Shown: positions 1 to 64,000 of the stretch, one piece after another
Layout of the letters: the number at the start of each line of letters is the position of its first letter
Numbering within the stretch: the first letter of the stretch is position 1
Virus record (IMG/VR): IMGVR_UViG_3300040801_001224
Coordinates: 1 to 64,000 of that record
DNA: 64,000 nucleotides
Direction: 5' to 3' (one strand)
Position numbers and translations under genes: made by a program
Notes under the pieces: model-generated
Told to the model about the DNA's origin: nothing
Database searches by the model: none
The model's input: only the letters and a program-made list of their open reading frames with translations

Positions 1-34
1 AGGACAGTTTCCCGGCGTAGATGTACCATTTCTA

Positions 35-241
35 TTGATGATACACATAGATAAAGAACCTGCGCCATTTGCTCGTGTATACAAATACGTATTAACGGAT
101 CCAGTGACTCTAACTCTCACTCAGTGTGAAGATCAAGATCAACTAACTAAAGAAGAGCAGGTGTTTATAGCATTATCGTACGGTGATCTCAATAAGGTTG
201 ATGATGTAACAATCGATTATGAGATTAAATTGGAACTATGA
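35..241 (+). CDS. small hypothetical protein, C-terminal motif family A
   Basis: Motif EEQVFIALSYG; ATGA-coupled to the next gene. Confidence 0.7.
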   Translation: MMIHIDKEPAPFARVYKYVLTDPVTLTLTQCEDQDQLTKEEQVFIALSYGDLNKVDDVTIDYEIKLEL

Positions 242-405
242 TACACATTAATTTAGATAAACTGTATTGGCGTGAAGAGAACTACTTGTTGTGGGGTTCA
301 TTTGTTATTGCTGTTATGATGGATGGCGAACTGTTTTTCACCCATTCATATGGTTCACGATTAACTGACGAAGAAAGAGCATACATAAGGTTGAAATACC
401 TATGA
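238..405 (+). CDS. 55-aa hypothetical protein, family A (not in ORF track)
   Basis: Hand translation MIHINLDKLY...TDEERAYIRLKYL; ATGA overlaps on both sides. Confidence 0.75.
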   Translation: MIHINLDKLYWREENYLLWGSFVIAVMMDGELFFTHSYGSRLTDEERAYIRLKYL

Positions 406-632
406 TAGACATAGACGACACAAACACAGATTGGGCACTCATAGCAAAGCAACATTACTATATGAAAGGTGATGGCGTTATGGGATATCACCGTGTACAA
501 GGACCATTGTTATCTGAAACCGGACGGCCACTGTGGTATTGGCAGGGTAACCAGTATTCATTTGAACATTGGTGTATATTGTGCGGCCATAGTGATGAAG
601 AAGCAATGCTATTACGGATGAAATACTTGTGA
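402..632 (+). CDS. hypothetical protein, family A
   Basis: Ends SDEEAMLLRMKYL. Confidence 0.8.
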   Translation: MIDIDDTNTDWALIAKQHYYMKGDGVMGYHRVQGPLLSETGRPLWYWQGNQYSFEHWCILCGHSDEEAMLLRMKYL

Positions 633-820
633 TCAACGAAAGCAAATACGAATATATTGGTGCCTACCAAGATAAGTTAACACTCCAGGAAGGTGTTATA
701 CTTGAACACAACAATGGCGGGTGGTACGAAGTAATCATCCGGTATTGGACTGAAGAGTCAACTAAAAAAATGCCAATCGATCCAGAAACAGATCTATATC
801 TGAGGATGAAATACTTATGA
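629..820 (+). CDS. hypothetical protein, family A
   Basis: Ends ETDLYLRMKYL; GTGA overlap. Confidence 0.75.
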   Translation: MINESKYEYIGAYQDKLTLQEGVILEHNNGGWYEVIIRYWTEESTKKMPIDPETDLYLRMKYL

Positions 821-1038
821 TACGAATAAGGCCCAAATACGCAAAGGCAAACAAGACAATTACATTACAGGAATATAGGCATTACGTAAATACCATCACC
901 CAAATAAACAGTCTTGAATATGCTTGGGTAGAGGATAGCAATAGAACTATGGGTATAATCGAAATTGAATTTGACTGTGAAGACGATGCGGCCTTTTTCC
1001 TACTGTCATTTGACTTATCAGAGTTTAACGTGCTATGA
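817..1038 (+). CDS. hypothetical protein, family A
   Basis: FDCEDDAAFFLLSF; ATGA overlap. Confidence 0.8.
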   Translation: MIRIRPKYAKANKTITLQEYRHYVNTITQINSLEYAWVEDSNRTMGIIEIEFDCEDDAAFFLLSFDLSEFNVL

Positions 1039-1226
1039 GTATTGAGCTTATGGATTTAATCGACTTGGACGACATAGTACTTGAACTGAATGTATTCTGG
1101 TGGGGGTTAAACATGGTGGGTTATAAATCCCGGTCCGGTGAATGGCTATGGGATGATGTACTTGAAGAAGAAGACCGCTTATACCTACTCATAAAGCATG
1201 GGGAGGTTAGCCATGTTAGTGATTAA
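1035..1226 (+). CDS. hypothetical protein, family A
   Basis: EEEDRLYLLIKHG. Confidence 0.75.
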   Translation: MSIELMDLIDLDDIVLELNVFWWGLNMVGYKSRSGEWLWDDVLEEEDRLYLLIKHGEVSHVSD

Positions 1227-1422
1227 TATAGCACCCGACTTCATACGCATACCTATACTTGCGGCATTTGAACGTGAAGGAATAGAGTACGAATTTGTAG
1301 ACACCGCACACATAATGGTTGATGGTGAGGACGAACTAATGTTTAAGATGAAGTTTGATAAATCTAGCATATTCTATGCGGCTATTGTTCCCAGGACTAA
1401 CACAAAGTATTACGAAATATGA
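1213..1422 (+). CDS. hypothetical protein, family A
   Basis: EDELMFKMKF; start moved to the ATG after SD GGAGG. Confidence 0.75.
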   Translation: MLVINIAPDFIRIPILAAFEREGIEYEFVDTAHIMVDGEDELMFKMKFDKSSIFYAAIVPRTNTKYYEI

Positions 1423-1643
1423 TTAGAATTACGTGTAACAAACCAGGTGAAAAAGTATTATTTACCCGGGAACTAAAAAATAAGAATATCAATTATGGTA
1501 GGGGTGCCATATTTGATGCGTGGGGTACCATATTTGATACGTTCACGATAGCAAGAGATAGAGACATTTTCCTCTTTAAAATGACTTATGGAAGCGTGAG
1601 TGACTTCAAGCAAATGTGTAGGACTAATCATGAAAGAGAATGA
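1419..1643 (+). CDS. hypothetical protein, family A
   Basis: DRDIFLFKMTYG. Confidence 0.75.
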   Translation: MIRITCNKPGEKVLFTRELKNKNINYGRGAIFDAWGTIFDTFTIARDRDIFLFKMTYGSVSDFKQMCRTNHERE

Positions 1644-1893
1644 ACAAATATTTATAGAACGGAACCTTAAACGGATATTCGATGCCAACATACAGATACT
1701 GAGAACTCAGCACGATCCTGATAACGTATCCTTTATGCTGGATAGCCAGGATCAATTTAGACTACTCTTAACATTTGGGGATAAGGACACACTCGACCAA
1801 GCTATCGCTAAAGCAATAGTGAGCTTGGCTCTCACCTACGATTTATTTGAGGATCCACAACGAGTACTTGACCAAGTAGGATATTCAGTATGA
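1630..1893 (+). CDS. hypothetical protein, family A
   Basis: DSQDQFRLLLTFG; start at MKENEQ after AGGA. Confidence 0.75.
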   Translation: MKENEQIFIERNLKRIFDANIQILRTQHDPDNVSFMLDSQDQFRLLLTFGDKDTLDQAIAKAIVSLALTYDLFEDPQRVLDQVGYSV

Positions 1894-2138
1894 CAGACGA
1901 AGAATTCATGTATAAACTACTCATGGGATTAACCATTGAAGACATACCAGAACTTGTTATACGGGGGTACATCACTGAAGTGAACACCACACCTATACTT
2001 CAAGGCAAGGACAATTTACAGGTATGCCACTCCCTTAAAGAATTCATGCTTGAGGGAAAACACATACAAGAAGACGAAACCATCGCTTGGGTTGGTGATG
2101 ATCTCATACTTGATTTCGGTCAATTTGGAGACCACTAA
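1890..2138 (+). CDS. hypothetical protein, family A motif at N-terminus
   Basis: Starts MTDEEFMYKLLMG. Confidence 0.7.
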   Translation: MTDEEFMYKLLMGLTIEDIPELVIRGYITEVNTTPILQGKDNLQVCHSLKEFMLEGKHIQEDETIAWVGDDLILDFGQFGDH

Positions 2139-2338
2139 TGGACATCGTTATAGTAACCGATCACGCACCCATAGCTGAACTGTATTTTGAGGAGAGATCC
2201 ATTGAATACACAAAATGCCCACACGATCAATTCCCCTTAACCCTATACACTGTCCAGGGAGAGAACAGCCTTGCCTGGATACTTGCTGGCGGACCAGAAG
2301 AACTATACCAACGACTGGGGTATAATAGACGTGACTAA
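2138..2338 (+). CDS. hypothetical protein, family A
   Basis: ENSLAWILAGG; SD GGAG; TAATG overlap. Confidence 0.75.
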   Translation: MDIVIVTDHAPIAELYFEERSIEYTKCPHDQFPLTLYTVQGENSLAWILAGGPEELYQRLGYNRRD

Positions 2339-2540
2339 GAATCAATACGTGAGTGAACGACTCAGCGAATACTTTGACGTACACATAGATCTAGAAGAAC
2401 CCAATTTTGGCATAACTGATGAAGACCTATTCATACTTAAATTAAACTCAACCAGTGATGAATTCCTGGAACGTTATAGACTATACACGAACGAATATTT
2501 TGATACACACGGGGGCATAAGCCAATGGCTAGGACACTAA
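2331..2540 (+). CDS. hypothetical protein, family A
   Basis: TDEDLFILKLN; probable GTG start overlapping the previous gene. Confidence 0.65.
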   Translation: MTKNQYVSERLSEYFDVHIDLEEPNFGITDEDLFILKLNSTSDEFLERYRLYTNEYFDTHGGISQWLGH

Positions 2541-2541
2541 T

Positions 2542-2570
2542 TTGACACAACCACTTTTCCACTGTATAAT
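2542..2570 (+). promoter_or_regulatory. sigma70-type promoter giving a probably leaderless mRNA
   Basis: TTGACA-N17-TATAAT; ATG 6 nt after the -10 box. Confidence 0.85.
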
Positions 2571-2576
2571 ATAAGT

Positions 2577-2825
2577 ATGGATATTCCCGTACTCAATCTA
2601 TTTGAAATAAACTATGAAATAGCTGATAAGACGAAAGAAGACAGCTTAATTAAAACTGATCAAGCAGAACTATTCACTGGTATACTTGATCTAGAAGAAC
2701 AGTTGAATGGCAGAAGATATGCTCCCGTAGTTAATGGACGTATAGTAACAAAGGAAGTCTTAATAGAACATTTAAATCTCTCAGACGAAGACTTATTCAA
2801 GTATAGACTGGAAGGACTCTTATGA
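2577..2825 (+). CDS. hypothetical protein, family A
   Basis: Ends SDEDLFKYRLEGLL. Confidence 0.8.
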   Translation: MDIPVLNLFEINYEIADKTKEDSLIKTDQAELFTGILDLEEQLNGRRYAPVVNGRIVTKEVLIEHLNLSDEDLFKYRLEGLL

Positions 2826-3100
2826 AGTTCATATACGTGATAAGAGATACAGATATAAGTAAAGTCAATAACTTATTAGAAGAAGAACTGGGCCATATCC
2901 CATCGTACGAACGTTCCCCATATGATGAAGGTCAAATGTATATGCCATCCATATATAAAGTTACGTATATACTCGGGGAAGAAGAAGAACTATATCTAAG
3001 ACTTAGGTGGGGAAATATCAGTAACTTTGGCCCATATATAACATTTATGATGAGAAAGAACAGTATATATGCTTATGATAAACATAAATTCATTAAATGA
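2822..3100 (+). CDS. hypothetical protein, family A
   Basis: EEEELYLRLRWG. Confidence 0.8.
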   Translation: MKFIYVIRDTDISKVNNLLEEELGHIPSYERSPYDEGQMYMPSIYKVTYILGEEEELYLRLRWGNISNFGPYITFMMRKNSIYAYDKHKFIK

Positions 3101-3187
3101 TATCTATATAATGGGCAGAATCATTAGAAAATATCTTAACGATGCGATACTGGTAAAAATGGGCATGGCTCGGCTGGGGAGAAAAAG

Positions 3188-3412
3188 TTGAAAAAACTAT
3201 ATGTGACTGCGTCAGATCTAGAGTTAGCCGAGCTCTATCTATATAAGAATAACCTTGAATACGTGGTGGTAGAAGTTAAACCAATAGTAGCCGAGTCAAG
3301 AGTTCCCATATATGAAATAAACCTATTAGAAGATGAAGACGCAATGATGTTCGAAATACTCGGGGGAGAACCTGAGTTCAGAGACAATCTAATCAAATGG
3401 TGGGAATCATGA
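3188..3412 (+). CDS. hypothetical protein, family A
   Basis: EDEDAMMFEILGG; TTG start after GGGGAG. Confidence 0.75.
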   Translation: MKKLYVTASDLELAELYLYKNNLEYVVVEVKPIVAESRVPIYEINLLEDEDAMMFEILGGEPEFRDNLIKWWES

Positions 3413-3618
3413 GAGGAATTAAAGTTAAAGAGTGTAGATGCCCTGCCGCTGTAGAATATCTAAGAGATCACCTGGGTATAGAGTTCACTATACGATCTAG
3501 CGATGAATTCATTGATGAGTCTATAATAATAATTAAGGACCAACGTGATGAACTCATATGGCAATTAGCCGGGGGGATCGAAAGTATGGAAAGCTATATA
3601 TGGGAGAATGCTAAATGA
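3409..3618 (+). CDS. hypothetical protein, family A
   Basis: RDELIWQLAGG; ATGA overlap. Confidence 0.75.
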   Translation: MRGIKVKECRCPAAVEYLRDHLGIEFTIRSSDEFIDESIIIIKDQRDELIWQLAGGIESMESYIWENAK

Positions 3619-3857
3619 AGACATTCTATTGTGCGTATACCGACATCCCATATATAAGTAAGTTCTTCACTGATCGTGATATAGGATTCACGTACACAGA
3701 GCTTGATCACAGTTATGAGATCCAATTAACTGATGAAGAGTTCTTCTTATTGCGGATACATGGTGGTTGGGAAGCCGTAATAGACTATACTATAGAAGCC
3801 CGTAAACATAACGATCTAATCCGATCCACAATACCCAGAGTTACCACCACCAAATGA
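3615..3857 (+). CDS. hypothetical protein, family A
   Basis: TDEEFFLLRIHGG. Confidence 0.8.
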   Translation: MKTFYCAYTDIPYISKFFTDRDIGFTYTELDHSYEIQLTDEEFFLLRIHGGWEAVIDYTIEARKHNDLIRSTIPRVTTTK

Positions 3858-3992
3858 CCATAGCAGTACCGCCTGTTCATGGTTTAGTGATCGTGGGGTA
3901 ACTTCCTTATAGATAATCCACATGATCAGTTGTCTATTAGAAGATCAATACTATAGAGACTTTAATATACTGAGTCATGTATAAATACTTAT

Positions 3993-4259
3993 GTGACGGA
4001 ATCTTTTATAATACACAGTGGCAACATAGAGCTCATTCGAATAGCTGTTCACCGGGTATTGTCTGATTATGCCGTTGATTCCATAAACCTAGATCCAATC
4101 AGTGTCCCCCATCATTATAGTCGCACTCGAGTCACCGTATTGTTTAGTGATGCTGAATGCCACTTAGCTTATCGTATACGTTGGGATGATGCCAGTATAG
4201 CTACCCATACACAGAGTGTTATGTACCGTATGGTGTCTCAGAAGTATAACCTAGATTGA
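3993..4259 (+). CDS. hypothetical protein, family A
   Basis: FSDAECHLAYRIRW; GTG 5 nt after TATAAATA. Confidence 0.65.
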   Translation: MTESFIIHSGNIELIRIAVHRVLSDYAVDSINLDPISVPHHYSRTRVTVLFSDAECHLAYRIRWDDASIATHTQSVMYRMVSQKYNLD

Positions 4260-4358
4260 TTCACCTACCTGGATTAGCCAATCGGATTCACCTAGATGGA
4301 TCGTTCAGTCAGGTCATTTCGCTGGAATGAATCAGATGGATGGGCCAGTCGGTCAGTC

Positions 4359-4388
4359 TATCCTGTGGGATTATCCTGTGGGATTATC
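4359..4388. repeat. 13-bp tandem repeat TATCCTGTGGGAT x2 plus a partial copy
   Basis: Copies at 4359-4371 and 4372-4384, partial at 4385-4388. Confidence 0.8.
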
Positions 4389-4391
4389 TTA

Positions 4392-4420
4392 TTGACAAAA
4401 AAATTTGGTTGTGTTATAAT
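4392..4420 (+). promoter_or_regulatory. sigma70-type promoter, probably leaderless
   Basis: TTGACA-N17-TATAAT; ATG at 4427. Confidence 0.85.
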
Positions 4421-4426
4421 GTCTTT

Positions 4427-4768
4427 ATGGATGATTCAAATAAATTAATTTATGAGATAGATAATTTACAATGGTCGCCGTATGGATCCATACGACCTAT
4501 TGGTCATGATGGCGATTATAATAATAAGCGTTATGTATTCAATGGTGTTCGTCATATTATACGGGAAGTATTTAGTGAGCAAGGTTATGAAGTTGGTGAA
4601 ATCATTATACGGGAAATTGATACGAGTTTTAAGACCCAGTTCATAATATACCTGGAGAGTGCCGAAGACCAGTTTGCTTGGATCATGACAGATACTGATG
4701 TCATTAGTGAAAGAATAGATGATGAAGTCGAATCTTTTCTTGACATGATGGCCCTAAAGAGTATATAA
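4427..4768 (+). CDS. hypothetical protein, family A
   Basis: LESAEDQFAWIMT; the track start at 4340 runs through the promoter. Confidence 0.75.
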   Translation: MDDSNKLIYEIDNLQWSPYGSIRPIGHDGDYNNKRYVFNGVRHIIREVFSEQGYEVGEIIIREIDTSFKTQFIIYLESAEDQFAWIMTDTDVISERIDDEVESFLDMMALKSI

Positions 4769-4775
4769 TATACTT

Positions 4776-4856
4776 GTTCAGTTGTTTTTAAATTGAACTC
4801 CTTTTTTATTGGAACGAATTTTACCCCCAGTGTGAAAATGCCGGGGGTATTTTTTT
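4776..4856 (+). ncRNA. candidate sRNA 1 (hairpin, anti-SD CTCCTT, terminator)
   Basis: TTGACA 4740 / TATAAT 4764; stem GTTCAGTT/AATTGAAC; no ORF; intrinsic terminator. Confidence 0.55.
4822..4856 (+). terminator. intrinsic terminator
   Basis: TACCCCC...GGGGGTA followed by T7. Confidence 0.85.
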
Positions 4857-5011
4857 CAAGGACTTAGGGTCATTACTTATGTAATACTTTCAAGGACTTA
4901 GGCTCGTTGGAAACTCTATTAAAATCAAGGGCTTAGGCTCATCTCTTTCTTCAATGAAATCAAGGGTTTAGGTTCACAGTTACCTCAGAATAAAATCAAG
5001 GGTTTAGGGTC
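4852..5011. repeat. array of five ~20-bp repeats (core TCAAGGRYTTAGGNTC) with unique 14-16 bp spacers
   Basis: Cores start at 4856, 4890, 4925, 4960, 4996; partial inverted copy at 5037-5044. Confidence 0.9.
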
Positions 5012-5151
5012 GGTACCAGGAATGGTTCCTTAAAGTGAGCCTAAGTTGTACCGGTCCGTCGGAGTTCCGGTCTAGATCATTCAGGCAACCGGGGTGTTTG
5101 TCTCGTCCCACCCCCCGGGACCTCCTCAGCGTTATTCCTAACTATACCACT

Positions 5152-5180
5152 ATTATAGCGAATTGGCTGGTCAATGTCAA
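5152..5180 (-). promoter_or_regulatory. reverse-strand sigma70 promoter pointing into the repeat array
   Basis: Minus strand TTGACA-N17-TATAAT followed by AGTGGTATAGTTAGGAA. Confidence 0.85.
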
Positions 5181-5276
5181 GAAAAGATATAAAAAGATAT
5201 GTCTAGATATGCCTGGACCATAATAGTAATTCTGGTTTTCCAATGATAAATAAAAGTACAGGGGGGGATATATAGT

Positions 5277-5450
5277 ATGTTAACTGGTCCGAATGGAGTC
5301 AAGTATAATATTAGATTTGAAGATGAGACCAGTGATGTAATACTGATATTACCCAATCACTCTGGTAAGAATACCGAGTTGAGATTTAACAGTGTCCGTG
5401 ATGTATTGGATTTCATTGGGCAGAAGAGCATAGCACAAAGAACAGCATAA
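5277..5450 (+). CDS. 57-aa hypothetical protein (not in ORF track), paralogue of the next gene
   Basis: MLTGPNGVKY...FNSVRDVLDFIGQKS; GATAAATA at 5245 and G-rich SD. Confidence 0.7.
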   Translation: MLTGPNGVKYNIRFEDETSDVILILPNHSGKNTELRFNSVRDVLDFIGQKSIAQRTA

Positions 5451-5466
5451 ACACACCGGGGGATAT

Positions 5467-5652
5467 ATGTTTCGCACAAAGCAAGGTTTACCATACGAAT
5501 TAGAGTTTGAATCTAACAACAACATAACTCTAGTACTATACAGACCAAATGGCAGGGCCGCTCGCGTTACACACTTCAAATCAATTCCAGACGTTCTAGA
5601 TTTCCTGGGTGAGGAAAGTCTAAACGAAGTATCTTTAGACCAAGTATCATAG
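5467..5652 (+). CDS. hypothetical protein
   Basis: FKSIPDVLDFLGEES shared with the upstream paralogue. Confidence 0.7.
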   Translation: MFRTKQGLPYELEFESNNNITLVLYRPNGRAARVTHFKSIPDVLDFLGEESLNEVSLDQVS

Positions 5653-5867
5653 AAGACCTTCTTTTGAGGGTTAAGGATTTAAGGGTATACATAGGTATGC
5701 CTTTATTGTATAACGATTATCACTAAAATCCGTAAAATATTATACTGAAATAGGGCAGTTTCATAGTATAATATTAATCAAATCACATGTTTTTAATCAA
5801 TTTGTTTTAAGAAAAGGGTGTTTTTTAGCACAAAATATTGACGTGTCAGAAAAGAGTCATTTAAGGG

Positions 5868-6302
5868 TCATTTAATAATGAACTTAGGGCGTTTAGATTT
5901 CTCTCCAGGCGCCCGTATGTAATACTTATCGGGACGTTTTCCATATGTTTCGGTAAGCTTAGGACGGTCTTTAACTACAGTATTCTGTATATAGTCTTTA
6001 GATAATAAAACTTTCTCCATTATAACTGAGCCATACTTACCACCGGTCTTTAAGTTATATGTGTCTGGACGCAACACATAGTATTCGTCTACATAATACT
6101 CTTCACGCTCTTCAGCAGTTTCCCGATCAGTAAATACTTCTAGTATACGTTTAATAAAATATGGTCTATCATTGTTATAAGCCCATGTAACAAATGTCCC
6201 GCTACCCATATAGTCATCATTCTCTGGGTCTACTGCTGAGCGGACGCCGATGTATTCCATGTTTGTTTTAGTGTTTATTAGTTTATAAATATAATGTTTC
6301 AT
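5868..6302 (-). CDS. GIY-YIG (Seg-like) homing endonuclease
   Basis: HYIYKLIN...EYIGVR...YMGSG...YNLKTGG; start MKHYIYK. Confidence 0.85.
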   Translation of the reverse strand: MKHYIYKLINTKTNMEYIGVRSAVDPENDDYMGSGTFVTWAYNNDRPYFIKRILEVFTDRETAEEREEYYVDEYYVLRPDTYNLKTGGKYGSVIMEKVLLSKDYIQNTVVKDRPKLTETYGKRPDKYYIRAPGEKSKRPKFIIK

Positions 6303-6380
6303 AATAATACTTATCATATGTACGATCAGTTATGTAGAGTGAACGGTTGACTTCCGGTCTACCATTTGCTATAATGTGTT

Positions 6381-6671
6381 ATGGATCTAAAAGAAGAAAA
6401 CTTTAGTATATACGTTGCGCTAGTAAGCTTTACCCTATCTCTGGGTGCTATCGTGTGGCTTCACTGGTGGGTTGGCATTGTGACATTCATCTGTTGTGTG
6501 ATTGGCTTTGCCATATTCGTAGACCGTTACTACACTAAAGAGATTAAGATTATATCCCCATTCCCAGTTAAGCTTGAAGGCCAGTGGCGATTTGTGTTCT
6601 ACGTTATACGTGGTAGCTATATGGTAACACCCGAGCGGCTATTGATGGATAAAATTAAAAATAGTGGTTGA
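6381..6671 (+). CDS. membrane protein
   Basis: Two hydrophobic segments; TTGACT-N17-TATAAT ends 5 nt before the ATG. Confidence 0.75.
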   Translation: MDLKEENFSIYVALVSFTLSLGAIVWLHWWVGIVTFICCVIGFAIFVDRYYTKEIKIISPFPVKLEGQWRFVFYVIRGSYMVTPERLLMDKIKNSG

Positions 6672-6720
6672 CATCCACTATTAATGTTGTTATACTTCTG
6701 GAAATAGTTAGGAGAAACAC

Positions 6721-7005
6721 ATGAAATATTTTGCAGAGTTCTATAGGGCACCATTAAAATCATATCCACAGCGTAACCCAGAGACTGGCCGTTACGAAGT
6801 TATGCCTAATCCCGACCCAGAGTTGCCAGTACCAGTGTGTGGTACTAATGGCCATTTAATACTGGACGGTCGCAAGAGCAAGTATAGCCACATGTCACAG
6901 GCTCGTGCCGTTGCTGAAGCCAATGGTTGGGTGGCATATCAGATTGTGAAGGGTGAAACGTTTACCCGCAACACTCAGGCAGTCACACCAGTAATGTACA
7001 TTTAA
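6721..7005 (+). CDS. early hypothetical protein
   Basis: Own promoter and AGGAG SD. Confidence 0.85.
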   Translation: MKYFAEFYRAPLKSYPQRNPETGRYEVMPNPDPELPVPVCGTNGHLILDGRKSKYSHMSQARAVAEANGWVAYQIVKGETFTRNTQAVTPVMYI

Positions 7006-7069
7006 AAATAGTGGTTGACACGACCACTTCTTGATAGTATAATGGTTCTAAACAGTTAGGAGAACAATT

Positions 7070-7435
7070 ATGTTAGTATTTACAGAAAGCCCAGGTTTAA
7101 CTACAGACGGTACTGGTTTTTGGAGTACATCTGAACTTACAGTAACAGTAGAAAAGTTAGACCTATCCTCAAATATTAAACGTGACTTTGGTGAGTTGCG
7201 TGTTATATTTGACACTGATACTTGGGACGTACAGATGGAAGGTCTCATTTATACAGACAAAGGTTTTATGACCGAGCTTAAAGCGTTACTGGAAGCCAAT
7301 GGTTTAGACGCCAGTGATATTGGTTACAGTGAACAAGGTATGCAGGGCGAGAACTATGTTAGCCTGGATGTTGGTGAGAACTTTATTGGCTCATGGTTGG
7401 ATCGTGGCATTGACTTTGAGGAGTACAACTTCTAA
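7070..7435 (+). CDS. early hypothetical protein
   Basis: Own promoter and SD; LIYTD and YSEQGMQG segments. Confidence 0.85.
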   Translation: MLVFTESPGLTTDGTGFWSTSELTVTVEKLDLSSNIKRDFGELRVIFDTDTWDVQMEGLIYTDKGFMTELKALLEANGLDASDIGYSEQGMQGENYVSLDVGENFIGSWLDRGIDFEEYNF

Positions 7436-7668
7436 TGTTACAGTTATTTGCTGAACAACTTAACGCGGTTTACCTAGTAACAGGTAGGCCGCTCATTACA
7501 TTCCCCTTGAACGACGAGCAGTCTTACCTAATGGCTCTGGAGTTACGTAGAGCTCAACAAGGATTAACTGCCCAGGTTAGACAGTTTGGGGTTAATGAAG
7601 ACATGATAGAGCTTGCTGAGTTCTATCAGAACGTTTACGAAGAACTCGTGGAGTTAACTAATGAATAA
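7435..7668 (+). CDS. hypothetical protein
   Basis: TAATG coupling. Confidence 0.75.
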   Translation: MLQLFAEQLNAVYLVTGRPLITFPLNDEQSYLMALELRRAQQGLTAQVRQFGVNEDMIELAEFYQNVYEELVELTNE

Positions 7669-7762
7669 CAGAAAGAACTTTAAGGACGCATTGGTCATTG
7701 GCGTCATTGTTGTATTGGCGTTCACTTACTTTGGTGACATCTTTGCTACGGTGGTTATATGA
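7661..7762 (+). CDS. 33-aa membrane peptide (not in ORF track)
   Basis: SD GGAG; MNNRKNFKDALVIGVIVVLAF... Confidence 0.6.
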   Translation: MNNRKNFKDALVIGVIVVLAFTYFGDIFATVVI

Positions 7763-7929
7763 AGCCCGGCATGTTGTTTGTTGCCAGCTTAATGTTAATG
7801 TTCTGGCTGGGATTGGGCCTAGCCATTGCTATGCTGTTTGTGATTAACATCTTTGTTGGCCTAGCCATAGCACTTGGTTTAGGTATAGTAGCGGCATTTA
7901 TTTTATATTATATCGGACAAAGTGGTTGA
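7759..7929 (+). CDS. 56-aa membrane protein (not in ORF track)
   Basis: ATGA overlap; two hydrophobic helices; stop lies inside the next -35 box. Confidence 0.65.
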   Translation: MKPGMLFVASLMLMFWLGLGLAIAMLFVINIFVGLAIALGLGIVAAFILYYIGQSG

Positions 7930-7990
7930 CATAGTGGTCTGACTTTGTTATAATACGTCTATACTTAGTTAATAATGTACAGAGGTTATT

Positions 7991-8323
7991 ATGCAGGTCA
8001 CAAGAGATTGGATGATTAACTACATTGAGACTCGGGATCAAGCGCAAGTTAACCAGATGGTTGGTAGAGCATTAGTTCAAATATTTAAACGACAGACTGA
8101 TCACGAGCAGAGAGTTAACGACACTAATGTCTGGAATGACATTGGCTTCAGCGCAAGTGACGCATACTCTGGCAGTATCTGTGCTAAGACATTCATGAAG
8201 CGTGGTGCTCTAATTGACTTCCAGTTGGAGAAATGGTTAAAGCCCACACAACATGGCTACCCACGTATCACTAAATATTGGAAACAATTAAACGAAATCG
8301 CACAGAATAAAAAGAGTGGTTGA
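7991..8323 (+). CDS. early hypothetical protein
   Basis: Own promoter; SD GAGG. Confidence 0.85.
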   Translation: MQVTRDWMINYIETRDQAQVNQMVGRALVQIFKRQTDHEQRVNDTNVWNDIGFSASDAYSGSICAKTFMKRGALIDFQLEKWLKPTQHGYPRITKYWKQLNEIAQNKKSG

Positions 8324-8373
8324 CAAGTGGATACTATTTTGCTATACTGCTTATATACAGTTAGGAGAGTATC

Positions 8374-8583
8374 ATGAAATTTAATCATAGCGAATTAAGT
8401 AACGCATTAGAAACACACCTACTCAATGTAGAAGATTGTAATCTACTTGATTACGATGTGGACGGTGTACTGAACAATAAGGTTCTTGGTACAGTGGGAT
8501 TTGAAGCCATCGACGGACATAGCTCATGGGAGGCAGAGTTCGAATATAACATGGTTACAAAAAAAGTAGAATCAATTGGATAA
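8374..8583 (+). CDS. early hypothetical protein
   Basis: Own promoter and SD. Confidence 0.8.
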   Translation: MKFNHSELSNALETHLLNVEDCNLLDYDVDGVLNNKVLGTVGFEAIDGHSSWEAEFEYNMVTKKVESIG

Positions 8584-8650
8584 GTGGTTGACAGGACCAC
8601 TTTCTGATAGTATAATGTCGGTTATCAATTAAACAGTTAGGAATAATTAT

Positions 8651-9739
8651 ATGCCGTTAGTACGCATTATTTCCGGAACCTTCAAGCATGGTTCCAAAGT
8701 CACTCCAGTTAGCAACATCGTTGTAGAGCAAGCAAAAGCCTACAGTGTTGATGAGCGTAGTGGCCCACATGTCACTGTTATGGGTGATGCCAAGTATGGA
8801 CTTCCAAATCGTAAGTGTCGCATATGTGTTACAGGTCCTGAAGACTTTGTAGTACTTGATGATGGTGCTGAGGTGCCAGCAGTAGACACTCGCACAGCAC
8901 AAGAGAAGTTCTTCGCACAAGAGTCAGACGAAGCGGCTATGTCACGCATTGCCAAGAGCTTTGACATCCTCAATGAGATTACAGACGCGGCTGCCCAGGG
9001 TATTATTCGTGGCGTAGTTGTAAGCGGCCCACCAGGTATTGGTAAGTCGTATGGTGTTACTCGAACACTGGAGCAGGCTAACTTCACACGGTCTATTGCT
9101 AACCAGACTGAGAACTATGAGATTATATCAGGTAGCATGACCCCAATTGGTCTATACAAGAAGCTGTACTTGAACCGACATAAAGGTTTTGTTACTGTAC
9201 TTGACGACTGTGACACAGCACTCTTTGATGAGGCTAGCCTTAACTTACTCAAAGCGGCACTGGACACTACAGAGCGTCGTAGACTGTTCTGGTTGTCAGA
9301 GTCACATGCTCTGGCTAAAGAAGACATTCCAGACTGCTTTGACTTTGAGGGTTCCATCGTGTTCCTGACCAACCTGGACTTTGAAGATGTCAAGTCAAGC
9401 AAGCTCCAAGCACACTTGTCAGCGATACTGTCACGTTGTCACTACATGAACCTAGAGATTAGCACAGTACGTGACCAGCTCCTACGTATACGTCAGGTAG
9501 TTAAATTCGGTATGCTGGACAAGTATGCTCTTACTGGCGCACAGAAGCAAGAGGTTGTTGACTTTGTTATTGACAATGTAGACGACATGAAAGAATTAAG
9601 CTTACGTGCTGTGATCAAGATCGCTGACTTAGCTGAAGCTGACAGCAAGGGTTCACTCCAACGTAGCTGGAGAGAGTTAGCAGAGATGACCATGTTAACT
9701 AAAGAATCATACTACAAGCGGCAGTTAGCTAAAATATAG
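8651..9739 (+). CDS. AAA+-type P-loop ATPase
   Basis: Walker A GPPGIGKS, Walker B TVLDDCD, sensor-like FLTN, arginine-finger-like AILSRC. Confidence 0.9.
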   Translation: MPLVRIISGTFKHGSKVTPVSNIVVEQAKAYSVDERSGPHVTVMGDAKYGLPNRKCRICVTGPEDFVVLDDGAEVPAVDTRTAQEKFFAQESDEAAMSRIAKSFDILNEITDAAAQGIIRGVVVSGPPGIGKSYGVTRTLEQANFTRSIANQTENYEIISGSMTPIGLYKKLYLNRHKGFVTVLDDCDTALFDEASLNLLKAALDTTERRRLFWLSESHALAKEDIPDCFDFEGSIVFLTNLDFEDVKSSKLQAHLSAILSRCHYMNLEISTVRDQLLRIRQVVKFGMLDKYALTGAQKQEVVDFVIDNVDDMKELSLRAVIKIADLAEADSKGSLQRSWRELAEMTMLTKESYYKRQLAKI

Positions 9740-9802
9740 GTTGACAAGATGGTTAAAATACGCTATACTATATATAATGTAGAATCCCATAGGAAGAAGC
9801 CA

Positions 9803-9940
9803 ATGAAAGATTATGCAGACAGAAGCTGGACTACTAACGATAAACGTGAGAATTCACAGGGGAGTTGGATAGCTTTTGGTATACTAATGGTGCTCCTGGT
9901 AATCGGTAGTTCCGATATAGTAGAAAGACTGCTGTCCTGA
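9803..9940 (+). CDS. 45-aa single-TM protein
   Basis: SD AGGA; start MKDYADR; hydrophobic C-terminal half. Confidence 0.65.
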   Translation: MKDYADRSWTTNDKRENSQGSWIAFGILMVLLVIGSSDIVERLLS

Positions 9941-10020
9941 GTGAGACAATAAATCACTCTTCCTAACTGTACCCGACCAAGAGTCGGACTTAGCCCGGGT
10001 TAACCCCCGGGCATTTTTTT
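9939..10020 (+). ncRNA. candidate sRNA 2 / 3' UTR antisense to the early-gene RBS leader
   Basis: Unpaired TTCCTAACTGTA (9960-9971) between hairpins GAGTGA/TCACTC and CCGAC/GTCGG, then a terminator. Confidence 0.6.
9993..10020 (+). terminator. intrinsic terminator
   Basis: GCCCGGG-TTAACC-CCCGGGC-A-T7. Confidence 0.9.
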
Positions 10021-10109
10021 CTAAGTTACTGATTCCATTGACCTTTCATTTGTTGACATCCCCCGACCACTTTGCTATAATACACAGTATAAACAGTTAG
10101 GAGAGTAAG

Positions 10110-10325
10110 ATGGACACTGATAAAAGAAAACGTATATTAAGAGACCCTACTGGGTTTGTTCTTAGAACATGGCACGGTGGCCATCAAATTATGGCCAAGG
10201 GTGTAAAACGTTTGAGTGATCAGACCGTACAATTTGTCTATGACCCACTCTCTCCTAATCCAAAATATTATAATGTAAACATTGAACAAACAAACTTGTT
10301 GAATGATATAATAAAACGTAAATAA
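10110..10325 (+). CDS. early hypothetical protein
   Basis: Own promoter and SD. Confidence 0.8.
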   Translation: MDTDKRKRILRDPTGFVLRTWHGGHQIMAKGVKRLSDQTVQFVYDPLSPNPKYYNVNIEQTNLLNDIIKRK

Positions 10326-10389
10326 GTGGTTGACTTCATTACCACTTTCTTGCTATAATACACGTATAGTAAATAAACAGGTACACGTT

Positions 10390-10821
10390 GTGGAATACGA
10401 TCCATTATTAACAGTTAAAGGCACTCGGTCAAAGAAGCTCATAGACTATATTGGTCGCGTATACGATCACTTGGGCTTAGATGCTTTTGTTGAGGTTACA
10501 CTTGTTAAAGAACTACGTGGTGGTGCCCAGGGTTATGCTAACGGTGATGAAGAGACTGTTGACATAGACATTGCTCGCACAGCAGATGGTAGACGTCTAT
10601 CACGTGAGCGTGTTATGATCAACATAGCACATGAGATGATACATGCCCAGCAGTATAATCACGAGCGTATGATCAACGAAGGTATAAGTGTTAAGGATGG
10701 TATGCTTGTTTCAGTCGTTAACTGGGAAGGTACACAGTACATTGGCACACCATATGAAGAGCAACCCTGGGAATTGGAAGCATATACCAACGAAGAACGA
10801 GTATACGAGGCCTGCAAGTGA
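10390..10821 (+). CDS. putative zinc metallopeptidase (HExxH)
   Basis: IAHEMIHAQQY plus downstream PWELEAY; likely GTG start after the promoter. Confidence 0.75.
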   Translation: MEYDPLLTVKGTRSKKLIDYIGRVYDHLGLDAFVEVTLVKELRGGAQGYANGDEETVDIDIARTADGRRLSRERVMINIAHEMIHAQQYNHERMINEGISVKDGMLVSVVNWEGTQYIGTPYEEQPWELEAYTNEERVYEACK

Positions 10822-11063
10822 AAAATGTCCTGGGCATATTGGGTATAGCTATTGCGAGCGTTGCTCTCTTAGCCAGTGTCCTGATCATGTTCGAACAGCC
10901 CGAGCCTAAAGTTATTATTAAAGAGGTTCCCGTAGAGGTGATCAGAGAGCGTCTTGTAAACCCATGTGAACAGCATGGTATGACAGTATCCTACGTCAAG
11001 GAAGTCAAGTACTTTACTGGTGAAGTTCGAATTGGTATTGTTTGTAAGAAGGTTGACACATAA
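10818..11063 (+). CDS. membrane-anchored or secreted small protein
   Basis: N-terminal hydrophobic helix; Cys pair. Confidence 0.75.
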   Translation: MKNVLGILGIAIASVALLASVLIMFEQPEPKVIIKEVPVEVIRERLVNPCEQHGMTVSYVKEVKYFTGEVRIGIVCKKVDT

Positions 11064-11109
11064 TACCCACTTATGTTAAACTATATTTTTATTTAATGAG
11101 GTGAATAAA

Positions 11110-11310
11110 ATGGATAAAGTATCAGTGTTCCTTGGAATCGTAGTAGTTGTATTACTTGTTATGGCATTGGTAACCTACCCCTTCATGTGGGCTTGGAACT
11201 ATGGCATGGTTGTAGCTTTCCCAATGTTAGGAACACTTGAACCACTGCAAGCTTTCTCGGTATTGGTTGTGTTTGCGTTCATGAAGTCAAATACCAGCAA
11301 CTCCAAGTAA
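11110..11310 (+). CDS. membrane protein
   Basis: SD GAGGTG; YPFMWAWN segment; two TM segments. Confidence 0.75.
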   Translation: MDKVSVFLGIVVVVLLVMALVTYPFMWAWNYGMVVAFPMLGTLEPLQAFSVLVVFAFMKSNTSNSK

Positions 11311-11378
11311 TCAAAAAAAAGTGGTTGACATTACCACTTACCTATTATATAATATAGGAAATAGTTAGGAGAATAATT

Positions 11379-11708
11379 ATGTTAATATTCAGTAAAGATG
11401 GTTACACAGTAGAAAAGATCTGGGGTGGCCCAGCTGGTGACCGTATTGAATTCAGTCACCCTGACACTGCTATCCCTGAAGAGTATATCGACAACATCTC
11501 AGCTGGTATACGTGTAGCACAAGACCAAGAGCTTATTGAAGAGCTCAAGCGAGAAGTCGCTAGTGAGTTACAGTTAACAAACTATGAAGAGATTGTTGCT
11601 ATTGACTTCTTTGAAGTTATTTGGGAAGAGCGTATTAAAGGCGTCGTTGACATTGAATGTACGACAACTGGCCGAGTAATTGATCAAGAGTTTGATATTA
11701 AACTATGA
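11379..11708 (+). CDS. early hypothetical protein
   Basis: Own promoter and SD. Confidence 0.8.
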   Translation: MLIFSKDGYTVEKIWGGPAGDRIEFSHPDTAIPEEYIDNISAGIRVAQDQELIEELKREVASELQLTNYEEIVAIDFFEVIWEERIKGVVDIECTTTGRVIDQEFDIKL

Positions 11709-11909
11709 TATCCTGGATAGCAAACAATGAGAGAGTCTATGCCCCCACAAGGGACATAGCTCTCAGCCTGTTTAGTCTAAAAGGGTATACGGTCAATATA
11801 GATGACATCAAGTACTGTGGCCCAGAGAGACGCAAAAAGAAACGCAAATAGTGGTTGACATGTGGACCTAGTGATGTTATCATGTGGTAAATAGTTAGGA
11901 GTTAACACA

Positions 11910-12026
11910 ATGAAAAAAGTAAAAACCAACAACCCAGTTGCTAAATACGATTTCAATCGTGGTGGCTTCCATACCCCTAGCAAGTTCACCCGCAAAATCA
12001 AACACAAAGGTAAAAGATATGAATAG
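11910..12026 (+). CDS. 38-aa basic peptide, ArfA-like (not in ORF track)
   Basis: MKKVKTNNPVAKYDFNRGGFHTPSKFTRKIKHKGKRYE; own promoter and AGGAG SD. The ORF is well supported; the function is tentative. Confidence 0.55.
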   Translation: MKKVKTNNPVAKYDFNRGGFHTPSKFTRKIKHKGKRYE

Positions 12027-12210
12027 TAATTTAATGCGTCTCATCAAGACTGACGTGTATGCAGTTGTGACAGACGGTGCTAACGTATACGTTTACGAGA
12101 GTATCGACTGTGACAGCAACTATAATGAATTAGTCGGCGTATACGAAAGCATTGATAAGTTTATTGAAGCAGGTCTCCCCTGGGAAAAACCTACAGAAAA
12201 AGTAGCATAA
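12019..12210 (+). CDS. hypothetical protein
   Basis: Start MNSNLMR overlapping the previous peptide. Confidence 0.7.
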   Translation: MNSNLMRLIKTDVYAVVTDGANVYVYESIDCDSNYNELVGVYESIDKFIEAGLPWEKPTEKVA

Positions 12211-12280
12211 AGTGGTTGACAAGTGGATACCACTTTGCTATAATACACTTATACAGTAAACAAACAGTTAGGAAAAAGTT

Positions 12281-12838
12281 ATGTCAACGAACGCAACCAT
12301 TTCAGTTATTACCCCTGAAGGCAAAGTATTATCAGTATACAACCATTGGGATGGCTATCCTGATTATTTACTTGATATGCTGACCAAGCACTACAACACA
12401 CTAACCGACGCAATGGCACTGGTTAAGCCAGGCAACATTAGCTCGGTACGTGAGCGTTGTGATGGTGATGTAGGGCACACATTTAACAACCCAATCCCTG
12501 ACCAAACCATTTATTATGGTCGTGACCGTGGTGAGAAAAACCAGGAACCAATGGTACAGGATTTAGCTACATTCGATATTAGCAAGCACCTATTTGGTGG
12601 GCGCCAGGAATATAACTACATCTTTGCTAACGGCCAGTGGATGCACCTACATGAATGGGAGGCTGAGCAGGAGGCTACTAATGAAGTTGAAGACTTTGTT
12701 GGTGATGTTGTTGAGCAAATCCGGGATGACCTAAAGCGGGATGAAACCGGTGCTGTATACGAGTTAATCGAATACTTACACTGCCTGGCTAACCCAGCTG
12801 TTGACGATATCCTTAAGAACTACTTACCCCAGGACTAG
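12281..12838 (+). CDS. conserved phage hypothetical protein
   Basis: MSTNATI...YNHWDGYP...EYNYIF motifs; own promoter. Confidence 0.85.
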   Translation: MSTNATISVITPEGKVLSVYNHWDGYPDYLLDMLTKHYNTLTDAMALVKPGNISSVRERCDGDVGHTFNNPIPDQTIYYGRDRGEKNQEPMVQDLATFDISKHLFGGRQEYNYIFANGQWMHLHEWEAEQEATNEVEDFVGDVVEQIRDDLKRDETGAVYELIEYLHCLANPAVDDILKNYLPQD

Positions 12839-12997
12839 GAGTAACCATGTTATTGTATATTACGTTCACATTATTCTTCGGTAGTGTTATTGGTTTAGTC
12901 ACTAACGAATCCCTAAATTAATTTAAGAAAGTGGTTGACAAGGCCACTTTCTTTTGTTATAATACAGGCATAAGTTAAACAGTTAGGAGTAAAACTT

Positions 12998-13345
12998 ATG
13001 GAAAACTTAATAGACATTTACGCAGAAGCCCGTCAAGCGGCGATTGATGCCTCCAACAACGAAGAGATGGCTTGGAGACTGGCTGGTCGTATGGATGCTT
13101 GTGGCTTTGCTAGTGTTAAGATCTACAAGTACAACGACAAGACCATCCGTTCTAACTCAAAGCTTGGCAAAGCCCTGGAGCAGTTAGGCATCAAGAAATC
13201 ATCTTATGAACGTTGCTATTCATGGTGGAACCCAAGCGAGAATCCCACGCAAGAGATTTCTGTTAAAGAAGCTGGCGCCCGTGCGGCGGCGGAAGTCCTA
13301 AAGAAGTATGGCTTCACAGCATATCTCGACAGTCGCTTAGACTAA
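12998..13345 (+). CDS. conserved phage hypothetical protein
   Basis: CGFA...KEAGARA...SRLD motifs; own promoter. Confidence 0.85.
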   Translation: MENLIDIYAEARQAAIDASNNEEMAWRLAGRMDACGFASVKIYKYNDKTIRSNSKLGKALEQLGIKKSSYERCYSWWNPSENPTQEISVKEAGARAAAEVLKKYGFTAYLDSRLD

Positions 13346-13421
13346 AAAATAACTGTTGAAAGTGGTTGACATCTGTTGACCACTTTGCTATAATAGCTCT
13401 ACAAACAGTTAGGAGATTAAC

Positions 13422-13688
13422 ATGAAATTAACAGGTGAAGCTTACAACAAAGTCCGTGCTGACATTTACATCACAATGGAAGACCAGGGCCTGGGTACCG
13501 ACCTCTTAAACATTATGGACATGAAAGAAGTGCGTCCTAATGTATACGTTGCTATCACAGAAGATTGCTATGATGACACCTACGTTGTGAGCGAGTTCGA
13601 TATGTCTCAGAAGCAGATCAACTTATCACAGCCTTATGCTGTTCGCAACAACTATCCAGAAGCACAACATTTTTTCAACAATTGTTAG
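13422..13688 (+). CDS. early hypothetical protein
   Basis: Own promoter and SD. Confidence 0.8.
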   Translation: MKLTGEAYNKVRADIYITMEDQGLGTDLLNIMDMKEVRPNVYVAITEDCYDDTYVVSEFDMSQKQINLSQPYAVRNNYPEAQHFFNNC

Positions 13689-13697
13689 GAGCTAATC

Positions 13698-13916
13698 ATG
13701 TCACAGTTTGCAGATTTAGTTAGAGATTTTAAGACCCGCGTGGATTCAGGTAAAATAGAACTTGATGCCGCCGCTGATTTATTTGTTGATGTTATTCAAT
13801 CATTGGAGTGGGATTTGGAAGATTATATGACTGGTGACTTTGACAGTTTCGATAACTATGCTGAGTATCGTGAAGAAGAGATTAAGATTGCCACTCGTTT
13901 AATTAAAGGAAAATAG
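13698..13916 (+). CDS. acidic hypothetical protein
   Basis: SD TTAGGAG. Confidence 0.8.
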   Translation: MSQFADLVRDFKTRVDSGKIELDAAADLFVDVIQSLEWDLEDYMTGDFDSFDNYAEYREEEIKIATRLIKGK

Positions 13917-13982
13917 TGGTTGACAACGGTTAACCACTTTGCTATAATACGGTTATAAGTTAAACAGTTAGGAGTAAAACTT

Positions 13983-14324
13983 ATGCAGGACCAAATTCAA
14001 GAATTAGTAGAAGCAATCGTTGAAGACTTCCGCCAGTGGAGTGGACGTTCTAAAACACTTAACGGTTTTGGTTATGACCTGGACGAGCATGTACAGGAAT
14101 TTGCTGACGAGATTAGAGTTAAGCCTGGTCGCAAGTATATCAAGATCATTAAAGAAAATTGTGTTTGGGGTTTCATCGTTAACACTGACACTGACAAGAA
14201 GTTCCGCAAGGGAGACATCCTTAAAGCGGCTGGTTATAACGCACCGGCACGTAACCAAGCACGTGGTAACATCCTGGACGGTGGTTACGAAATTAACTGG
14301 ACTGGACCTTCATACCTTCGTTAA
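13983..14324 (+). CDS. conserved phage hypothetical protein
   Basis: GRKYIKI...GDILKAAGYNAPA..ARGN motif; own promoter. Confidence 0.85.
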   Translation: MQDQIQELVEAIVEDFRQWSGRSKTLNGFGYDLDEHVQEFADEIRVKPGRKYIKIIKENCVWGFIVNTDTDKKFRKGDILKAAGYNAPARNQARGNILDGGYEINWTGPSYLR

Positions 14325-14327
14325 CAT

Positions 14328-14346
14328 AAGGGGGCTTAGCCCCCTT
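14328..14346. terminator. hairpin terminator between convergent genes
   Basis: AAGGGGGC-TTA-GCCCCCTT. Confidence 0.75.
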
Positions 14347-15043
14347 TACACTTTCCGCCTTTATGATATTTGGTCCACATAGATGGATTTATTTCATCTT
14401 TACCACACACAGGACACCATCGCTTAACTTTCCATCTATTAGCTTCTTTCATTTTGGCTATGTCTTCTGGAGTTCTTGCCACACCTTTCTTTAAATCACT
14501 AAGTATTTTCTTCTGATGATCAGGACATGGTTTCATAACCTGTTTGGCTCTTGCATCTTTTATCTTGGCGCGAGCTTCTGGTGAATGGGTCTTGCCGTAG
14601 AAGTGATTGTTCTCACCTTTACTCATTTCTGATATACGAGTTTTATGTTCTTCAGTATGCTTCTTGCCATAAAACGGATTGTTTTTGCCACCGTTCTGTT
14701 TAGAAATGACCTTGGCTAGTTCAACTTTATTATGTTCGTATACTCTGGCAGTTATAGGTGTTTCGTAGTTGATCTTGAGAGTCGACATACGCATAGCATT
14801 AAGAGCTGTAACCATCTTCGCTCTGTCCTTACCAGTAGTCATATATTTAAGTAACCAATGACAGATAAAGTGTTCTCTTGGTGTTAGCAGTACTAGATTA
14901 TCTTTGCTGTTATCTCCACCTAATGACTTTGGGATTATATGGTGACTCTCGTAGTACTCGCCATTGCCTTTGGATCTTTTCTCTTGACTTCGAGAGTTGA
15001 TGATGTTATAATAGGTGGTAGTGTATTTGTTTTGTATAAACAT
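14336..15043 (-). CDS. HNH homing endonuclease with NUMOD3 repeats
   Basis: ESHHIIPKSLGG...NLVLLTPREHFICH; NPFYGKKHTEE and NHFYGKTHSPE. Confidence 0.9.
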   Translation of the reverse strand: MFIQNKYTTTYYNIINSRSQEKRSKGNGEYYESHHIIPKSLGGDNSKDNLVLLTPREHFICHWLLKYMTTGKDRAKMVTALNAMRMSTLKINYETPITARVYEHNKVELAKVISKQNGGKNNPFYGKKHTEEHKTRISEMSKGENNHFYGKTHSPEARAKIKDARAKQVMKPCPDHQKKILSDLKKGVARTPEDIAKMKEANRWKVKRWCPVCGKDEINPSMWTKYHKGGKCKGG

Positions 15044-15113
15044 AATTGCTGATACTCCTTGTTAGTATTAGAGTAGTCGGGACTGCCATCCGCGGACTAC
15101 ACCCTTATTTATC
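15044..15113 (-). promoter_or_regulatory. late-type promoter and structured 5' leader of the HNH gene
   Basis: GATAAATA; hairpin GTAGTC...GACTAC; hairpin ATACT...AGTAT over SD AAGGAG. Confidence 0.6.
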
Positions 15114-15125
15114 AGGAATGTATTT

Positions 15126-15359
15126 ATGATAGCAGAGGTACTGGGATATGTGGCGTTGGCATTCTTGCTATACGCCTACACCCACTCAGATATGTGGAAG
15201 CTCAGGATATTTGGATTCCTGGGCTCCGTTGTCTTCACAATTCAAGCAGGCATGGTGGAGCTACATAGTTTAGTGGTAGCTAATATAATCTTTGCCACCA
15301 TTCATTTATACCACCTAAGAAAACTACATTTAGATAAAAAAGTGGTTGACAATGGTTAA
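15126..15359 (+). CDS. small multi-TM protein (YgjV-like)
   Basis: Three hydrophobic segments; MWKLRIFGFLGSVVF. Confidence 0.65.
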   Translation: MIAEVLGYVALAFLLYAYTHSDMWKLRIFGFLGSVVFTIQAGMVELHSLVVANIIFATIHLYHLRKLHLDKKVVDNG

Positions 15360-15404
15360 CCACTTTGCTATAATAGTGGTATAGTTAGTTAGGAGTTAAA
15401 CAAA

Positions 15405-15593
15405 ATGAGATTTGTAGATTACAACGGTAAAGAACGCATTATAGTCCCACACAACGAGGACTATGATTGCTTAACCCGCACTCGTATCCTACACAATGTA
15501 CGTGGTACGCAGTTTGAAGTTAACGAGCATGGCGGTGTTTACAGAGTCCACCCATGCAGTGGTAAGCGCATTAAGATAGGTAACTTGTTATGA
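15405..15593 (+). CDS. early hypothetical protein
   Basis: Own promoter and SD. Confidence 0.8.
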   Translation: MRFVDYNGKERIIVPHNEDYDCLTRTRILHNVRGTQFEVNEHGGVYRVHPCSGKRIKIGNLL

Positions 15594-15868
15594 GACCATT
15601 AGCAGAGTTTTGCGAATACATGGTAAAGTCAGCGACTGATGCCAAGCAGTACTTCACAGCTGAAACATACGCAGACCTTAACGCACGATTTGGTCACATG
15701 AAGAACGATGTTGCTCACAGCCACTTGCTCAAGTTAGAGCGAGAGTTAACAGAAGTTATGAACAACACAACAACTTCTATTGACCCTGAGCATGGTGTTG
15801 CGTGGACTCAACGTTGCGATGTACAGCAAGCTATTCGCTGGATGGAAGGCAAAGTTAATCTAAAGTAG
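15590..15868 (+). CDS. hypothetical protein
   Basis: ATGA overlap. Confidence 0.75.
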   Translation: MRPLAEFCEYMVKSATDAKQYFTAETYADLNARFGHMKNDVAHSHLLKLERELTEVMNNTTTSIDPEHGVAWTQRCDVQQAIRWMEGKVNLK

Positions 15869-15877
15869 AAAACGATT

Positions 15878-16060
15878 ATGAAACTTCAAGAAGACATTAA
15901 GAGACACGTAAAAGACGAGAAGTATTTGAGTATTGTTAAACTGACTGATATATTTGACGCAGTAGTTGAACAGGCACATGCTAACTTTGGTAATTTTGAT
16001 GAGTACACCAACAACTTCTTACGCCAAGCATTAGAGGAATCTATTAAAGAAAAAGGCTAA
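15878..16060 (+). CDS. hypothetical protein
   Basis: Fills the gap in the operon. Confidence 0.7.
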   Translation: MKLQEDIKRHVKDEKYLSIVKLTDIFDAVVEQAHANFGNFDEYTNNFLRQALEESIKEKG

Positions 16061-16131
16061 AATAGTGGTTGACATCCCAACCACTTATTGCTATAATAGT
16101 GGCATAAGTTAATAAACAGTTAGGAAAAACG

Positions 16132-16416
16132 ATGGAACTATTAGACAAAATTGCACTCATATTAGGATACCTTGTAATGGTAGGCGTGGGTGTATTAATT
16201 GTAGCAATTGTACTGGAACAGATCGTTAGTTACCGTAATGACCATGAGTTCTTTACGTTAACTATATTTAAATTTGGTGTTGTGTACGCTCGCAGTGAGC
16301 AAGCACAATGGAAGATTGAAGCATACAGACCATCAGCTAAGGGTAAGCGAGTACACTTCTCAGCACCCATGTGGTTTAACAAGATTTTTAATAACGTTGG
16401 TGGACGTGAAGTATAG
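16132..16416 (+). CDS. membrane-anchored hypothetical protein
   Basis: Own promoter; N-terminal TM segment. Confidence 0.8.
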   Translation: MELLDKIALILGYLVMVGVGVLIVAIVLEQIVSYRNDHEFFTLTIFKFGVVYARSEQAQWKIEAYRPSAKGKRVHFSAPMWFNKIFNNVGGREV

Positions 16417-16447
16417 TCCACTCAGTATCTAAACCGAGGAAAAGAAA

Positions 16448-16816
16448 ATGAACCTGGCACAAGAATTAGTAGCAAACCGAAAAACAATCGCTGAAGCAAA
16501 TAACGCTGAGAAGAGATCTTATGGCGTTAAAGTAGAAGCGGCAGTTGGCGACTTAAAAGTTAAAAAGAACCTACGTACACGAGAAGTACCACAGGAACTG
16601 GCTCGTAAGTCTCCAGAACTCCCCGGACTGGGTAAAGTATCACGACGTAAGACAGACAACCCACTGGTTAAAGAGTTACTGGCTAACGGTGAAGTCATTG
16701 GTGAAGCAGTAGACACTCGTAAAGAGAAGCGTTGCTGGACTATTACTATCAATGGTAAGACAATTGAATGTCACACAATCAGCAAAGGCATTCGTCAGTA
16801 TGGAGCGCAATCATAA
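16448..16816 (+). CDS. basic hypothetical protein
   Basis: SD GAGGA. Confidence 0.8.
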   Translation: MNLAQELVANRKTIAEANNAEKRSYGVKVEAAVGDLKVKKNLRTREVPQELARKSPELPGLGKVSRRKTDNPLVKELLANGEVIGEAVDTRKEKRCWTITINGKTIECHTISKGIRQYGAQS

Positions 16817-17061
16817 TGGATAAGAAAACTGGATTCCTATTTGTAAGACTGGTACTGATTACCTGGGCATTTAGTGTGGCACTGTTTCTAACATTTGCTG
16901 GTCCTGGTAAAGACCTACAGTTCTACACCACTATTATTGTACTCATGGGTGTAATCAGTATAACACTTGCTCCATTCATGGCACAGATCAATGACATGGC
17001 ACAGAGTGCTATTGATCGGATGTTGAACAATGAAGATAGTAAACAGTCTAAAGAGTCTTAA
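16816..17061 (+). CDS. membrane protein
   Basis: TAATG coupling; two TM segments. Confidence 0.75.
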
Positions 17062-17152
17062 GAACCGTCCCGGCTGTAAAATAGTACGCAGACGTGGCAA
17101 GGTATTTGTAATCAACAAAGAGAACCCAAAGTTCAAAGCGAGACAACGATGA
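17030..17152 (+). CDS. rpmJ: 50S ribosomal protein bL36, zinc-independent (YkgO/RpmJ2-like) type; not in ORF track
   Basis: [40 protein letters not shown] matches bL36 end to end; ATGA-coupled to the next gene. Confidence 0.92.
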
Positions 17153-17400
17153 AATACGTAGAAGCAATCAACCAGTACCAACTATGCGGATGTAAGAACA
17201 TTGTTGTTCGCACACGATCCGGTAAAGAGTATGAGTTGAACCGAGACGTAGTTGAGAACGCACATGAAGAAAACGGTGACCTATATGTATATGGTGGTTA
17301 CTGGAAGAAAGTTCGCACAGCATTGAGACCCAAGTACCACCACAAATGGTTCTGGTTATCAAATGTAGAGTTTGTCCGACAGGGAGGACTGACACAGTGA
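17149..17400 (+). CDS. hypothetical protein
   Basis: ATGA overlap with bL36. Confidence 0.75.
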
Positions 17401-17618
17401 TAAACAACAAAGCAACATATGTCTGTTCTAAAAGCCATCTGGTTATAGAGCGAAATGAACATAAGCTATTCCTAAATCTGGGTGAGCTTGATGAACGACA
17501 GATAGTTCCACTGGATGCTGGTACACAGTACCTCAGAGGTGAAACCATTACTGGTGACCAACTGGAAAAGATCTGGGGGTTTTATTCTGACGTTGAAACT
17601 TATTGGTATGAAGCATGA
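17397..17618 (+). CDS. hypothetical protein
   Basis: GTGA overlap; SD GGAGG. Confidence 0.7.
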   Translation: MINNKATYVCSKSHLVIERNEHKLFLNLGELDERQIVPLDAGTQYLRGETITGDQLEKIWGFYSDVETYWYEA

Positions 17619-17857
17619 AACTATTAGCTGAAAATTATAACACCAAAGTCTACCAGAAAGACAACGATAAGCCTGGTCTCCTGATCATTCATCAGGGTGA
17701 ACCAGGTGACACTCGTGACACTCTCGTAGCCAACCTATCAGGTATATGGCCAAACACTGGTAAGTACTTACTAACCAGAGTGACTAAACGTGATGGCGCA
17801 TTCGACAGCCATTGGACTGGTTTTATTCCCTCCTATAAAATGCCCGATTTATCTTAA
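17615..17857 (+). CDS. hypothetical protein
   Basis: ATGA overlap. Confidence 0.75.
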   Translation: MKLLAENYNTKVYQKDNDKPGLLIIHQGEPGDTRDTLVANLSGIWPNTGKYLLTRVTKRDGAFDSHWTGFIPSYKMPDLS

Positions 17858-17921
17858 AAAAGTGGTTGACATGTGGTCCTAGCTTTGCTATAATGTGTTT
17901 ATACAAAGTTAGGAGTTAACC

Positions 17922-18212
17922 ATGTTAAGCAAAAAACAACTATTCATCTCACTGGACGAGTTCTATAACGATCGTTATGGATACGGTGAGTCAGCTTACC
18001 AGCTACAAGAGTTAAGCCATCCTTTTATCAGCAATGAGACTTATGGTCGCAAGAGCATGATATACATTCACACTGGTGACCTAGACATTCGCAAGAAGTT
18101 AGAGAGCTGGTTAGATGCTGATGGCTTTCGAGTAAACCGTAATTATGCTAAAGGCAACCCAGTAACTGAAGTTCAAGTTAGTTACTTCAAGGGTTGGCAC
18201 TGGGCGGAGTAA
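17922..18212 (+). CDS. early hypothetical protein
   Basis: Own promoter and SD. Confidence 0.85.
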   Translation: MLSKKQLFISLDEFYNDRYGYGESAYQLQELSHPFISNETYGRKSMIYIHTGDLDIRKKLESWLDADGFRVNRNYAKGNPVTEVQVSYFKGWHWAE

Positions 18213-18216
18213 GAAC

Positions 18217-18399
18217 ATGAATAATTATATAGTGACAGGTGAGTATGGCAACCAAGTGGGTGACCGTATCGAACTAGCACTAACTGCCAAGAACGAAACT
18301 AACGCCAGTAAGAACTTTGTTAAGCGTGTTAAGTCTGGTGAGTTTGGTTACATCGACACTAACTACATGACAGTAAACGTAGAGAAGGTATCAAAATGA
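18217..18399 (+). CDS. hypothetical protein
   Basis: SD GGAG. Confidence 0.75.
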   Translation: MNNYIVTGEYGNQVGDRIELALTAKNETNASKNFVKRVKSGEFGYIDTNYMTVNVEKVSK

Positions 18400-18626
18400 G
18401 ATATGTAAAGACTATCAACTTATGGGCTGAAGGAGTACAAGACAAACTCCGTTCAGGTGAACTTAAACCTCAGCGTGGTCAGTGGATGATCTGTGGTGAA
18501 GACAACCAATACAAGTGTCGCTTTGTTAAAGCTGACGAGCGTAGCATTTGGGTAATCCATAAGAAGCCAGGTTGTGGTAAAGCATTTATAGAACTGTGCC
18601 GTAACTGGAGGGAGCAAACAGCATGA
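18396..18626 (+). CDS. hypothetical protein
   Basis: ATGA overlap. Confidence 0.75.
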   Translation: MRYVKTINLWAEGVQDKLRSGELKPQRGQWMICGEDNQYKCRFVKADERSIWVIHKKPGCGKAFIELCRNWREQTA

Positions 18627-18868
18627 ATATACTAAACCCATCCTTATCCCTGCAAGAGATAATTGATGCGACTACAAGAATCATTATTTATGTTGCGACC
18701 GGATTTAGCCTTGCCAGTGGTATTTCGTTCTCAAGTTTGGTGCCTGACTATATGTTCTTATTGCCCATTATGGTTATGGCACTGATGATCGGCAGTCTTC
18801 TAGGCGCAGTGATTGCTGATCATATATTTGATGTGTGGGAAAAGAAGTATTACAAGTACCGAAAATAG
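18623..18868 (+). CDS. membrane protein
   Basis: ATGA overlap; two TM segments. Confidence 0.75.
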   Translation: MNILNPSLSLQEIIDATTRIIIYVATGFSLASGISFSSLVPDYMFLLPIMVMALMIGSLLGAVIADHIFDVWEKKYYKYRK

Positions 18869-18929
18869 TGGTTGACATGTGGTCAACCCTTTGCTATAAT
18901 AGTGGCATAAACAGTTAGGAGAAACAATT

Positions 18930-19586
18930 ATGTTTACTAGATCAACTATCAAAGTCCAAGACATACTTCGTGGTTATGCTCGCATTAACTACCAGGTAGA
19001 TGGCTACTGGAGTCGTGAAACAATCACTATATATGTTGACCGCAGGATGGACTGGGAAACCAAGAAAGCTATCTGGGTAGCCAATGTTAATCATTCAACA
19101 GGTGGTCGCGATACAGAGCAGGTTGCTGATGACAACCAAGCCACTCGCAACTTTGCTACTGCTCTTATGGATGCCGCTTATCAAGCAGACCTAATCATGG
19201 CACAGTCAGAAGGTTTAGAGCTTGCTTACAGGGCTAGTCAGAAAGCACAAGAGTTGAAAGAGCTGTATGCCGAAGCTGAGTTCCAGGCTAAGTTGGAACA
19301 GGATCTACCAATAGGAATGGATATGGCTACCAAGATCATCGACGACTTGCGTAACGAAGTTAAAGTTGGTCTCGAGAAGGATCCCTGGTTATGTCAGAGT
19401 AAACGCATAACATTGCGCTCACGTGTTACAAACTACGAGAACGAGATCTGTGCGTACACTACTAACAGTGCTAATCCAAAAATACGGTTTAGAGTTAATG
19501 GTGAATCAGTAGGCATTATCTGGGCCAAAGAGTTTGTTGCCAACATGAGCGCGAACAACAGCATGGCGGCCAAATTGGTCGCTTAG
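18930..19586 (+). CDS. early hypothetical protein
   Basis: Own promoter and SD; 218 aa. Confidence 0.85.
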   Translation: MFTRSTIKVQDILRGYARINYQVDGYWSRETITIYVDRRMDWETKKAIWVANVNHSTGGRDTEQVADDNQATRNFATALMDAAYQADLIMAQSEGLELAYRASQKAQELKELYAEAEFQAKLEQDLPIGMDMATKIIDDLRNEVKVGLEKDPWLCQSKRITLRSRVTNYENEICAYTTNSANPKIRFRVNGESVGIIWAKEFVANMSANNSMAAKLVA

Positions 19587-19597
19587 GAGTTAAGACA

Positions 19598-19834
19598 ATG
19601 ACAACTCGTAACACAAGAGAAGAACTTGAAAACTCAGTACACCAATATGGTGCTGAAGTAACTCGCTTACAAGCCAGACTGGATGAGCTTGAAGGTACTA
19701 TGAACTTTGGTGAAAGGGTTAAGCTCAGAGGTAATGGTGAGATCGTTGGTGAAGATACCAACACTCTTTTCGCAACATTTAACTATTATGCTGACGCCAA
19801 AGCATTCGTAGAATTAATCAATAATATGCGATAA
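19598..19834 (+). CDS. hypothetical protein
   Basis: SD TTAGGAG. Confidence 0.8.
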   Translation: MTTRNTREELENSVHQYGAEVTRLQARLDELEGTMNFGERVKLRGNGEIVGEDTNTLFATFNYYADAKAFVELINNMR

Positions 19835-19903
19835 AGTGGTTGACAACCACTCTTCCAGGCTGTATAATCCAGATATAAGTTAAACAGTTAAGGAATAAAC
19901 ATT

Positions 19904-20179
19904 ATGAACTCTCGTCACAAGCAAGCAATTGAATCAGTACTTAAAGAAATGAACTGGTATGCCAACATATTTGGTAAGGGTGAAGTTGTACCATTCCCAA
20001 CCAACGCTGAAGAGTGTGGTCGTATCCGTAGTTTCATTGAAGGACAACTGAGTCCAGAGAACTTACATTGTGATGGTGAAGCTGACCCAATGTACGTTAG
20101 ACAACGTTACAATGAACTGAACACTGCCTGGGATGCCCTGGCATTAATCGATGGCAACCAAGCTGAACCAATGGTATAA
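19904..20179 (+). CDS. conserved phage hypothetical protein
   Basis: LSPENLHCDGE motif; own promoter. Confidence 0.85.
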   Translation: MNSRHKQAIESVLKEMNWYANIFGKGEVVPFPTNAEECGRIRSFIEGQLSPENLHCDGEADPMYVRQRYNELNTAWDALALIDGNQAEPMV

Positions 20180-20189
20180 GGAGAGGAAC

Positions 20190-20354
20190 ATGAGCATGGA
20201 ACCCACCGACAAAGAAATCGAAAAGTATATGAAAGAGCATAATGAGAACTATTATGCCGCTCGAGAAGTTCTTCGTGAACGAGCGTATGGCAAGAAGTAT
20301 GGCAATGATAAGCCAGCACATCAAAGCTGGGGTGATTACTGGAAAGGATATTAG
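20190..20354 (+). CDS. hypothetical protein
   Basis: SD AAGGAG; start MSMEPTD. Confidence 0.75.
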   Translation: MSMEPTDKEIEKYMKEHNENYYAAREVLRERAYGKKYGNDKPAHQSWGDYWKGY

Positions 20355-20417
20355 TGGTTGACATGTGGTCTTAATGGATGTATAATCACGATATAAGTTA
20401 AACAGTAAGGAATAAAG

Positions 20418-20684
20418 ATGGCCCAGTTACTAAACACAGTCAACGTAATAGACTACAACACTCGTTATGAACGTGAGCTAACAATAGCAAGCGCACATAT
20501 TGAAATGAAACTACGTGATGAACTTGTAGGTAAGTTTGTAGAGTTTGTTGGCTTTGAGAATAGACCAGGTCCTACCAAATGGTTCCTGTTCCAAGAAGTA
20601 GCCCGCACAGTAGAGTTCACAAGTGCTGGTGGAATAGAAATCAACGGTCACACAGTATTAGACGGCAAGGTGGAAGTAGCATGA
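20418..20684 (+). CDS. early hypothetical protein
   Basis: Own promoter and SD. Confidence 0.8.
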   Translation: MAQLLNTVNVIDYNTRYERELTIASAHIEMKLRDELVGKFVEFVGFENRPGPTKWFLFQEVARTVEFTSAGGIEINGHTVLDGKVEVA

Positions 20685-20854
20685 ACTTAGTGACATTATT
20701 TTTTGTTGGCGTAATTGGCGTCCTTATACTCAAAGCAATCGCTACCTACTTTGGCTTTATTGGTCTTATGGTAGCACTGGTGGGCACAGCAGTAATATTT
20801 GGTGCTATTGTAGCATGGGATAAGATCAAGTACCCCAACTTCACACAGGAGTAG
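20681..20854 (+). CDS. small membrane protein
   Basis: ATGA overlap; two TM segments. Confidence 0.7.
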   Translation: MNLVTLFFVGVIGVLILKAIATYFGFIGLMVALVGTAVIFGAIVAWDKIKYPNFTQE

Positions 20855-20857
20855 TCC

Positions 20858-21220
20858 ATGAACGTATATGTAGTCGTAGCTGGTTTCCATTATGAAGGTG
20901 AGCAAGCACTTTTAGTGCTTGCTCACTTTGAGCAAGCACTCGCCTCATTCACAGACTCCAAGCAAGCAGAACAGTTCCGTGATTATCTAGAGATGTCACA
21001 GAAGCTGGGTCAAGCAGTTGCTGGTACTGATGGCTATGATTACTTCTGGGTTAACACTGTTCCAGTCAGCAACACCTGGGAAGATGCCGTTAATCGTTTA
21101 GAGCAGGAACGGGAAGACTATAACCAGATGCTTGAGGATGAACGTCAGGAACGTTTCCAGGAACTACAGGATCAACAACCCACACAACCAACTCTGGCAG
21201 ACGTATTCCCCACACAATAG
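20858..21220 (+). CDS. hypothetical protein
   Basis: SD AGGAG. Confidence 0.8.
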   Translation: MNVYVVVAGFHYEGEQALLVLAHFEQALASFTDSKQAEQFRDYLEMSQKLGQAVAGTDGYDYFWVNTVPVSNTWEDAVNRLEQEREDYNQMLEDERQERFQELQDQQPTQPTLADVFPTQ

Positions 21221-21230
21221 GATAGACATT

Positions 21231-21563
21231 ATGAATTACGAACAAGCACTAAAAGATATCAAGCGTAAGCGCAAAGAGCTGGCTAAAGCAGAAGCCGCCT
21301 TCAGAAAGATTGAAGCGGAGCATATGTTTACAGTTGGCAAGACCAACAACAAAGGTCTGAACACCAGGGTAAAGGTACTCAAGAACAATGAGAAGTTTAT
21401 CTTCACCAACACTAACACCGGTCACACTGTGACTACATTAAGGTATCCTAACAGTTACGGTGAGCGTAAGGTATACGAGATCGTGAACGGTAAACAACAA
21501 CTGGTTATGGGTGGTACTCGGGTATCCATCAACCAAATAAAAGAATACACCATGTCTAAATAA
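21231..21563 (+). CDS. basic hypothetical protein
   Basis: SD AGGA; start MNYEQAL. Confidence 0.75.
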   Translation: MNYEQALKDIKRKRKELAKAEAAFRKIEAEHMFTVGKTNNKGLNTRVKVLKNNEKFIFTNTNTGHTVTTLRYPNSYGERKVYEIVNGKQQLVMGGTRVSINQIKEYTMSK

Positions 21564-21631
21564 GTGGTTGACAACCACATTCCTTTCCTGTATAATCACG
21601 GTATAAGTTAAACAGTTAAGGAATAAACATT

Positions 21632-22375
21632 ATGAACCTAGAACAATACGCCCGTCAAGTATTCAACAAGTGTGTACAGGATTTCCAGGAAGCACGTTCA
21701 ATGCCAGTTGCTCTTATTCCAATGGAGTTCAGCAACCGTTTAAATAGTACTGGCGGCTATTTCCGTTATGATCGTTTCGGTCCAATCAAGATTGTTATTA
21801 ACAAGCGCATGATGGAAGCCAACGGTAAAGAGTTTGTTGATCAAGTAGTCCCTCATGAAGTTGCTCACTGGTTTACACATCTGGTACATGGTTCCAACCA
21901 CCAAGCACATGGTCGGGAATGGAAAGCAATGATGCGTTTACTTGGTCAGGAACCAAAAAGAACTCACAGCTTTAAACGTGCTGAACCAAAGAAAGGTTTC
22001 ACTTACGTTGTTAATGGCAACGAAATTCAAGTTGGTCCAATTAGACACAAGAAGATCCAAAACGGTACTGGCTCATACAGAGTTAGAGGTGGCGGTGCTA
22101 TTAAAGCAAGTGACTGGGAAGGCTACAAAGCTGAGAGAACAACAGAACTTCCAAATGGTTTTGTAAGCATCCGCCCACCAGTAACTAAAAAGAAGTCAGT
22201 ACGTAAGGGCAAGACTAAAGCGAACACAGTGAGAGCTCTTATTAACGATTACAAAGCGGCTGGCTTTACATCAGAAAGAGCACGTAAGAATAAGACAGTA
22301 GTAGAAGAAGTTATGGCAGTAGCCAATTTATCAGAGACTATGGCCAAACGTTACTTAAAGAACTTGTGGAGTTAA
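21632..22375 (+). CDS. SprT-like zinc metalloprotease with a basic C-terminal domain
   Basis: VVPHEVAH...HGREWKAMM. Confidence 0.85.
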   Translation: MNLEQYARQVFNKCVQDFQEARSMPVALIPMEFSNRLNSTGGYFRYDRFGPIKIVINKRMMEANGKEFVDQVVPHEVAHWFTHLVHGSNHQAHGREWKAMMRLLGQEPKRTHSFKRAEPKKGFTYVVNGNEIQVGPIRHKKIQNGTGSYRVRGGGAIKASDWEGYKAERTTELPNGFVSIRPPVTKKKSVRKGKTKANTVRALINDYKAAGFTSERARKNKTVVEEVMAVANLSETMAKRYLKNLWS

Positions 22376-22377
22376 TC

Positions 22378-22548
22378 ATGTTAGTATCAGAACTTATTGA
22401 ACATTTAGAAAAACTAAAGGAACAAGCAGGAGATGTTCCTGTAGAAGTTAACGACGAGGTGGGTACACTAACAGAGTTTACTGAACAATCAGTGTACACG
22501 TACAACTATAATGGTGGAAGCCATACCCGTATCATATTTGATGTATAG
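22378..22548 (+). CDS. hypothetical protein (MLVxELIExL family)
   Basis: SD GGAG; MLVSELIEHLEKL. Confidence 0.75.
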   Translation: MLVSELIEHLEKLKEQAGDVPVEVNDEVGTLTEFTEQSVYTYNYNGGSHTRIIFDV

Positions 22549-22557
22549 GATGTTATT

Positions 22558-22737
22558 ATGTTAGTTAAAGAACTTATAGAAATATTAGAAGGCCTCAATC
22601 CCAACCAGGAGTTAGAGATTAGAGCTGGCAAGTATCTAAAAGAGCTGAACATGTTACACACAGAACAGTATGAGTTCCGGGATGTATATGTTAGAGATGA
22701 TAAACGAGCCGTCATAGTATTTGAGGAGGCCCGATAA
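22558..22737 (+). CDS. 59-aa paralogue of the previous gene (not in ORF track)
   Basis: MLVKELIEILEGL...AVIVFEEAR; SD AGGA. Confidence 0.7.
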   Translation: MLVKELIEILEGLNPNQELEIRAGKYLKELNMLHTEQYEFRDVYVRDDKRAVIVFEEAR

Positions 22738-22745
22738 ATATATGT

Positions 22746-22955
22746 ATGTATATAGTGAGTAAGGATAAAGAGTATATAGAGAGGCTTGGGCTAGAGTACC
22801 AAGTCCTCTTTGATTATGCCATAGCCAGAGTTTCCGGCAGTGACGCAGTACACTATAACATGCAATTCCCAACACTGTTTCTCAGTGTACAAAAAGAAGC
22901 CAGATCGGCAGCCGTAGAATATAACAAATATTTAAGAAAAATTGGAAAAAACTGA
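22746..22955 (+). CDS. hypothetical protein
   Basis: ATG 5 nt after ATAAATA. Confidence 0.65.
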   Translation: MYIVSKDKEYIERLGLEYQVLFDYAIARVSGSDAVHYNMQFPTLFLSVQKEARSAAVEYNKYLRKIGKN

Positions 22956-23066
22956 CCCAAGGGGACTGTGTGCCGAAAAGGGGTATCGGGCGGAAAGGGA
23001 GCTACAAAACGACGCGAAATTTTTACCTACATCGAAGAGTCTTCAAACTCCCCGGTAAATATGCGT

Positions 23067-23234
23067 ATGTCCACTATACTATTCATTTTTCTATTCACCT
23101 GTATAATATACTCCACTATACTCTTCTCTATGGAACCGGACACCATACAACCAAAGTCTCTATATTCTCTTTCATTATTACTGGGCTTAACACTTGTCTT
23201 ATCTGTAAAAATAATATTTGGAATTCTTCTCTAA
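23067..23234 (+). CDS. small membrane protein
   Basis: ATG 5 nt after GTAAATA; two TM segments. Confidence 0.5.
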   Translation: MSTILFIFLFTCIIYSTILFSMEPDTIQPKSLYSLSLLLGLTLVLSVKIIFGILL

Positions 23235-23388
23235 TAACAGTATACAGAAAAAAATTTTTTCAAATTTTCTAAGAGCATCGAAGGAACAAATAGTGTAATA
23301 GAGTGGTCTTCGGAGAAACCACGAATATTAGGGTGAGCTTTGCGACCCCTGCCAGATGTTAGGGCGACAGCCCTACCCTTCCGGAACC

Positions 23389-23417
23389 TTGACATCACCA
23401 CTTTTCTGTGTTATAAT
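23389..23417 (+). promoter_or_regulatory. sigma70-type promoter with CCACT box
   Basis: TTGACA-N17-TATAAT. Confidence 0.85.
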
Positions 23418-23440
23418 ATGGACATTGTAAATTATATCGT

Positions 23441-23752
23441 GTGGTAACTGTGACTGTATTCTTAATATTAATGTGCCTAAACTATTTAGTGGCGGACGTA
23501 TATGTGAAAGCATTGAACTTTATTCGGGACTCTGGTGATGATCCCTCGATGCTCTTATTAGTTATTGCGTTAACACTATTATTAAATGTTTTTATGAGTA
23601 TGGCTATATACGCTATACTTAATGAAGCATTGGAACAAGGGTATATGGGCGTTATTTATATGATGCTCAGTATCCTAGCTGTGGGCATATTTATTAAACG
23701 TATTGAAACCCTCTGGGGTCAGCAAGAACTATATAACCGATTGGAGAACTAA
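23441..23752 (+). CDS. 3-TM membrane protein, family B
   Basis: Ends ELYNRLEN. Confidence 0.75.
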   Translation: MVTVTVFLILMCLNYLVADVYVKALNFIRDSGDDPSMLLLVIALTLLLNVFMSMAIYAILNEALEQGYMGVIYMMLSILAVGIFIKRIETLWGQQELYNRLEN

Positions 23753-23754
23753 TC

Positions 23755-24087
23755 ATGTTAATGGATTTTTTAAGCAACTATATGAATTCGCTAACTGCGT
23801 TCATACTGGTTGCTATCTGTTGTTATGTTTTTCTTCAAGTGATCTTTATCAGGAATTGGCATCGTCTACGTAAAGTATTTAAGGGCGATGATATGTATAT
23901 ACAGTATATAGCTGTTTCGATTCCCCTGGCCTTTCTGGCTTGTCTTATGGCGTTTATAGTAATTAACTTTGCGATTAATGCGTTAACTGGAGCGTTACTG
24001 GTAATGATATTAATGATTGGTTGGGGTATGTCACGGATAGCTGAATACGAACGTAACGAACGTCTAAAGGATAAATTGGAATCATGA
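23755..24087 (+). CDS. 3-TM membrane protein, family B
   Basis: Ends ERLKDKLES. Confidence 0.8.
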   Translation: MLMDFLSNYMNSLTAFILVAICCYVFLQVIFIRNWHRLRKVFKGDDMYIQYIAVSIPLAFLACLMAFIVINFAINALTGALLVMILMIGWGMSRIAEYERNERLKDKLES

Positions 24088-24292
24088 TTGCTTTTGGATT
24101 AGGTTATACTGGGTATTGGTATGGGTCTTAAAGATCCTACTGAACGCTGGATGTTCTTATTGTCCGGTTGTTTGTTTGTGGTCGCTGGAGTGGTGTTGTG
24201 AGAAAAGGCCTACATCTGGGGCTCTTCAGCCTCCGGGTTTGGTTTCAATCGGCGCTGAAGTCAGGGTCAGAAAGTGGTCCGGGGTATTGGTG

Positions 24293-24628
24293 ATGGATTT
24301 ATTGTTTGGATGGTTAATGGCAGTTAGCGTGGCGTATTTACATGTTGATCTGGTGGTGGCTCGTTGGTGGGAACGTTCTTCTCAGTATTGGCACAGTACT
24401 GGCGAACCAAAGTTTACTATGTCGGAAAAAGCTGGTTTCTGTTTTACCCTGCTGGTTGCGTTCTGTATTGTGTTCTTTATTTCAGCGGCAATGGCGCACC
24501 TAGCGTTAGACAGAGGCTTATTTGGTCTGGGAGCTCTAGCCATAATCGTATTGTCACTAGTGTTGTTACGTCAACGAATCATTAACGTTAGTGGTGAACT
24601 TGAATTTAAAAAGAAGTTGGAGAGTTAA
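24293..24628 (+). CDS. 3-TM membrane protein, family B
   Basis: Start MDLLFGW; ends LEFKKKLES. Confidence 0.75.
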   Translation: MDLLFGWLMAVSVAYLHVDLVVARWWERSSQYWHSTGEPKFTMSEKAGFCFTLLVAFCIVFFISAAMAHLALDRGLFGLGALAIIVLSLVLLRQRIINVSGELEFKKKLES

Positions 24629-24982
24629 ATGGAAGATCTAATATTCAAATACGTTATAGTGGGAATCTATCTAACCTATGTTTTCCTCATTGCTTTTTTC
24701 TGGGAACGCATACGTAACGACAAAGACCTAACTATCGGCAATATATTGGATAGTGGTAAGACTTCGGATATACTGGGGATGGCCATGTTAACATTATTCG
24801 TGGTCTTACCTATTACCACTTTAATGACTGCAATTTTCGTTATGTTAGTATTTATAATAACCATTGAGCTGATTCAGATGCCATCGTGGCTGTGGGTGCC
24901 AGTTATATTGACACTAATCGCAGTGGGCCGCATTGTTTTGTTTGAACGAGTACAAAAATTTAGAAACAAATTGGAGAGTTAA
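24629..24982 (+). CDS. 3-TM membrane protein, family B
   Basis: Ends QKFRNKLES. Confidence 0.8.
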   Translation: MEDLIFKYVIVGIYLTYVFLIAFFWERIRNDKDLTIGNILDSGKTSDILGMAMLTLFVVLPITTLMTAIFVMLVFIITIELIQMPSWLWVPVILTLIAVGRIVLFERVQKFRNKLES

Positions 24983-25186
24983 ATGACTAGATTTGAAGCA
25001 TATTATATTGGGGCTTGTGTGCCAGTATTCATCGTATTCCTACTATCGATCCTATCGGGTATCCCAGGTTGGAATATATGGATGACATTTGGTGTATGGG
25101 TTATAATGTTAGCATCAGTTGGTTACTGGGTTAAGGCAAAGGACGAAGCTGGTGAGCCAATTATAACGGAGAAAGACGATGATTAA
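24983..25186 (+). CDS. small membrane protein
   Basis: Two TM segments. Confidence 0.75.
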   Translation: MTRFEAYYIGACVPVFIVFLLSILSGIPGWNIWMTFGVWVIMLASVGYWVKAKDEAGEPIITEKDDD

Positions 25187-25550
25187 GCAAGTCATAATGT
25201 ATTTTGTTATTAATAGTGTGTTCCTATACTGTACTGTTATGGGGTTAGCTTACGATGTTGAAGGTGCGCTAAACATAAGTCTGTTTATTGCGTGGGCTAT
25301 TTCCCTCCTATCACTTGTGTTTTTGAGTGAAGAGTTTCAGAAGAAAGTATTCGAGGAACAGCCAAAGTCAGCTGTGCCAGCATGGTTCGATACGTGCTTT
25401 GATTTGGTTATTATCGGCATGTTTGTGTGGTATGGTGCCATTTTCACAGCAATCGCATACAGCATTCATTTAATACTTGTGATTGGGTACCGTAAAAATC
25501 GTGAAGACTATTTCTTAAAGAAATTAAAAGGCGAAGAGGTTGAAGTGTAA
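25179..25550 (+). CDS. membrane protein, family B-like
   Basis: DYFLKKLKG near the C-terminus. Confidence 0.8.
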   Translation: MIKQVIMYFVINSVFLYCTVMGLAYDVEGALNISLFIAWAISLLSLVFLSEEFQKKVFEEQPKSAVPAWFDTCFDLVIIGMFVWYGAIFTAIAYSIHLILVIGYRKNREDYFLKKLKGEEVEV

Positions 25551-25864
25551 TGTATTACTTGATGTTACTTATGCTATTGTGGGTGTTTCTCATGTTTGCG
25601 TGGGCACATTCCGTTTACCCACGTTTAATCGAATGGGATTCAGATGCTGACCAACTCGGCGGCTTCTGGCCAACCGTGCTCGTATCTCTCGTGAATTGTA
25701 TAATAGCAATGGTCTTATTCCTTGTTGTCTCTAAGTGGATATGGAGTATAAATTCCATGGTGCTAGTGGGTACAGTAGTTTTCTTGTTTGGATTTGGTAT
25801 GACACTCAGGATAACCGGACATCATAAACAGCTAAATAGAACTATGGAGACTTTAAAGTCATGA
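25550..25864 (+). CDS. 3-TM membrane protein, family B
   Basis: Ends NRTMETLKS. Confidence 0.8.
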   Translation: MYYLMLLMLLWVFLMFAWAHSVYPRLIEWDSDADQLGGFWPTVLVSLVNCIIAMVLFLVVSKWIWSINSMVLVGTVVFLFGFGMTLRITGHHKQLNRTMETLKS

Positions 25865-25952
25865 AACTTAAAGATGTTATTACTGGAATCGTAATGCTCA
25901 TAGCGTTGGGTGTTGCCCTATACTATATGGCATGGGAGTCGGGTTTAATCTA

Positions 25953-26147
25953 ATGCCTTACGTACCAGAGCTTGACGAATACCTACATGTTATCGAATCG
26001 CCCAAACGTTCTGATAAACTAAAGGCGAGAGAACTTGTTGCGGCTGGTAAGGCACTTGGATACAGCGTTCATCATACCGGTGATGGACATCTAGACATAT
26101 GGTTCGACAGTGAAGAAGATGCCCTGAGGTATATGCTTGTATGGTAG
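25953..26147 (+). CDS. hypothetical protein, family A
   Basis: Ends WFDSEEDALRYMLVW. Confidence 0.75.
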   Translation: MPYVPELDEYLHVIESPKRSDKLKARELVAAGKALGYSVHHTGDGHLDIWFDSEEDALRYMLVW

Positions 26148-26536
26148 ATGAAAATGTAACACTAATACACAGTGACGATTATTGTGTGATAATGCAGAGT
26201 AATGATCCACGTGAACAGTACTTGGGTAATCCCGTACAGCTCATGGAGCAGGTATGGTGCAATCAACCCAATGACTGTAATGAGTATCGCACAAACCTGC
26301 GTTCAGAACATTATGGCAAGCGTGTGTTCTATGTGTATTGTATGTCCGATCAGATCGTGGAATTTAAAGTTGTTGACTTAGCCGTAAAAGACAGAGCGTA
26401 TGATCCAAATGACATAAGATGTAGCCACCCGTTATTGGTTGATGGCGGTATTGTGATGACGCCACTAAAGAACAAACATGAGATTTTGGAATATGTTTTA
26501 TTTGATGAACTAGTTGGAAAAAGAGATGAAGAGTGA
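26141..26536 (+). CDS. hypothetical protein
   Basis: SD GAGG; overlap coupling. Confidence 0.75.
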   Translation: MVDENVTLIHSDDYCVIMQSNDPREQYLGNPVQLMEQVWCNQPNDCNEYRTNLRSEHYGKRVFYVYCMSDQIVEFKVVDLAVKDRAYDPNDIRCSHPLLVDGGIVMTPLKNKHEILEYVLFDELVGKRDEE

Positions 26537-26650
26537 AGAAATTATTTACAGGTTATTGATTGGCGGTATGCTAATACTGTTGATGCTGAGTATCGATCCA
26601 GTGATGTCACTGCTCAGTGGCATCGGCTTATACATTATGGGAACGCTGAG

Positions 26651-27055
26651 TTGATAGCAATTATTAATCCAGAATACACTGGTAGATTTTCAGGCAGAGT
26701 AATCGGCTATGTTTGTCGTGTGAGTGAACGAGCTCACTGGCCTGAGGAAGAACAGTGGGATGGACAAGGTGCTCCATACGCAGGTATGATCTACATAAAG
26801 TTCGGAGTCAAGGGTGAGGAAATCATGGAGGATCGTCTAGTGAATGGTGACGACTCTATGTATACTGGACACGCCACTGACAGCGATGTGGGCGGCCTAA
26901 TACGTGAGTTTGTGGAAGATTATCTGGATCGGGATAGGCGATTACTCAGTTTTCGTCAGGTTCCCGGCTGTAGAATCAAAGGCCAACTATATTATAGAAC
27001 TAGCGTAGAAGCAGACAAATACCGGGGAATCCCCTGCCTAATGTATGGACGATAA
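26651..27055 (+). CDS. hypothetical protein, start uncertain
   Basis: The frame is open from 26537. Confidence 0.6.
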   Translation: MIAIINPEYTGRFSGRVIGYVCRVSERAHWPEEEQWDGQGAPYAGMIYIKFGVKGEEIMEDRLVNGDDSMYTGHATDSDVGGLIREFVEDYLDRDRRLLSFRQVPGCRIKGQLYYRTSVEADKYRGIPCLMYGR

Positions 27056-27132
27056 ATAATACTAGAGGTACACACATATGAAAATAAAATTCCACCCAAT
27101 TTACATAGGCCCAATCCCACCTGGAAAATAAC

Positions 27133-27540
27133 ATGGACAAGAAAGATCGCACTATTGAAGAGATTAAGGGTCATTACGACAATGGCCAGTTAGCTGAACA
27201 CTACTTTGCTGACATACAGCACGACCAATATTTTGGAAAGTTTAGGCGTTGGTATAAAGACGGCACACCACAATGTGACTGTGAGTTTAACGATGACAAT
27301 CGACTAGTAGGGATTGCCAGGTGGTGGTGGCCCAACGGACAATTACAGATGATCAGTGAGAGTGTTGGTGGCGGTGATTGTGGCTTCTTTGCGGAATTCG
27401 AACAAGACGGCACACTTGTAGAAGCAGATTATACTACTGAATCGGAAACATATGACATTCAAAAAGAAGTGGAAGCTGTTGGGTCTGATGGAATTACTGA
27501 CGAATTTATAATGATGTTGAGGTTAAAGTATTACGAATGA
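27133..27540 (+). CDS. MORN-variant (YwqK-like) repeat protein with family A tail
   Basis: HYDNGQL, WYKDGTP, WWPNGQL repeats; ends TDEFIMMLRLKYYE. Confidence 0.8.
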   Translation: MDKKDRTIEEIKGHYDNGQLAEHYFADIQHDQYFGKFRRWYKDGTPQCDCEFNDDNRLVGIARWWWPNGQLQMISESVGGGDCGFFAEFEQDGTLVEADYTTESETYDIQKEVEAVGSDGITDEFIMMLRLKYYE

Positions 27541-27731
27541 GTTATTACCGTAGGGTTCACGTTAAAAACAAATATAAGATAGACCCGAACATTGCTAACT
27601 TCATGTTTGAGAGTTGGTTAGTTAATAACAATATAGGTTTTGAGAAGTTCAAAATTATAGACCTCAACACCGTTGACGTCTGGTTTCGCAGTAAGCAAGA
27701 TTATTTTATATACGAAATGCTTAAGCCTTAG
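27537..27731 (+). CDS. hypothetical protein, family A
   Basis: WFRSKQDYFIYEML. Confidence 0.7.
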   Translation: MSYYRRVHVKNKYKIDPNIANFMFESWLVNNNIGFEKFKIIDLNTVDVWFRSKQDYFIYEMLKP

Positions 27732-28473
27732 GGTCCTTGCGCTCTATATCATCCTCGCGAGTTTCTTCACCGTACTGTATTTCAATGATGTGGCATGGCT
27801 TCTTGCTGTTATTAATTAGTTGATGCCATTCTCGCTTCTGTATCTGATGAGTGTCATGCTTACGTAAGTTCACACTATACCCTTCACGACGAACAGTACA
27901 CTCTCCCTTACTGACAAACCATAATTCACTGCGTAGTTGGTGTCGTTGGTAGCTCAATGATTTGCCTGGCTCTACTATTAGTTCCTTTACCTTAACTTCA
28001 CTATCAACAAAGTAATTATAAAACCTACCCCACTGCCGTGTTTCAAAGTCTTCACTTGCCGCATTGCGTATTAACCAGCTTGACGAGTTTAATTTATCTT
28101 CACCGCCTACTCCAAACTCAAACTCAACACCACTAACACTCATTTCAGGAATGTTTTCTGATGTACGGTCACCGCCATTACAGAATACAATGTCATTATG
28201 TGGGTAGTCACGCTTTACGTCTTCAATTAACGAACAACATGATTTGTCATCAGCCATTGGCACTATACGTACTTCGTCTACCATTTCTAGATGCTTAACG
28301 ATATTGACACGTTCACTCTCAGACATAAACGTTTTGCCTTTCTTGTCCATGATCCACTCGTTAGAATTAACACCAACAATCAAGTAGTCACCAAGCTTTT
28401 TTGCGGCCTTTAGGTAACTCAAGTGTCCTTCGTGAAGGGGATCAAATCCGCCAGTACATATAGTAATCTTCAT
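27721..28473 (-). CDS. cytidylyltransferase-like domain fused to a mannose-6-phosphate isomerase type II cupin
   Basis: TGGFDPLHEGH (HxGH); RQWG, LSYQRHQLRSELW, IIEIQYG, EDDIER. Confidence 0.9.
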   Translation of the reverse strand: MKITICTGGFDPLHEGHLSYLKAAKKLGDYLIVGVNSNEWIMDKKGKTFMSESERVNIVKHLEMVDEVRIVPMADDKSCCSLIEDVKRDYPHNDIVFCNGGDRTSENIPEMSVSGVEFEFGVGGEDKLNSSSWLIRNAASEDFETRQWGRFYNYFVDSEVKVKELIVEPGKSLSYQRHQLRSELWFVSKGECTVRREGYSVNLRKHDTHQIQKREWHQLINNSKKPCHIIEIQYGEETREDDIERKDPKA

Positions 28474-28505
28474 ACCCATATTTATGCCAGTAGGTAAATA
28501 ATACT

Positions 28506-28865
28506 ATGATGAAATGGATTATAGCACTTCTTTTATTAGTGTCCACTAATGTTCTTGCTGAAGATTGTTTATACGAGTATGACATAGACACACGAAAAAA
28601 ATTCCTCAAATGGTATCCTGTACTCAGCATTAACTACTGGCCCTACTGGTATATGATGTACAACAATGACTCCGGATTAGAAAACACAATATGGGATAAT
28701 GATGTTGGTGGTGGCCTACAGTTCGGTGTACGGTATGATTTTGATGATGACCGGGGTTATTTAGAATTCAAACAAGAGTATGCCACCATGCCTATCAGTA
28801 GTTACGAATTTATAATCTCTGACGAAGAACCCATCATAATTTTTGAATTTCATAGATCATTTTAA
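28506..28865 (+). CDS. secreted, possibly outer-membrane protein
   Basis: Signal peptide ending VLA; aromatic beta-rich sequence; C-terminal FEFHRSF. Confidence 0.65.
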   Translation: MMKWIIALLLLVSTNVLAEDCLYEYDIDTRKKFLKWYPVLSINYWPYWYMMYNNDSGLENTIWDNDVGGGLQFGVRYDFDDDRGYLEFKQEYATMPISSYEFIISDEEPIIIFEFHRSF

Positions 28866-28886
28866 CACCGACCGGTAAATAATATT

Positions 28887-29066
28887 ATGCTTACTAATAT
28901 TAAATATTATAGAAAGTCCAAGGGTGGCGTCTGGTATAGGGACGGTGCCAACAAATGGACTCACGCTAAAACCAAAGAAAAAGCACAAGCTGAACTAGAG
29001 CAACTACGTGCCCTAGAACCATTTGGCCACGCTTTCCTAATCGAAGAAATCGAACACTACGTTTGA
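28887..29066 (+). CDS. 59-aa hypothetical protein (not in ORF track)
   Basis: MLTNIKYYRKSKGGVWY...; ATG 5 nt after GTAAATA. Confidence 0.65.
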   Translation: MLTNIKYYRKSKGGVWYRDGANKWTHAKTKEKAQAELEQLRALEPFGHAFLIEEIEHYV

Positions 29067-29123
29067 CAACGCCACTTTTTTGTGCTACTATAAGTAGTAC
29101 ATGTTCACTAGGTAAATATCTAT

Positions 29124-29333
29124 ATGAAGAAAATCGGGTTGGGGTATTTTATTCATGCGTTATTCTGGTTTTCCATGGGTGCCTTATTATTAGGACAACC
29201 CTGGAAGGAGAAGAGAGAACCTGTTACTATAGGCCATGAAATGTGCCTAACAGAAGATAGAGACCTAGAAGCAGTTGTTCACGTCAAGAAGATAGACTTA
29301 ATCAAAGTCGTATGTAAACCTCAGAAAGATTGA
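29124..29333 (+). CDS. membrane-anchored small protein
   Basis: N-terminal TM; Cys pair; sigma70 promoter at 29063 and GTAAATA at 29112. Confidence 0.7.
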   Translation: MKKIGLGYFIHALFWFSMGALLLGQPWKEKREPVTIGHEMCLTEDRDLEAVVHVKKIDLIKVVCKPQKD

Positions 29334-29414
29334 CAAGACCACTTTTTTATTATATAATAATGATAGTTAGAAACTATGACTAACTATTCTTTTAACCTTA
29401 ATTGGAGAGGACCA

Positions 29415-30587
29415 ATGAAAAAACTTTTATTCACATTATTAACTGTGTTCGCACTATCAGCCTGTGGTGGCGGTGGTGGCGGTGGTGGCAGTGAACCTGC
29501 ACCTACACCAACAAACCGTGCGCCTACTGTTAGTTTCACAGTGGCATGTACTGATTTAGAATGTGTGTTTGACGCAACTGCCAGAGATACTGACGGCACA
29601 GTCACATCATATGCCTGGGACTTTGGTGATGGCAATACCAGTACTACTGAAGATCCGAGCCACACTTATTCTAGTTATGGCGAATACAATGTTCGTGTAA
29701 CTGTCACAGATGATGACAATGCTACTGGCACCAGTGTTAAGCCGCTGACTGTTGCTATTGACATTCACGCTCAGACGGCAACTATTGATATGTTTGATAG
29801 CTCAATTATCTTCAAACAAGACTTTGACCATAGAGTTGATGGTGAGTACACGACTAATGACCTTAGTGACGACTTTGAATGTCTTGTCGGTTCCCTAGCA
29901 ACAATGGCTGGTGCCTGTTCAAGCCCAAGTATTAACTTAGAAGAGCTTGCTATTGAGAACGGGCAAATGAAAGTCACCTTTAAAGAAGGCATGGTTGGTA
30001 CTAACTTAGGCTTTGAGAAAAATTTAGGACAAGAGCATGATGAATTATATCTAACTTTCCAAGTTCGCTTTGATGATAACTACGATCAGTCTACTAACGG
30101 CGGTAAATTAATGGGCTTGGGTGGTAATGCAGACGGACGTAAAGATGGGTTTGTGCCAAGTGGCTGTGATGCTGTGGGTCCTAATGAAGGGTTTAGTACA
30201 AGATTTCAATATCGACAAGAAGGCAGGCTCGCGCACTACGTCTATCATCAGAACAAAACAGTTGATTGCGGCGATCAAAGATATATTGAAGACTTTGCTG
30301 AAGATGACAACTATTTTAGCTTCCGTAAAGAGCAGACTTATACTTTAGAAATGCGTGTAAAAATGAATGATGTTGGCCAAGCAAATGGCACAATGGAATC
30401 ATACATCAATGGTGTTAAGACACGTACTGATGAGTTTGTATTTAGTGAAGACGGCACAATTGGTATTAACAGATTCCTATTCGTACTTTATATAGGCGGT
30501 GGCCCAAATCAAGGATTTGAATTACTTAACCCAAGCACACTATACTTAGACAACTTTGTTCTAAGTACTGAGCGTGTAGTTCAGTGA
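29415..30587 (+). CDS. lipoprotein with PKD domain and polysaccharide lyase (PL14-like) domain
   Basis: Lipobox LSAC plus poly-Gly; YAWDFGDG...PSHTY PKD motif; GGKLMGLGG, GFSTRF, YVYH, YIGGG; promoter at 29330-29358. Confidence 0.8.
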   Translation: MKKLLFTLLTVFALSACGGGGGGGGSEPAPTPTNRAPTVSFTVACTDLECVFDATARDTDGTVTSYAWDFGDGNTSTTEDPSHTYSSYGEYNVRVTVTDDDNATGTSVKPLTVAIDIHAQTATIDMFDSSIIFKQDFDHRVDGEYTTNDLSDDFECLVGSLATMAGACSSPSINLEELAIENGQMKVTFKEGMVGTNLGFEKNLGQEHDELYLTFQVRFDDNYDQSTNGGKLMGLGGNADGRKDGFVPSGCDAVGPNEGFSTRFQYRQEGRLAHYVYHQNKTVDCGDQRYIEDFAEDDNYFSFRKEQTYTLEMRVKMNDVGQANGTMESYINGVKTRTDEFVFSEDGTIGINRFLFVLYIGGGPNQGFELLNPSTLYLDNFVLSTERVVQ

Positions 30588-30593
30588 TAAATA

Positions 30594-30837
30594 AGATGTA
30601 AGTTTGGTGGATTGTGATTGTTATAATAGTGGCGTCTAAATATTATAATGTATTGTAGTTACAATCCTCCGGCTCTTTACCTTTGTGTATATATTTTGGT
30701 TATATACACTATCAGCCGTCCTAGCAATACTAGAGGTACTGAAAATAGGTGTATGGGGCTTTTGTTTTTGAAGACACCTATGACAGCATATCAAAATGTC
30801 ATACAAAAACAACGAAGGGCTGATTAATTCAGCCCTT
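30594..30837 (+). ncRNA. candidate ~240-nt structured ncRNA
   Basis: GATAAATA upstream; several consecutive stems; terminator at the end. Confidence 0.5.
30815..30837. terminator. hairpin terminator between convergent units
   Basis: AAGGGCTGA-TTAAT-TCAGCCCTT. Confidence 0.8.
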
Positions 30838-30843
30838 TCCTAT

Positions 30844-31119
30844 CTACATTAAATTAACTGTATCGTCAGAACGACAATAAGACTGATAGTGTTGTGTGAC
30901 GTTGCCATCAATATCCCATACCATCGTTTCAGTAGGGCTGATGCCTTGCTCTACATAATGTAGATTGCCATTATCGTAAGTCTTATACATGATGGCTTTT
31001 TTATCCTTCTCATTAACTGCCATCATAGCGCCACGCAATAGCCCAATGTCTTCAAAGCCATTGGCTGTTAGTACATCACGCCAATTGTCTTTTGTTATTG
31101 TATATAAATCCATAATCAC
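30844..31119 (-). CDS. hypothetical protein
   Basis: ATAAATA at 31139-31145 and AGGTG SD upstream; exact start uncertain. Confidence 0.7.
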   Translation of the reverse strand: MIMDLYTITKDNWRDVLTANGFEDIGLLRGAMMAVNEKDKKAIMYKTYDNGNLHYVEQGISPTETMVWDIDGNVTQHYQSYCRSDDTVNLM

Positions 31120-31162
31120 CTATTCTCGTTTATATATGTATTTATTAAGAAGTTGAGTTCGG

Positions 31163-31351
31163 ATGAGATTAACTGAAAAAATTGTAATGGAAGTAATAAA
31201 TGAATTGAAACCATGCCAATATACAGAAGTAATTGGGCAGTTAATTGGTAGGGGTTATGATAGTTCTGAAGTTCACGCTATGCTGGATAAAATGGACAAA
31301 GAAGAAAAATTTGATGTTGATACTGACAGCATTGTGCCGCGCATCATTTAG
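31163..31351 (+). CDS. small hypothetical protein, possibly winged-helix-like
   Basis: Helix-turn-helix-like pattern YTEVIGQL..RGYDSSEVHAMLDKM. Confidence 0.6.
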   Translation: MRLTEKIVMEVINELKPCQYTEVIGQLIGRGYDSSEVHAMLDKMDKEEKFDVDTDSIVPRII

Positions 31352-31430
31352 CAACCCAAGCACACTATACTTAGACAACTTTGTTCTAAGTACTGAGCGT
31401 GTAGTTCAGTAACATCAATAACGACGTTAC

Positions 31431-31451
31431 GAAGGGCTGAATCAGCCCTTC
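31431..31451. terminator. hairpin terminator ending the late minus-strand operon
   Basis: GAAGGGCTGA-A-TCAGCCCTTC, a near copy of 30815-30837. Confidence 0.75.
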
Positions 31452-32029
31452 TTATCTTTTTCCAACACCGCGTAAATGTTTTTTTGCACTGACTTAGTTC
31501 TGGGCATAAACGAAATTTTTAAATTATTGTGATTGGCGTATTCATCAACTGCTTTCTTTACACCATCTCTAATAAAATAATCATCACAGACAATACTGCC
31601 TGTGACCATACTCCCCCAAATTTCTAAGTCACTTTTAACGTCTTCATAAAGGTGTGAGCCATCAATATGCAATAAATCAATTGGCTTCTTAAATTGAAAG
31701 TTGATATTTTTGGACATTACTGGGGTGTATGCACGAATTAATTCAAAATTTTCAATACTTTGTGTGAATTGGTTAAAATGGTGGATGCTATACGGTATGT
31801 CTCGCATGCCGTATCCATAATCAGTATCATGGGGGAAACTTGGAACTGGATCTATAGCAGTTAATAACACAGACGGATGTTTGTTCATACCCAACGAATA
31901 AGCACTCCTGCCGTAAAAAGATCCAATTTCTACTATCCAACCATTTTTCGGAATAGCCTTAGCAAGTGATGCCAAAAATAATAATTTATCAGGATGTGAC
32001 CATCCAGGTATGTCATTGTTTATTATCAT
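31442..32029 (-). CDS. class I SAM methyltransferase (Methyltransf_24-like)
   Basis: IVEIGSFYGRS, LLHIDGSHLYE, VCDDY. Confidence 0.9.
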   Translation of the reverse strand: MIINNDIPGWSHPDKLLFLASLAKAIPKNGWIVEIGSFYGRSAYSLGMNKHPSVLLTAIDPVPSFPHDTDYGYGMRDIPYSIHHFNQFTQSIENFELIRAYTPVMSKNINFQFKKPIDLLHIDGSHLYEDVKSDLEIWGSMVTGSIVCDDYFIRDGVKKAVDEYANHNNLKISFMPRTKSVQKNIYAVLEKDKKG

Positions 32030-33360
32030 TTCTTTATAATAATCGCCAGGTCGTCACACCCATAACGCTCGCCCGTATTCAGCGTAAGCCCATTCTCTTC
32101 AGCATATTCATCCACAGCTCTAGAAGCATCTGGAAAATCATGGTTGTTATAATCGTCAACAACAATGATGCCGCCCTTCTTCATTCTCGAATGCATCGTG
32201 TCTAGATACTTCTTGGTATCTTCATAGGTGTGGCCAGCATCCGCAAACAAAGCATCAACACTATCTTCTTCAATGTCTAGTATTTGCTCATCTAAATCAC
32301 CAGTATAGATCTCCATATTTTCATGCTCGCCTACATGACGCTTAAATAACTTCAATCCATAGCGATCAGTTTTCCTAAACTTGCCTTCAAATGGATTTTC
32401 AGCCATTATTTCAGATAACAATGTCCCACCCTTCTTCGGTAAGAAGTCATAACATTTCAGTTTAACTGACGAATCTCTGCGGTTATTAGCAAGTACATAT
32501 GTACTTCTTCCAACCCACGTACCTAATTCAACTATTGTAGAATTTCTAGGTAAGAATCTTGCTACTACTGCCAGGTAATACAATTTGTCAAGACTAGTCC
32601 ATCCAGGAATATCTTCGTTAATATCAAAATGCTTTGTGATTGGGCTCGCATATATTGGCTCATTAGATTTCCCAATGGCATGTTTAATGCCATATCTATT
32701 TAACAACTCATGAACCATTGTGTATGCCTTAGGTGTCACTGGCATCTGTTTTTTAATTAATTCTGCATCTACAGATAAAGTGACATCGACATCATCAGCA
32801 AATAACCTAATCAACGTAAACGGATCTTCAGATAACTCGTCATATGTTATACTTGGGTAGTCGTTGTTGATCGTATACGCTTGTTTGAAAAACTTAAACA
32901 TTAAGTGATAATCAATTTCAGAAAGTTTAACGCCGTCAAGTGCTGTGAATGTGTTGATAGTATGTAAGTTAATAATGACTACATTATACTTCCTTTTTAA
33001 CTCACCCAGCAAATCATGTGCTGTTTTGTGAAACAAACCAGGGTATAAGTAAAAAGCAAATGATTTTTTCTCTTTAATAATCTGTTCGTTGATGTGCCAT
33101 AGTCTTGAACCCACCTCGTTGTGTGGGTCTTCAAATCTTTCATGATCAATATATGTCATTACACCATCCATCATTTTGACACGTCGATCATCTTTATCAG
33201 CATCTATTTCAAATAATCCACGGCAGTCAGATTTTTGAAATTTATCTCCGTAGATTTCTTTTAAGTATGACTGAACAACCGCCACTGCGTATTCGGCACC
33301 TGAATTTGGTGCCGACTCAATACATACGACTGTTGGTTTCTTTGGATTAATTTTTTTCAT
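32026..33360 (-). CDS. sulfotransferase-like N-terminal domain fused to a Methyltransf_24-like domain
   Basis: SAPNSGAE and ITYDELSEDP; IVELGTWVGRST, LFADAGHTYE, IVVDDY; start MKKINPK. Confidence 0.8.
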   Translation of the reverse strand: MKKINPKKPTVVCIESAPNSGAEYAVAVVQSYLKEIYGDKFQKSDCRGLFEIDADKDDRRVKMMDGVMTYIDHERFEDPHNEVGSRLWHINEQIIKEKKSFAFYLYPGLFHKTAHDLLGELKRKYNVVIINLHTINTFTALDGVKLSEIDYHLMFKFFKQAYTINNDYPSITYDELSEDPFTLIRLFADDVDVTLSVDAELIKKQMPVTPKAYTMVHELLNRYGIKHAIGKSNEPIYASPITKHFDINEDIPGWTSLDKLYYLAVVARFLPRNSTIVELGTWVGRSTYVLANNRRDSSVKLKCYDFLPKKGGTLLSEIMAENPFEGKFRKTDRYGLKLFKRHVGEHENMEIYTGDLDEQILDIEEDSVDALFADAGHTYEDTKKYLDTMHSRMKKGGIIVVDDYNNHDFPDASRAVDEYAEENGLTLNTGERYGCDDLAIIIKK

Positions 33361-33361
33361 T

Positions 33362-34585
33362 TTATTTCCTTGTGTTACCGTAGTGAACAACCTTGACACC
33401 TTCAATATCTTCTTGACGTCTCCAAGGGTCAATAATCACACTGCCTTCAACTGGCGAGAAGTCTGATTCAGCTTCACTCTTACTCACACCTGCTTCTTGC
33501 TTAAAGTATGTTACGTCATAGTTATGTGCTAACAAGTATACTGCTGGACCTAGGTCTGCTGGTGGTGTGTCACCTGTCATTGGATCCAAATAATATAATG
33601 GTTGCTTGCCTTCGATAAACGCACCTGTTAGAATGCTTGGTGAACCGAACTCATAATCTACACCTGGTTTAAATGCTTTGCCAACAATAACGCAAGGCAT
33701 GTCGTATTTTAACATTGCCTCTGCCATATTCTTGGCTTGCTTTTCACGTGCGTCCATAATAGCGTGGAACAAGTCATAGCCTAAGTTCTGTTCTTGTGCC
33801 ATCCAACGTAGGGCAATGTTGTCACGTGGGTGACATGAACCGCCATCTCCCATACCTGCTGTCATATACTTTGGTCCCATAATACGCTGGTCACTCATTG
33901 CTAGTGCGTTAGTCACTACATCTACATTCATGTTACCCAAACGTTCCGCAACGTCCTGTATCATATTTACTAGGCCTAGTTTAGCACTAATGAACGTATT
34001 GTAAAATACTTTTGTGGCTTCCATCTCTTCCCAAGTACCTACAACATAACGTGGATCGTTACGCATAATAGTTCTGTAGAACTCAATAAGCTCCTTTGCG
34101 TCACCAGTTTCGCTACCATCTTCAGTACCAATCATTACCATTTCTGGATGAATCATATCCCATGCCACTGTGCCTTGTGCGATTAGATACGGATTGTAAA
34201 TGAAACGTGCGTTTGTAATTAGCTCAACAAATTCACGTCGAGTTGTGCCTGGCATTACAGTACTGATAAGAACAACTAACTGTTCTGGATTGGCATGTTT
34301 GTTGATTTCTTTTAGTACTTCCTCAACAATATGATAGCTGAAATCTTTTGGCTCTAAGTGGCTTGTGGGATCTCTACCATCATACGCAGGATCATGTGGG
34401 GTTGGTACAGCGATAAAGATCATATCACGATCCTTAACTGCTTCTTCAATAGTTGGTACCATGTCGAAGTTCTCTGGAGTACGTTCCTCCAAGTCATAGC
34501 CCAATACGTGATGGCCGCCACGTGCCATCTCTTGAGCGCATTCTAGTCCTAGTTGGCCACAGCCAATCATTGCTACTTTAGTCAT
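33362..34585 (-). CDS. ugd: UDP-glucose/GDP-mannose 6-dehydrogenase family
   Basis: GCGQLG, IAVPTP, STVMPGTT, GGSCHPRD with catalytic Cys; start MTKVAMIG after SD AAGGAG. Confidence 0.92.
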   Translation of the reverse strand: MTKVAMIGCGQLGLECAQEMARGGHHVLGYDLEERTPENFDMVPTIEEAVKDRDMIFIAVPTPHDPAYDGRDPTSHLEPKDFSYHIVEEVLKEINKHANPEQLVVLISTVMPGTTRREFVELITNARFIYNPYLIAQGTVAWDMIHPEMVMIGTEDGSETGDAKELIEFYRTIMRNDPRYVVGTWEEMEATKVFYNTFISAKLGLVNMIQDVAERLGNMNVDVVTNALAMSDQRIMGPKYMTAGMGDGGSCHPRDNIALRWMAQEQNLGYDLFHAIMDAREKQAKNMAEAMLKYDMPCVIVGKAFKPGVDYEFGSPSILTGAFIEGKQPLYYLDPMTGDTPPADLGPAVYLLAHNYDVTYFKQEAGVSKSEAESDFSPVEGSVIIDPWRRQEDIEGVKVVHYGNTRK

Positions 34586-37283
34586 TGTTTTTCTCCTTAA
34601 ATATTTCAATTTGTCTACGTAGTTCTTCTACGAATAATTCTAATCTTTTCCATTCATTAGGCTCATTGTCGTACGTTGAATGGTCGACCCAGTTTATATA
34701 TTCATTCCATTCTTCTTTTCGCCATGTCTCTTTGTGAGTTATTGACGAAAACAATTTCTGTGTGTAACCTTTTTGACCTAACGTCATAACTTTCTTTCTC
34801 ATATTCAATGCTTTAATTGGCTTTTCCGTTATAAAGGGTTCTGGAAATGTTTCGCCAAACTCTGTCTCTACAGCAACGACAAAATCACATGCGTTGTAGT
34901 ATGTTGGGTCGTATTCAGTAGTGTGTGCTTGATAAGGCTTGAACTCGCTAACGTCCAGTGTTAGTGGAAGTGTCAATTTATCCATTCCTTCTTTTATTTT
35001 TCGTTTTAGCTCTTCCGGCAATGTATATATATTGTATAAATCGGCAACTTTGTGATGAGAAAAATTGTTATCAATTAAGTCACCGAAATAAGACACATGG
35101 CCGTACTCTAGTAGATTGTAATAAGAAAGTAGGCCGATTAATGCTGTTCTGTGTGGACGAGTTTTGCCTGTAAACAATGTGTAGACTTTATGTTCTACAT
35201 TTTTCACTTGGGGCGTTGGCTGATATACTTGCTTGTTATCAACAAAATGATCTTTGTAATCTATTACCAAGCCTTTCATTAGGCATATTTCTTCACTAAC
35301 CGCGTTGTGTCCAGATTTGTGGCCGATTACCATTACATTAGACAAATCATCATAATCTTTTAATTCATCATATATTTTGTCATAAACAATTTCTTTAGAA
35401 AAATCAATAATAATTTTCTTAAAAGGATTTGTCTTAATAATGTGATGTAACTTGGCTATATCGGATTCTTGGTATAAGTTGCTAATAACATCGCACTCGT
35501 CGTTGTCCAAAGATAGATCTAATATAAAGCTAATCTTAGGCTCATATGTCAATACATAAGAAAATTGATCATCAAGTAAATTCTTTAGTGATGTGAAATT
35601 ACTATTTCTTTTAATGAACTTTTTGTCAAGAAATACTTTTCTATTATGCTCGAGTACATCCTGCATCTCAGTAATCATTTGACACTTTTCTTCATGTGGC
35701 AATTTTGTTAATCTTTCCACCTCATCCATAATAGCCTGTATACGTTGATGGCCATCTTTAACATCATCGTATGATTCATTAATCCAAGGACTAAATGTTT
35801 TAAATCCCATGTCACGTAACATCCTTAGGAACCCATGACAGCCCGTCACAATAAACGGATGCTTATATAATATTGGTTTAAATATTTTTTCTGTTGGGAA
35901 TTCGTCGTCATGGAAAAAGAATGTTTCGTTCACTAAGCTGAAGAATGACTTTTCATAAAAATCAACAGGCGTGAATGTGGTGGCTTGATTTTGGGTTGGA
36001 TCAATTTCATCTATGTATATACTGTCGATATCCTTGAGAATGTCGTAGTACTCATCAGCCACTTCCTTGCTCCACATAGGATCAGGCTCTGCGTACTTAT
36101 CCTTATAATTCAATGTTCTCATTAAGTGATTTTGTCTGTTTTCGTGTAAATTAAAATAACTTACATAGTTGTCATCTATTATATCACGCTTAATCATTTC
36201 AGCAACAATCGCCGCTCTATGACTACGTAATACCCTGTTAAACGATAAAAATGTTTTCTCCTTTTTGTCTAACCTAGAACAATCAGGAGTGTCTTCTCTG
36301 CCTTCAACACCCTGTGTCCAGTCAGCAATATATGGGCCATAAGAATAGCATTTTCTTAATTTTGATTTTTCAATTAATCGCTTACACACACTTCCAGTGA
36401 CAATAACTAAATCTTCCTCGATGTTCTTACCCATGTCCTCAAACACTTCAATTAAAAAGTCTTCTGCTCTTCCCATGTGATAAAAACCTTCTGGATAAGC
36501 GTTTAGAATAATTTTTTTATTTAGTCTTAGATTTTCACGCAACTCTTCTTCATAGCGTGGAATAGCACAAGCAATCATTGACTCGAATATTTTTACACCC
36601 GGTATCACTCGATCGTTTCTTTTGCCGACGATATATTCAACAGGATCCCACCTAAACTTTTCGATATGATCGTAATCTTCTTGTAAATCAGATTTGAATA
36701 AATGGAATATCAAGTTCATAAACTGATCTTCAATTGCTTGCTGAGCTTCTTCTAAATTGTTGTGTACCGAGTAAAAGCCTGCGTATATTGCCATCGCAAC
36801 GCTAGTTCCTGATATTTTGTAGCCGTCAACATTAATGTTGGTTCCTGGAGCATAAACATCGATATTCCCAACGCTATTGTGGCTCGCTATCTCATGACTC
36901 TTGTTGTATGACCCAACAGTTATTACATCAGGATGACATGCCGGAGATAGAGTATTGATATCTAATCCTGCGTTACCTGCGGCCACTATAAATGTAAACT
37001 TATCTTTTAACGAATCTATTTTTTCATCGATGTCTTTATTGCGATAAACAGTTAGTGATATGGTAATTATTCCACTATCATAAGTATCACGCAAATAGTC
37101 TAGAGCTGTCAATATTGTGTTATTATCAGGATGATATCCTAACTCAATTAATTTGATATTAGCATTCGGGTTTATAGAGCTAATAATTGTATGTAAGTTT
37201 TTGCCGTGATTACTCCCGTTATCTTGGCCAAAAGACTTTTCAACATCTAGATTAGTAAACCCTGTATCTAAAATAAATATCAC
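34578..37283 (-). CDS. S8 subtilisin-like peptidase fused to two glycosyltransferase-like domains
   Basis: ILDTG, NHG, AAGN, SGTSVA; two repeats of R.HR...VxET...TEK..K. Confidence 0.75.
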   Translation of the reverse strand: MIFILDTGFTNLDVEKSFGQDNGSNHGKNLHTIISSINPNANIKLIELGYHPDNNTILTALDYLRDTYDSGIITISLTVYRNKDIDEKIDSLKDKFTFIVAAGNAGLDINTLSPACHPDVITVGSYNKSHEIASHNSVGNIDVYAPGTNINVDGYKISGTSVAMAIYAGFYSVHNNLEEAQQAIEDQFMNLIFHLFKSDLQEDYDHIEKFRWDPVEYIVGKRNDRVIPGVKIFESMIACAIPRYEEELRENLRLNKKIILNAYPEGFYHMGRAEDFLIEVFEDMGKNIEEDLVIVTGSVCKRLIEKSKLRKCYSYGPYIADWTQGVEGREDTPDCSRLDKKEKTFLSFNRVLRSHRAAIVAEMIKRDIIDDNYVSYFNLHENRQNHLMRTLNYKDKYAEPDPMWSKEVADEYYDILKDIDSIYIDEIDPTQNQATTFTPVDFYEKSFFSLVNETFFFHDDEFPTEKIFKPILYKHPFIVTGCHGFLRMLRDMGFKTFSPWINESYDDVKDGHQRIQAIMDEVERLTKLPHEEKCQMITEMQDVLEHNRKVFLDKKFIKRNSNFTSLKNLLDDQFSYVLTYEPKISFILDLSLDNDECDVISNLYQESDIAKLHHIIKTNPFKKIIIDFSKEIVYDKIYDELKDYDDLSNVMVIGHKSGHNAVSEEICLMKGLVIDYKDHFVDNKQVYQPTPQVKNVEHKVYTLFTGKTRPHRTALIGLLSYYNLLEYGHVSYFGDLIDNNFSHHKVADLYNIYTLPEELKRKIKEGMDKLTLPLTLDVSEFKPYQAHTTEYDPTYYNACDFVVAVETEFGETFPEPFITEKPIKALNMRKKVMTLGQKGYTQKLFSSITHKETWRKEEWNEYINWVDHSTYDNEPNEWKRLELFVEELRRQIEIFKEKNND

Positions 37284-38281
37284 TTATTAATCTCTCTCAA
37301 CTCATTTAATTCTGCTTCAGTAACATACTTGCCGGTGCGTGGCAAGCCAGTATATGTTGCCTTAAAAAATTTGCTGGCGTCTTCATTAAACTCAGCAATT
37401 TCCATATCCAATCCTTTACGTAAACGTCTACCTAAATCAGCAATCTCGTTTAGTAATAGATTATTATCCCATGCGTAACCGGTCTTATAACACTTGTGTT
37501 CTGAACTTGACAAAGCAAACTTTTCTTCTATGTTTTCTTTCCAGTATGTATTCAAGTATTCAAAGTCACGTACTTGGACAAAGTCCCAGTCTGTTAATGT
37601 TGTTAGGTAACAACCTAAACGTGTTCCGTAAATAGCCCATAAACCATTTGGCACATCAGCACCCACAGTTGCCCAAACCAATAGGCGTGTGTAGTTACCG
37701 TGCCAGATCTGTTTGCGGAAATTTTCTGGTTCTACCCTGTCACCGCGATCCAAGCTCATCTTCACGCCTTCACGGAAGCCTGCTCGAAACGCCTGAAGTG
37801 GTGACCCGTTGTTGTATGTAGTGCAAAAACAATTGTTCATCTGTACGTATGTGTCTGCCCAACAAAAATCCACTTGGCCGTTGGGGTCGTTGGGGTCGGC
37901 AGCCTCGTGGGTTCTCATATTCATTACATACTCAACGGGCCAGCACTTCAAACCTCCATTGCCATACTCTAATGCGTTTATGGCGTTTGTTGCTGACCAT
38001 GAGATAACTTTATCCTTAAATTTCTCATGTTCGAAATTTATTTCCTGATCAAAGAATTTGACGTCTACAATGTTGTCTGCATCGACACCAATGAAGCGAT
38101 CAGTTTCTGATAATTGTGCGGCCGCTTTATGTGCCGCATCACTACCCTCGACACCATGTACACGTTTGGCCCATGGCACCTTGGCCAGTAAGTCTGCGTA
38201 GTTTTCTTCACAATTTGGCTCATCATAAGATATGAATATCACATCAAGATCAGAAATCAAAGTTTTATTTTCTTTATCCAT
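37280..38281 (-). CDS. putative glycosyltransferase (GT-A fold)
   Basis: DVIFISYDEPN, AHKAAA, VDADN (DxD), AFRAGFREGVK. Confidence 0.8.
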   Translation of the reverse strand: MDKENKTLISDLDVIFISYDEPNCEENYADLLAKVPWAKRVHGVEGSDAAHKAAAQLSETDRFIGVDADNIVDVKFFDQEINFEHEKFKDKVISWSATNAINALEYGNGGLKCWPVEYVMNMRTHEAADPNDPNGQVDFCWADTYVQMNNCFCTTYNNGSPLQAFRAGFREGVKMSLDRGDRVEPENFRKQIWHGNYTRLLVWATVGADVPNGLWAIYGTRLGCYLTTLTDWDFVQVRDFEYLNTYWKENIEEKFALSSSEHKCYKTGYAWDNNLLLNEIADLGRRLRKGLDMEIAEFNEDASKFFKATYTGLPRTGKYVTEAELNELREINK

Positions 38282-39104
38282 TATGCTCTCCTCTGAGAAA
38301 TCTGGTCCATTCGGGGAAATTTTCAGAAATACATCTTTTGACCACAGTGTCTCTATGTATGTTATACTTTTCAGCTATTTCAGTAAGAAAAAGTTCTTTG
38401 TCTTCAATAATGTATATAAATTTTGACGCTTTTCCTAGCGAGCTTTTTTTCATTTTTTCTTTTGTATTCTCGCTGTGTTTTTTTCCTAACATGGGAGGCT
38501 GTCTATTTTTGTTAGACTCAGATCTACTTTTACGTAACTCTCGTGCCTTTTCTTCACCGTACGCTTCTTCGTATGTTTTACCCTTGGTGGGATGATTATT
38601 TCTCACTGCTTCTGATATTTTCTTTCTAGACTCATTAGTATGTGATCTCCCCTCCATGCCTATATTAATTTGCTTTTTTCTCTTTTCTTTTATTTTGTCT
38701 ATTGTTTCTTCACTATGTGTCTTTCCATACATGCCATTTTTTGTTCCCTCGACTTTGTGGCCTTGGCCATACATACCATTTTTATCCCCAACTTGCCTAC
38801 CTTTCATAAATACACTCATTGTTTTTGATAATTTTGTCCTTAGCCAACCATATACCTTATTGCTACGCCGATAGCCTCCAGTCATTTTGATTACCGCACA
38901 GATTAGTCCGTGATGTCCAGGATATATTTTTACTAACAGTTGGTGTGCCACAAAATGTTCTTCTGGAGTCAACCTTACTAAGTTATCGGGATCATCACTA
39001 CCACCCATACACCGTGGTACAATGTGATGCCTTTCACTATACCCTTCTAATAATCTGCTTTTTGCTCTTTCAATCAATAAGTTATAGTGTTTTTGGTAAT
39101 CCAT
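38274..39104 (-). CDS. HNH homing endonuclease with NUMOD3 repeats
   Basis: ERHHIVPRCMGG..NLVRLTPEEHFVAH; GKTHSEET and GKKHSENT. Confidence 0.9.
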   Translation of the reverse strand: MDYQKHYNLLIERAKSRLLEGYSERHHIVPRCMGGSDDPDNLVRLTPEEHFVAHQLLVKIYPGHHGLICAVIKMTGGYRRSNKVYGWLRTKLSKTMSVFMKGRQVGDKNGMYGQGHKVEGTKNGMYGKTHSEETIDKIKEKRKKQINIGMEGRSHTNESRKKISEAVRNNHPTKGKTYEEAYGEEKARELRKSRSESNKNRQPPMLGKKHSENTKEKMKKSSLGKASKFIYIIEDKELFLTEIAEKYNIHRDTVVKRCISENFPEWTRFLRGEHNG

Positions 39105-39107
39105 ATA

Positions 39108-39767
39108 TTATTCCCCAATAATTTTATACCCATAGCGGTTTAGTACTCTGCGAGTGAATATACTGTAGTCCTTAATGTCAACTGTATAATCCATCACAAC
39201 TTCACCGTCACTTAACATTTTATTCACTGGTACATTGAATGATTCTATTAGCATAGATGGATCATTCCGTGTAGTACAGTAAAATTTTAAAATCTTTAAT
39301 CCATGTATTGTCGCCTGATGTATGTCATCTACTGATTCAAGTATGTTTTCACGCACACCATCAACAAATCTAAATGTTATTGATTTATTTTTCTCATCAG
39401 CAACAATCTCTAATTCATAATCTGCCTCGTAGCCTTCTGGCACTTCAGTTAAGAAACGATCCATAGTTCTCACATAGGATATTTCACTATTACGTTTCTT
39501 AACATAGTACTCGTTAACTTTGCCTTCCCGCTTTTCTATCTTGTATTTGTTTGGCGCAAGCTCGCCTGTAATAAACTTGTATACTTCTGCTATTGGCAGT
39601 TTAGTACTCATAAACTTTTCATGATGATCACTGTCCTGTATTGGCGATATACATTTAATATTTCCAGCATCGTCAAAGTAAACATACATTAACTTCTTGG
39701 CTTCTTCTTCGTGCTGTTGACGAAACTGCTCCACTGCTTCCTGGAAGGCATTATCTTTGTTAGCCAT
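39108..39767 (-). CDS. hypothetical protein of the glycosylation operon
   Basis: Start MANKDNAF; operon context. Confidence 0.8.
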   Translation of the reverse strand: MANKDNAFQEAVEQFRQQHEEEAKKLMYVYFDDAGNIKCISPIQDSDHHEKFMSTKLPIAEVYKFITGELAPNKYKIEKREGKVNEYYVKKRNSEISYVRTMDRFLTEVPEGYEADYELEIVADEKNKSITFRFVDGVRENILESVDDIHQATIHGLKILKFYCTTRNDPSMLIESFNVPVNKMLSDGEVVMDYTVDIKDYSIFTRRVLNRYGYKIIGE

Positions 39768-40608
39768 TATAACGTTCCTCCAATTTAGCAATGATATCGT
39801 CTGTTAGCCATGACTTAATGTGGTAATGGAATGGCAGTAATTGTTTATAGTTGCCTACCTTTAGAACACCGTCTGGACGATAATACGTTGGTATGTTTTC
39901 AACCCAGTTTTCTGTAATCTGGTTCTTGGGGATGTTCATCATCTGACTTTTCATATGAACAAATGATGGGAAATTTAAATCATTCATTGTGTCCTCAGTA
40001 CCCAGAATATGTTGTGCTAAACTAAACACAATGTCGCCTGACACGTTCTTTGGACGATATGTTGGGATGAATTCAAAGTAAAACTTCTCCCAATTCTGAT
40101 ATATGATTCTCGCCATTTCAAACATCTCTTCAGCTTCTTTGCTCTTGTTGAAATACATGAAAGCTGTGTAGACATTTGGTAAATTATTTTCACTGATTGC
40201 TCGTCTGTAATGATCTGACGTAGCAACTAAACCCTTGTAGTTATGTACTGATGTCGTGAAATATACATTCTTTGTGCTTAAGAAATCCCACCAGTGATCA
40301 ACACTTGATGTGAATATCATGTCTGAATCTAGAACAACTGTTTCATCAAATGGAGACATCTCAAAGTACTTCCATTTGTTTTGAATCTTCCATGTCTCAT
40401 CTTTAGCATCATCATTGCCTGGAATTTCTATAATATGATCAAATGCGTATTCCCATTCTCTAGGAACGTCTTTTTTATTGGTGACACAAACCGCAAAATC
40501 TTGTACCTCACTCTGCGAGTTCTTGATGCTGAGTGCTAGTGCGTATGCTTGGCGAACATAGTCAATGCCTGGCGTGTTCTGTGCGATGGTTATATATCCC
40601 TTAGACAT
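39760..40608 (-). CDS. putative glycosyltransferase (GT8-like, GT-A fold)
   Basis: SPFDETVVLDSDM (DxD); FVHMK. Confidence 0.85.
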   Translation of the reverse strand: MSKGYITIAQNTPGIDYVRQAYALALSIKNSQSEVQDFAVCVTNKKDVPREWEYAFDHIIEIPGNDDAKDETWKIQNKWKYFEMSPFDETVVLDSDMIFTSSVDHWWDFLSTKNVYFTTSVHNYKGLVATSDHYRRAISENNLPNVYTAFMYFNKSKEAEEMFEMARIIYQNWEKFYFEFIPTYRPKNVSGDIVFSLAQHILGTEDTMNDLNFPSFVHMKSQMMNIPKNQITENWVENIPTYYRPDGVLKVGNYKQLLPFHYHIKSWLTDDIIAKLEERYNG

Positions 40609-41488
40609 CGTATATCTCCAACAGTTTATCCGCGTGACGTAAAATACTCCACTTGTTCATAACGTGAAGGTCAATGTCCTTGACTCTTGATAATAGGAAT
40701 TTTGTCTTCTGATCTGGCTTCTGCATCAATACTGTTAGATCGTTCTCACCATTAACACTAACAAAGTCGTCATTATCAAATAGTTTTAGAAGTGACGGCA
40801 CTGGCATACGTGGCACTGATTTCATGTCCTGGTAGTCGTTTAGTTGGTGTACAGCAATAGCAAAAGCCCAGTCATTTCTAAACATTCTGTTCGGGAAATT
40901 ATATTGCTGGTTATAGAACTCATAATTGTCGAATACATGCTTGACTGTTTTGAATGTCATCTCTGCTTCTAATGACTTGCGAAAATATATAGCAGTTGCC
41001 CAGTATAAACGAATGCTGAAAGGGTCAATCCAGGGATCCATCATCTGGCGTGAATACAGTGCTTCCTGTGTATTATCTGATATCATGAAGTCATGTACTG
41101 ATCCCCAACAATGATTTAGAGCGTCACTCATTATTAGATAGTCAGCATCAATAAACAGTGTTTCTTCATATGGGCTTAACTCATATGCCGCCCAGTGGTT
41201 ACAGTTATAGAAGGAAAGTTTTGATGTCTTGCTTGATGTGTCTCTGTAAATACGCTTATTGTTGCGGTGGAAGTCGTAATCTTGTTCTACTGGAATGATA
41301 TTTTCAAAAGCACGATCAAGCATTTCTTGCCCGTTGTCTTTGATTGCCCATTCCAGTGTGCCTGGGTCTGTAATTAGAGTTGTACCAACGCCCAAGTTCT
41401 TTTTAACCATGAAGGCGTTAATGATCGCTATCTTTATATAGTCAATCTCTTTGTTGTTATGTGCGAACATGATTACGCCGCGTGACAT
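40601..41488 (-). CDS. putative glycosyltransferase (GT8-like, GT-A fold)
   Basis: SPYEETLFIDADY; RNDWAFAIA; paralogue of its neighbour. Confidence 0.85.
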   Translation of the reverse strand: MSRGVIMFAHNNKEIDYIKIAIINAFMVKKNLGVGTTLITDPGTLEWAIKDNGQEMLDRAFENIIPVEQDYDFHRNNKRIYRDTSSKTSKLSFYNCNHWAAYELSPYEETLFIDADYLIMSDALNHCWGSVHDFMISDNTQEALYSRQMMDPWIDPFSIRLYWATAIYFRKSLEAEMTFKTVKHVFDNYEFYNQQYNFPNRMFRNDWAFAIAVHQLNDYQDMKSVPRMPVPSLLKLFDNDDFVSVNGENDLTVLMQKPDQKTKFLLSRVKDIDLHVMNKWSILRHADKLLEIYDV

Positions 41489-41489
41489 A

Positions 41490-41852
41490 CTACTCTCCTA
41501 AATCAAGGTCTAAAACTGATTTAACAGAACGTGACTTACGAATCTTCATTACTTCTTCGTGTACATCCTGGGTAACATTCGTGTAGCGATCTAAAATTGT
41601 ATCTAAGAATTCTTTTAAATCAGTGACAAGAATTGGTGTATTATTTTTGTCTAATATAACAGCTTCATTTCGTTCTTTGCGGATTAATAAATCAACAAAG
41701 TTAATTAACTCCATGGTAATTGGAAATGTGCCACCGTTAACTGAATGTAATAATTCAACTTCCATGCGATGTTGCGCTTGGTCAAGTTGATTATTTAGAG
41801 TTGTCCTGTAGTTGGCAAATTTAATTGCCTCTTCTATTCTTATATCTTCCAT
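41490..41852 (-). CDS. hypothetical protein, first gene of the glycosylation operon
   Basis: GGTFPIT...ILDKNNTPI; late promoter upstream. Confidence 0.85.
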   Translation of the reverse strand: MEDIRIEEAIKFANYRTTLNNQLDQAQHRMEVELLHSVNGGTFPITMELINFVDLLIRKERNEAVILDKNNTPILVTDLKEFLDTILDRYTNVTQDVHEEVMKIRKSRSVKSVLDLDLGE

Positions 41853-41855
41853 GTC

Positions 41856-41905
41856 GACCCCTATGTCTGTATGTACGTATATTTATACAGAAAAATGTAG
41901 GGGTC
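41856..41905 (-). promoter_or_regulatory. late promoter TATAAATA inside an RBS-sequestering hairpin
   Basis: GACCCCTA...TAGGGGTC inverted repeat; TATAAATA at 41880-41887 on the minus strand. Confidence 0.75.
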
Positions 41906-41921
41906 TATGAAATATTGAGTA

Positions 41922-42863
41922 TTAACTACCTGTGAATACTGTTGTAGCGTATGTTGGGTCAGTTAGGGTGATAGCACCTGATGTAATTCTCTGGTCCACG
42001 TAGCTATTTAGTGTTCCATCTAATATACGATCTGGAGCTGGGTCAGTTGTAAATTCAACTTGGAACTCTAGGATGTTTCTCTGTGCGTCAGTAAATCTAG
42101 CACTCACTGTGATAGCTTCTGAACTATAATAAACCCCACCGCCAGCATCTACGTTCTTTTGTGCTAATTCCTGGAATGTAGTTGACAGTTCATAATAGCC
42201 GATTGGATTAGTAGAACCACTACTAGAACTAGTAGTCTCCCAATCAAATATCACTGTACCCATATCTGATAGGGCTTGTTGCCAATCCGTTTCTTCACCG
42301 TCTGGATTACTTGCGCCTGGCGTATATTCTCCACTCCAGCGTATCTCACCACCAGAGTTAAAGAAATAACGTGCTTCGTTGCCGTTAGCAAATGTTACCT
42401 GGAATGTATGTGTAACACTTGTTGTCCAAGGATCAGTTCGTGTTTCAGACAGTTTGCCACCACCCGCTGTGGTAGTCGTCTGTCCTGCGTCAACAGCTAG
42501 GCGTCCCGCACGTACTTGGTTGATTAGAGTATGTAGGTTTGAGTTTCCGTTAGTTCCGTCAAAAGCCTCAATTAAGTCTCCAACAGAAACGCTTGTAGGA
42601 ATGTTGCCGGTTGCGTTGCCTATGTGTGTAGCACAATCGTGAAATGCTTCAAACAAAGCAGTCCATTGTGCCGCAGTAACTACGTCACCAGGTGATACAG
42701 TAGCAATGGCTGGTGTCTGGCCGTAACCATATGTGCCATTTGTTAGGGTGAAGTCCCCTGAGTTTGTATCATTGTATACTTCGTTTAATAGCGCAACTAA
42801 CTCGTTAAAATCATCATTCGACGGGTTAGAAGCTTCGATTATGCCTGATGACTGATAAGCCAT
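41922..42863 (-). CDS. virion structural protein (tail/baseplate associated)
   Basis: T/S/G-rich; GYGQ, VTAAQW, ARYFFNSGGEI; late module context. Confidence 0.75.
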   Translation of the reverse strand: MAYQSSGIIEASNPSNDDFNELVALLNEVYNDTNSGDFTLTNGTYGYGQTPAIATVSPGDVVTAAQWTALFEAFHDCATHIGNATGNIPTSVSVGDLIEAFDGTNGNSNLHTLINQVRAGRLAVDAGQTTTTAGGGKLSETRTDPWTTSVTHTFQVTFANGNEARYFFNSGGEIRWSGEYTPGASNPDGEETDWQQALSDMGTVIFDWETTSSSSGSTNPIGYYELSTTFQELAQKNVDAGGGVYYSSEAITVSARFTDAQRNILEFQVEFTTDPAPDRILDGTLNSYVDQRITSGAITLTDPTYATTVFTGS

Positions 42864-42864
42864 A

Positions 42865-43647
42865 TTACTTTGCTCCTACGACTGCCTCTACTAAGTCTAC
42901 TTTCTTAGTTGTCTTGTTCTTTAATGCTCTACCAATAACTGCGAGAACGCTAACCATTCCTTCTGCCGCCATTGCGACACCTGGTTCGTCACTAGCTACT
43001 AGTCGCTGGCCTTTTTTAACTGGACCTTTAACTTTAACTGGTACACGACCTGCTAGAGCAACATACGGGTGAGTATTGTCGTCACCTGCGTCACTGTTTA
43101 GCATTAGGCCTGGTTCTGTTGAAACAACACCAAATACGTCTGGAGTGTTAGCTTCTTTAGTTTTAGTAATCTCTTTCGTGCCGCCGATCATAACAACGTC
43201 ACCTGGTTCCATAGCTTTGTCAGCGTGATAACGCTCTGCCAAGTCAGCGTACTGAGCTCTTGTGGCAGTACCGTTGAATGTGTTGGCGTAAACGTTGTTC
43301 CACTGTGCCGTTGTGCTACCGATGTCATATACTAGGTTGTCAGCTGGTAATATATTACCAAAACCGTTAGCATCTGCGCCAGTTAATACTGGTCTCCATT
43401 CAGTACCATCGTAAACAAATAAACCGTCAACGCTACTGTTATACCATATCTGGCCTTCAGTTGGGTTGGCTGGCTCACCGCTATTGGCAAAGTTTTCAAG
43501 CATATGGATAAAAGATTGCGCTATTTCCTCACCATATCCCTGGTGATTCTTACCAACTAGTGGAATACTTAATTGGCTAGTGTCGCTTACACCGTCATTA
43601 ATTGTGATAACGTCGACACCGTTTGATAATGTAATATTATATGGCAT
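42865..43647 (-). CDS. fibre/baseplate protein with a C-terminal peptidase-G2-like chaperone domain
   Basis: LVGKN..GYGE..MLENFA..GQIWYN; YADLAERY; VALAGRVPVKV. Confidence 0.8.
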   Translation of the reverse strand: MPYNITLSNGVDVITINDGVSDTSQLSIPLVGKNHQGYGEEIAQSFIHMLENFANSGEPANPTEGQIWYNSSVDGLFVYDGTEWRPVLTGADANGFGNILPADNLVYDIGSTTAQWNNVYANTFNGTATRAQYADLAERYHADKAMEPGDVVMIGGTKEITKTKEANTPDVFGVVSTEPGLMLNSDAGDDNTHPYVALAGRVPVKVKGPVKKGQRLVASDEPGVAMAAEGMVSVLAVIGRALKNKTTKKVDLVEAVVGAK

Positions 43648-43664
43648 AATAATTTATCCTTTGT

Positions 43665-43931
43665 TTATAAATTTGCTACAGCTTCGTCACCAGCCAATTT
43701 GGCTGCTTCTTCAACTGCTTTCTTCACTTTTGTTTCAGCACGTAGACGAACTACTTTCTCAAGCTGTGATGACCAAAGCTGAATAAAGCCTTCGCATTTT
43801 TGCTCGTCAGTTAGGTTCATCTCCGACTGGTAATTTGTAATTGTATCGATAAGCTCAACAAATTTTTCGTCTGTATAAGTCTTATCTAATAAAGACTCGA
43901 TAATAGTCTTTGCTCTTGAATAACTACTCAT
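43665..43931 (-). CDS. hypothetical protein (possible fibre accessory)
   Basis: Lies between fibre genes; overlap coupling. Confidence 0.7.
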   Translation of the reverse strand: MSSYSRAKTIIESLLDKTYTDEKFVELIDTITNYQSEMNLTDEQKCEGFIQLWSSQLEKVVRLRAETKVKKAVEEAAKLAGDEAVANL

Positions 43932-45426
43932 TTATTTTTTTCTCCAATTCGTTGATCATATCCATCATCTTATTCATTTTTACTTCTTGACTTGATAGTC
44001 TTCTGCGTAAATTCTCATTCTCTTTTGATAATTCTTTCACTGCGTTTATTAGTGGCAGAACAAACATTTCACGACTAACACCCTGTGTTTTATCCTTGTC
44101 GCTGTTTACTATGTGTCCGCCAAAAGTATCACAACCTGCGTCGTCTAATGACTTCTTAACGTCCTGCGCGATTAAGCCGTGCATCACAGTTTTTGTATCA
44201 ATCTGGTAATCTTCACGTTCTTTCCAAGTATAAGTTACTGGTCGTAAGCTATTAATGAAGTCTAAACCTAGATTATCATCTTGAATGTTTGTCTTAAAAC
44301 GTTCGTCTGAAGTACTAATCCAAGAACCAGACGTTAGGAAGTTTGCGTATATATGGCCACTTGCGTTACCAATATGTACACGGCCGTCTGCTGTGCCGTC
44401 AAGGCCGTGACCAATAACAATCTGATCAGAACCATTGATACTTGAATCTGCACTGTTACCAATAATAATGTTGTCGCTTAAACTATTGCTTAAACCCGCA
44501 AAGTGACCAATGGCAATGACATCATCAGCTGATACTAAGTTACTTCCTGCTCGTGTACCTATGGCAGTATTATCGTTGCCCGACACTGAAGCAGATAGTG
44601 CTTGCGCTCCGATGCCAACATTGTCTTTGCCCTGTGAATTCGCCATTGAAAACGCACCGATAGCAACAGACCCTGAATGATCAAAGTTTTCTGGGTTGGC
44701 TTGTTCCATTGACTTGTAGCCAATGGCAACGTTTAGATATGAATCAGTCATCTCTTCAGCCGCTTGTGAGCCAATGACTGTGTTTTTATTTCTTCTAAAA
44801 GTTAGGCCTGGGTTACCCCAAGCAGGGAATCCACCAACTAGGTTACGTCCTGCTCTAAATCCTACTGCCACCGTATTGTCATTTGCTACAGTATTCACTA
44901 ATGATTCTGCACCAATTGCCACACACGCCCATGTATCTGCTATTGCCGGATTGCCCAGAGCATTCCAGCCCACCGCTGTATTAGATGTTTCAATGTTTAC
45001 GGTAACGTCAGCCGGTTGGTGACCCGGAATACCAAGGCCTGAATATTTAACACCACCTGACGTCCATTCTGTACCATCATTAATGTATAGTAGATCTGTG
45101 TCAGGGTTATACCATAATGAGCCCGCATCGCCTGTTGGTTCAGTTGTTGATACTGAAGCATCACCACCGATTGGAATAAACGCTGAGCCGTTATATACCT
45201 GTAAGCTTTCTGTCGCAGTATTGTACCACAGCTGACCCAATGTCGCACCTGATGGTGGAACATTGTGGGCAAAGTTTTCAAGCTGATGGAAGAATGCTGT
45301 GGCAACTTCATCGCCATAGCCAATGTAATTCTGTCCTACCAATGGTATACTGAAATCAGTATTTACAGTATTGTCTTGAATACTGAAGTTTGATACGCCA
45401 TCGCTCTTTGTAATAATATATGCCAT
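43924..45426 (-). CDS. tail fibre with C-terminal intramolecular chaperone (peptidase S74)
   Basis: N-terminus paralogous to the 42865 gene; N.A(I/V)G repeats; SDERFKTNI...LRPVTY...GLIAQDV and a coiled coil. Confidence 0.88.
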   Translation of the reverse strand: MAYIITKSDGVSNFSIQDNTVNTDFSIPLVGQNYIGYGDEVATAFFHQLENFAHNVPPSGATLGQLWYNTATESLQVYNGSAFIPIGGDASVSTTEPTGDAGSLWYNPDTDLLYINDGTEWTSGGVKYSGLGIPGHQPADVTVNIETSNTAVGWNALGNPAIADTWACVAIGAESLVNTVANDNTVAVGFRAGRNLVGGFPAWGNPGLTFRRNKNTVIGSQAAEEMTDSYLNVAIGYKSMEQANPENFDHSGSVAIGAFSMANSQGKDNVGIGAQALSASVSGNDNTAIGTRAGSNLVSADDVIAIGHFAGLSNSLSDNIIIGNSADSSINGSDQIVIGHGLDGTADGRVHIGNASGHIYANFLTSGSWISTSDERFKTNIQDDNLGLDFINSLRPVTYTWKEREDYQIDTKTVMHGLIAQDVKKSLDDAGCDTFGGHIVNSDKDKTQGVSREMFVLPLINAVKELSKENENLRRRLSSQEVKMNKMMDMINELEKKINE

Positions 45427-46025
45427 TAGTTAACTTGAATCCTTAATGAATATTCAATTTCAATCTCACGGTTTGCCGCTTTTTTAACTGGGTGGAATAG
45501 TACATGCGTTAACATTAGTCCATATGGACTTCCCACTTCACCTGCTGAGTAAAGAGCAATTTCGTCAAATACGTAGTCACTATCGAAGCTCGCTGGATTA
45601 GTATCCGAACCGTCTGAAGCGTCTTGGTCTGCTGGCTCACCGTATGTCAATGTGCAGGTAACAACAATGTCAGTGTAGTTAGATGTGCTTTCTACAACTT
45701 CAATGAAGTTTTCTGCATCGTTTACGCTTACGTCTTTCTTATATGTTTCGTTATATAGTGCCGCAGTTTCGTCTTTAATATCAGAAACGTTAGCTGGCTT
45801 ATACGCAATAGCACCTGTAGCGTCAATTTGTGTGCCACCGTTACCAAATACCATGTACTTAAGATGTGCTGTGGTAAGTCCTGCTAATGACTCCGCTAGA
45901 GCGTTAGCCATGTTGCCGTTGTGTATAGCATTTGGTGAGTCTGCTAGAATTTGACCCGTATGCTTATCTCTTATAATAAGATGACCTTTTACAAAAGGAT
46001 TTACATTATCTTTTGGCATTGCCAT
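45426..46025 (-). CDS. virion structural protein (baseplate associated)
   Basis: NAIH, FGNGGT, VFDEIAL, LTHVLFHPVKK..NR..EIEYSLRI. Confidence 0.75.
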   Translation of the reverse strand: MAMPKDNVNPFVKGHLIIRDKHTGQILADSPNAIHNGNMANALAESLAGLTTAHLKYMVFGNGGTQIDATGAIAYKPANVSDIKDETAALYNETYKKDVSVNDAENFIEVVESTSNYTDIVVTCTLTYGEPADQDASDGSDTNPASFDSDYVFDEIALYSAGEVGSPYGLMLTHVLFHPVKKAANREIEIEYSLRIQVN

Positions 46026-46678
46026 CCTCCGCTATTCTGATATATGTATGAATATCTATGTCCATTTTCTTTGCACCATTTAGTTAGGTTGAAAACAACA
46101 AACGTTTCACCATCGGGGTTAGTGACTTGCCATGTTTTCGACGACCTTTTAATTCTTCTCTTTATTTCTTCCTGCGAATGTTTAAAACCAGTCACTGGGT
46201 GTTCTTTACCAAATTTGCCAGTATATGGGTTCGATCTAGATTCTTTCCATTTTTCTTTAGTAGAATCCTTGACCTTTTTACCAAACATCGGGTTGCCTTC
46301 ACCCATTCTCGATTCACTCAAATTTCGAACAAATTCCTTAGAACGCTTTCTCCCTTTATGGCTTGGTGGCCTGGCATCCTTACACAAGTTAGTGAGTATT
46401 CCGCCTTCGTTTCTTATCCCATATTTTTCAATAAGCGATGTTTCATAGTCATACGCTTCTTTTTCGCTATTAAATTCTGCAACAATTCTACTCTCAGGCC
46501 ACTGGGATGTTTCATTAAATATTTGATTTATGACATTCTCTTTATATTTATTTCCAGTATCCATTCCTAATTGAGTTAAATACACATGTCTATCTTTTCT
46601 ATCACCACATCCTTTGCCCACATAAAAGGGTTCGCCTGTCCTGTGATCTATTAGTTCATAAACATAATATAAATTCAT
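46001..46678 (-). CDS. GIY-YIG homing endonuclease with NUMOD3-like tail
   Basis: YYVYELID...PFYVGKG; start MNLYYVY after SD GAGGA. Confidence 0.88.
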   Translation of the reverse strand: MNLYYVYELIDHRTGEPFYVGKGCGDRKDRHVYLTQLGMDTGNKYKENVINQIFNETSQWPESRIVAEFNSEKEAYDYETSLIEKYGIRNEGGILTNLCKDARPPSHKGRKRSKEFVRNLSESRMGEGNPMFGKKVKDSTKEKWKESRSNPYTGKFGKEHPVTGFKHSQEEIKRRIKRSSKTWQVTNPDGETFVVFNLTKWCKENGHRYSYIYQNSGGWQCQKIM

Positions 46679-46679
46679 T

Positions 46680-46796
46680 CTATCCTCGTTTTTCCAGTAT
46701 AGTTTTATTCTTGGTCTTGTCCTTGATAACGATTTTATCAATAACTTTGCCATCAATTAGTAGAGTATTCTTGTTGTCTTTTTTATTTGTAATCAT
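46680..46796 (-). CDS. 38-aa protein (not in ORF track)
   Basis: MITNKKDNKNTLLIDGKVIDKIVIKDKTKNKTILEKRG; ATG 6 nt after ATAAATA; resembles the N-terminal strand of the 45426 gene. Confidence 0.6.
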   Translation of the reverse strand: MITNKKDNKNTLLIDGKVIDKIVIKDKTKNKTILEKRG

Positions 46797-46822
46797 TGCT
46801 ATTATTTATCACTCTTTTCCTT

Positions 46823-49800
46823 CTATGGGCATCCGCGGAGGAATGTGCCAATATTTGTGCCTGATAGTGCTAATGTGTTAGGTAATCCATACACAATGCT
46901 CGCAAAATTGTCTGTCCATAATGCCTGTTCACCGCCAATAATCATTTCACTCTCACCGCCAATCCAGACATCTGTTCCTGCTGGGCGTATTGAAATCTCC
47001 GCCGTATTACGTTCTGCTCTGTTGACACCAACCAGTGTGTTTCCATCAATGCCACGGTATGTAATCTTTTCCTGTCCAATCCAGGCAACCTGCGGTGTTG
47101 CTACAGTTGCTTCAGGCATTACAGACGCATCAGTTAATTCTACTTCAATGTCACCCTGGGCAAAGTCTGCGGCTAATGTCGTATTACAGCGTGATTTGCG
47201 TTCATAAGTCATTAACCCTGACATGTTTACATGCTGGCGATAATTAACCTCTGGGTAGTCAATCTCCACTGTTGATCCTGTCTGATCTGGTTCTCCGTCA
47301 AACTGGATTGCTAGGAAACTGTTATCCCAATCCTCTGAGCCACTGTCCCAGGCTTCCTGATCCCAGGCTTCTGGTTCTTCAAAAGTATAATCAGTGCGTG
47401 GAACACCGTCTACACGTACTTCTGTGAAGCCACGTACTACAGGGTATTCACCAATATTTGAACCCGGCAATGTAACCGTTACCCCCTGTGTCCTAACGTC
47501 TAACACGACGCCTTCGTGCATCTTCATTGGTACGAGCTCTTGTGGATTACCCGCCCTGTATAATGGGTCTAGGAAGAAATCGCCTTCAGGAAGTATAACT
47601 TCATATATGTCAATGACATCTGTTGGCAGTAGATCTTCAGCCATAATATAAACAGTTGAGTTGTAGATATAGTAGTTTAGTAACTGTTCACCATTTAAGT
47701 AAACACCCATAACACTGTAATCAATATCCTGTGTGGCCGTTTCAGTTGACAGATCAAACTCAACAGTGCCTGGAGATATGCTATCAACAAACTGATCACC
47801 AGTTAAACTTAATAGTGGTGCTCCTGGTTCAAATGTGTCTGGCACTAGGCCGGCTGCTTCATAATAAACTACAGGTGCGTCACCATCCCAATCTTCTTCG
47901 TCAAATGGAAGTATGTCCCATGGAATGCTTGGCGTAATGAAGTCATCAGCGTTAATGTAGTTGATCCATTCCTGGCATTCGTACCCTGGCAGTTCATCTT
48001 CAGCAAGCTCTGGGCATTCAACTCTGTTGAATCTCATCTTAACAAGTTTGTTGTCAAATTCAGTAACAGTTGCTTCCACTAGATCAAGTGTCTTAAATGC
48101 GTTCTTGTAATCACGCACTTTGGATTGGTAAGGTTTAACTTCATTAACATATTCAAGTAAACTTTCAAATGGATCATTAACTAGCGTAGGAGCCTGCTCT
48201 AAAGGTATAGCTTCCTGGTTTAGTGTAACATATGTTGTTTTAAACACCCAATCCACATCCTTCTGTTCTGACAGCACATAGTTGATCATAGCAAACATTA
48301 GCTCGTTCTGCTTGACAAAGTCATCACCAATAAATACGTGATTACGCATTGCGTCTAATATTTCACGTAACTCAGAGCGTAAGTCTTCCAGTATATAATC
48401 AGTATAAAGTGTTGACAAGATCTCCACATTACCTTCGTCATTGATAATCCAGTAATTGCTTGTTGAAACCCAGTTACTAAAATCAGTAGCATCGAATGAT
48501 TCCATGTTAGCAAATAAATCGTTTGCTTTTTGTGTGAATACTTTTCTTGCCGCTTGCTTGTCAATGAACCATGACTGACGTGGCCTGTTTTCAGTACCAT
48601 ATTTTTCAGCAACACTTAACGCCGGGTTAGGCACTGCTAATTGATATAGTGTTTCACCTGGGTTGTCATCGTCAGTACCCAGTAGGTAAGCCCCTGGCAG
48701 ATTAACAATGTATGGCATATCTGCTGTTGATATAGTCTTAGTAAACCCAACCAAAGAGTCAGTCATCTTGTCCCAGTGTATGTCTTTAACCGGTGAGTTT
48801 CTGTTACCATCACCCATTAGATACCACTCAACGTGTAAGTTAGTATCTTTATCAGTATCTTTATAGTTGATCTGGAATACTGCCTCGTTATTCTCGAACA
48901 AATCTTCTAAGTTAGCAAACACAAACTTGTCTGTGTCAATTGGTGAGAACCATTGGTAACCCTGTGCTTTAGGATTATTCATTAGCTGTTCTATATTAGC
49001 AATACTTAATGTACGGTTCTTGTCGTTTTCTGGACGAGTAGCCAAACCACGAACCCAGAAGTAATAGTAATTAACTTCAAAACCTGCGTCATCATTAAAC
49101 ACAGACTCAACAGTATAATCAGTCGTGTTTCTTGGTGTTCCAGCGCCATCATAGCTTGCTGGTGGATTTAAACTTTCAACCCATTCGTAAACAGATAGAT
49201 CACTTCCTGGAACTTGCTTGCCCCAACGTTCCCTTCTGTAACGCATGTCATCTTGTTCATAATCGTAATAAGCAAACGAGCTTAAGTCTAACCATGTCTT
49301 GCCCACGTCACGTTTTGTAAAGCGTAGTGACTCGTTTATTCTCGACTCGTTGTCTGAGTTTGTATAACGTGCTGGGTCAGTATATGACTTGATGTCAATG
49401 TTTTGTTCTGCTATACCTGGAATAAATCCTTTGACAGGGTCATATATATTGACTAGCGCAAGCGTGTCTTTTGTATCTGCTTCATATACAAATGCGTTCT
49501 TAATGATTTTTGTGTTGACACGTTGGTTATCCCAACGTCTAACCGCTGTAAACTCAGTTGCTGTGGCAGTATATACAGTAGAGTCATCCTCAACATATAG
49601 TATGTCGCCTTCAAAGCCAGGGTCAAATGCTGGCAGTACTGTAAATCTTCTGCTAGAAAATACTTTAACTTCGTCAGTTAACTCAAAGTCTGTAAGTTGT
49701 ACCTCTTCGCCTGTTGCGTCAAATAATTTTAATGGGCCTAGAGAATCTGACTGTCTTTCATAACGGTAAACGATGTCATTAACAACAACGTAACCATAAT

Positions 49801-52800
49801 TTATAATTTGTCCTGAACCAGCAGTATCATCAACATAAAAACCAAAGTCATTGTTGTTCTCAATTGTTGGTGCGAACAGTATTGTGTTGCCATCATTTAA
49901 TTGTGATATAGACATTGTTCCATTGCCATAATCAGTGACAAGGTTATATATGTCCCATGTATCGTTAAGTGTGCGGGCTATACCAACATTAACGTAATCT
50001 GTTACATTAGTGCTTACTAATGAATCACCGCTAAATGTTAGTTCACTTAAGTCTTTAGTGTTCAGTGGACCTGCTGTTGGCATTACTGCCATTGGTTCGA
50101 TCATGCTCCATAGCCCAGTCTTATCACAGCCACGTGTTGGTTTTGTTAACCAACTTTCAGTGTCATCCTTGTCGATTAATACTAGATCATCTGCTGGATC
50201 ATCTTCAGTGACTTCATATCCTAAAATAGCAATAGCACGGTCTACACCACCATCCCAGGGTAGTGCTGACCAACCATCAGGTTCAACTGACGGATCCCAC
50301 TCCACTAAAGGAATGTAAACGTTAGGTTCCTGTGTATAGCCTGAACCTGGATGTGTTACTTCAATACTTGCCACTTTGCCGTCATCACCCAGTATAGCAA
50401 CGGCTTGGGCGTGATCTGTAATTGGATTAGTTTCATTAATGGAAGGTCTTATTTCAATTAATGGTGGCTCGCTGTATGTTGATTCAACATTAACTAGCAC
50501 AACTTCCTTAACAAAACCAGATGTTTCTGGGTTAATATCTAGCTGAACAATCTGTGGATTTGTTTTAATTTGTCTAGGATCAATAGCTAGGTCTAACTGC
50601 TGTGTTGTACACGTAGCGCCTGAATGGCCTAAACGTAACGCAAATTCTTCAAACACCTCAATAGTCTGATCAGTGCCATCTACAATGTTTGTAGAGCGTA
50701 GGATTTTATTAATCGCATCCTCTGTACCCTTCTGTCTCACAACGCCCTGGTAGAACTGATACTGCGTATCCTGGCGGATGTCTAGATCAACTAAGTAATC
50801 TCTATTCTCAAAGCCAATAATGTGACGTGCTGTATCCTCAACTTCCTGTCTGTCTAAACGTGATTCTGTATCGTGGAATCTACGGATGGATTCAGCAAGT
50901 GTATCCAAGTTTGGAATTAAGCGGTTGTCATCTGTGATAACATAACCAGGTGCTTCACGCTTACCACTCCAGTCTAGGGTACGTGGACCAATGAAACGTA
51001 GGCGGTTTTGTCTAACACCTAGCAATGGATCGTAAATAATGTCTGCGAATGATGTCTTGTTATCAAATGTCACACGATGTTCTGTTTCAGTAGCGTACAC
51101 ACGTAATAGGTATATGCCACGCTGATCTTGGTTCAATGGCTTAACATTTACCGTAAAGTCATCACGCTCAACAACTAGGTCTTTGGCTTTAATCTCAAAT
51201 CCATTTTCGTCTAATATACTGTATACACCGTTGTATTGTATTTTCAAGTCACCTGCGTATCCACGTGCTAGGTCTAGTTTTGTGTAACGACTCGATGGGC
51301 TCAGACGTATTGCTTGACCTGGTGCCCAGTTTGCTGTTACCCAGAATAAGTATTCCTTGGCAGACTCTAGCCAATTCTGTAAGCGGTAATTTATGTTATC
51401 TGTTTCATCAAATTTCCATCCAACAGCTTCTAAATAGTCACCATAACCGATTAAGAAATCAAATACTTCTTGTTCTGTTTGGAAAATTGTACCATAAGGG
51501 ACTGTCTGTATTACGCCCTGCTGGCCACGCTTTGTGTATGAAACTTCAATACCACCTGTTGATGGCAACTTGCTTAATCTATTCCAGTTGTCATCATCGA
51601 AACTTCCAGGTGCTAGGTCTTCTTTAGCAGAATAATAGACACCATTGTATTTTACAATGTCGCCTTTCTGGTACGCGACACCTCGGTCGAATAATGTAAA
51701 TGGTGCTTCGTCATTGCCCACTCTTACTTCTTGTTTAGGAGCAAACTGATCACGTGGAATAATCTTAAAGTTATTGCTGATGATGTCGTAACCGAAGACT
51801 CTGTAAGAGCCATCTTCTTGAGCCAACACAACAACGCCTGAATATGTGTATTCATCAATAGCAGGTGATGTGTGTATGTTTGTCTCAACGTTTTCTTTTG
51901 GAATTAATAATCCGTTTGTAGTTGACTCAGCACTTGTTCCTTCTAGGAATGTTTCAATAGTATCTGGGTTAGTGAAGCCGCCCATCTTATGCCCTAGCTT
52001 AACGCCTAAACGTCTTACTTTGTCGCCTAGTTCTGATTTAATTGTGCGAGCGTTGAAGAATAGACCATCAGCAATCCATTGTTGATAACCTTCTCTGTAT
52101 ACTAATTCGCCATCAATTAATTCACCATGTACTGATAGTGAACTGTACTTTCTTCTGTCCAAAGTTTCTGCGCTGATATGTTGCGACGGTTGCGCTAATG
52201 ATGTTGCGTTGTCGTTCGTATCCCAGAATCTGTAACCAAATTGTGCTGGACGCATAAGGAATAAGAATTCCATTACTGCGAACGGATAAACTTCTGTGTT
52301 CATCCAACCTGATTCGGTAGGAGCTTGGTCACCAATTAACCAACTGTTATCGCTGTTAGTCGTTAGAACGTAGTCAATATCAATTTCATCTGGTGATAAC
52401 AGATCACCACTGGCGTCAACAGGTATTACCATTCCTGGACGAGCAAAGCGTGAGTCAACGCCTTGGCGTGAGCCCATTCGTATGATGCCAGCTTCTAAAT
52501 CGGACCACATGCCAGTATTAGTACTTGTGTAATTTCCTAGATACTGAACGTCCCACCAGTCCGGCTTCTTAGCAAAGCCTAGCATCTCCCATGGGTGAGT
52601 GTGAGGGCGGAATGTATCATAGAAGTATTGGTATAACCCTTTCCAGTGTCCAGGTACGCCATGCTCACTGTAGTTCCAGGTCTTCCAATCACCTGCGTCA
52701 AACGTTGTGTTGTCTTGCCATTGGGCGTTAACATTGTTCGACCATTTGCTGAATGACTGACTATAAACAGAAACATATTCACCATAGCTGTATTGCGTAT

Positions 52801-55579
52801 CACGGAATGCGCCTGGCTTGATATCTTCTTTTGTTAGTGGCGGGATATAGTCACCTAGGAATTTTTCATTAATTCCATTATAAATTCTTGTTTCAAATTC
52901 TAATATTAGATCGTCAATAAAATCACTACCAGTTGATGGTGTGCGTGAGCCATCGTGGCCCACGATGACATCCATTGGAGTAACAAAAGATGTGTCAGTT
53001 GTTTTCTCTGGAGTATATGTTTGGTACATCCCTAACTTAGACGGTGTGGCTGGAACAAATGCTGGCTCAACATTTTCATAAATATAAAATTCAGCCGTTT
53101 CGCCAGCCAATACACTGAAATCAAACACAAGTTGGTCGCCAGTCACAGTAAATAACTCTTGTTCTATATGATTGCCGTTAATGTAGGCATAAACTTGGTT
53201 GCTTCTATCCGTTAAATCAACATTCTTGGATAGTGTGAACGTGTCTGTATCTGCTAGGGGCGTTTCACTATCAATAGTTGGTGTGCCCCAGGCAAACATA
53301 TATGAATACTGAAATGCTTCGTCAAATTGTGTGCCGTTTGTTAGGCGTGTAATTACTTCATCAAAGTTTGAACGTGCTGTGCCAAAGCCTGCTGTTTCTA
53401 TTTCTAGTTGACGTGCTTCCTTAATGAATCTATTCTTATAGCGTGTATATTCTTGTGACGCAAATCGTATGGCAGTCACAACATCTAGCTCTTTACTTGA
53501 GCTTGATAGCATTGCTAATGGCAATGGATCACGTGTTTGTAACATATATGTGCCAAGACTGTTGTCCTGACAAGTATCACGGAAGTTATTGCTCGCACCT
53601 AATGCTTGGCCAGTGAATCCTGGTTGATTCTCAATAATACTTACAAAGTGTTTGTACATATCATTCTGTGAGTATTCAACTACTTCACTGTTGCCTGCGT
53701 TATTTTCTAATGCGTCTGGAATCTCATAATAACCACGCGATCCTAAATCTTTATTTCCATTTTTATAAGAGTAAAACTCAATAACATCATTAGCTTTGGT
53801 TGATGTGCCGATTGTTACTGATGTGCCATTTACAGAGAATGTATCCTCTAGGACACCGTTTACTCTTACAGTTAGATCATCTGGAGTTTGACTAATAACA
53901 AACGTGTCGTTGCCATCCTGTGTTACAACATAACGATCAATAACATTTTGTTCTGTCTGGCCTAACACTAGAGAACTTTCAGTGTCAGCAGTGTCAAATG
54001 ATTCCTGAGCCGCCCACGTAGTTTTTAGTTCATCATTTATTTTGTAGTAGTAGAAGCCTGGGATTTCTGTTGGGTTGTCTTCCACTGATTCCTGAGTAGT
54101 TGCTCTAACAGCTTCTAAATCATGTTCAAATACAATGTCACCCACCTGACCCAGTCCAGTGAATTCTAACGGGAAACCTAACTCAGTGTCGTCTACAATG
54201 CTGTATTCGTTTACCTTATAAGAGAATATTTCGTTGCCAACAAACGATGGAAAGCTATATGTATTTTCGTCATCCAACGCCACACCATTGCTGTCATATA
54301 AACTGTATAAAGGTGCTTGGTTAATGCTGAACTTTTGATTGGCAACTTGTAGCCAACGTCCACCTGACACGTAATCAACACCTTCGAAGTAGTAGGTGTA
54401 CCCAGCGTAATTCTCACCGCTTTCAACAATAACAATATTGTCTTCACCTAGTAATGTACTCAGTGTTAGATTAATGATACCACCGGTTGTATCTACGTCA
54501 TATATTCTACCATTAGCTTCAATTAAAATCTTGTCACCAGTCACAAGGTTTGAGTTGTCAACTGTGACATCGCCGACTATGGCGCCTTCTAGTTCAGAAA
54601 ACGTCAGGGTATCTTCCACATAATCAATATAGTCTAGGAAGTTTCTGCCAGATTTATATAGTTCAATGTTTTTCTTAAATTCTATAATTGGGCGTGACGC
54701 AACTACGTATGCGCCAATTTCTTCTTCAAGGAACGCTAGAACACCAAACACTAAATCTCTATGATACCAACGGTTAGTGCGTGACCAAGCATTGTTGTCT
54801 TGTGCGCCACGTTCAATAGTAATGTAATCAAATGGTAAACTTGTTTTAATAGCATCCCAGGGTAGCTGATCCCAGAATCCATTTTCTGTAGAAACGTTTT
54901 GCCCACTCAACTCTGCTCCACCATCCCATGGTAAGAATTCAAATTGGTCGAATGCCGTTAATGGATTTGGCAGAGGGACAAGCTCAATGCCACAACCAAC
55001 GCCTTCAAGAATATATTCTTCACCTGCGTTAGCTGGGTTATTAAATGTAACGTGTATACCTGAACTTGCTTCAATCGTTTTGCTGTCAACTGTAATTGTA
55101 TAGTTTAGTTGGCCTTCGATGTCAGCAGGCGTCACAGTAGGGTCTAACTGAATAGTAGGCAAGTCATTTGTCATCCACAAATAGTTCTGATAGTTAATGA
55201 ACTTGTCAGCATCAATTGGCGGAGCGAAACTATAAGGTGTTGTTTTAAATAAGCGGTCGTGGTTGTTAATTAAACCGTTATGTTGTTTAATGTAGTTTAG
55301 GAAGTCCTCATAGAACATCACATTAGTTTCTTCTAATGTATCCGGATCACGTGAGAACGCAATAGGCTCTAATTGATAATCCACACGATTAAACGAACCT
55401 TCACTCAGAAAATAATCATTCTGTGGATCATAACGGCCGCCTACTCGACGTCCAATCCAACCAATTTCAGTATCAGCTTGCTTCTTCTGAAATAGTTGCT
55501 CAAATGTTGCTTCAAAGAATTTCTTCTGTGTGTCAGTTTGTAATACAACCGGTAATTGGCTTATTATTGTATTCTTCAT
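46823..55579 (-). CDS. very large baseplate wedge/structural protein (gp7-like position)
   Basis: 2918 aa; follows the gp6-like gene; YVNEVKPYQSKVR motif; PWD repeats. Confidence 0.8.
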   Translation of the reverse strand: MKNTIISQLPVVLQTDTQKKFFEATFEQLFQKKQADTEIGWIGRRVGGRYDPQNDYFLSEGSFNRVDYQLEPIAFSRDPDTLEETNVMFYEDFLNYIKQHNGLINNHDRLFKTTPYSFAPPIDADKFINYQNYLWMTNDLPTIQLDPTVTPADIEGQLNYTITVDSKTIEASSGIHVTFNNPANAGEEYILEGVGCGIELVPLPNPLTAFDQFEFLPWDGGAELSGQNVSTENGFWDQLPWDAIKTSLPFDYITIERGAQDNNAWSRTNRWYHRDLVFGVLAFLEEEIGAYVVASRPIIEFKKNIELYKSGRNFLDYIDYVEDTLTFSELEGAIVGDVTVDNSNLVTGDKILIEANGRIYDVDTTGGIINLTLSTLLGEDNIVIVESGENYAGYTYYFEGVDYVSGGRWLQVANQKFSINQAPLYSLYDSNGVALDDENTYSFPSFVGNEIFSYKVNEYSIVDDTELGFPLEFTGLGQVGDIVFEHDLEAVRATTQESVEDNPTEIPGFYYYKINDELKTTWAAQESFDTADTESSLVLGQTEQNVIDRYVVTQDGNDTFVISQTPDDLTVRVNGVLEDTFSVNGTSVTIGTSTKANDVIEFYSYKNGNKDLGSRGYYEIPDALENNAGNSEVVEYSQNDMYKHFVSIIENQPGFTGQALGASNNFRDTCQDNSLGTYMLQTRDPLPLAMLSSSSKELDVVTAIRFASQEYTRYKNRFIKEARQLEIETAGFGTARSNFDEVITRLTNGTQFDEAFQYSYMFAWGTPTIDSETPLADTDTFTLSKNVDLTDRSNQVYAYINGNHIEQELFTVTGDQLVFDFSVLAGETAEFYIYENVEPAFVPATPSKLGMYQTYTPEKTTDTSFVTPMDVIVGHDGSRTPSTGSDFIDDLILEFETRIYNGINEKFLGDYIPPLTKEDIKPGAFRDTQYSYGEYVSVYSQSFSKWSNNVNAQWQDNTTFDAGDWKTWNYSEHGVPGHWKGLYQYFYDTFRPHTHPWEMLGFAKKPDWWDVQYLGNYTSTNTGMWSDLEAGIIRMGSRQGVDSRFARPGMVIPVDASGDLLSPDEIDIDYVLTTNSDNSWLIGDQAPTESGWMNTEVYPFAVMEFLFLMRPAQFGYRFWDTNDNATSLAQPSQHISAETLDRRKYSSLSVHGELIDGELVYREGYQQWIADGLFFNARTIKSELGDKVRRLGVKLGHKMGGFTNPDTIETFLEGTSAESTTNGLLIPKENVETNIHTSPAIDEYTYSGVVVLAQEDGSYRVFGYDIISNNFKIIPRDQFAPKQEVRVGNDEAPFTLFDRGVAYQKGDIVKYNGVYYSAKEDLAPGSFDDDNWNRLSKLPSTGGIEVSYTKRGQQGVIQTVPYGTIFQTEQEVFDFLIGYGDYLEAVGWKFDETDNINYRLQNWLESAKEYLFWVTANWAPGQAIRLSPSSRYTKLDLARGYAGDLKIQYNGVYSILDENGFEIKAKDLVVERDDFTVNVKPLNQDQRGIYLLRVYATETEHRVTFDNKTSFADIIYDPLLGVRQNRLRFIGPRTLDWSGKREAPGYVITDDNRLIPNLDTLAESIRRFHDTESRLDRQEVEDTARHIIGFENRDYLVDLDIRQDTQYQFYQGVVRQKGTEDAINKILRSTNIVDGTDQTIEVFEEFALRLGHSGATCTTQQLDLAIDPRQIKTNPQIVQLDINPETSGFVKEVVLVNVESTYSEPPLIEIRPSINETNPITDHAQAVAILGDDGKVASIEVTHPGSGYTQEPNVYIPLVEWDPSVEPDGWSALPWDGGVDRAIAILGYEVTEDDPADDLVLIDKDDTESWLTKPTRGCDKTGLWSMIEPMAVMPTAGPLNTKDLSELTFSGDSLVSTNVTDYVNVGIARTLNDTWDIYNLVTDYGNGTMSISQLNDGNTILFAPTIENNNDFGFYVDDTAGSGQIINYGYVVVNDIVYRYERQSDSLGPLKLFDATGEEVQLTDFELTDEVKVFSSRRFTVLPAFDPGFEGDILYVEDDSTVYTATATEFTAVRRWDNQRVNTKIIKNAFVYEADTKDTLALVNIYDPVKGFIPGIAEQNIDIKSYTDPARYTNSDNESRINESLRFTKRDVGKTWLDLSSFAYYDYEQDDMRYRRERWGKQVPGSDLSVYEWVESLNPPASYDGAGTPRNTTDYTVESVFNDDAGFEVNYYYFWVRGLATRPENDKNRTLSIANIEQLMNNPKAQGYQWFSPIDTDKFVFANLEDLFENNEAVFQINYKDTDKDTNLHVEWYLMGDGNRNSPVKDIHWDKMTDSLVGFTKTISTADMPYIVNLPGAYLLGTDDDNPGETLYQLAVPNPALSVAEKYGTENRPRQSWFIDKQAARKVFTQKANDLFANMESFDATDFSNWVSTSNYWIINDEGNVEILSTLYTDYILEDLRSELREILDAMRNHVFIGDDFVKQNELMFAMINYVLSEQKDVDWVFKTTYVTLNQEAIPLEQAPTLVNDPFESLLEYVNEVKPYQSKVRDYKNAFKTLDLVEATVTEFDNKLVKMRFNRVECPELAEDELPGYECQEWINYINADDFITPSIPWDILPFDEEDWDGDAPVVYYEAAGLVPDTFEPGAPLLSLTGDQFVDSISPGTVEFDLSTETATQDIDYSVMGVYLNGEQLLNYYIYNSTVYIMAEDLLPTDVIDIYEVILPEGDFFLDPLYRAGNPQELVPMKMHEGVVLDVRTQGVTVTLPGSNIGEYPVVRGFTEVRVDGVPRTDYTFEEPEAWDQEAWDSGSEDWDNSFLAIQFDGEPDQTGSTVEIDYPEVNYRQHVNMSGLMTYERKSRCNTTLAADFAQGDIEVELTDASVMPEATVATPQVAWIGQEKITYRGIDGNTLVGVNRAERNTAEISIRPAGTDVWIGGESEMIIGGEQALWTDNFASIVYGLPNTLALSGTNIGTFLRGCP

Positions 55580-55583
55580 TTAG

Positions 55584-58500
55584 TTACCTAATTCTTAAAT
55601 TTGTATCAGTTAAGCTCTTAACAATATCAATGTTATTTACTGTCGCAGTTGACAGGAATAATTCGTTTACTTCTGCGCGGATTTGGAATAAGTTACCAAA
55701 TTCTGACTCCGCATCAGTTGGGACAATAACAACAGACGCTACAGACTTCTGTAACTGCTGGTGTATGTATGCCGCCAATTCAGTGTAATAGAATGCTTCG
55801 CCAAAGTCCCAGTTGGCAATGTTAAAGAACTCGTCAATCGCGTCTACAACACTCGACTTGATTTCATTATCACTCAATGTTGCGTTTGGAAGTTTAACAA
55901 CTTTAAAGTTGGCACGTAACTGTTCATCAGCATTATCACCAAACAACAATTTAAACTTCGCACTTTCAAATACAATCTGGTCCGAAAGCATCTTAAAGTT
56001 ATTCAAATCGCTGAACTGTACACGTAGCTCTTCTGTTGTTGGTGGCTCTGGTTGATCCGCAAGAGCTCCTGATTCCTTCTTCCAAACAAGCGTGTCATCA
56101 TAAAACGTTTGTGTTAGTATTAGCATATCCTGTATGTTTGATATGCTTGGATCAATTCTATTTTCAGCTGGCGCATAGTGTAGCCACTTGTAGAAGAATG
56201 GATCTTGCTCGCCATTGTCAGCGTAGTGATCACGTCCAATACGTGTGTAATGGTCTATGTCATCCTGGCTCGCAAAGTTGTTTTCAACACCAGGGTTAGT
56301 GTTTACGCTACCAACGATATCATAGAACGCACCGTTTTCATCAATCACAACCTTTCCTGCGATACCACCGTCTTCTTCTAAGTTGGTATATGAATTTAAT
56401 TCATCAACAAAGTCTGTAATTGTAACACCTGCTGGCAGTTCAATTAAGTCTACGTCACCAAATAGTTGGTTGCCATCAGCAGTTAATATCTCAAGTCTAA
56501 CAGCGAGTGTAACGTCAGTCGTTACTGCGTCACTCGCGTCATAGGCTGTAATGACACCAATGGCCTTTCTCGCTCCCCAAACTCTGAAATATTCATATTC
56601 ATCAAAGTCTGTAAATCTCTCAAAATAGACGATGTCAGTTTGTTGATTCACCAGTTCATCAAATGCCATCGGATTGTCTGGAACACCGTCTTCATCTGAA
56701 TCAACAGGAACAATCTTAACCTTGCGTTGATCAACATATCCATCGGCCATAATAAATGTATCGCTGATATTCCAGCGTACTGGCTCAGATAATTTTTCTG
56801 GATTTTCATATGCTATTGTGATCACGTCACCATTAGCTGGTGTAGCAGTAATGCCTACGATGCCGTTTGCTAGATTATATGTCAGTGTTCCTGCGTCAAT
56901 AGTTGGTGTTGCGTCACGTTCACGTAATGTAATGTAACCGGTCTGAGCGCCACCACCGTTGCCTGGGAAACTAAGTCCCAGTGTTTCTTCTTCCCAACGT
57001 CCTGACAATGAGTTGTAAATGTATTCTTCAACATACGTAGATTTGTTATTTAAATCTAATAATACAATCTCATCTTGTAGGGCTTTGCCCGTTTCAATAT
57101 CAAGTATTTGCTGTTCTGGCTCAAAGAAGAAACGTATTTCTTCACTTGACTCAAACACATATGCTAGACCACGTGTTGTGACATTATAGACTGGGAATAC
57201 AAGAGCTTCATTTACAGTGTAATCAGCTTCTAATAACCAACTCGCATCCTGACCACCATTTGTATCACCAGCAGTACTCAAATCAAATGCCGCGCCAAGT
57301 GCTATGTTATCATTAGCAATAACAAACCATTGGTCACCTGCGCCTGAAATATCATAGCGTAAACCAAATGGTTGTTCAGTTGCTATAGCCGCCGCAATTG
57401 AATCTGGATTATTTACTGATCCAAACTTTTCTTCGTCTGATAATTCTGTTCTAAAGAATGGAATAACTTCAACTAAATCCCAGCCAGTCTCAACTTCAGC
57501 TGATAGTGTGAAAGGACCTGTTGGTGACACGTTACTCACTATGCCGAAGTCATCCAATGTTCTAACGGTTACCCATTTCTGATTAGTTGAGTCACTTGGA
57601 TCAACAAATTTTAATTTTGCTCCCTGGCGTATAAATTTATAATCGCTTGTGGTTACCGTGATGTATCCAAGTGTGTTGCCTGGATCTACTGACGCTGGCG
57701 ATGAAAGATAACCAGTGTCGTTTTGTGATGTACCTGGCAGGGTAACCCATGTTACATCACGTTCATCGCCTGAGCCAGGTGTGTAGGAAAATTCTGAATC
57801 ACCATATATTGTCTTGTATTGCTTCAAGTATTCGTCATAAAAGAATGTACGCAACTTAACGCTCTCCAGTTGTGCCTGTAAGTCGTCTATAATTTCTTCA
57901 GTTGTGATTGTATCAGGGATATCAATGGATGTTCTTGAGTTATCCTCTTCACGGTAAATGCTGCCATCTTCTGCGAATAGAACAATATCCGAATGTTGTC
58001 CAGTTGGATCCTGGATATCAATAAAGCGACTGTGTCCTGAATGCGTTCTGTTTACTACACGAGTTTTAGCAATTTCATTACCACGTGTTAGTGGGAAAAC
58101 ATTATAGTCTTCATTGTTAACCATGCGGTCTTGCGTGTAGAATACCTGTGGTGCGTTTTCACGAATGTCGTCAGTTGTTTCGCTTAATGCTTGGTTGGAT
58201 ACAGTTGTCTCTAATGTGAACTGAATTGTAAGTAAATGCTCACGTCCTGACTTAGCAATGTAGGGCATTGATACTGTTTTAACGCCTACGTCAGCTGGAC
58301 GGAATACTGCGTTAGTATTAGCACTCGTTCTTGCCCACACCCTCATACTATCCTTTGGAACTTCACCAAAGTTACCGTCTGAATACTTAATAGTAATTGA
58401 ATCGTTAAAGCCACTAATTACTGAGTACACAGTTTTAACGTCAAGTGCGATATTGTTGTATGCTATGTTGCTACCGACCACACTTGGAACTTGGGTCCAT

Positions 58501-59414
58501 TCTTCCAACACTGATCCATTATCATTTACTTTTTGTACATAGACATCATCATTGTTGATGTTAGATGCTGGAATTTCTTCTGTTCTATTTTCTAATGGAA
58601 ATGCGTATTGGTAATCGTAATTATTTAATGTTCCTTGTTTGAAATGTAAGAAGAAACCAGTGTCAGCTGAACCTAATCCATTATTGTCATTTCTATATAA
58701 AATGTGCATCGGGTTTTCTGGATTTGGATGACGCTCAAAAAATGTTTCACCATCTGTGAAATCAGTATTGACAATATCAACTGGGTATGACTCGCCTTCA
58801 GAAGAAATCGTTACAGGGTAAGTAACTGTTGAGAATGGTGTCGTATTAACTCTATAAAGATGCGTCTTAATGCCACCAACTGTGCCTTTCTTAAATGGTT
58901 TACCAAATGTATTCGTTTCTGAAAAAGCCGCGTTCATTATTGCGATAATTTGTTCATATGAATTTGGGTTATTGGCATCGTTCCAGATAATTGTTCGTCC
59001 AGTTAGGTCAACACCTAAACTGTCAGTTAATGTTTCTGTAGTTGACACTGAATATAGTTTGAAGAGACCTTCTGCTGGTATGTTACGCTTAGGCTGATAA
59101 CTAACCATACGTGCTAAACGTATGATACTTTCACGTCTTTGTGCTGTGTCTAAAAAGTTCTCACGACTGTTAAGGTCTGTTCTGAACGCAAGTGACGTAC
59201 CTAAGTACGCAAGCAATTCAATTACCGCTATAAATTCCGAGCTTTCGATATAATCGTTAAAGTCTTCTGGGAAGTTTTCTCTGATATACTCAACTAAAGA
59301 GTCCTTAATTGTGTCAAAGTCATAGGCTTGGAAGTCTACATTTTTAAAACTCTGATAGATTTTAGTAAAGTCTTCTGCGGCAAATAAATTGGACTGTCTA
59401 ACTGACTGACTCAT
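55584..59414 (-). CDS. baseplate wedge subunit (T4 gp6-like)
   Basis: YDFDTIK...FNDYIESS..IELLAY...RENFLDTAQRRESI; QDRMVNNEDY. Confidence 0.9.
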   Translation of the reverse strand: MSQSVRQSNLFAAEDFTKIYQSFKNVDFQAYDFDTIKDSLVEYIRENFPEDFNDYIESSEFIAVIELLAYLGTSLAFRTDLNSRENFLDTAQRRESIIRLARMVSYQPKRNIPAEGLFKLYSVSTTETLTDSLGVDLTGRTIIWNDANNPNSYEQIIAIMNAAFSETNTFGKPFKKGTVGGIKTHLYRVNTTPFSTVTYPVTISSEGESYPVDIVNTDFTDGETFFERHPNPENPMHILYRNDNNGLGSADTGFFLHFKQGTLNNYDYQYAFPLENRTEEIPASNINNDDVYVQKVNDNGSVLEEWTQVPSVVGSNIAYNNIALDVKTVYSVISGFNDSITIKYSDGNFGEVPKDSMRVWARTSANTNAVFRPADVGVKTVSMPYIAKSGREHLLTIQFTLETTVSNQALSETTDDIRENAPQVFYTQDRMVNNEDYNVFPLTRGNEIAKTRVVNRTHSGHSRFIDIQDPTGQHSDIVLFAEDGSIYREEDNSRTSIDIPDTITTEEIIDDLQAQLESVKLRTFFYDEYLKQYKTIYGDSEFSYTPGSGDERDVTWVTLPGTSQNDTGYLSSPASVDPGNTLGYITVTTSDYKFIRQGAKLKFVDPSDSTNQKWVTVRTLDDFGIVSNVSPTGPFTLSAEVETGWDLVEVIPFFRTELSDEEKFGSVNNPDSIAAAIATEQPFGLRYDISGAGDQWFVIANDNIALGAAFDLSTAGDTNGGQDASWLLEADYTVNEALVFPVYNVTTRGLAYVFESSEEIRFFFEPEQQILDIETGKALQDEIVLLDLNNKSTYVEEYIYNSLSGRWEEETLGLSFPGNGGGAQTGYITLRERDATPTIDAGTLTYNLANGIVGITATPANGDVITIAYENPEKLSEPVRWNISDTFIMADGYVDQRKVKIVPVDSDEDGVPDNPMAFDELVNQQTDIVYFERFTDFDEYEYFRVWGARKAIGVITAYDASDAVTTDVTLAVRLEILTADGNQLFGDVDLIELPAGVTITDFVDELNSYTNLEEDGGIAGKVVIDENGAFYDIVGSVNTNPGVENNFASQDDIDHYTRIGRDHYADNGEQDPFFYKWLHYAPAENRIDPSISNIQDMLILTQTFYDDTLVWKKESGALADQPEPPTTEELRVQFSDLNNFKMLSDQIVFESAKFKLLFGDNADEQLRANFKVVKLPNATLSDNEIKSSVVDAIDEFFNIANWDFGEAFYYTELAAYIHQQLQKSVASVVIVPTDAESEFGNLFQIRAEVNELFLSTATVNNIDIVKSLTDTNLRIR

Positions 59415-59777
59415 TTATGATTCCTCTGTAAAATTTAAGTAAAGGACGTCTGATATGTCACCAGGAACGTATTGTAACTCAACTACTAGTTCAACTAAAT
59501 GTTCTTTTTCATTAACGTTCATGCCAATAAATTCTACCCTTGGATCTGCATCAAATACTTCAAGCAATTCTGACTCAATAGTTTCTAATAACCCTTGAGT
59601 TTTTGGCTCGAATATGTAAAGCGGGATGTTAGTTCCGAATGTAGGCATCATCACTCTCTCACCACGTCTCGTATGAATATGGTTTGTTAGGTCACGCTTG
59701 ACAAGTTCTAAGTCACGTAATGTAAACGGTGGCTTAATTTGATCAACTGTGTTAAAACCTTTGAATGTTGCTGACAT
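59415..59777 (-). CDS. baseplate wedge subunit (T4 gp25/GPW-like)
   Basis: TRRGERVMMPTFGT...DPRV; GATAAATA promoter at ~59805-59812. Confidence 0.92.
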   Translation of the reverse strand: MSATFKGFNTVDQIKPPFTLRDLELVKRDLTNHIHTRRGERVMMPTFGTNIPLYIFEPKTQGLLETIESELLEVFDADPRVEFIGMNVNEKEHLVELVVELQYVPGDISDVLYLNFTEES

Positions 59778-59839
59778 CTTATTATCCTTTGTTATATATT
59801 AACTTATTTATCAACCAAATTAACCACTGTTATAATAGG

Positions 59840-60173
59840 TTGACAAGACCACATTATATCCAGTATAATAGTGTTATGTTTACATATAGCGGCATTGTTG
59901 TTCCAGATCTTTATGAAATAGAAAAGCGTTTGCTGGATAATGGATTAGTTTTTCAGGAAGGAAATACCTTCCATTGCTTCTCTGAGTATCTGGATGAAGA
60001 TAGATTTGCCATGATCCTAAAAGATAAAAAGCCAGTATTGTTTGAAAACGAGTCTGCTATTATAAGAGCATTGGGCGGGCATTCGGACAGGCCAGTCTAC
60101 AGCATATCTGTAAAAAACTTTCAGATAATAGCTGAAGAAGTAGGTTGACAAGACCACTTATAATTGCTATAAT
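59840..60173 (+). promoter_or_regulatory. two early-type promoters inside the late module
   Basis: TTGACAAGACCAC..TATAAT at 59840-59869 and 60145-60173. Confidence 0.85.
59876..60148 (+). CDS. hypothetical protein (family A-like motif)
   Basis: ATG 6 nt after TATAAT; DEDRFAMILK. Confidence 0.7.
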   Translation: MFTYSGIVVPDLYEIEKRLLDNGLVFQEGNTFHCFSEYLDEDRFAMILKDKKPVLFENESAIIRALGGHSDRPVYSISVKNFQIIAEEVG

Positions 60174-60204
60174 ACACGTATAAATTAACACAAAGGGTTA
60201 CAAA

Positions 60205-60450
60205 ATGATTAAAGAAGTTAAGTACAACCTTTCATTTGCGAACGAGCAGTTTGCGGCAGAATTCAACGATGCGCTATTAACCGATGATCGACTCAACCAA
60301 ACACCCATTAACTTTACGGGTACTGAAATCTCTTTTACAGTTCCACGTAACCTTGTTCGTGCTTTTGAGAACGTTCGAAAGCGTGTTTACCCACTACAGT
60401 ATAAACAACAACTTGTTCCGATGACGACGGTGTCGGAATACGTTGCCTAA
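60205..60450 (+). CDS. hypothetical protein
   Basis: Own promoter. Confidence 0.75.
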   Translation: MIKEVKYNLSFANEQFAAEFNDALLTDDRLNQTPINFTGTEISFTVPRNLVRAFENVRKRVYPLQYKQQLVPMTTVSEYVA

Positions 60451-60486
60451 TAACTACCGTCGAAAACAACATAAGGAATTAAACTT

Positions 60487-60753
60487 ATGAATCGTAAAGA
60501 GGCTGAAGCCAAATTTCGAGAACTCGTCCGTCAGGCCGAGGAGTTTAATGCCCGACCAGGTACTGACAAGCGGTTCTTCCCAATGTCAGACGTCCGTCGG
60601 GGTCGTTTAATTACTGTCGGCATGTACGACGACAAGAGCAAGAAGTACGCATTGGGCGATCTTTTAGCTCACAACATCGAACAGGTGCTTGGTGATATTG
60701 AAGATATGATCACTAACCCTGGTCCTACAAAGCGTTTTCCAAACGTAGCGTAA
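60487..60753 (+). CDS. hypothetical protein
   Basis: SD AAGGA. Confidence 0.8.
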   Translation: MNRKEAEAKFRELVRQAEEFNARPGTDKRFFPMSDVRRGRLITVGMYDDKSKKYALGDLLAHNIEQVLGDIEDMITNPGPTKRFPNVA

Positions 60754-60770
60754 GGGTAGCGGTGATTTAG

Positions 60771-60799
60771 GAAAGGGACTTTTTAGTCCCTTTTCTTTT
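60771..60799. terminator. terminator between convergent units
   Basis: AAAGGGACT-TTTT-AGTCCCTTT followed by T-rich sequence. Confidence 0.8.
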
Positions 60800-62420
60800 C
60801 TGGACAAGGTTCCCTAGTAATCCATCTCTTTAGAAGTGTTGTAATATCTGACTCACGAACTTTGCCTACGATCTTTTCAATAGCACTTTTAATATTATTA
60901 TTTTTGCCGTCATATTCTAATCCTAAGTCTTGATGCTCAATATTCTTTTTAGTTTCTAATGGTTCTTTTGTGACTTCCTGTGCTGTACCCGCACCAGGTC
61001 CTGAGGCTGAAGTTGTTGAGCCACCTTGTCCAAATGGAGCTGTGTTGCCAGGACCACTTTGAATGCCACCGTGAGTGTGATTGAATAGGGCATTGAGTGA
61101 CTGTTGTGACGAAACTACGTCTCCACCAGCACTTAAGGCGCCGCCTGATCTGAAGGTGCCTGAAACTTGGGTGTTACCTCCCGACTCTACATTCAGGTTA
61201 CCACTTGTCATTGCGATTGTTGATGCTTCTAATTGATAAGCACCTGATGCCTTGATATCAGTAGTGCCACCAGAATTAAATGTAATATTCCCAGTCAATA
61301 TGTTGACATCAAGGTTTCCAGTTTCATTTGTAATCCAAGTGTTATTCTTAACTCTGGCCAATAAGTCATTACGTGCCTCAATATAAATGTCACCGCCTGT
61401 GCCAGCTTCTTCACCCTTTGGATGCTTGCCTGTTTCACCATAATCCTTAGCGGCTTTCATATAAATGTTTTGGCCTGCTTCCATCGTAATGTTTCGGTCT
61501 GCTCTAATATTAAAATCTTCTTCAGATCGCATTGTGATTGATTTAGAACTAAATACGTCAACGTTGCCTTCAGCGTCCATTTCAAACCATGCTGTGCCAT
61601 CTCTATTCACCATGTAAACTAATCCATTAGATTCGTCTAATATAAGTTGACTACCTGAACGTGTGCGTAAACGTATTTTCTCTTCACCGTCTTGATCATC
61701 CATGATGAATGATGAGCCACCTTTACGTTTTGCGTTGTCCTTGCCTTCTTCGCCTTCAACCACAGGCCCAGGAGTAGATATGCCATAGACATTACTTGGT
61801 GCTCCACGCCTTGCGCTTGCGGTTGTGGTGCCACGGATTGGGTCTTCAACTAATCCTTGGCGTACTAGGCCGTCAGCTACATACTTTGAGTAAGGGCGTA
61901 AACGATCTAAATCCTGCCCATCCTGTACTGCGGCGTGTGGTGGGTTGTCGTCCAATGTTCTATTTGTTTCTGCAACTGGAACCTTTTCAGTTATTTTATC
62001 TGATTTGCCTGCATTTGTGTGTGCTGTTCCAGATGCATTACCCGGTATCATTACATCACTAAATGCTTGTGGATAAGATCCTAACCAAAAACAATTGGTA
62101 ATATCACCATTAATAAAGCCGACAATAACTTTTGTGCCGATATCTGGCGGTACCATCCACATGCCATATGAGGTTTGTGTTGCTTCAAATGTTTCTTTTT
62201 TGTCTAGACCGTATATACTTGTAGCTCCCATAAATGGTGAGCAATATTGCGCCATAACCCAATTACGTGGATTCTTTCTTTCTGCCACTGAGCCACCTGA
62301 AATGTCAGCAATGAAAACTTGTAGACGTCCTGCTCCTTGGCCATCAACGATGTCCATGATTTCTGCTACATACAGTCCATAATATTTCTTTGATGGATCT
62401 TTAGTACGACCGTAACTCAT
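60783..62420 (-). CDS. baseplate central spike (gp5/VgrG-like OB-fold plus beta-helix)
   Basis: GRLQVFI, GMWMVPPDIGTKVIVGF..FWLG; IRLRTRSG; HTHGG apex motif. Confidence 0.88.
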   Translation of the reverse strand: MSYGRTKDPSKKYYGLYVAEIMDIVDGQGAGRLQVFIADISGGSVAERKNPRNWVMAQYCSPFMGATSIYGLDKKETFEATQTSYGMWMVPPDIGTKVIVGFINGDITNCFWLGSYPQAFSDVMIPGNASGTAHTNAGKSDKITEKVPVAETNRTLDDNPPHAAVQDGQDLDRLRPYSKYVADGLVRQGLVEDPIRGTTTASARRGAPSNVYGISTPGPVVEGEEGKDNAKRKGGSSFIMDDQDGEEKIRLRTRSGSQLILDESNGLVYMVNRDGTAWFEMDAEGNVDVFSSKSITMRSEEDFNIRADRNITMEAGQNIYMKAAKDYGETGKHPKGEEAGTGGDIYIEARNDLLARVKNNTWITNETGNLDVNILTGNITFNSGGTTDIKASGAYQLEASTIAMTSGNLNVESGGNTQVSGTFRSGGALSAGGDVVSSQQSLNALFNHTHGGIQSGPGNTAPFGQGGSTTSASGPGAGTAQEVTKEPLETKKNIEHQDLGLEYDGKNNNIKSAIEKIVGKVRESDITTLLKRWITREPCPEKKRD

Positions 62421-64000
62421 TAACTACTCCCCAAGTTTTCTTCAATTTGATCAGGAAATACTCTGACTTCCTTAACACAATTTAATAGCTGTACAAATTT
62501 GCCACCTTGGAATTTACTTGTAAGGGACAATACGTAGTAAAGTCCATTTATAACATTACCTTTAGCATTTTCATTTACATTATAAAGACCCGTGTTTTCG
62601 TCATAAAGACCAGGTGGCAGTAGTCTGAACGCAACCATTGGCGGACTGTCAACAAATTGTATTTCCCTTCCACTTGTATCGTCAGCAGTTGGGCCATTGT
62701 CAGCAAGTCCTTGGAAAGCAAATGGGTTTGATAGTCTTTCTTTTGATTGCCCAGCAAGCTCTAGTCTATTGAAATCAACAGTGTCAGTTGAGAATCCCTT
62801 GCCCAACCAATCTGGATCACCTTTAATGTCCAATTCAATTTTAATTAGGTCACCGCTTTGCATTGATTGTGACAGCAACGAGTTAAAGAATGATCTATCC
62901 CCAGTTGATGTTGATTCTAAGTTATGCATCATACCATCTGGATTTTTTCCTGTTGATGCGAGTATTTCTGTTTCAGTCCCGCCATTTTCTAAACAACTAG
63001 CGATGAGTTTTTCTGTTCTCTTCTTATCCCTTTCCTGTTCGTCAGCAATGTTGATGTTTTCTGCCCCTTGTGCATTTTGGGCATCTTTATTCCTAAGTGT
63101 AGATGTAAATGGAATTAGGAATGCTGTATTAAAGTTTAAATCAAAGTCATTCACTTGATCGTTTCGTCCAGTGAAAATGTAATCATATCTTTTTCTGACT
63201 AGATCTTGTATTTCATCCATCCTTTCTTTTGATGTTTGCTTCGTCACAATGTTCTGGTTGTCGATATATAATTTTGGTGTATCGTGTTTCATAATATAAT
63301 ACACGATTAATTTGCTGTAGTCTCCCGATTCAGTATTTATGTCAACTGGGTCAGATAATTCTCCACTCTCAAGTATTTCAGGTTTTAGTACATTTAAATT
63401 TGATTGCGGTGGAAATCCATTTTCCGGATTTATAGGGACCACTTTAGTGAGTACCTTAAACATTGGCACCTTAGTGACCTTATCACATCCCTTTTTGTCG
63501 TTTATGCGAACTATTTCCCTAACTTCTTCAAATAATCCCGTAACTGACATGACATTGTTTATCACATCAATGACTGGTGTCCCTAATGCCCAAGATAAAG
63601 TCTTCTTACCACCGGCAGAACCGTCACTAAACCTATCGGTATTAGTGGGTGTGTTTGGTTCAATTTTTTTAGTATTGAAGTCTAAATTTTTTAAATTTGG
63701 ATCCACATGTATGTAGTATTTGTTTTTGTAAATCCTCTTGTTAGCGTTTGACTTATTTGTGTTTACGTTAGGATCAGCACCCACGTTCATCAACTTCTCT
63801 AACTCGTTGAACACAGCACCGGCACTGTCAATATCTCCTTCAGGTTGGAAGTCCTGCGGTAGTGTGCCGTGTGAATCCGAGTATCCAAGGTCGTCATAAA
63901 TCAATGCTTCAAAGTCATATGATGCACCACTTGAATTAACATTCAGTGAAACATTTTTAACAATGATTGGATAGATCCATCTGCGATCAAGCCTTGTTGG
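62420..64000 (-). CDS. baseplate hub-like protein, 5' end beyond the window
   Basis: Frame open to 64000; IKGDPDWLG and GLYYVLSLTSKFQGGKFVQ; upstream of the spike gene. Confidence 0.7.
   Translation of the reverse strand, partial: PTRLDRRWIYPIIVKNVSLNVNSSGASYDFEALIYDDLGYSDSHGTLPQDFQPEGDIDSAGAVFNELEKLMNVGADPNVNTNKSNANKRIYKNKYYIHVDPNLKNLDFNTKKIEPNTPTNTDRFSDGSAGGKKTLSWALGTPVIDVINNVMSVTGLFEEVREIVRINDKKGCDKVTKVPMFKVLTKVVPINPENGFPPQSNLNVLKPEILESGELSDPVDINTESGDYSKLIVYYIMKHDTPKLYIDNQNIVTKQTSKERMDEIQDLVRKRYDYIFTGRNDQVNDFDLNFNTAFLIPFTSTLRNKDAQNAQGAENINIADEQERDKKRTEKLIASCLENGGTETEILASTGKNPDGMMHNLESTSTGDRSFFNSLLSQSMQSGDLIKIELDIKGDPDWLGKGFSTDTVDFNRLELAGQSKERLSNPFAFQGLADNGPTADDTSGREIQFVDSPPMVAFRLLPPGLYDENTGLYNVNENAKGNVINGLYYVLSLTSKFQGGKFVQLLNCVKEVRVFPDQIEENLGSS

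What the first reader, a model, noticed from the sequence alone, without database searches (positions are those of the whole stretch)
4740..4856. Second candidate sRNA with the same hairpin / anti-SD / terminator design
Seen: TTGACA-N18-TATAAT (4740-4769) is followed by only ~80 nt before an intrinsic terminator, with no ORF. The RNA has a 5' stem (GTTCAGTT/AATTGAAC), then CTCCTTTTTT (4798-4807), which is complementary to a canonical AAGGAG SD, then the terminator. The layout parallels 9939-10020. Inference: a more general anti-SD RNA aimed at host mRNAs or other phage mRNAs.
Basis: partly seen in the sequence, partly recalled or inferred. Interest (0 to 1): 0.6.

Follow-up and report, generated by a model that had tools for sequence, protein, structure and literature searches.

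The report
Promoter-driven small RNA in jumbo phage
A conserved, perfect host-type promoter at the end of a small early gene of an uncultured 328-kb phage most likely makes an ~81-base non-coding RNA, but nothing tested supports the idea that this RNA broadly blocks ribosome-binding sites.

Summary
TTGACA-N18-TATAAT (4740-4769), a 5' hairpin (4776-4798), CTCCTTTTTT (4798-4807) and a strong intrinsic terminator (4822-4856) are all there, and no ORF lies between them.

The window is the start of a 328-kb metagenomic jumbo phage. The genome has 77 perfect sigma-70 promoters where about 0.5 are expected, so this one is very unlikely to be chance.

A second lineage (L006/L056, neighbouring protein 70% identical) keeps both hexamers, the N18 spacing, the first 13 nt of the RNA, the box TTGAACTCCTT and the terminator. 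The last 13 degenerate codons of the overlapping gene show no synonymous change, against 36% in the rest of the gene. The U-run after the first hairpin is not conserved, so "tandem terminators" is disfavoured.

My reading is a real, separately promoted ~81-nt sRNA nested at a gene's 3' end, the DapZ/MicL type of layout.

The anti-SD function is unsupported. There is one 6-nt motif, no significant targets (shuffled RNAs do as well in 91 of 100 trials), no Rfam match and no RNA data.

The RNA is one arm of a conserved cassette: convergent perfect promoters around five phased repeats. That cassette is more unusual than the sRNA itself.

The parts
4740..4769 (+). Promoter P4740: TTGACA (4740-4745), 18-nt spacer, TATAAT (4764-4769). 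It lies inside the last 10 codons and the stop codon of ORF 4427-4768.
   Evidence: 12/12 match. One of 77 perfect sites against about 0.5 expected. Both hexamers and the spacing are identical in L006 and L056, and the only changes are in the spacer. There are 0 of 13 synonymous changes in the final codons against 21 of 59 upstream.
4776..4856 (+). Predicted ~81-nt small RNA. The start is inferred at G4776, 7 nt after the -10, and the end lies in the T-run.
   Evidence: In 14 of the 16 leaderless genes of this phage the A of the ATG lies 7 nt after the -10, which calibrates the start site. There is no ORF. Fold z = -3.5 for the window and -5.0 for L006. The covariance model finds only this copy in the genome.
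4776..4798 (+). 5'-terminal hairpin: 8-bp stem, 7-nt loop.
   Evidence: -6.0 kcal/mol. In L006 and L056 an 11-nt insertion in the apex adds 6 new pairs while the basal GTTCA/TGAAC pairs are kept. That fits an RNA hairpin better than a fixed-spacing DNA operator.
4793..4803 (+). Conserved box TTGAACTCCTT: the 3' arm of the hairpin plus the anti-SD-like UCCUU.
   Evidence: Identical in all three sequences, while the next 20 nt differ by a 9-nt indel and several substitutions.
4822..4856 (+). Intrinsic terminator: stem 4822-4849, T7 at 4850-4856. It is shared with the mRNA of ORF 4427-4768.
   Evidence: -15.4 kcal/mol. In L006 a C-to-T change turns an A-C mismatch into A-U, giving a 12-bp stem at -20.9 kcal/mol. 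On the minus strand no U-run follows the stem (read).
4392..4768 (+). Upstream unit: perfect promoter P4392 (4392-4420) and the leaderless ORF 4427-4768 (113 aa, function unknown). Its mRNA would end at the same terminator.
   Evidence: The ATG lies 7 nt after the -10 in both the window and L006. The homologue P0002 is 70% identical. No Pfam or PHROG hit. The structure model has mean pLDDT 52.
4856..5011 (.). Five direct repeats TCAAGGRYTTAGGNTC, starting at 4856, 4890, 4925, 4960 and 4996 (period 34-36 bp). The first begins at the last T of the terminator.
   Evidence: The motif is unique to this locus in the genome. Five copies are kept in L006 and L056. Units 3-5 fit the IHF core WATCAANNNNTTR (sequence reading; consensus from memory).
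5037..5078 (.). An inverted part-copy of the repeat (5037-5048) and a 20-nt block identical between lineages (5059-5078), inside a GC-rich island.
   Evidence: Alignments. GC is 61% at 5040-5119 against a 40% genome.
5145..5180 (-). Convergent perfect promoter on the minus strand: -35 at 5180-5175, -10 at 5157-5152, start inferred near 5145.
   Evidence: 12/12 with N17. It is one of only two minus-strand perfect sites in 328 kb and is kept 12/12 in L006 and L056. The 35-aa frame downstream is not kept in frame in L006 (read). No minus-strand terminator is predicted between it and ORF 4427-4768.

Best explanation
P4740 is a working host sigma-70 promoter embedded in the last codons of a small early gene.

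- Transcription starts at about G4776 and stops at the terminator at 4822-4856.
- The product is a stable ~81-nt non-coding RNA: a hairpin at its very 5' end, a 15-24 nt single-stranded linker, and a terminator hairpin with a U-tail.
- In layout this is a 3'-end-nested sRNA with its own promoter that shares the terminator of the upstream mRNA.

Shown: the sequence elements, their statistical excess and their conservation.

Inferred: that the RNA is made, and its start site.

Most likely mode of action (inferred; my estimate is about 0.3 given that the RNA exists): base pairing through the conserved box UUGAACUCCUU with AAGGAG-type ribosome-binding regions.
- The best internal candidate is the major capsid gene, whose AAGGAGUUCA lies just upstream of the start codon.
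- Under this reading an early RNA would damp translation of one or a few messages. It would not act as a global anti-SD sponge.

The RNA is one arm of a conserved cassette: ORF113, the sRNA, five repeats, a GC-rich core and a convergent promoter.
For: Promoter reality:
- 77 perfect sites against about 0.5 expected. Nearly all precede an ORF start or a tRNA/structured-RNA region.
- N18 sites are used elsewhere in the genome.

Conservation:
- Positions 4700-4800 are the best-conserved stretch (88-94% identity) of the 2.2-kb alignment with L006. Flanking coding DNA is 45-75% identical.
- Both hexamers are intact and all three differences fall in the spacer.
- 0 of 13 synonymous changes in the final codons against 21 of 59 upstream, P about 0.003.

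RNA-like features:
- The hairpin begins exactly at the inferred +1.
- The apex insertion in L006 preserves and extends the stem.
- The terminator is kept, with one change that improves pairing.
- There is no ORF.

Cassette behaviour:
- ORF113 and the non-coding module are present together in two lineages. Both are absent from five complete relatives with 81-84% identical capsid protein.

Precedent:
- The distant cultured relative PA5oct makes two abundant non-coding RNAs from its early region (PMC7318152).
Against: - No RNA data exist for this phage. Only DNA contigs from one microbial-mat study hold it.
- Only two independent lineages are available, so no base-pair covariation could be shown: 0 compensatory pairs.
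- The spacer is 18 nt rather than the family's usual 17.
- The conserved nucleotides could serve a DNA-level function or the opposite strand.
- For the pairing mechanism, the capsid gene's initiation region ranks first of 361 only when part of the terminator's 5' arm is included. With those bases trimmed it ties at -19.4 kcal/mol, and 91 of 100 shuffled RNAs reach that energy.
- 10-mer complements across the genome were not markedly above a rough uniform-composition expectation (91 found, about 45 expected), and most fall in A/T-rich words.
- The capsid site is shared only with the nearest relative, L124, among 80 relatives.
Confidence: 0.55

Rival explanations
1. Cis-antisense or convergent-transcription device. 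The minus-strand promoter at 5180 makes a long untranslated RNA with no terminator of its own. This RNA runs through the repeats and then antisense across the sRNA and ORF113. P4740 and its RNA exist mainly to oppose that transcript, by polymerase collision or by forming a perfect RNA duplex. The result would be a switch on ORF113 expression or on the state of the repeat region. The CUCCUU motif would be incidental.
For: - Two perfect promoters face each other about 370 bp apart, and both are kept 12/12 in the second lineage.
- P5180 is one of only two minus-strand perfect sites in the genome.
- No conserved ORF lies downstream of it.
- No minus-strand terminator is predicted before ORF113, and the + terminator has no U-run in reverse (sequence).
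- In the duplex scan the only strong partner of the sRNA is its own antisense strand.
Against: - There is no evidence that the minus transcript reaches 4856. Its C-rich, G-poor repeat region could trigger Rho termination first (inference).
- The minus-strand RNA is not unusually structured, z = -0.14.
- This reading does not explain why the sRNA carries a conserved 5' hairpin.
Confidence: 0.2
2. DNA-level element. The five phased repeats plus one inverted copy are binding sites for a protein, either host IHF or a phage factor. Together they form an origin, a packaging or entry signal, or a roadblock. The two flanking promoters supply local transcription or supercoiling, or insulate the site. 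The ~81-nt RNA is a by-product with no trans function.
For: - The repeats are unique in the genome, abut the terminator and are kept in number and phase in the second lineage.
- Units 3-5 fit the IHF core with an A/T-rich 5' flank, and the 34-36 bp period matches the roughly 35-bp IHF footprint (sequence reading plus general knowledge).
- The repeat positions R and Y flip even between the close relatives L006 and L056, while the core stays fixed.
- The cassette is gained or lost as a unit.
Against: - No DnaA boxes lie nearby, and GC skew simply follows gene orientation.
- The phage encodes no HU/IHF-family protein.
- ORF113 is acidic and of unknown fold.
- A by-product RNA would not need a conserved 5' hairpin whose stem survives an 11-nt insertion.
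- The IHF match was noticed after the fact.
Confidence: 0.15
3. No separate RNA. P4740 is silent or negligible, and 4769-4856 is only the 3' UTR and terminator of ORF 4427-4768.
For: - The segment does serve as that gene's 3' end. P4392 lies upstream and no other terminator is present.
- The 18-nt spacer is suboptimal.
- In the window lineage the first hairpin is followed by a U-run and could act as a weak first terminator.
Against: - A perfect 12/12 site arising by chance is very unlikely, at about 0.5 expected per genome, and it is kept in a second lineage with synonymous sites frozen.
- The U-run after the first hairpin is not conserved.
- The other three N18 sites sit directly upstream of ORF starts.
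Confidence: 0.07
4. The conserved CTCCTT is really AAGGAG on the minus strand. It would be a ribosome-binding site for an antisense ORF overlapping the 3' half of ORF113 and translated from the P5180 transcript.
For: - In L006 and L056 the 11-nt insertion places an ATG 8 nt after AAGGAG and opens a 71-codon antisense frame.
- The same frame is open for 53 codons in the window, 4746 to 4585 (sequence reading).
Against: - In the window there is no start codon after AAGGAG. The first start, ATG 4746, has only a weak AGGG upstream.
- The product is Ser-rich and low in complexity, as expected for the antisense reading of an acidic protein.
- Open antisense frames of about 50 codons are not rare.
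Confidence: 0.03

Closest known systems
3'-end-nested sRNAs with an internal promoter (DapZ of Salmonella, MicL of E. coli; from memory, not tested here)
   Same: The promoter lies inside the end of the upstream coding sequence. The RNA is short and non-coding and shares the mRNA's intrinsic terminator. A U-rich stretch precedes a GC-rich terminator with a long U-tail.
   Different: No sequence relation. The host is a phage, not a chromosome. Hfq dependence and targets are unknown. Here the RNA starts with a hairpin rather than a free 5' seed.
PA5oct ncRNA001 and ncRNA002 (PMC7318152)
   Same: [quoted passage not shown] Two of them are abundant throughout infection.
   Different: They are 236 and 451 nt long. 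No homology to this module was found by nhmmer over the first 40 kb of PA5oct. The baseplate protein is only 42% identical.
Betaproteobacteria toxic sRNA, RF02278 (anti-SD sRNA)
   Same: A short terminator-ended RNA with a pyrimidine-rich stretch complementary to SD sequences.
   Different: It scores 13.7 bits against a gathering score of 50. That family carries two long CCUCCUCCC motifs (from memory). Here there is one 6-nt CUCCUU partly inside a stem.
Lambda OOP RNA and prophage DicF (from memory)
   Same: Phage-borne RNAs of about 50-80 nt, made from constitutive sigma-70 promoters and ended by intrinsic terminators. DicF blocks a ribosome-binding region.
   Different: OOP is antisense to its neighbouring gene, whereas this RNA is on the same strand as its neighbour. 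There is no sequence relation to either.
Iteron-type origins and IHF-site arrays (for the adjoining repeats; from memory)
   Same: Several phased direct repeats plus an inverted copy, flanked by promoters. Three units match the IHF core.
   Different: No DnaA boxes and no recognisable initiator gene. Binding has not been tested. The repeat is conserved well beyond the IHF core.

Membership tests
Independently transcribed, terminator-ended small RNA gene | Own promoter of the type used by the genome | tested here: met
   12/12 sigma-70 consensus. It is one of 77 against about 0.5 expected, and it is conserved with frozen synonymous sites.
Independently transcribed, terminator-ended small RNA gene | No conserved protein-coding frame | tested here: met
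   No + strand ORF of 25 aa or more lies between 4769 and 4856. The mini-frames lack an SD.
Independently transcribed, terminator-ended small RNA gene | Intrinsic terminator within about 50-300 nt of the start | tested here: met
   Stem 4822-4849 plus T7, -15.4 kcal/mol. Kept in L006 at -20.9 kcal/mol.
Independently transcribed, terminator-ended small RNA gene | Transcript observed | not testable with these tools
   No RNA run holds the sequence. Only DNA contigs from one mat study do.
3'-end-nested sRNA with internal promoter (DapZ/MicL type) | Promoter inside the upstream coding sequence, with the terminator shared with that mRNA | tested here: met
   The -35 and -10 lie in the last 10 codons and the stop codon of ORF 4427-4768. 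The only conserved terminator downstream of the stop is 4822-4856.
3'-end-nested sRNA with internal promoter (DapZ/MicL type) | Chaperone-dependent pairing with trans targets through a conserved seed | tested here: inconclusive
   A conserved 11-nt box exists. Predicted pairing with the phage's initiation regions is no better than for shuffled RNAs. The host is unknown.
General anti-SD sRNA (RF02278-like) | Match to the family model | tested here: not met
   13.7 bits against a gathering score of 50, E = 9.7.
General anti-SD sRNA (RF02278-like) | Accessible, repeated C/U-rich anti-SD motifs | tested here: not met
   There is one CUCCUU. Its first C is in the stem. UCC has an unpaired probability of 0.06-0.15 in the window RNA and 0.95-0.99 in L006.
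Plain 3' UTR with tandem terminators | First hairpin followed by a conserved U-run | tested here: not met
   L006 and L056 read CTCCTTAGAAAC after the hairpin.
PA5oct early ncRNAs | Sequence homology | tested here: not met
   nhmmer with the module profile against PA5oct 1-40000 gave no hit.
Iteron-type replication origin (adjoining repeats) | Three or more phased direct repeats | tested here: met
   Five copies with a 34-36 bp period, kept in the second lineage.
Iteron-type replication origin (adjoining repeats) | DnaA boxes, an A/T-rich unwinding element and an adjacent initiator gene | tested here: inconclusive
   No DnaA box near the locus. The flank at 5160-5279 is only 33-35% GC. ORF113 has no family and a low-confidence fold.
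IHF-site array (adjoining repeats) | Core WATCAANNNNTTR | tested here: met
   Units 3-5 in the window and units 3-5 in L006 fit the core. Units 1-2 have T in place of the A before TCAA. Protein binding is not testable here.

The most novel reading that the evidence does not exclude
The 81-nt RNA is one arm of an undescribed phage cassette. Two convergent consensus promoters bracket five phased, IHF-like repeats and a GC-rich conserved core. The short terminated RNA and a long terminator-less antisense RNA would together set the state of a nucleoprotein site, for example replication start, packaging, a DNA-entry stop, or control of the co-inherited gene ORF113.
Probability: 0.15. Interest if true: 0.65.

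Novelty: new member of a known kind. Interest (0 to 1): 0.35.

Why it matters
Non-coding RNAs of jumbo phages are barely charted. In the cultured relative PA5oct, two of the most abundant early transcripts are non-coding and of unknown role.

This locus is a cleanly delimited, testable example in an uncultured relative: a perfect promoter, a defined start and a defined end. It also has rare evidence of selection acting on a promoter hidden inside a coding sequence.

If the pairing idea is right, an early phage RNA would hold back translation of a late structural gene. If the cassette idea is right, the locus would mark a new kind of cis-acting site.

The practical weight is modest. The element is confined to two narrow lineages, and no function has been shown.

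Tried and rejected
- **Rfam.** At gathering thresholds over the whole window it found nothing. In E-value mode over 4250-5300 it gave only far-sub-threshold hits.
- **Phage records.** Near and distant DNA searches of 4300-5300 gave no match.
- **IMG/VR scans.** ORF113, the terminator, a repeat pair, the sRNA 5' block, the 20-nt block and the 362-aa neighbouring protein all returned nothing.
- **Metagenome scan with a repeat pair.** It gave 96 hits, of which only L056 is related. The rest are unrelated tandem repeats.
- **Genome scan.** It gave 16 unrelated hits, for example a 14-bp tandem repeat in L117.
- **Homologues of the 80-aa upstream protein.** Only contigs too short to reach the module were found.
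- **Five complete relatives (347-385 kb).** No DNA, protein or covariance-model match. One of them has only 9 perfect promoters, so promoter usage is not shared across the clade.
- **PA5oct ncRNA homology.** None.
- **Target search.**
  - The genome-wide duplex scan was dominated by terminator G/C pairing.
  - 10-mer complements were not markedly above a rough expectation.
  - The capsid gene's initiation region ranks first only with part of the terminator's 5' arm included, and 91 of 100 shuffles match it once those bases are trimmed. I reject it as evidence and keep it only as a candidate.
- **Anti-SD motifs upstream of terminators genome-wide.** No convincing recurrence. My terminator list includes false sites inside genes.
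- **Covariation.** Impossible with three sequences.
- **Read data.** Only identical low-depth DNA contigs are available.
- **ORF113.** The structure model has pLDDT 52, so I ran no fold search. The atlas feature search gave no usable hit.
- **Origin tests.** GC skew is uninformative. No DnaA boxes lie near the locus. The phage has no HU/IHF gene.
- **Mistyped call.** One search was a mistyped query and returned an error.

Full report
**What the window is**

The window is bases 1-64000 of a 328,096-bp IMG/VR virus record. The record has a 23-bp end overlap, which means a circular assembly, and 40% GC. It comes from microbial-mat metagenomes.

It is a jumbo myovirus.
- Its baseplate wedge protein is 42% identical to that of Pseudomonas phage PA5oct.
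- Its gp23-type capsid protein has 80-91% identical relatives on hundreds of metagenome contigs, including genomes of 320-385 kb.

The first 30 kb carry many small + strand ORFs, as in an early region.

**Checking the observation**

- TTGACA 4740-4745, 18 nt, TATAAT 4764-4769, scored 12/12.
- A hairpin at 4776-4798.
- CTCCTTTTTT at 4798-4807.
- A terminator stem at 4822-4849 followed by seven T at 4850-4856, -15.4 kcal/mol.
- No ORF of 25 aa or more on the + strand in between.
- The -10 hexamer overlaps the stop codon of ORF 4427-4768.
- The RNA folds as hairpin, linker, terminator, with z = -3.5.

**Is the promoter real?**

From base composition I expect about 0.15 perfect TTGACA-N-TATAAT sites per spacer length over both strands of the genome. 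The genome has 77: 73 with N17 and 4 with N18. Of these, 75 are on the + strand.

What the 77 sites precede:
- 54 precede an SD-led ORF. One of these is the minus-strand P5180, whose 35-aa frame is not conserved.
- 16 precede a leaderless ORF. In 14 of these the A of the ATG lies 7 nt after the -10.
- 7 precede no ORF. Three of those lead into the tRNA and structured-RNA region.

The other three N18 sites also sit directly upstream of ORF starts. A perfect site in this genome is therefore almost certainly a used promoter.

The leaderless genes calibrate the start site at the seventh base after the -10. For P4740 that is G4776, the first base of the hairpin.

**Comparative evidence**

ORF 4427-4768 has one homologue in the 5.8-billion-protein collection, at 70% identity.
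- It lies on contig L006.
- A repeat-pattern scan of metagenomes added L056, a close relative of L006.
- Four further contigs (L002-L005) are identical to the window.

So there are two independent lineages. Between them the whole 4260-5180 segment aligns.

The best-conserved 100 nt of the 2.2-kb alignment are 4700-4800, at 88-94% identity. Flanking coding DNA is 45-75% identical.
- Both hexamers and the N18 spacing are identical.
- The three differences fall in the spacer, and they change two amino acids.
- Synonymous sites tell the same story: 21 of 59 identical-residue codons differ in the first part of the gene, but 0 of 13 in the last 14 codons. That gives P of about 0.003.

Selection here acts on the nucleotides, not on the protein.

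Downstream of the promoter:
- The first 13 nt of the RNA are identical between lineages.
- L006 and L056 carry an 11-nt insertion in the hairpin apex that adds six pairs while the basal pairs are kept.
- The box TTGAACTCCTT (4793-4803) is identical.
- The rest of the linker differs by a 9-nt indel and several substitutions.
- The terminator is kept, with one change that repairs a mismatch.
- The U-run that follows the first hairpin in the window is absent in L006 and L056. The first hairpin is therefore not a conserved terminator.

**What I conclude about the RNA**

The most economical reading is a separately promoted RNA of about 81 nt that shares the terminator of the upstream mRNA. This is the layout known from DapZ and MicL (from memory). 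I put about 0.55 on this, including the inferred start.

It remains unproven.
- No RNA run holds the sequence, and the DNA contigs add nothing.
- Three sequences cannot show covariation.

**The anti-SD idea**

CUCCUU is conserved, and on the + strand it is rarer than its complement AAGGAG (28 sites against 79). The case against a general anti-SD role is stronger.
- The motif is only 6 nt, and its first C is paired in the stem.
- UCC is predicted paired in the window RNA and free in L006.
- No known anti-SD RNA family matches.
- The covariance model finds no second copy in the genome.

Ten-mer complements of the RNA across the genome were not markedly above a rough uniform-composition expectation, 91 found against about 45. 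Two of them do fall on ribosome-binding regions.
- AAGGAGTTCA lies just upstream of the capsid gene's start.
- AAAAAAGGAG lies before a 78-aa ORF at 288520.

The capsid site ranks first of 361 initiation regions when part of the terminator's 5' arm is included. With those bases trimmed, it ties at -19.4 kcal/mol, and 91 of 100 shuffled RNAs reach that energy. Among 80 relatives only the nearest, L124, shares that capsid leader.

I keep the capsid gene as a candidate to test, not as evidence.

The claimed twin at 9939-10020 has the same hairpin / single-stranded pyrimidine stretch / terminator layout.
- Its UUCCUAACUG is a 10-nt complement of the early-gene leader CAGTTAGGA(A/G), which occurs 11 times at 7-19 kb.
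- It has no promoter of its own and is the 3' UTR of a 45-aa ORF.

**The surroundings change the picture**

The terminator's last T is the first base of five direct repeats, TCAAGGRYTTAGGNTC, with a 34-36 bp period. The motif is unique in the genome.

After the repeats come:
- an inverted part-copy (5037-5048);
- a 20-nt block identical between lineages (5059-5078), in a 61% GC island;
- a second perfect promoter on the minus strand (5180 to 5152), pointing back at the sRNA.

That promoter is one of only two minus-strand perfect sites in 328 kb. All of this is kept in L006 and L056.

The minus-strand frame downstream of that promoter is not kept in frame, so its product is non-coding. I found no terminator for it before ORF113. 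It may therefore run antisense over the sRNA.

Three of the five repeats fit the IHF core consensus with an A/T-rich flank, and the period matches an IHF footprint. I noticed this after the fact, so it is a lead only.

ORF113 and the module are present together in two lineages. Both are absent from five complete relatives. They behave as one cassette.

This supports two rivals: a convergent-transcription or antisense switch, and a DNA-level protein-binding site for which the RNA is secondary.

**Comparison with what is known, and novelty**

The layout matches 3'-end-nested sRNAs with internal promoters. The sequence matches nothing in Rfam, in phage records or in PA5oct's early non-coding RNAs.

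I file it as a new member of a known kind, confined to a narrow phage lineage, with unknown function. The cassette around it is the less ordinary part.

Noticed in passing
window 4856-5180: Five phased direct repeats TCAAGGRYTTAGGNTC (period 34-36 bp) start at the last T of the terminator. After them come an inverted part-copy (5037-5048), a 20-nt block identical between lineages (5059-5078), a 61% GC island and a convergent perfect promoter on the minus strand (5180 to 5152) with no conserved ORF. Units 3-5 fit the IHF core WATCAANNNNTTR.
   Followed up: partly
window 9939-10020: This is the 3' UTR of a 45-aa ORF (9805-9941), with a hairpin, the single-stranded stretch UUCCUAACUG and a terminator. 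The single-stranded stretch is a 10-nt complement (allowing one G-U) of the leader CAGTTAGGA(A/G), which is shared by 11 early genes at 7-19 kb. The element has no promoter of its own.
   Followed up: partly
whole genome; window 2542-29330 for the early set: The genome has 77 perfect TTGACA-N17/18-TATAAT promoters where about 0.5 are expected. Many early ones carry a GTGG...CCAC dyad around the -35 and a shared leader ending in CAGTTAGGAG. A complete relative with 84% identical capsid protein has only 9 perfect sites.
   Followed up: partly
window 2542, 4392, 59840 and 13 sites outside the window: Sixteen perfect promoters precede leaderless ORFs; in 14 of them the ATG begins 7 nt after the -10. 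That is an unusually high share of leaderless messages.
   Followed up: no
window 4260-4390: The non-coding stretch upstream of promoter P4392 is 84-86% identical to L006. It includes a tandem ATCCTGTGGGATT x2 (4360-4386) abutting the -35, present as a single copy in L006. This may be an operator.
   Followed up: no
window 4585-4746 (minus strand); L006 1330-1570: An antisense frame opposite the 3' half of ORF 4427-4768 is open in both lineages, 53 codons in the window. In L006 and L056 the hairpin insertion creates AAGGAG-N8-ATG and extends the frame to 71 codons. The product is Ser-rich and probably not a real gene.
   Followed up: partly
window 5868-6317 (minus strand): A GIY-YIG-type homing endonuclease gene (phrog_314, E = 1.5e-27) lies just downstream of the cassette.
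   Followed up: no
genome 261544-290925 and 124149-124495 (outside the window): There are 26 tRNA genes, one of them with an 8-nt anticodon loop (266270-266347), and a tmRNA-like gene. Perfect promoters at 261795 and 265799 lead into structured non-coding stretches.
   Followed up: no
genome 80597-81784 (L122): This is a gp23-type major capsid gene. Its leader AAGGAGTTCA is a perfect 10-nt complement of sRNA positions 4794-4803. It is shared only with the nearest relative, L124, and it is not statistically significant.
   Followed up: yes

What the first reader, a model, noticed from the sequence alone, without database searches (positions are those of the whole stretch)
4852..5048. Five-unit repeat-spacer array with a 34-36 bp period between convergent non-coding transcripts
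Seen: core TCAAGG(A/G)(C/T)TTAGG(G/C/T)TC at 4856, 4890, 4925, 4960 and 4996, with unique 14-16 bp spacers (the first, ATTACTTATGTAAT, is palindromic) and an inverted half-copy GAGCCTAAG at 5037. The reverse complement CTAAGTCCTTGA resembles the promoter head TAAGTGGTTGA. A related single copy, CTAAGTTACTGATT, sits right after the terminator of the other sRNA candidate (10021). Inference: origin iterons, a protein-binding decoy array, recombination sites, or a processed small-RNA array transcribed from the 5180 promoter.
Basis: partly seen in the sequence, partly recalled or inferred. Interest (0 to 1): 0.65.

Follow-up and report, generated by a model that had tools for sequence, protein, structure and literature searches.

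The report
Conserved five-site repeat array in jumbo phage
A unique row of five evenly spaced, about 20-base recognition sites sits between two head-on early promoters of an uncultivated 328-kb phage; selection keeps it in the few known relatives, and it most likely is a docking platform for a DNA-bending protein, with its role (replication start or RNA decoy) still open.

Summary
The array is real. Five copies of TCAAGGRYTTAGGNTC lie at 4856, 4890, 4925, 4960 and 4996, all on the + strand, and nowhere else in the 328,096-bp circularly assembled jumbo phage genome. Two metagenome relatives (L089, L101) also carry five units. Their cores are about 88% conserved and their spacers about 53% (p = 7e-6). 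The 35-bp period is kept, and at least one unit has been gained and another lost while the count stayed at five.

The array lies in a conserved module:
- a perfect sigma-70 promoter P(+) 4740-4769, a short terminated sRNA, then the array;
- a GC-rich palindromic block (5021-5092) that holds an inverted partial unit;
- a 5' hairpin, then a perfect promoter P(-) 5180-5152.

Units 3-5 match the IHF core consensus WATCAANNNNTTR perfectly in all three variants. The period equals the 34-bp IHF site size.

My best reading (about 0.4) is a DNA-level array of protein-binding sites of architectural, IHF type. It would mark a unique cis site, possibly a transcription-activated origin like T4 oriE. The main rival (about 0.25) is that the repeats work inside the ~320-nt P(-) RNA as a multivalent decoy. 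CRISPR-like, ToxI-like and CsrB-like readings each fail defining features. No RNA data exist, so the function is inferred.

The parts
4740..4769 (+). P(+): perfect sigma-70-type promoter (TTGACA, 18 nt, TATAAT) inside the 3' end of the upstream gene; the transcript starts at about 4776
   Evidence: 12 of 12 matches. It is 90-93% identical in L089 and L101.
4776..4856 (+). Short + strand sRNA candidate. It has a 5' hairpin (4776-4783 / 4791-4798), a single-stranded CUCCUU stretch, a terminator stem 4824-4847 and a T-run 4850-4856 whose last T is the first base of unit 1.
   Evidence: Sequence read. The hairpin stem is conserved while an 11-nt insertion sits in the loop in relatives; the terminator stem is kept (and perfect) in the relatives. 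Identity is 97% over 4770-4802. There is no Rfam match above threshold.
4852..4871 (+). Unit 1 (core 4856-4871, TTTT extension); one mismatch to WATCAANNNNTTR (TTTCAA)
4886..4905 (+). Unit 2 (core 4890-4905, ACTT extension); one mismatch to the IHF core consensus
4921..4940 (+). Unit 3 (core 4925-4940); perfect WATCAANNNNTTR at 4923-4935
4956..4975 (+). Unit 4 (core 4960-4975); perfect WATCAANNNNTTR at 4958-4970; orthologous to unit 3 of L089 and L101
4992..5011 (+). Unit 5 (core 4996-5011); perfect WATCAANNNNTTR at 4994-5006
5021..5092 (.). Conserved GC-rich block, an imperfect palindrome centred on ACCGG...CCGGT. It holds an inverted partial unit (5037-5046), whose N position also varies in relatives, and a second WAGG-type element on the - strand.
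   Evidence: 83-89% identical to relatives, while neighbouring non-coding DNA is 33-65%. Inverted repeats I3-I5. Among the most stable 0.4-6% of 60-bp windows in the genome. No reading frame with a start codon is shared by the three variants (read).
5089..5118 (-). 5' hairpin of the P(-) transcript: the sequence has diverged (33% identity) but a hairpin is kept at the same place, with G-C to C-G flips
   Evidence: 3 pairs changed on both sides; only two independent lineages, so the support is weak.
5152..5180 (-). P(-): perfect sigma-70-type promoter (TTGACA 5180-5175, 17 nt, TATAAT 5157-5152). The transcript starts at about 5145 and runs through the block and the array to the hairpin at 4847-4824, about 320 nt.
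   Evidence: A perfect promoter sits at the same place in L089 and L101. It is one of only four consensus promoters on the - strand in 328 kb.

Best explanation
The five units are binding sites on double-stranded DNA for one sequence-specific, probably DNA-bending protein, one site per ~35 bp. The best candidate is the host's integration host factor (IHF) or a protein with similar site geometry. Together with the adjacent GC-rich palindromic block, which carries a sixth, inverted partial site, the bound array would form a compact nucleoprotein landmark. This landmark exists once per genome, and two strong early promoters fire into it from both sides. The most plausible use is as a genome-level cis element switched on by early transcription: a replication origin of the T4 oriE kind (early promoter plus evenly spaced direct repeats), perhaps primed or opened by the G-rich P(-) transcript.

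Shown: the array is non-random, unique and under purifying selection on cores, spacing and number. The promoters, block and hairpin are conserved with it.

Inferred: that the ligand is a protein on DNA, that it is IHF-like, and that the role is replication.
For: 1. Uniqueness. There are 5 units in 328 kb and no near-copies. It is the only non-coding multi-copy array in the genome. This fits a one-per-genome cis site.

2. Selection. Cores are 88/100 identical against 26/49 for spacers between the window and L089 (Fisher p = 7e-6). About 13 of 16 core positions are (near-)invariant across 15 units. Positions 7-8 vary only by transitions and position 14 varies freely. A 13-position specificity spread over 16-20 bp is the size of a DNA operator.

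3. Spacing. Seven of eight spacings are 34-36 bp, although the spacers are about 45% diverged and the flanking non-coding DNA is full of 2-11-nt indels.

4. Number. It stays at five although window unit 4 with its spacer is orthologous to unit 3 of the relatives (15 of 20 spacer bases, identical core). So units were gained and lost.

5. IHF match. Units 3-5 match WATCAANNNNTTR perfectly in all three variants, and units 1-2 miss it by one base. The conserved A/T just 5' of TCAA is part of that consensus. Only 25 such 13-mers exist in the genome (about 34 expected), and the array is their only cluster. The canonical IHF site is 34 bp (PMC1874591), which equals the period.

6. Inverted copy. The partial unit in the block shows the same pattern of constraint, with the same free N position. 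An inverted site is read the same way on duplex DNA but not on one RNA strand.

7. Known parallel. T4 oriE is an early promoter plus evenly spaced direct repeats, and T4 oriF and oriG are a promoter plus a downstream element that forms an R-loop (PMC3016281). This phage has T4-type structural and replication genes.

8. G-rich transcript start. The first 60-70 nt of the P(-) RNA are G-rich in both lineages despite 33% identity (G 23 against C 13; G 30 against C 12).
Against: - Positions outside the IHF consensus are also invariant (the GG after TCAA and the GG after TTA). IHF does not explain them, and no clear 5' A-tract is present.
- The host is unknown, so it may have no IHF. The phage encodes no HU/IHF homologue.
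- 35 bp is 3.3 helical turns, unlike classical iterons at 11 or 22 bp.
- The array is not a markedly unstable DNA stretch (75th-83rd percentile).
- There are no DnaA boxes and no recognisable initiator gene. The one conserved neighbour has no known fold or family.
- The array is 139-230 kb from the terminase, helicase and polymerase genes.
- The locus looks like a dedicated transcription unit (promoter, stabilising 5' hairpin, array, terminal hairpin). That is just what an RNA product would need.
- Only two independent lineages are available.
- No tandem IHF-consensus pairs exist in PA5oct, Serratia phage BF or a 364-kb IMG/VR relative.
Confidence: 0.4

Rival explanations
1. The repeats act in RNA. 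The ~320-nt early transcript from P(-) carries five single-stranded copies of GAnCCUAAryCCUUGA(U/A)n behind a structured, conserved 5' domain. It works as a multivalent decoy or sponge for a host or phage RNA-binding protein, or for a complementary small RNA.
For: - The transcription-unit architecture is coherent and conserved: a perfect promoter, a 5' hairpin kept by compensatory change, the conserved block, the array and a terminal hairpin.
- The variants at positions 7-8 (AC, GC, GT) are all wobble-compatible with one partner sequence.
- The array lies in the early host-takeover region, where counter-defence functions usually sit.
- Differences between L089 and L101 are concentrated in the array and block: 18 of 25 fall in 171 nt. 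That would fit an arms race.
- The units fold weakly, so they would be accessible.
Against: - Known sponge RNAs repeat 4-8-nt motifs, not 13 fixed positions.
- No partner sequence exists in the phage.
- The terminal hairpin has a poor U-tract in the - direction.
- The inverted partial unit has the same constraint pattern, which is hard to explain on one RNA strand.
- Conservation of spacing is not needed for a sponge.
- No RNA run holds the locus.
Confidence: 0.25
2. The array is an orphan type III antitoxin-like array (a 'pseudo-ToxI'). The P(-) RNA would be cut into ~35-nt units that neutralise a host ToxN-type abortive-infection nuclease.
For: - ToxIN-family antitoxin monomers are 34-36 nt, repeated 2.8-5.5 times, and lie between a promoter and a terminator (PMC5086642). 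The period (34-36), the number (5) and the order on the - strand (promoter, repeats, hairpin) all match.
- Phage TE escapes ToxIN by expanding such repeats (PMC3475682, PMC5086642).
- Unit turnover and a hyper-divergent patch are seen here.
Against: - Type III antitoxin units are conserved over their whole length because the whole unit folds and contacts the toxin. Here 15 of 35 nt are free within one array and no common unit fold exists.
- No cognate array with this core was found in 241 million metagenome records or 185,579 prokaryote genomes. Apart from the phage relative L089, the hits were simple or telomere-like repeats.
- There is no toxN gene in the phage, although the control genomes were silent for that family, and a decoy would not need one.
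Confidence: 0.06
3. The array is a centromere-like partition site or a packaging (pac) recognition site bound by a phage protein.
For: It is a unique array of direct repeats plus one inverted copy. This recalls sopC (12 repeats of 43 bp) and lambda cosB (R sites with an IHF site, one R site inverted); both comparisons are from general knowledge. It occurs once per genome.
Against: The terminase large subunit gene is 139 kb away, and pac sites usually lie in or beside the small terminase gene. No ParA/ParB-like or TubR-like gene was seen among the neighbours. Lytic jumbo phages of this clade are not known to need partition.
Confidence: 0.1
4. The array is a neutral leftover of tandem duplication, or decayed promoter -35 regions, with no function of its own.
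For: On the - strand the units resemble the upstream plus -35 part of the phage's early promoters. Tandem duplication by itself gives an even period.
Against: The cores are conserved far better than the spacers (p = 7e-6). The spacers have diverged to about 50%, so the array is old. Number and spacing are kept through unit turnover in a lineage where the flanking non-coding DNA is scrambled. The units lack a -10 element and the GTGG/CCAC feature of the real promoters.
Confidence: 0.05
5. The array is a CRISPR-like mini-array or RNA anti-CRISPR.
For: Only the repeat-and-unique-spacer look.
Against: The repeat is 16-20 nt and the spacer 14-19 nt, both far below CRISPR sizes. The spacers in relatives are homologous with point changes, not replaced. 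The spacers match nothing in the genome. There is no Rfam or CRISPR-repeat match.
Confidence: 0.02

Closest known systems
[quoted passage not shown]
   Same: A T4-superfamily phage. A host-type early promoter fires into a unique cluster of evenly spaced direct repeats. The repeats are conserved in syntenic regions of close relatives. The role of the repeats is undefined even in T4 (PMC3016281).
   Different: The units are 20 nt at a 35-bp period rather than 12-nt repeats. Here there are two convergent promoters, a conserved GC-rich palindromic block and a small convergent sRNA. No repEA or repEB relative was looked for. No replication data exist.
IHF binding sites (WATCAANNNNTTR, 34-bp site), as used singly at lambda attP and cos, oriC, and the pSC101 and R6K origins
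   Same: Three units match the core consensus perfectly and two miss it by one base, in all three variants. The period equals the site size. The sites lie in a likely cis-acting regulatory locus.
   Different: Five contiguous head-to-tail sites are not a described arrangement, as far as I know. Extra invariant G pairs are not part of the IHF consensus. No 5' A-tract. Host and binding are untested.
Plasmid and phage iteron origins and centromeres (R6K gamma, P1 oriR, lambda ori, F sopC)
   Same: Four to twelve direct repeats of 17-43 bp bound by one protein, unique in the replicon.
   Different: No adjacent initiator or partition gene can be recognised. The spacing is out of helical phase. No DnaA boxes. 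The spacers are not conserved.
Type III toxin-antitoxin RNA antitoxins (ToxI, antiQ) and the phage TE pseudo-ToxI
   Same: A 34-36-nt period, about 3-5.5 units, the order promoter, repeats, terminator, and a known use by phages as decoys.
   Different: Only 20 of 35 nt are conserved per unit. No common fold, no toxin gene, and no cognate host array were found.

Membership tests
IHF binding site | Core consensus WATCAANNNNTTR | tested here: met
   Perfect in units 3-5 of the window, L089 and L101; one mismatch (T for A at position 2) in units 1-2. These are the only clustered matches in 328 kb.
IHF binding site | Site size of about 34 bp, so adjacent sites must be at least 34 bp apart | tested here: met
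   The period is 34/35/35/36 in the window. In relatives units 2-5 are 35 bp apart, but units 1-2 are only 24 bp apart, so those two could not both be filled (PMC1874591).
IHF binding site | [quoted passage not shown] | tested here: not met
   The A run lies directly against TCAA, not about 9 bp upstream. The 5' halves are variable spacers.
IHF binding site | IHF is present in the infected cell and binds the DNA | not testable with these tools
   The host is unknown (microbial-mat metagenome). The phage has no PF00216 gene.
Iteron-type replication origin | Three or more direct repeats of about 17-22 bp, unique in the replicon | tested here: met
   Five units of about 20 bp, unique.
Iteron-type replication origin | Repeats spaced in helical phase (about 11 or 22 bp) | tested here: not met
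   The spacing is 35 bp, or 3.3 turns.
Iteron-type replication origin | Adjacent A+T-rich unwinding element | tested here: inconclusive
   The array itself is at the 75th-83rd percentile of instability. The least stable stretches are 4761-4820 (98.7th) and 5151-5240 (95th-96th), on both flanks.
Iteron-type replication origin | Cognate initiator gene next to the iterons; DnaA boxes | tested here: not met
   The neighbours have no Pfam or PHROG match to Rep proteins. The structure model of the conserved neighbour is unusable (pLDDT 52). Only one-mismatch DnaA-like 9-mers are present.
T4 oriE-like origin | Early (host sigma-70) promoter beside evenly spaced direct repeats, conserved in relatives | tested here: met
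   definition from PMC3016281.
T4 oriE-like origin | Replication starts there | not testable with these tools
   Only assembled contigs at about 5x depth from DNA runs are available. GC skew follows the direction of transcription and gives no origin signal.
CRISPR array / RNA anti-CRISPR | Repeats of about 23-47 nt and spacers of about 21-72 nt of foreign origin | tested here: not met
   Repeat 16-20 nt, spacers 14-19 nt. The spacers are homologous between relatives and match nothing else.
Type III antitoxin RNA (ToxI family) | Tandem units of 34-36 nt between a promoter and a terminator | tested here: met
   On the - strand: P(-), five units of 34-36 nt, then the hairpin 4847-4824 (PMC5086642).
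Type III antitoxin RNA (ToxI family) | Units conserved over their full length, with a common fold | tested here: not met
   15 of 35 nt differ freely between units of one array. The unit folds are weak and inconsistent.
Type III antitoxin RNA (ToxI family) | A toxN-type gene downstream, or a cognate host array that it mimics | tested here: not met
   No - strand ORF follows the hairpin. The PF13958 search was negative, but the controls were silent. No cognate array was found in the metagenome or genome collections.
CsrB/RsmZ-type protein sponge RNA | Many GGA motifs, mostly in hairpin loops, on the transcribed strand before the terminator | tested here: not met
   GGA is present in only 2 of 5 window units, and on the + strand, where the array lies after the sRNA terminator.

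The most novel reading that the evidence does not exclude
The array is the working part of an abundant early phage RNA. The P(-) transcript would be a new kind of multivalent RNA decoy: five accessible 16-20-nt sites on a structured scaffold that soak up a host defence nuclease, an RNA-binding regulator or a small RNA. The sharply bounded hyper-divergent patch between two near-identical relatives would be the trace of an arms race.
Probability: 0.2. Interest if true: 0.85.

Novelty: new variant of a known kind. Interest (0 to 1): 0.55.

Why it matters
Almost nothing is known about the cis-acting DNA elements (origins, packaging sites, architectural sites) or the non-coding RNAs of jumbo phages of the PA5oct and Rak2 supergroup.

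This locus is compact (about 450 bp) and conserved. It has a clear, testable anatomy: two head-on consensus promoters, a small sRNA, five evenly spaced recognition sites and a palindromic block.

- If the sites bind IHF or a phage protein, it would be a rare example of a contiguous five-site bending array and a candidate origin for a clade that has no mapped origin.
- If the repeats act in RNA, it would be a new class of phage decoy RNA.

Either way the fragment can be synthesised and tested in vitro without cultivating the phage.

Tried and rejected
- DNA searches of the locus against phage and plasmid collections found no match.
- Four scans of IMG/VR with array, block and sRNA patterns found no relatives; a fifth, looser three-unit pattern gave one hit in a giant-virus MAG, which I did not inspect.
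- The metagenome scan gave one true relative (L089) among 11 hits. The other 10 are degenerate TTTAGGG-type simple repeats.
- The prokaryote genome scan gave 31 hits, all simple tandem repeats.
- The upstream protein has a single relative cluster in 5.8 billion and in 1.84 billion proteins. The 88-aa protein further upstream has none. No Pfam or PHROG family matched. The Atlas search gave nothing usable. The AF2 model has pLDDT 52, so no fold search was run.
- Rfam gave nothing at gathering thresholds and only chance-level hits at E up to 10.
- No RNA run holds the locus. The four DNA runs (one study) gave identical contigs and no variants. Four sister-sample contigs are identical over the locus.
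- A small protein on the - strand was rejected. The window has a GTG-started 38-codon frame and the relatives an ATG-started 25-codon frame, in different registers over the conserved block.
- A Rho-utilisation site was rejected. The array RNA is not C-rich over G (C 32 against G 27 in the window; C 26 against G 33 in L089).
- A tetraloop hairpin inside the core (positions 5-8 with 13-16) was rejected: only 7 of 15 units can pair at position 7 with 14.
- Pairing of the inverted copy with a given unit shows no covariation.
- The 15-nt perfect inverted repeat covering both -35 regions is not conserved in L089, so it is not a mobile-element end.
- Host inference through the phage's UDP-glucose dehydrogenase gene found nothing.
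- GC skew gives no origin signal.

Full report
**Setting.** The window is the first 64 kb of a 328,096-bp virus record from IMG/VR. Its ends overlap by only 23 bases, so it is a circular assembly with an arbitrary start. It comes from microbial-mat metagenomes.

The baseplate wedge protein is 42% identical to that of Pseudomonas phage PA5oct and 37-40% to those of Atu_ph07, Serratia BF and other Rak2-like jumbo phages. The best IMG/VR relative is 63% identical on a 46-kb fragment that does not reach this region. So this is an uncultivated, deeply branching jumbo myovirus.

The genome carries about 90 perfect TTGAC(A/T)-17/18-TATAAT promoters, nearly all on the + strand. The array lies in the early region of small + strand genes.

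**The observation.**
- Five copies of TCAAGGRYTTAGGNTC lie at 4856, 4890, 4925, 4960 and 4996 on the + strand.
- Shuffles of the window give 0.39 matches at up to two mismatches, and none of 100 shuffles gives five.
- In the whole genome there is no sixth copy at up to one mismatch.
- Three-mismatch hits outside the array (15) are not above the expectation of about 19 in all.
- Tandem Repeats Finder and a spaced-k-mer scan show that this is the only non-coding multi-copy array in 328 kb. The other long-period arrays have periods divisible by three and lie in open frames.
- The 'related copy' at 10021 lacks four positions that never vary in the units, so it is not a unit.

**Anatomy of the locus.**

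On the + strand, a perfect promoter (4740-4769) lies in the last codons of the upstream gene. About 80 nt follow: a hairpin, a single-stranded CUCCUU stretch and a strong terminator. The last T of the terminator's T-run is the first base of unit 1.

On the - strand, a second perfect promoter (5180-5152) is one of only four consensus promoters on that strand. From about 5145 it would transcribe, in order:
- a G-rich leader with a hairpin (5118-5089);
- a 72-nt GC-rich block (5092-5021);
- the five units;
- the back of the terminator hairpin.

That makes about 320 nt. No Rfam family matches either strand.

**Relatives.** One metagenome scan found a true relative, L089. A look-up through the upstream protein found a second, L101. 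Four contigs from sister samples are identical to the window.

L089 and L101 both have five units, both promoters, the sRNA, the block and a hairpin at the same place. Identity between the window and L089 by region:

| Region | Identity |
|---|---|
| sRNA 5' hairpin | 97% |
| 20-nt units | 88% |
| Block | 89% |
| Spacers | 53% |
| 5' hairpin of the P(-) RNA | 33% |
| Non-coding DNA beyond P(-) | 46% |

Cores against spacers give Fisher p = 7e-6.

Across the 15 units:
- T1 C2 A3 A4, G6, T9 T10 A11 G12 G13 and T15 are invariant; G5 (T in one unit of the relatives) and C16 (T in one unit) nearly so.
- Positions 7-8 are AC, GC or GT, that is, transitions only.
- Position 14 takes all four bases.

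Spacing is 34-36 bp in seven of eight intervals. The exception is a 10-nt deletion in spacer 1 of the relatives, which removes the palindrome.

Window unit 4 with its spacer matches unit 3 of the relatives (identical core in L101, 15 of 20 spacer bases) better than its positional partner does. So units have been gained and lost while the count stayed at five.

The sequence of the P(-) hairpin is replaced, but a hairpin remains, with G-C to C-G flips. That is weak evidence, because there are only two independent lineages.

No reading frame with a start codon is shared over the block, so the block is not coding.

**A local hot spot.** L089 and L101 differ at 25 places over 792 aligned columns. 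Eighteen of these lie within 171 nt, running from the end of unit 1 to the first half of the block. That is about 10% divergence against about 1% elsewhere. The changes fall on the free positions of the cores, on spacer 4 and on the block. Either a diverged copy of this module was recombined in, or the module evolves faster. T4 origins are known recombination hot spots (reference list of PMC3016281). An arms race on an RNA decoy would give the same picture.

**What the units look like.** With their conserved A/T extension, units 3-5 read (A/T)ATCAA-NNNN-TTA. This is a perfect match to the IHF core consensus WATCAANNNNTTR, in the window and in both relatives. Units 1-2 differ by one base.

The genome has only 25 such 13-mers on both strands (about 34 expected), and the array is the only place where they cluster. 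The canonical IHF site is 34 bp, of which only 15-17 are specified, in the 3' half (PMC1874591). That matches a 34-36-bp period with free 5' spacers.

I came to this match after trying several other motifs from memory (CsrA, HutP, TRAP, DnaA, omega heptads), so its weight must be discounted. The units also have invariant G pairs that IHF does not require, and no 5' A-tract.

The phage has no HU/IHF gene, and the host is unknown. PA5oct, Serratia BF and a 364-kb IMG/VR relative have no tandem IHF-consensus pairs.

**DNA or RNA?**

For DNA:
- A specificity of 13 positions over 16-20 bp is operator-sized.
- Spacing is conserved, although indels are common in all flanking non-coding DNA.
- The inverted partial unit in the block keeps the same fixed and free positions, which only makes sense for a reader of duplex DNA.
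- The element occurs once per genome.

For RNA:
- The - strand forms a tidy transcription unit with a stabilising 5' hairpin.
- It lies in the early region.
- The hot spot would fit an arms race.
- The position 7-8 variants are all wobble-compatible with one partner.

The + strand RNA is unlikely to be the active form, because the array lies behind a strong terminator and runs into P(-).

**Readings that fail.**
- Rho-utilisation site: fails on composition.
- CsrB-like sponge: fails because GGA is not conserved.
- CRISPR-like array: fails on sizes and on spacer homology.
- ToxI-like antitoxin decoy: it shares the 34-36-nt period, the number of units and the promoter-repeats-terminator order (PMC5086642). 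It fails the full-length unit conservation and the common fold. No cognate host array was found.

**Function.** For an origin I can show:
- a host-type early promoter firing into evenly spaced direct repeats, as at T4 oriE, whose repeats are also of undefined role (PMC3016281);
- a G-rich start of the transcript in both lineages;
- very low-stability DNA on both flanks.

Against an origin:
- the array itself is not especially easy to melt;
- there are no DnaA boxes and no recognisable initiator;
- the spacing is out of helical phase.

The terminase gene is 139 kb away, which weakens a packaging-site reading. GC skew follows the direction of transcription and says nothing about replication. No RNA run and no read-level data exist.

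**Verdict.** The array is a real, unique element maintained by selection. It belongs to a conserved ~450-bp module.

| Reading | Confidence |
|---|---|
| DNA-level array of architectural (IHF-type) protein sites marking a cis element, possibly an origin | about 0.4 |
| Functional repeats within the P(-) RNA | about 0.25 |
| Partition or packaging site | about 0.1 |
| ToxI-like decoy | about 0.06 |
| No function | about 0.05 |
| CRISPR-like | about 0.02 |

The rest is unassigned. It is best filed as a new variant of known repeat-array cis elements. The decisive tests (footprinting, pull-down, RNA end mapping on the cloned fragment) need no cultivated phage.

Noticed in passing
whole genome; in the window e.g. 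7015, 7926, 8588, 10330, 11325, 12216, 12935, 13366, 13920, 15346, 16069, 17866, 18872, 19840, 20358, 21568: About 90 perfect TTGAC(A/T)-17/18-TATAAT promoters, nearly all on the + strand. About 20 in the 7-22 kb early region carry AAGTGG just 5' of the -35 and CCACTT in the spacer. This inverted repeat embraces the -35 and looks like an operator or hairpin for early shut-off.
   Followed up: partly
window 4392-4430, and many promoters genome-wide (e.g. 6347, 125172, 139706, 177551, 178284, 269403, 277726, 321535): Many consensus promoters have an ATG 6-7 nt after the -10, which means leaderless mRNAs. Among them is the gene upstream of the array: its real start is M30 at 4427, judged from the 115-aa relative. 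This may be a clue to the host.
   Followed up: partly
window 4776-4856 (+): A small RNA candidate with a conserved 5' hairpin (in relatives an 11-nt insertion falls in the loop), a single-stranded CUCCUU anti-Shine-Dalgarno-like stretch and a strong terminator. It is 97% conserved over its 5' part. Its weak, sub-threshold Rfam hits are all to CU-seed sRNAs.
   Followed up: partly
L089 (reverse complement) 186-356, against L101: 18 of the 25 differences between two otherwise ~99% identical contigs fall in 171 nt covering the array and the first half of the block. This is a sharply bounded recombination or hyper-divergence patch.
   Followed up: partly
window 4732-4746 and 5174-5188: A 15-nt perfect inverted repeat (ATCTTTTCTTGACAT) covers the -35 of both convergent promoters. 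It is not conserved in L089, whose P(-) has the usual AAGTGG head, so it is probably a local gene conversion.
   Followed up: yes
window 4359-4388: A perfect 13-bp tandem repeat (TATCCTGTGGGAT, 2.3 copies) that also forms an 11-pair hairpin, just upstream of the P4392 promoter.
   Followed up: no
window 5868-6317 (-): An HNH-type homing endonuclease gene (phrog_314, E = 1.5e-27) on the opposite strand, 0.8 kb from the array. It could be a source of local co-conversion.
   Followed up: no
Pseudomonas phage PA5oct NC_071039.1, 286,440-286,783: Non-coding repeats with a ~44-bp period (CTATAGTGTACAAATAATGAGTGATA-like units) at the right end of the record. The motif is unrelated, but this may be an analogous array in a distant relative.
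   Followed up: no
G000 229,919-230,263: Five repeats of 69 bp, each starting CCATATTT. They lie in a 159-codon open frame on the - strand, so this is a 23-residue protein repeat, not a DNA element.
   Followed up: yes
L146 (Methanobrevibacter MAG NZ_CACXNW010000037.1) about 2200-2450: A perfect 41-bp tandem repeat whose unit contains AAAATCAAGGAATTAGGAATAC. It is a chance look-alike of the phage core, and the whole unit is identical between copies.
   Followed up: no

Follow-up and report, generated by a model that had tools for sequence, protein, structure and literature searches.

Why would a phage genome carry, in a single place, the exact complement of a leader sequence shared by many of its early genes? 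The question was raised by an initial annotation of the first 64,000 nucleotides (hereafter, the window) of IMGVR_UViG_3300040801_001224, a 328-kb contig from an uncultured, jumbo myovirus-like phage. In this window, a minus-strand block from about 32 to 64 kb encodes baseplate, tail-fibre and other virion proteins, whereas bases 5–21 kb hold small plus-strand genes, most of them with their own perfect sigma70-type promoter; 15 promoters match TTGACA-N17-TATAAT at 12 of 12 positions and nine more at 11 of 12. The annotation described an element of around 80 nt at positions 9939–10020, on the plus strand, and proposed that it specifies a trans-acting small RNA, transcribed from a late promoter, that silences the early genes as a set. 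We first examined whether the sequence supports this description, and found that every sequence statement and coordinate given for the element holds.

The 82-nt element starts with hairpin 1 (9939–9959), a 6-bp stem formed by GAGTGA (9939–9944) and TCACTC (9954–9959) with the 9-nt loop GACAAUAAA, which overlaps the stop codon (TGA, 9938–9940) of a 45-aa ORF. It is followed by the unpaired stretch TTCCTAACTGTA (9960–9971), by hairpin 2 (9973–9987), with a 5-bp stem of CCGAC (9973–9977) and GTCGG (9983–9987) and the loop CAAGA, and by an intrinsic terminator (9993–10020), in which GCCCGGG (9993–9999) pairs with CCCGGGC (10006–10012) across a 6-nt loop and precedes seven T at 10014–10020. The predicted minimum-free-energy structure is exactly this one, with −30.4 kcal/mol and z = −4.8 against 200 shuffles. 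The unpaired stretch, or seed, has a mean probability of being unpaired of 0.96, and opening it costs 0.1 kcal/mol in the 82-nt element and 1.2 kcal/mol in the 244-nt transcript expected from the nearest promoter. This terminator was the only hit with seven G-C pairs and a T7 tail in positions 5000–21000, and is thus the only strong intrinsic terminator in 16 kb of early region, as is typical of small RNA genes.

The core of the seed, TCCTAACTGT (9961–9970), is the exact reverse complement of ACAGTTAGGA. This 10-mer occurs ten times on the plus strand and once on the minus strand, the latter at 9961–9970, whereas only 0.19 matches are expected in the whole window and none of 100 shuffles reached 11. 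The plus-strand copies are at 7052–7061 (8 nt before the ATG), 8357–8366, 8633–8642, 10093–10102 (in the leader of the gene immediately downstream of the element), 12264–12273, 12979–12988, 13405–13414, 13964–13973, 16116–16125 and 18911–18920; those at 8633, 12264 and 16116 are followed by an A that extends the match to 11 nt. Three further plus-strand leaders, at 6704–6713, 11361–11370 and 11891–11900, carry the AUAG variant ATAGTTAGGA, which would pair through one G-U, and there is also a true minus-strand cassette with this variant at 5136. The number of early genes with the motif on their ribosome-binding site is thus ten, or 13 if the variant is counted. When aligned, the plus-strand copies belong to a single cassette, aGTGG-TTGACA-N17-TATAAT, 8–20 nt, ACAGTTAGGA(G/A), and 6–9 nt to the ATG, so that in this phage the motif is both the start of the mRNA leader and the Shine-Dalgarno (SD) sequence. 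The longer pairing of 14–15 nt with one bulge that had been noted at 8357 and 10093 is real, but it requires opening the 3′ arm of hairpin 1.

The element lies in the 3′ UTR of the 45-aa ORF (9803–9940), which contains one hydrophobic helix and is preceded by a sigma70-type promoter (9741–9769, TTGACA-N17-TATACT); there is no promoter next to hairpin 1. This promoter lacks the GTGG...CCAC inverted repeat seen in most early cassettes, and its transcript would have a degenerate, non-canonical leader that pairs poorly with the seed. Further upstream, an early cassette promoter (8588–8616) and its leader (8633–8642) precede a 362-aa gene (8651–9739) related to T4 NrdC.10 and to a PA5oct protein. 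No terminator separates this gene from the element, so its mRNA should also end at 10020.

One minus-strand copy of a 10-mer in 64 kb is not impossible by chance (about 0.1 expected), and true minus-strand cassettes do exist, at 5136 in the window and at 4067 in L025 (contigs of related phages are designated here with L numbers); the match could therefore be accidental, or the relic of an inverted promoter cassette lying in an ordinary terminator region. However, no TTGACA or TATAAT remnant lies upstream of the motif on the minus strand. To evaluate these possibilities we searched for relatives. Nucleotide comparisons with GenBank phages found nothing similar to the element or its neighbours, and the first protein-anchored scans of IMG/VR and of JGI metagenome contigs returned only the window's own contig or nothing. 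In contrast, homologues of the 362-aa protein in a large protein collection, and the contigs encoding them, gave relatives with 93 to 51% protein identity. PA5oct, the nearest cultured relative by this protein (45–52%), has only 44 nt after the gene and no room for the element. L178 carries the gene at the contig end and L037 lacks the cassettes, so neither is informative.

Five further sequence variants of the same three-hairpin element (type A) were found in related uncultured phages: in L017 and L018 (86% relatives), in L021 to L023 (69%), in L032 and L033 (which carry a 98% identical peptide), and in L027 (68%), where the element follows a different ORF. The linked NrdC.10-like proteins of the five compared with the window (L032, L017, L018, L021 and L027) are 68–93% identical to that of the window. 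Peptides homologous to the 45-aa product occur in L017, L018, L021 and L032, while in L027, and in the more distant L025, L034 and L038, the RNA occurs without this ORF. In all six variants TCCTAACTGT is invariant and unpaired (probability 0.93–0.98), although the sequences of the three stems differ and remain fully canonical. All five core pairs of hairpin 1 show compensatory changes, with 100% of cells paired, values that 0 of 500 shuffles reached, whereas slid controls collapse to 20–50% paired; the loop consensus AGACAUUAAAC is also conserved, although its complement is not enriched in the window (13 matches against 14 expected). Hairpins 2 and 3 also change on both sides, the stem of hairpin 2 being replaced by GGCC/GGCC, GCCC/GGGC or GGGC/GCCC, always fully paired; MAFFT could not align these two hairpins in register, and their pairs were counted by script from a manual segmentation. 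The terminator with a U-tail is likewise present in L017, L018, L021 and L032, but in L027 the module sits inside an operon and its third hairpin lacks a U-run, and hence a free-standing small RNA is not universal. Flanking positions give no clean co-variation within type A; L032 has a G after the seed although the one leader on that short contig has an A at the facing position. A covariance model built from the family found one copy per genome fragment, including exactly one in the window (76 bits, E 2e-14), and none in the unrelated contigs that share the cassette. Pattern scans for the RNA core (loop TAAA, seed and a G+C hairpin) gave no hits in viral contigs and four in metagenomes, three of them in coding sequence and one, in L031, with 24.9 bits.

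A seed that was paired, or not conserved, in relatives keeping the leader had been set beforehand as evidence against the proposal, and the comparison came out in its favour. Chance or a relic are contradicted by these data and appear very unlikely. It is also very unlikely that the motif works as a minus-strand leader and ribosome-binding site for a 48-aa minus-strand ORF (9811–9957), even though ACAGTTAGGA is followed 3 nt later by GTG on that strand. There is no promoter, since the sequence just upstream is the terminator hairpin, and the 3-nt spacing differs from the 6–9 nt of all real cassettes; moreover, in relatives the start-codon context is not kept (ATG abuts GGA, or is absent) and the substitutions in hairpin 1 would rewrite the peptide, whereas the plus-strand peptide is conserved.

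The comparison also bears on the proposal that an independent small RNA starts at 9961 from a late promoter in the loop of hairpin 1, based on ATAAATC (9949–9955), which was said to be one base off a late-promoter motif. The heptamer is present and the loop is conserved in part, but ATAAATC as such is not conserved, because relatives have CATTAAAC, CTATAAAC and CTTAAAAC. Besides, TATAAATA occurs only six times in 64 kb, TATAAATA-like motifs do not mark the late genes of the window, and we found no shared motif in the upstream regions of late genes that were inspected. The compensatory changes in all five pairs show that hairpin 1 is selected as RNA, so that transcripts must begin upstream of it, and the late promoter is thus not supported and very unlikely.

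Within type A the leader core does not vary, and the informative cases for co-variation of seed and leader are more distant relatives. In L025 and L034-36 (61–63% identity) the cassettes read TATAAT-gtatat-ACACAGTTAGGAA; the distance from the −10 is fixed, so the motif is the 5′ end of the transcript, and a separate SD follows. Directly after the NrdC.10-like gene, these genomes have a hairpin, an unpaired (U)AACUGUGUA and a terminator. This seed is the complement of UACACAGUU(AG), the 5′ end of their own leader variant, over 9–11 nt and shifted 4 nt toward the 5′ end of the leader, and the stems again differ by compensatory changes. In L038 (51%) the leader is tTGCACAGTTAGGAAa and, seven nt after the stop codon of the gene, there is a GC-rich hairpin whose loop holds TTCCTAACTGTGCAA, a 15-nt exact complement of its own leader variant TTGCACAGTTAGGAA; we estimate the chance of such a match in a 6.6-kb contig at about 1e-5. 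L190 (46%) has a hairpin over the stop codon, 30 unpaired nt and a terminator, with a weaker 9-bp match to its own AGGUAGGAGAUG leader. Against the proposal, relatives with a different leader (L026, L180, L183 and L214) show no anti-leader at this site. Scans for the L038-type and L034-type seeds gave more than 115 and 23 hits, respectively, but none lies on a contig with the promoter-leader cassettes, so all are chance. In every clade found the element lies just downstream of the NrdC.10-like gene, except in L027, where it is 1.5 kb away, and exactly one sense-orientation anti-leader was found in each genome fragment that carries one.

Together, we favour, with some confidence, that 9939–10020 encodes a conserved, terminator-ended module, here called an anti-leader RNA, in the 3′ UTR of early transcripts. 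In this view, it would be transcribed by the host sigma70 RNA polymerase from the promoter at 9741, in a transcript of about 245 nt that also encodes a 45-aa membrane peptide, and reached by read-through from the promoter at 8588; it may be trimmed to a species of about 80 nt. Two short hairpins would hold a 12-nt stretch single-stranded, which pairs over 10–11 contiguous bases with the leader ACAGUUAGGA(A/G) of at least 13 early mRNAs, with predicted net energies of −9 to −15 kcal/mol. Because in this phage the leader contains the SD AGGA(G), 6–9 nt before the start codon, pairing should block 30S binding and lower translation of the early set together, possibly also triggering decay, and the structured RNA probably outlasts its targets, so that repression would grow as early transcription fades. 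Our computations establish the structure, the accessibility of the seed, the complementarity, the conservation with compensatory stem changes and the co-variation of seed and leader between clades; that a discrete RNA accumulates and regulates its targets, that it acts in trans, that its effect is negative, and the timing are all inferred from sequence alone. There are also reasons for caution, because the RNA would be made from early promoters at the same time as its many strongly transcribed targets, and it may be outnumbered, and a simple late shut-off is not obvious. Likewise, a 10–11 bp A/U-rich duplex is modest, and bulged duplexes of −16 to −21 kcal/mol are common elsewhere in the window when accessibility and position are ignored; the argument therefore rests on contiguous pairing, position and conservation rather than on duplex energy. 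In all, the observation in the initial annotation is confirmed. Its interpretation is only partly supported, because a functional RNA element selected for complementarity to the early leader is well backed by the comparative data, whereas its promoter is not and action in trans and silencing remain inferences.

The same pairing might instead occur in cis, with the anti-leader closing the long mRNA of the NrdC.10-like gene and the small ORF into a loop, for autoregulation or for protection of its ends. This is suggested by the position of the element downstream of a gene whose transcript begins with the canonical leader, with no terminator between them in the window, and because in L025, L034 and L038 there is no internal promoter, so every carrier RNA holds both partners. 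Nevertheless, we consider it unlikely, because the seed matches the consensus leader rather than that of its own operon (in L017, 9 nt with its own against 11 with the best; in L034, 8 against 11), which favours action in trans. Additionally, window-type phages add an internal promoter whose poorly pairing leader would free the seed for other partners, and an accessible seed cannot avoid pairing with a dozen identical leaders on other mRNAs. It is also conceivable, as mere speculation, that the lack of the inverted repeat and of a canonical leader lets the RNA escape both a putative operator-binding repressor and self-pairing. A further possibility, also unlikely, is that pairing has the opposite sign, and protects or activates early mRNAs, for instance by covering the 5′ end against entry of RNase E or pyrophosphohydrolase, or against an SD-cutting nuclease of the RegB type. 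Indeed, in L025/L034-type relatives the seed covers the first 9–11 nt of the transcript, upstream of a separate SD, and the RNA would be co-expressed with its targets; covering of the SD is thus a property of this phage and its near relatives, not of the whole family, and the common mechanism may concern the mRNA 5′ end, and hence stability, rather than SD occlusion. However, in the window phage, L017, L021 and L038 the duplex includes AGGA(A/G) 6–9 nt before the ATG, a position that, as established for small RNAs pairing within the ribosome-binding region, is expected to exclude the 30S subunit.

A broader hypothesis, which we regard as being about as likely as not, is that a clade of uncultured jumbo phages marks its early transcripts with a common 5′ leader and encodes a single anti-leader RNA that reads this mark by base-pairing. 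This would be an RNA-based, regulon-wide switch for a temporal gene class, in which seed and leader co-evolve from clade to clade, with seeds of 9 to 15 nt shifted along the leader and presented either between hairpins or in a hairpin loop. Temporal shut-off of early genes in large virulent phages is known to work through proteins, such as the RegB nuclease, the RegA repressor and modification of RNA polymerase, while very few phage small RNAs have known targets, and these mostly are host genes or a single phage operon. An RNA recognizing a leader common to a dozen or more early messages would be a new regulatory layer in phage development; it would explain why the leader is conserved beyond the SD, and would provide a compact, reprogrammable pair of leader and anti-leader that can be tested directly with reporters. 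The between-clade co-variation is the kind of evidence that normally comes only after experiments, and turns the idea into a directly testable hypothesis.

We found no description, in full-text searches of a literature library, of an RNA aimed at a leader shared by an early regulon, and no Rfam 15 family reached its gathering threshold in the window. The element resembles the 3′ UTR-derived base-pairing small RNAs of bacteria, such as CpxQ, SroC and DapZ. It also resembles the 3′ UTR-derived ncRNAs of the virulent Pseudomonas phages PAK_P3 and phiKZ (PMC10914365). As in these, it sits in the 3′ UTR and shares the terminator of the upstream mRNA, has an accessible seed followed by a terminator hairpin with a U-tail, and is conserved among relatives; the phage ncRNAs reported so far, however, have no assigned targets, whereas here the seed matches a leader shared by a whole temporal class of the phage's own genes and co-varies with it between clades. 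A lambda small RNA, in turn, acts on host genes (bioRxiv 10.1101/2024.10.31.621285). The c4 antisense RNA of phages P1 and P7 (PMC12197685) is also a structured phage RNA that presents short unpaired sequences complementary to a ribosome-binding region of phage mRNA, is made from the same transcript as a target and blocks translation. Yet c4 controls a single operon (icd-ant) for immunity in temperate phages, compared with at least 13 potential targets here in a virulent-type jumbo phage, and there is no sequence or structure similarity, its Rfam model giving no hit at the gathering threshold in the window nor at E up to 10 in 9730–10040. The T4 endoribonuclease RegB and translational repressor RegA (PMC3014915) follow the same logic, with one phage factor recognizing a short motif at or in the SD region of many early mRNAs and turning them off as a set; this is a comparison of logic and not membership. 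RegB and RegA are proteins, whereas here an RNA would recognize a 10–15 nt leader by Watson-Crick pairing. Multi-target anti-SD small RNAs, such as RsaE/RoxS with their C-rich seeds, the Burkholderia toxic sRNA (RF02278) and anti-hemB (RF02837), also have one seed complementary to the ribosome-binding sites of many mRNAs. The element shows a weak, sub-threshold similarity in overall architecture to RF02278 and anti-hemB, but the scores of 18.8 bits for RF02278 (gathering score of 50) and 20 for anti-hemB (49.5) are far below the gathering scores, so it is not a member; the other best sub-threshold Rfam hit was SorY, with 20.8 bits (111). Besides, those anti-SD seeds pair with the generic SD, and this one with a specific leader extending 5–10 nt upstream of the SD. 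Lastly, the cis-antisense RNAs lambda OOP and P22 sar also act by pairing with phage mRNA, but they are transcribed from the strand opposite their single target, whereas the anti-leader element and its 13 leaders are all on the plus strand, 70 nt to 9 kb apart.

Most early promoters in the window, including those at 6660-6682, 7010-7028, 8580-8610, 11319-11339, 12925-12953 and 18870-18888, carry an inverted repeat that embraces the -35 hexamer and that takes the form of either AGTGG-TTGACA-N3-9-CCACT or GGTTGAC...GTCAACC. This repeat looks like an operator for a dimeric protein or, alternatively, like a hairpin-forming promoter, and it is lacking in the promoter of the RNA element, at 9741. 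We also found a genuine early cassette on the minus strand, at 5136-5180 (TTGACA-N17-TATAAT-agtggt-ATAGTTAGGA), which points away from the early block of the plus strand, and this looks like a divergent early control region at about 5.2 kb.

Other IMG/VR contigs (L002, L004, L005, L008-L010, L012 and L014-L016), some of them with different GC content, carry the same GTGGTTGACA-N17-TATA(A/C)T cassette followed 6-7 nt later by A(C/T)AGTTAGGA. In those contigs a separate SD lies further downstream, and the motif seems to be a widespread transcript-start sequence, not only an SD. A search of those fragments with R1, the covariance model built from the family of RNA elements, did not find any anti-leader. 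In a more distant clade with the leader ACACATCGCAACAAGGAG, represented by contigs L183 (4166-4215) and L214 (3907-3955), one promoter has a spacer containing CTCCTTGTTGC, which is the reverse complement of its own leader, so that it forms a DNA palindrome around the -10.

Within the RNA element, the loop of hairpin 1 (window 9945-9953, and the same position in the related phage contigs L017, L018, L021, L027 and L032) is conserved, with consensus AGACAUUAAAC, although the stem is not. The complement of this loop is not enriched in the window, and it is possible that the loop is a binding site for a protein or a chaperone. Between the terminator and the next promoter there is also a conserved stretch, CTAAGTTACTGAT...CTTTCATTTG, located at window 10021-10052, at 1737-1775 in L017 and at about 424-455 in L032. 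This stretch is kept among the closer relatives, and might possibly be an upstream promoter element. Additionally, the minus strand of a 1.9-kb metagenome contig (L031, 869-935) holds TTCCTAACTGTG between a hairpin and a terminator-like stem. It scores 24.9 bits with model R1, but the contig has no cassettes, and it may be either a distant member or a chance match.

Two very large ORFs of 2918 and 1276 aa, at 46823-55579 and 55584-59414 of the minus strand, respectively, lie within the block of virion genes of the window. The window contains one copy of TGTGGATAA, as expected by chance, and shows no cluster of this sequence. Conversely, an intergenic region of the related phage L025 (3810-3875) contains three direct copies of TGTGGATAA within about 65 nt, and this sequence is the complement of the DnaA-box consensus TTATCCACA. 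Comparison with known phage protein families indicated that an ORF at 14336-15043 of the window, which is on the opposite (minus) strand inside the early gene block, is homing-endonuclease-like (phrog_655, E 1e-40).

Follow-up and report, generated by a model that had tools for sequence, protein, structure and literature searches.

An unannotated 40-codon open reading frame (ORF) in a jumbo phage genome is a genuine, intact phage gene for a type-B (zinc-independent, C-) form of ribosomal protein bL36. It lies in the window analysed here, which is the first 64 kb (64,000 nucleotides) of an IMG/VR virus record of 328,096 bp that is rated 100% complete and has a G+C content of 40.0%, and it runs on the plus strand from an ATG at 17030 to a TGA at 17150-17152:

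17030-17152, plus strand: type-B (zinc-independent) bL36, 40 aa, unannotated; recognised from HMM scores, ligand loss, selection and conserved residues

A hidden 40-aa bL36 gene had been proposed at these coordinates in an initial annotation made from the sequence alone, with a search against Pfam Ribosomal_L36 (PF00444) suggested as a check. This search matched the ORF product with an E-value of 1.1e-17 and 64.2 bits, against a curated gathering cut-off of 26.1 bits, with residues 1-39 aligned to positions 1-37 of the 38 in the model. A six-frame search of the genome with PF00444 gave 62.2 bits at 17030-17146. The NCBIfam model for 'type B 50S ribosomal protein L36' (NF002021) also exceeded its curated cut-off of 70 bits, scoring 79.1 bits end to end (residues 1-40 on positions 1-41 of 41), while the equivalog for the C+ (zinc-binding) form, TIGR01022, scored just 29 bits. 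The best solved chains were all type-B bL36 proteins within ribosome structures, namely 24yw_6 (E 5.5e-13), 9hig_3, which aligned to the phage protein without gaps, 28ye_Z and 6i7v_C5 ('L36 2'). The fold of bL36 is a three-stranded sheet of the zinc-ribbon type, and its site in the 50S subunit is the H42/H89/H91/H97 pocket. The phage protein spans the family from first Met to last residue without extension or insertion, and has a pI of 12, with 14 Lys and Arg among its 40 residues.

As had been claimed, the gene escaped gene calling. The products of both flanking genes (81 and 83 aa) are present in a 15-billion-protein collection, from the 328,096-bp contig itself, and the product of the bL36 ORF is absent from it, so the ORF was evidently missed by annotation. 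PHROGs likewise has no family for the phage protein. There are good grounds to exclude chance, contamination and decay as accounts of this ORF.

An alignment with the C+ paralogues of Haemophilus parainfluenzae and Pseudoalteromonas placed the four zinc-ligand columns at R13, C16, N29 and F35 of the phage protein, so that one of the four ligands is kept and the Cys3-His ligand set is lost, as in type B. C16 is the only Cys in the protein, in agreement with the zinc-independent, single-Cys form that had been described. Among the residues conserved in at least 90% of 54 type-B sequences, a sample picked by similarity to the query, 21 of 22 are retained, and such residues presumably contact rRNA; the exception, R34K, is common to the phage protein and a copy from a sibling phage contig discussed below. 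The one-residue deletion after KNR and the terminal QR that the initial annotation had singled out are both present, the former as a real one-column gap relative to 41-aa forms, but neither is unusual. The same 40-residue register occurs with NRPGC in H. parainfluenzae and Pseudoalteromonas and with RPGA in Actinobacteria (Nocardiaceae, Corynebacterium, Dietzia and Streptomyces), and the ARQR ending is frequent in Xanthomonadales, Piscirickettsiaceae and Pasteurellaceae and is also found in solved chain 24yw_6. Both are therefore ordinary bacterial type-B variants rather than phage-specific traits. As a description of the ORF the initial annotation was correct throughout, since the scores and the ligand alignment agree.

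The phage context that had been claimed also held. Large minus-strand genes match phage families for the baseplate wedge, the baseplate hub and tail fibres. Of these, the baseplate wedge protein shares 42% identity with its counterpart in Pseudomonas phage PA5oct and 35-40% with those of Salicola phage SCTP-2, Agrobacterium phage Atu_ph07, Sinorhizobium phage Phosso, a jumbo Vibrio phage and jumbo phages of Erwinia, Serratia, Pectobacterium and Yersinia. The genome is that of a jumbo myovirus whose relatives are found among jumbo myoviruses of Proteobacteria. Beside the 1275-aa baseplate wedge gene lies an ORF of 2917 aa (46823-55579, minus strand) that had no Pfam match at E-values up to 0.001. 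The G+C content of the bL36 gene (40.7%) equals that of the genome, and Logan contigs of the source DNA run carry the ORF without differences, save for one unassembled 31-nt gap. Given the complete record, the structural genes, the composition, the sibling contig with its copy among homologous early ORFs, the source-DNA contigs and the phage-specific promoter cassettes on both sides, the gene is placed inside a bona fide viral genome and not in a host flank or a contaminant. Neither megablast nor blastn matched the region to anything in INPHARED. The gene is missing from a complete 364.6-kb relative of this phage and is therefore dispensable for the wider group. The 'direct terminal repeat' of the record is an exact repeat of just 23 bp, which looks like a circular-assembly overlap rather than a physical terminal repeat, so coordinate 1 of the window is arbitrary.

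A related phage, represented by a 6-kb ENA contig (L002), carries the same bL36 gene at 90% amino-acid identity. The two copies differ by 18 synonymous and six non-synonymous changes, with a dN/dS of 0.034 that derives from this one sequence pair and from saturated synonymous sites. The 100 nt on either side of the gene are only 33-37% identical between the two phages, the L002 neighbours that are homologous to those of the window share 68% (one) or around 40% (four) identity, and an ORF on the strand opposite bL36 reaches 53%, far below bL36 itself. In this comparison, the phage bL36 is under strong purifying selection. No metagenome contig scanned contained the exact 26-nt pattern of the 5' end of the gene, and a protein-pattern scan of metagenome contigs returned only matches of at most 75% identity.

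The gene is the fourth of seven plus-strand cistrons located between two perfect sigma-70-type promoters:

16069-16097, plus strand: perfect sigma-70-type promoter, TTGACA-17-TATAAT with a TG extension, heading the bL36 unit
16132-16416, plus strand: cistron 1, 94 aa, no family match
16448-16816, plus strand: cistron 2, 122 aa, no significant family match
16816-17061, plus strand: cistron 3, 81 aa with hydrophobic stretches, called by JGI/IMG; its last 32 nt overlap bL36
17149-17400, plus strand: cistron 5, 83 aa, ATGA overlap with the bL36 stop, no family match
17346-17618, plus strand: cistron 6, longest ORF 90 aa with an uncertain start, no family match
17615-17857, plus strand: cistron 7, 80 aa, last gene before the next promoter
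17866-17894, plus strand: next perfect sigma-70-type promoter, start of the following unit

No terminator was predicted between the two promoters. The early-operon setting proposed for the gene is thus well founded on sequence, as perfect promoters flank the seven cistrons, and the 32-nt overlap with the upstream gene and the ATGA overlap downstream are both as had been described. Exact TTGACA-17-TATAAT promoters are a genome-wide feature, with 71 on the plus strand and two on the minus strand against 0.2 expected in shuffled sequence. Fifty of those on the plus strand lie outside the window, and those within it start at the following positions:

2542, 4392, 7015, 7926, 8588, 10053, 11325, 12216, 12935, 13366 and 13920, plus strand: exact promoters, first half of the list for the window
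15346, 16069, 17866, 18872, 19840, 20358, 21568, 23389, 29330 and 60145, plus strand: exact promoters, rest of the list

In many promoters of the window the -35 hexamer is flanked by a GTGG...CCAC inverted repeat and a AAACAGTTAGGAG leader is present, and a local repeat search around bL36 found these promoter cassettes alone. This repeated arrangement resembles the promoter-stem-loop cassettes known from T4-type phages.

The ribosome-binding site of the bL36 gene is weak, consisting only of a GGA 11 nt upstream, and the start codon sits 32 nt inside the preceding gene; the L002 copy has a GAGGA site and a 4-nt overlap. Predicted RNA folding around the start codon did not differ from that of shuffled sequences (z -0.6). 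Three metatranscriptomes from the same sample (around 45 million letters each), which consist of contigs only and so cannot show absence, had no contig on 14500-19500.

The nearest named proteins to the phage bL36 are type-B bL36 proteins of Nocardiaceae (80% identity), followed by those of Alphaproteobacteria, Xanthomonadales, Pasteurellaceae and Pseudoalteromonas (68-78%). A tree built from 41 alignment columns put the window and L002 proteins beside an actinobacterial clade of 40-aa forms with support of 99/95, and an AU test did not reject (p 0.47) a clade of the phage proteins with those of Haemophilus and Pseudoalteromonas, in which NRPGC is also found. The actinobacterial homologues sampled have a G+C content of 59-68% and a GC3 of 83-93%, and the composition of the phage gene speaks against a recent high-G+C (actinobacterial) donor. 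A sample of 401 genomes from the class of Pseudoalteromonas contained no bL36 with more than 75% identity. The source sample was a microbial mat. The host may be a proteobacterium that relies on Shine-Dalgarno sequences, as several features suggest: the hosts of the relatives, the Escherichia coli-type promoters, the frequent AGGAG leaders, a two-piece tmRNA and the 40% G+C content.

This tmRNA is part of a larger set of translation genes in the 328,096-bp genome, which encodes bS21, a bL12-like protein and 25 tRNAs in addition to bL36 (positions are those of the whole record):

185438-185710, plus strand: bS21, 90 aa, directly after a ClpX-like AAA+ ORF
255950-256300, plus strand: 116-aa protein with a bL12 C-terminal domain (30.7 bits)
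124181-124404, plus strand: two-piece (permuted) tmRNA, Rfam RF04321, 95.6 bits

The bS21 protein has at least 14 metagenomic homologues at 65-87% identity, none of which carries a bacterial name. The tmRNA score compares with a gathering score of 47 bits for RF04321, while the betaproteobacterial tmRNA model gave 66 bits, under its threshold of 84; ARAGORN read the tag as ENDEIFALAA. The 25 tRNA genes, also identified by ARAGORN, span 261544-290925, and one of these (266270-266347) has an 8-nt anticodon loop that was read as a four-base anticodon (tttg). Searches of the whole genome for bL31 (PF01197), bL33, bL32, uS14, bL34 and bL28 gave no match.

The window's phage is not alone in encoding bL36. 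In LR756501, a metagenomic phage of 735 kb, a bL36 of 38 aa was left unannotated; it retains two Cys residues and scores 77 bits on PF00444, and the bS21 of this phage is at 542936-543088. Four IMG/VR contigs carry stand-alone bL36 ORFs of type B or related forms, with G+C contents of 35-62%:

LR756501.1, 343502-343615, minus strand (3001-3114 of extracted locus L133): bL36
L003, 6001-6123: stand-alone bL36 ORF
L004, 3876-3998: stand-alone bL36 ORF
L126, 4001-4126: stand-alone bL36 ORF
L128, 848-964: stand-alone bL36 ORF

In some of these four contigs the genes around bL36 are ORFans and members of phage families. Both the L003 and the L004 copy stop at ARQ, with the last residue missing. Besides bL36, L004 encodes a small terminase subunit, and on L003 lie an early protein-kinase-like gene and one homologous to a gene of the window's phage. 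Host-flank contamination was weighed for these two contigs; their neighbouring genes are not bL31 and include some phage families, but L003 is classed as a provirus of 33% completeness, which leaves the matter less certain. A further group of around 20 Pseudomonas-like provirus records (L005-L024) encodes a 51-53-aa type-B bL36 with a lysine-rich tail (for example at 5959-6159 of L005), on the strand opposite to flanking RecT-like, RecE-like and phrog_4801 genes. Upstream of the gene these records feature TTGATA...TAAGAT and a conserved 18-nt near-palindrome (GATAYGTWATWACRTWTC), which was found only in these loci among the 306 examined. Contamination by host flanks was considered for these provirus contigs and rejected, as phage recombination genes and a PHROG family flank bL36. 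Apart from the 735-kb phage, tblastn matches to bL36 in INPHARED were also rejected, since they were to bacterial contigs or fragments of 1-4 kb. The records concerned (AFYI01000003.1, AGRM01000003.1, CAKLQH020000003.1, OR851287.1 and others) include Salmonella contigs of 515-582 kb, a 240-kb 'Acinetobacter phage MD-2021a' with an annotated rpmJ, and the 1-4 kb fragments, and represent contamination of that database.

All of the other viral bL36 proteins tested exceed the PF00444 cut-off, and no bL31 neighbour was detectable at their loci where this was tested. They share just 54-77% identity with the window's protein and are spread across the tree, on which the 'phage' label needs 6-8 changes, suggesting several independent captures. 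A broader picture can be sketched tentatively from these loci, although it may well be wrong as a whole: zinc-free bL36 would be a recurrent and systematically unannotated viral class that arose by several captures, carried early and beside bS21 by lytic jumbo and huge phages and as a stand-alone moron with a Zur-like operator by temperate Pseudomonas phages, through which phages tap the zinc-controlled paralogue switch and late 50S assembly. If true, viral replacement reaches a part of the ribosome that was thought inaccessible.

For the function of the phage protein, we favour a reading that we consider probable as a whole, in which early transcription, occupancy of the ordinary bL36 pocket and the upkeep of competent ribosomes without a need for zinc go together, because the family residues are retained, selection is strong and the genome has other translation genes. 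Host sigma-70 RNA polymerase would transcribe bL36 early in infection from the consensus promoter cassette, and the protein would take the usual bL36 pocket in 50S subunits of the host, either in particles just completed or in ones that lack bL36. The finishing of late 50S particles or the refilling of empty pockets would then keep up the count of fully competent ribosomes while the phage takes over host gene expression. A zinc-free protein would do so whatever the zinc supply, as one item of a phage translation kit with bS21, the bL12-like protein, the tmRNA and the tRNAs. It is the timing of transcription, translation, ribosome incorporation and the benefit to the phage that we infer here; the sequence shows the identity and integrity of the gene, the loss of three of four zinc ligands, purifying selection, the phage context and the promoter setting. 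Judged by its sequence, the protein is likely to be incorporated into ribosomes, and ribosome remodelling may reasonably be inferred, since the near-invariant residues are kept and the genome holds the rest of this kit. In E. coli, the two bL36 paralogues share one rRNA pocket, are functionally interchangeable and replace each other on existing ribosomes; free bL36A has a short life, and the loss of bL36 lowers in vitro translation by about 30% (PMC9959377). For these reasons, a phage that shuts off its host could profit from a bL36 of its own. Against the favoured reading stand the three small metatranscriptome runs with no contig over the region, the weak ribosome-binding site, the internal start, the 364.6-kb relative without the gene, and the pocket itself: bL36 is buried in rRNA rather than surface-exposed, and its exchange on mature ribosomes is described as sterically difficult (PMC9959377).

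The initial annotation had also raised zinc liberation, for which we found no specific support. Zinc economy would be the selected benefit if the phage protein displaced or pre-empted the zinc-binding bL36 of the host, either sparing or releasing zinc for phage metalloenzymes or sustaining translation in a zinc-starved host whose Zur-controlled paralogue is no longer inducible after host shut-off. The phage protein is indeed a C- form with one of four ligands. Like bL36, the bL31 and bL33 families occur as C+ and C- forms. Ribosomes form a large reservoir of zinc in the cell, and C- paralogues are considered to release it (PMC8531726). The bL36 genes of the Pseudomonas proviruses stand alone behind their own promoter-like site, where the near-palindrome overlaps a -10-like hexamer, a position known for Zur operators (PMC8531726), and, judged by this position only, is possibly such an operator; in addition, a published list for uncultivated viruses includes bL31 and bL33 (PMC6375957). 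The window's gene offers a different picture. Type-B bL36 proteins that serve in zinc starvation are under Zur-box control and in an operon with bL31B (ykgM-ykgO, PA3601-PA3600). Neither hallmark was found for the phage gene: its unit has a consensus promoter, no site in 15900-17200 resembled a Zur box at up to seven mismatches in the 23 positions of the consensus used, and the genome lacks a bL31 partner and the other families searched for (bL33, bL32, uS14 and bL28). In whole-genome PF00444 searches of five bacteria, H. parainfluenzae and Pseudoalteromonas had both forms, whereas Lysobacter, Thalassospira and Dietzia (three of five) yielded type B alone, so that 'type B' alone does not mean a zinc-starvation paralogue and the phage may have copied its host's sole bL36. 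The Dietzia genome was that of Dietzia aurantiaca, with no zinc-binding copy. Displacement from a buried pocket within one infection cycle is doubtful against the days that it takes in stationary-phase E. coli (PMC9959377). We regard zinc economy as an unlikely selected benefit.

Two further accounts have less in their favour. The position of bL36 among early ORFans typical of host-takeover genes, its pI and the binding of the 50S subunit by early proteins of other jumbo phages (PMC10914614) would fit an extraribosomal or interfering role, in which it binds other RNA or a host factor, or alters host 50S assembly. This is distinctly improbable for a protein that retains almost all near-invariant residues and is neither extended nor interrupted by insertions, under purifying selection as strong as the ancestral function would predict. 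That the gene is a non-functional passenger, whether a recently captured host fragment or a chance untranslated ORF, would accord with its absence from gene calls, its poor translation signals with the 32-nt overlap and the lack of a contig over the region in the three small, contig-only metatranscriptome runs. This account is very hard to credit given the Pfam E-value of 1e-17, the intactness from first Met to last residue, the dN/dS over saturated synonymous sites relative to a divergent sibling phage, the fully ameliorated base composition and the far lower conservation of the opposite-strand ORF. Ribosome upkeep through the ordinary pocket thus remains the reading that we prefer.

What is new here is bL36 as a virus-encoded ribosomal protein; viral ribosomal proteins are a kind already known, and this one is not unique to the window's phage. 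A full-text literature search found no paper on phage bL36. The survey of Mizuno et al. (2019) included PF00444 in its HMM set, yet bL36 is not among the proteins listed (PMC6375957), and the huge-phage paper of Al-Shayeb et al. (2020) names S1, S4, S21 and L7/L12 (PMC7162821). Since both neighbours of bL36 were called and bL36 was not, the case also illustrates how ORF-length cut-offs conceal real auxiliary genes. The zinc-free form would connect phage infection with the zinc economy of the host.

Among known systems, the phage protein is closest to the bacterial type-B bL36 (YkgO/RpmJ2) of E. coli and Pseudomonas and to the sole bL36 of Xanthomonadales and many Alphaproteobacteria. The bacterial and phage proteins match NF002021 over its full length and are alike in ligand loss, length class and near-invariant residues, at 68-80% identity. 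The bacterial type-B genes examined lie directly downstream of an L31-like gene, whereas the phage gene has no bL31B partner, and it differs further in the lack of a Zur box, its early phage operon with a consensus promoter, and R34K. Mizuno et al. listed bL31 and bL33 in uncultivated aquatic viruses (their Supplementary Table 2; PMC6375957), where they occur in metagenomic viruses only. These are likewise small large-subunit proteins, but each is distinct from bL36 and occupies another ribosomal site, and this genome encodes neither. Virus-encoded bS21 and bL12 (PMC6375957, PMC9723584, PMC7162821) are comparable to the phage bL36 as cellular ribosomal genes under purifying selection, and this genome carries a bS21 and a bL12-like gene of that known viral kind as well. 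Viruses are said to favour surface-exposed, exchangeable ribosomal proteins (PMC6375957), and those found in viruses (bS21, bL12, bL9, bL31 and bL33) are thought to be loosely bound and exchangeable. In contrast to viral bS21 and bL12, bL36 is described as buried rather than on the ribosome surface and as hard to exchange on mature ribosomes, so a selected phage copy would suggest action on 50S completion or on the exchange of bL36 paralogues, and the reach of phages may thus extend to a region of the large ribosomal subunit that is buried and assembles late.
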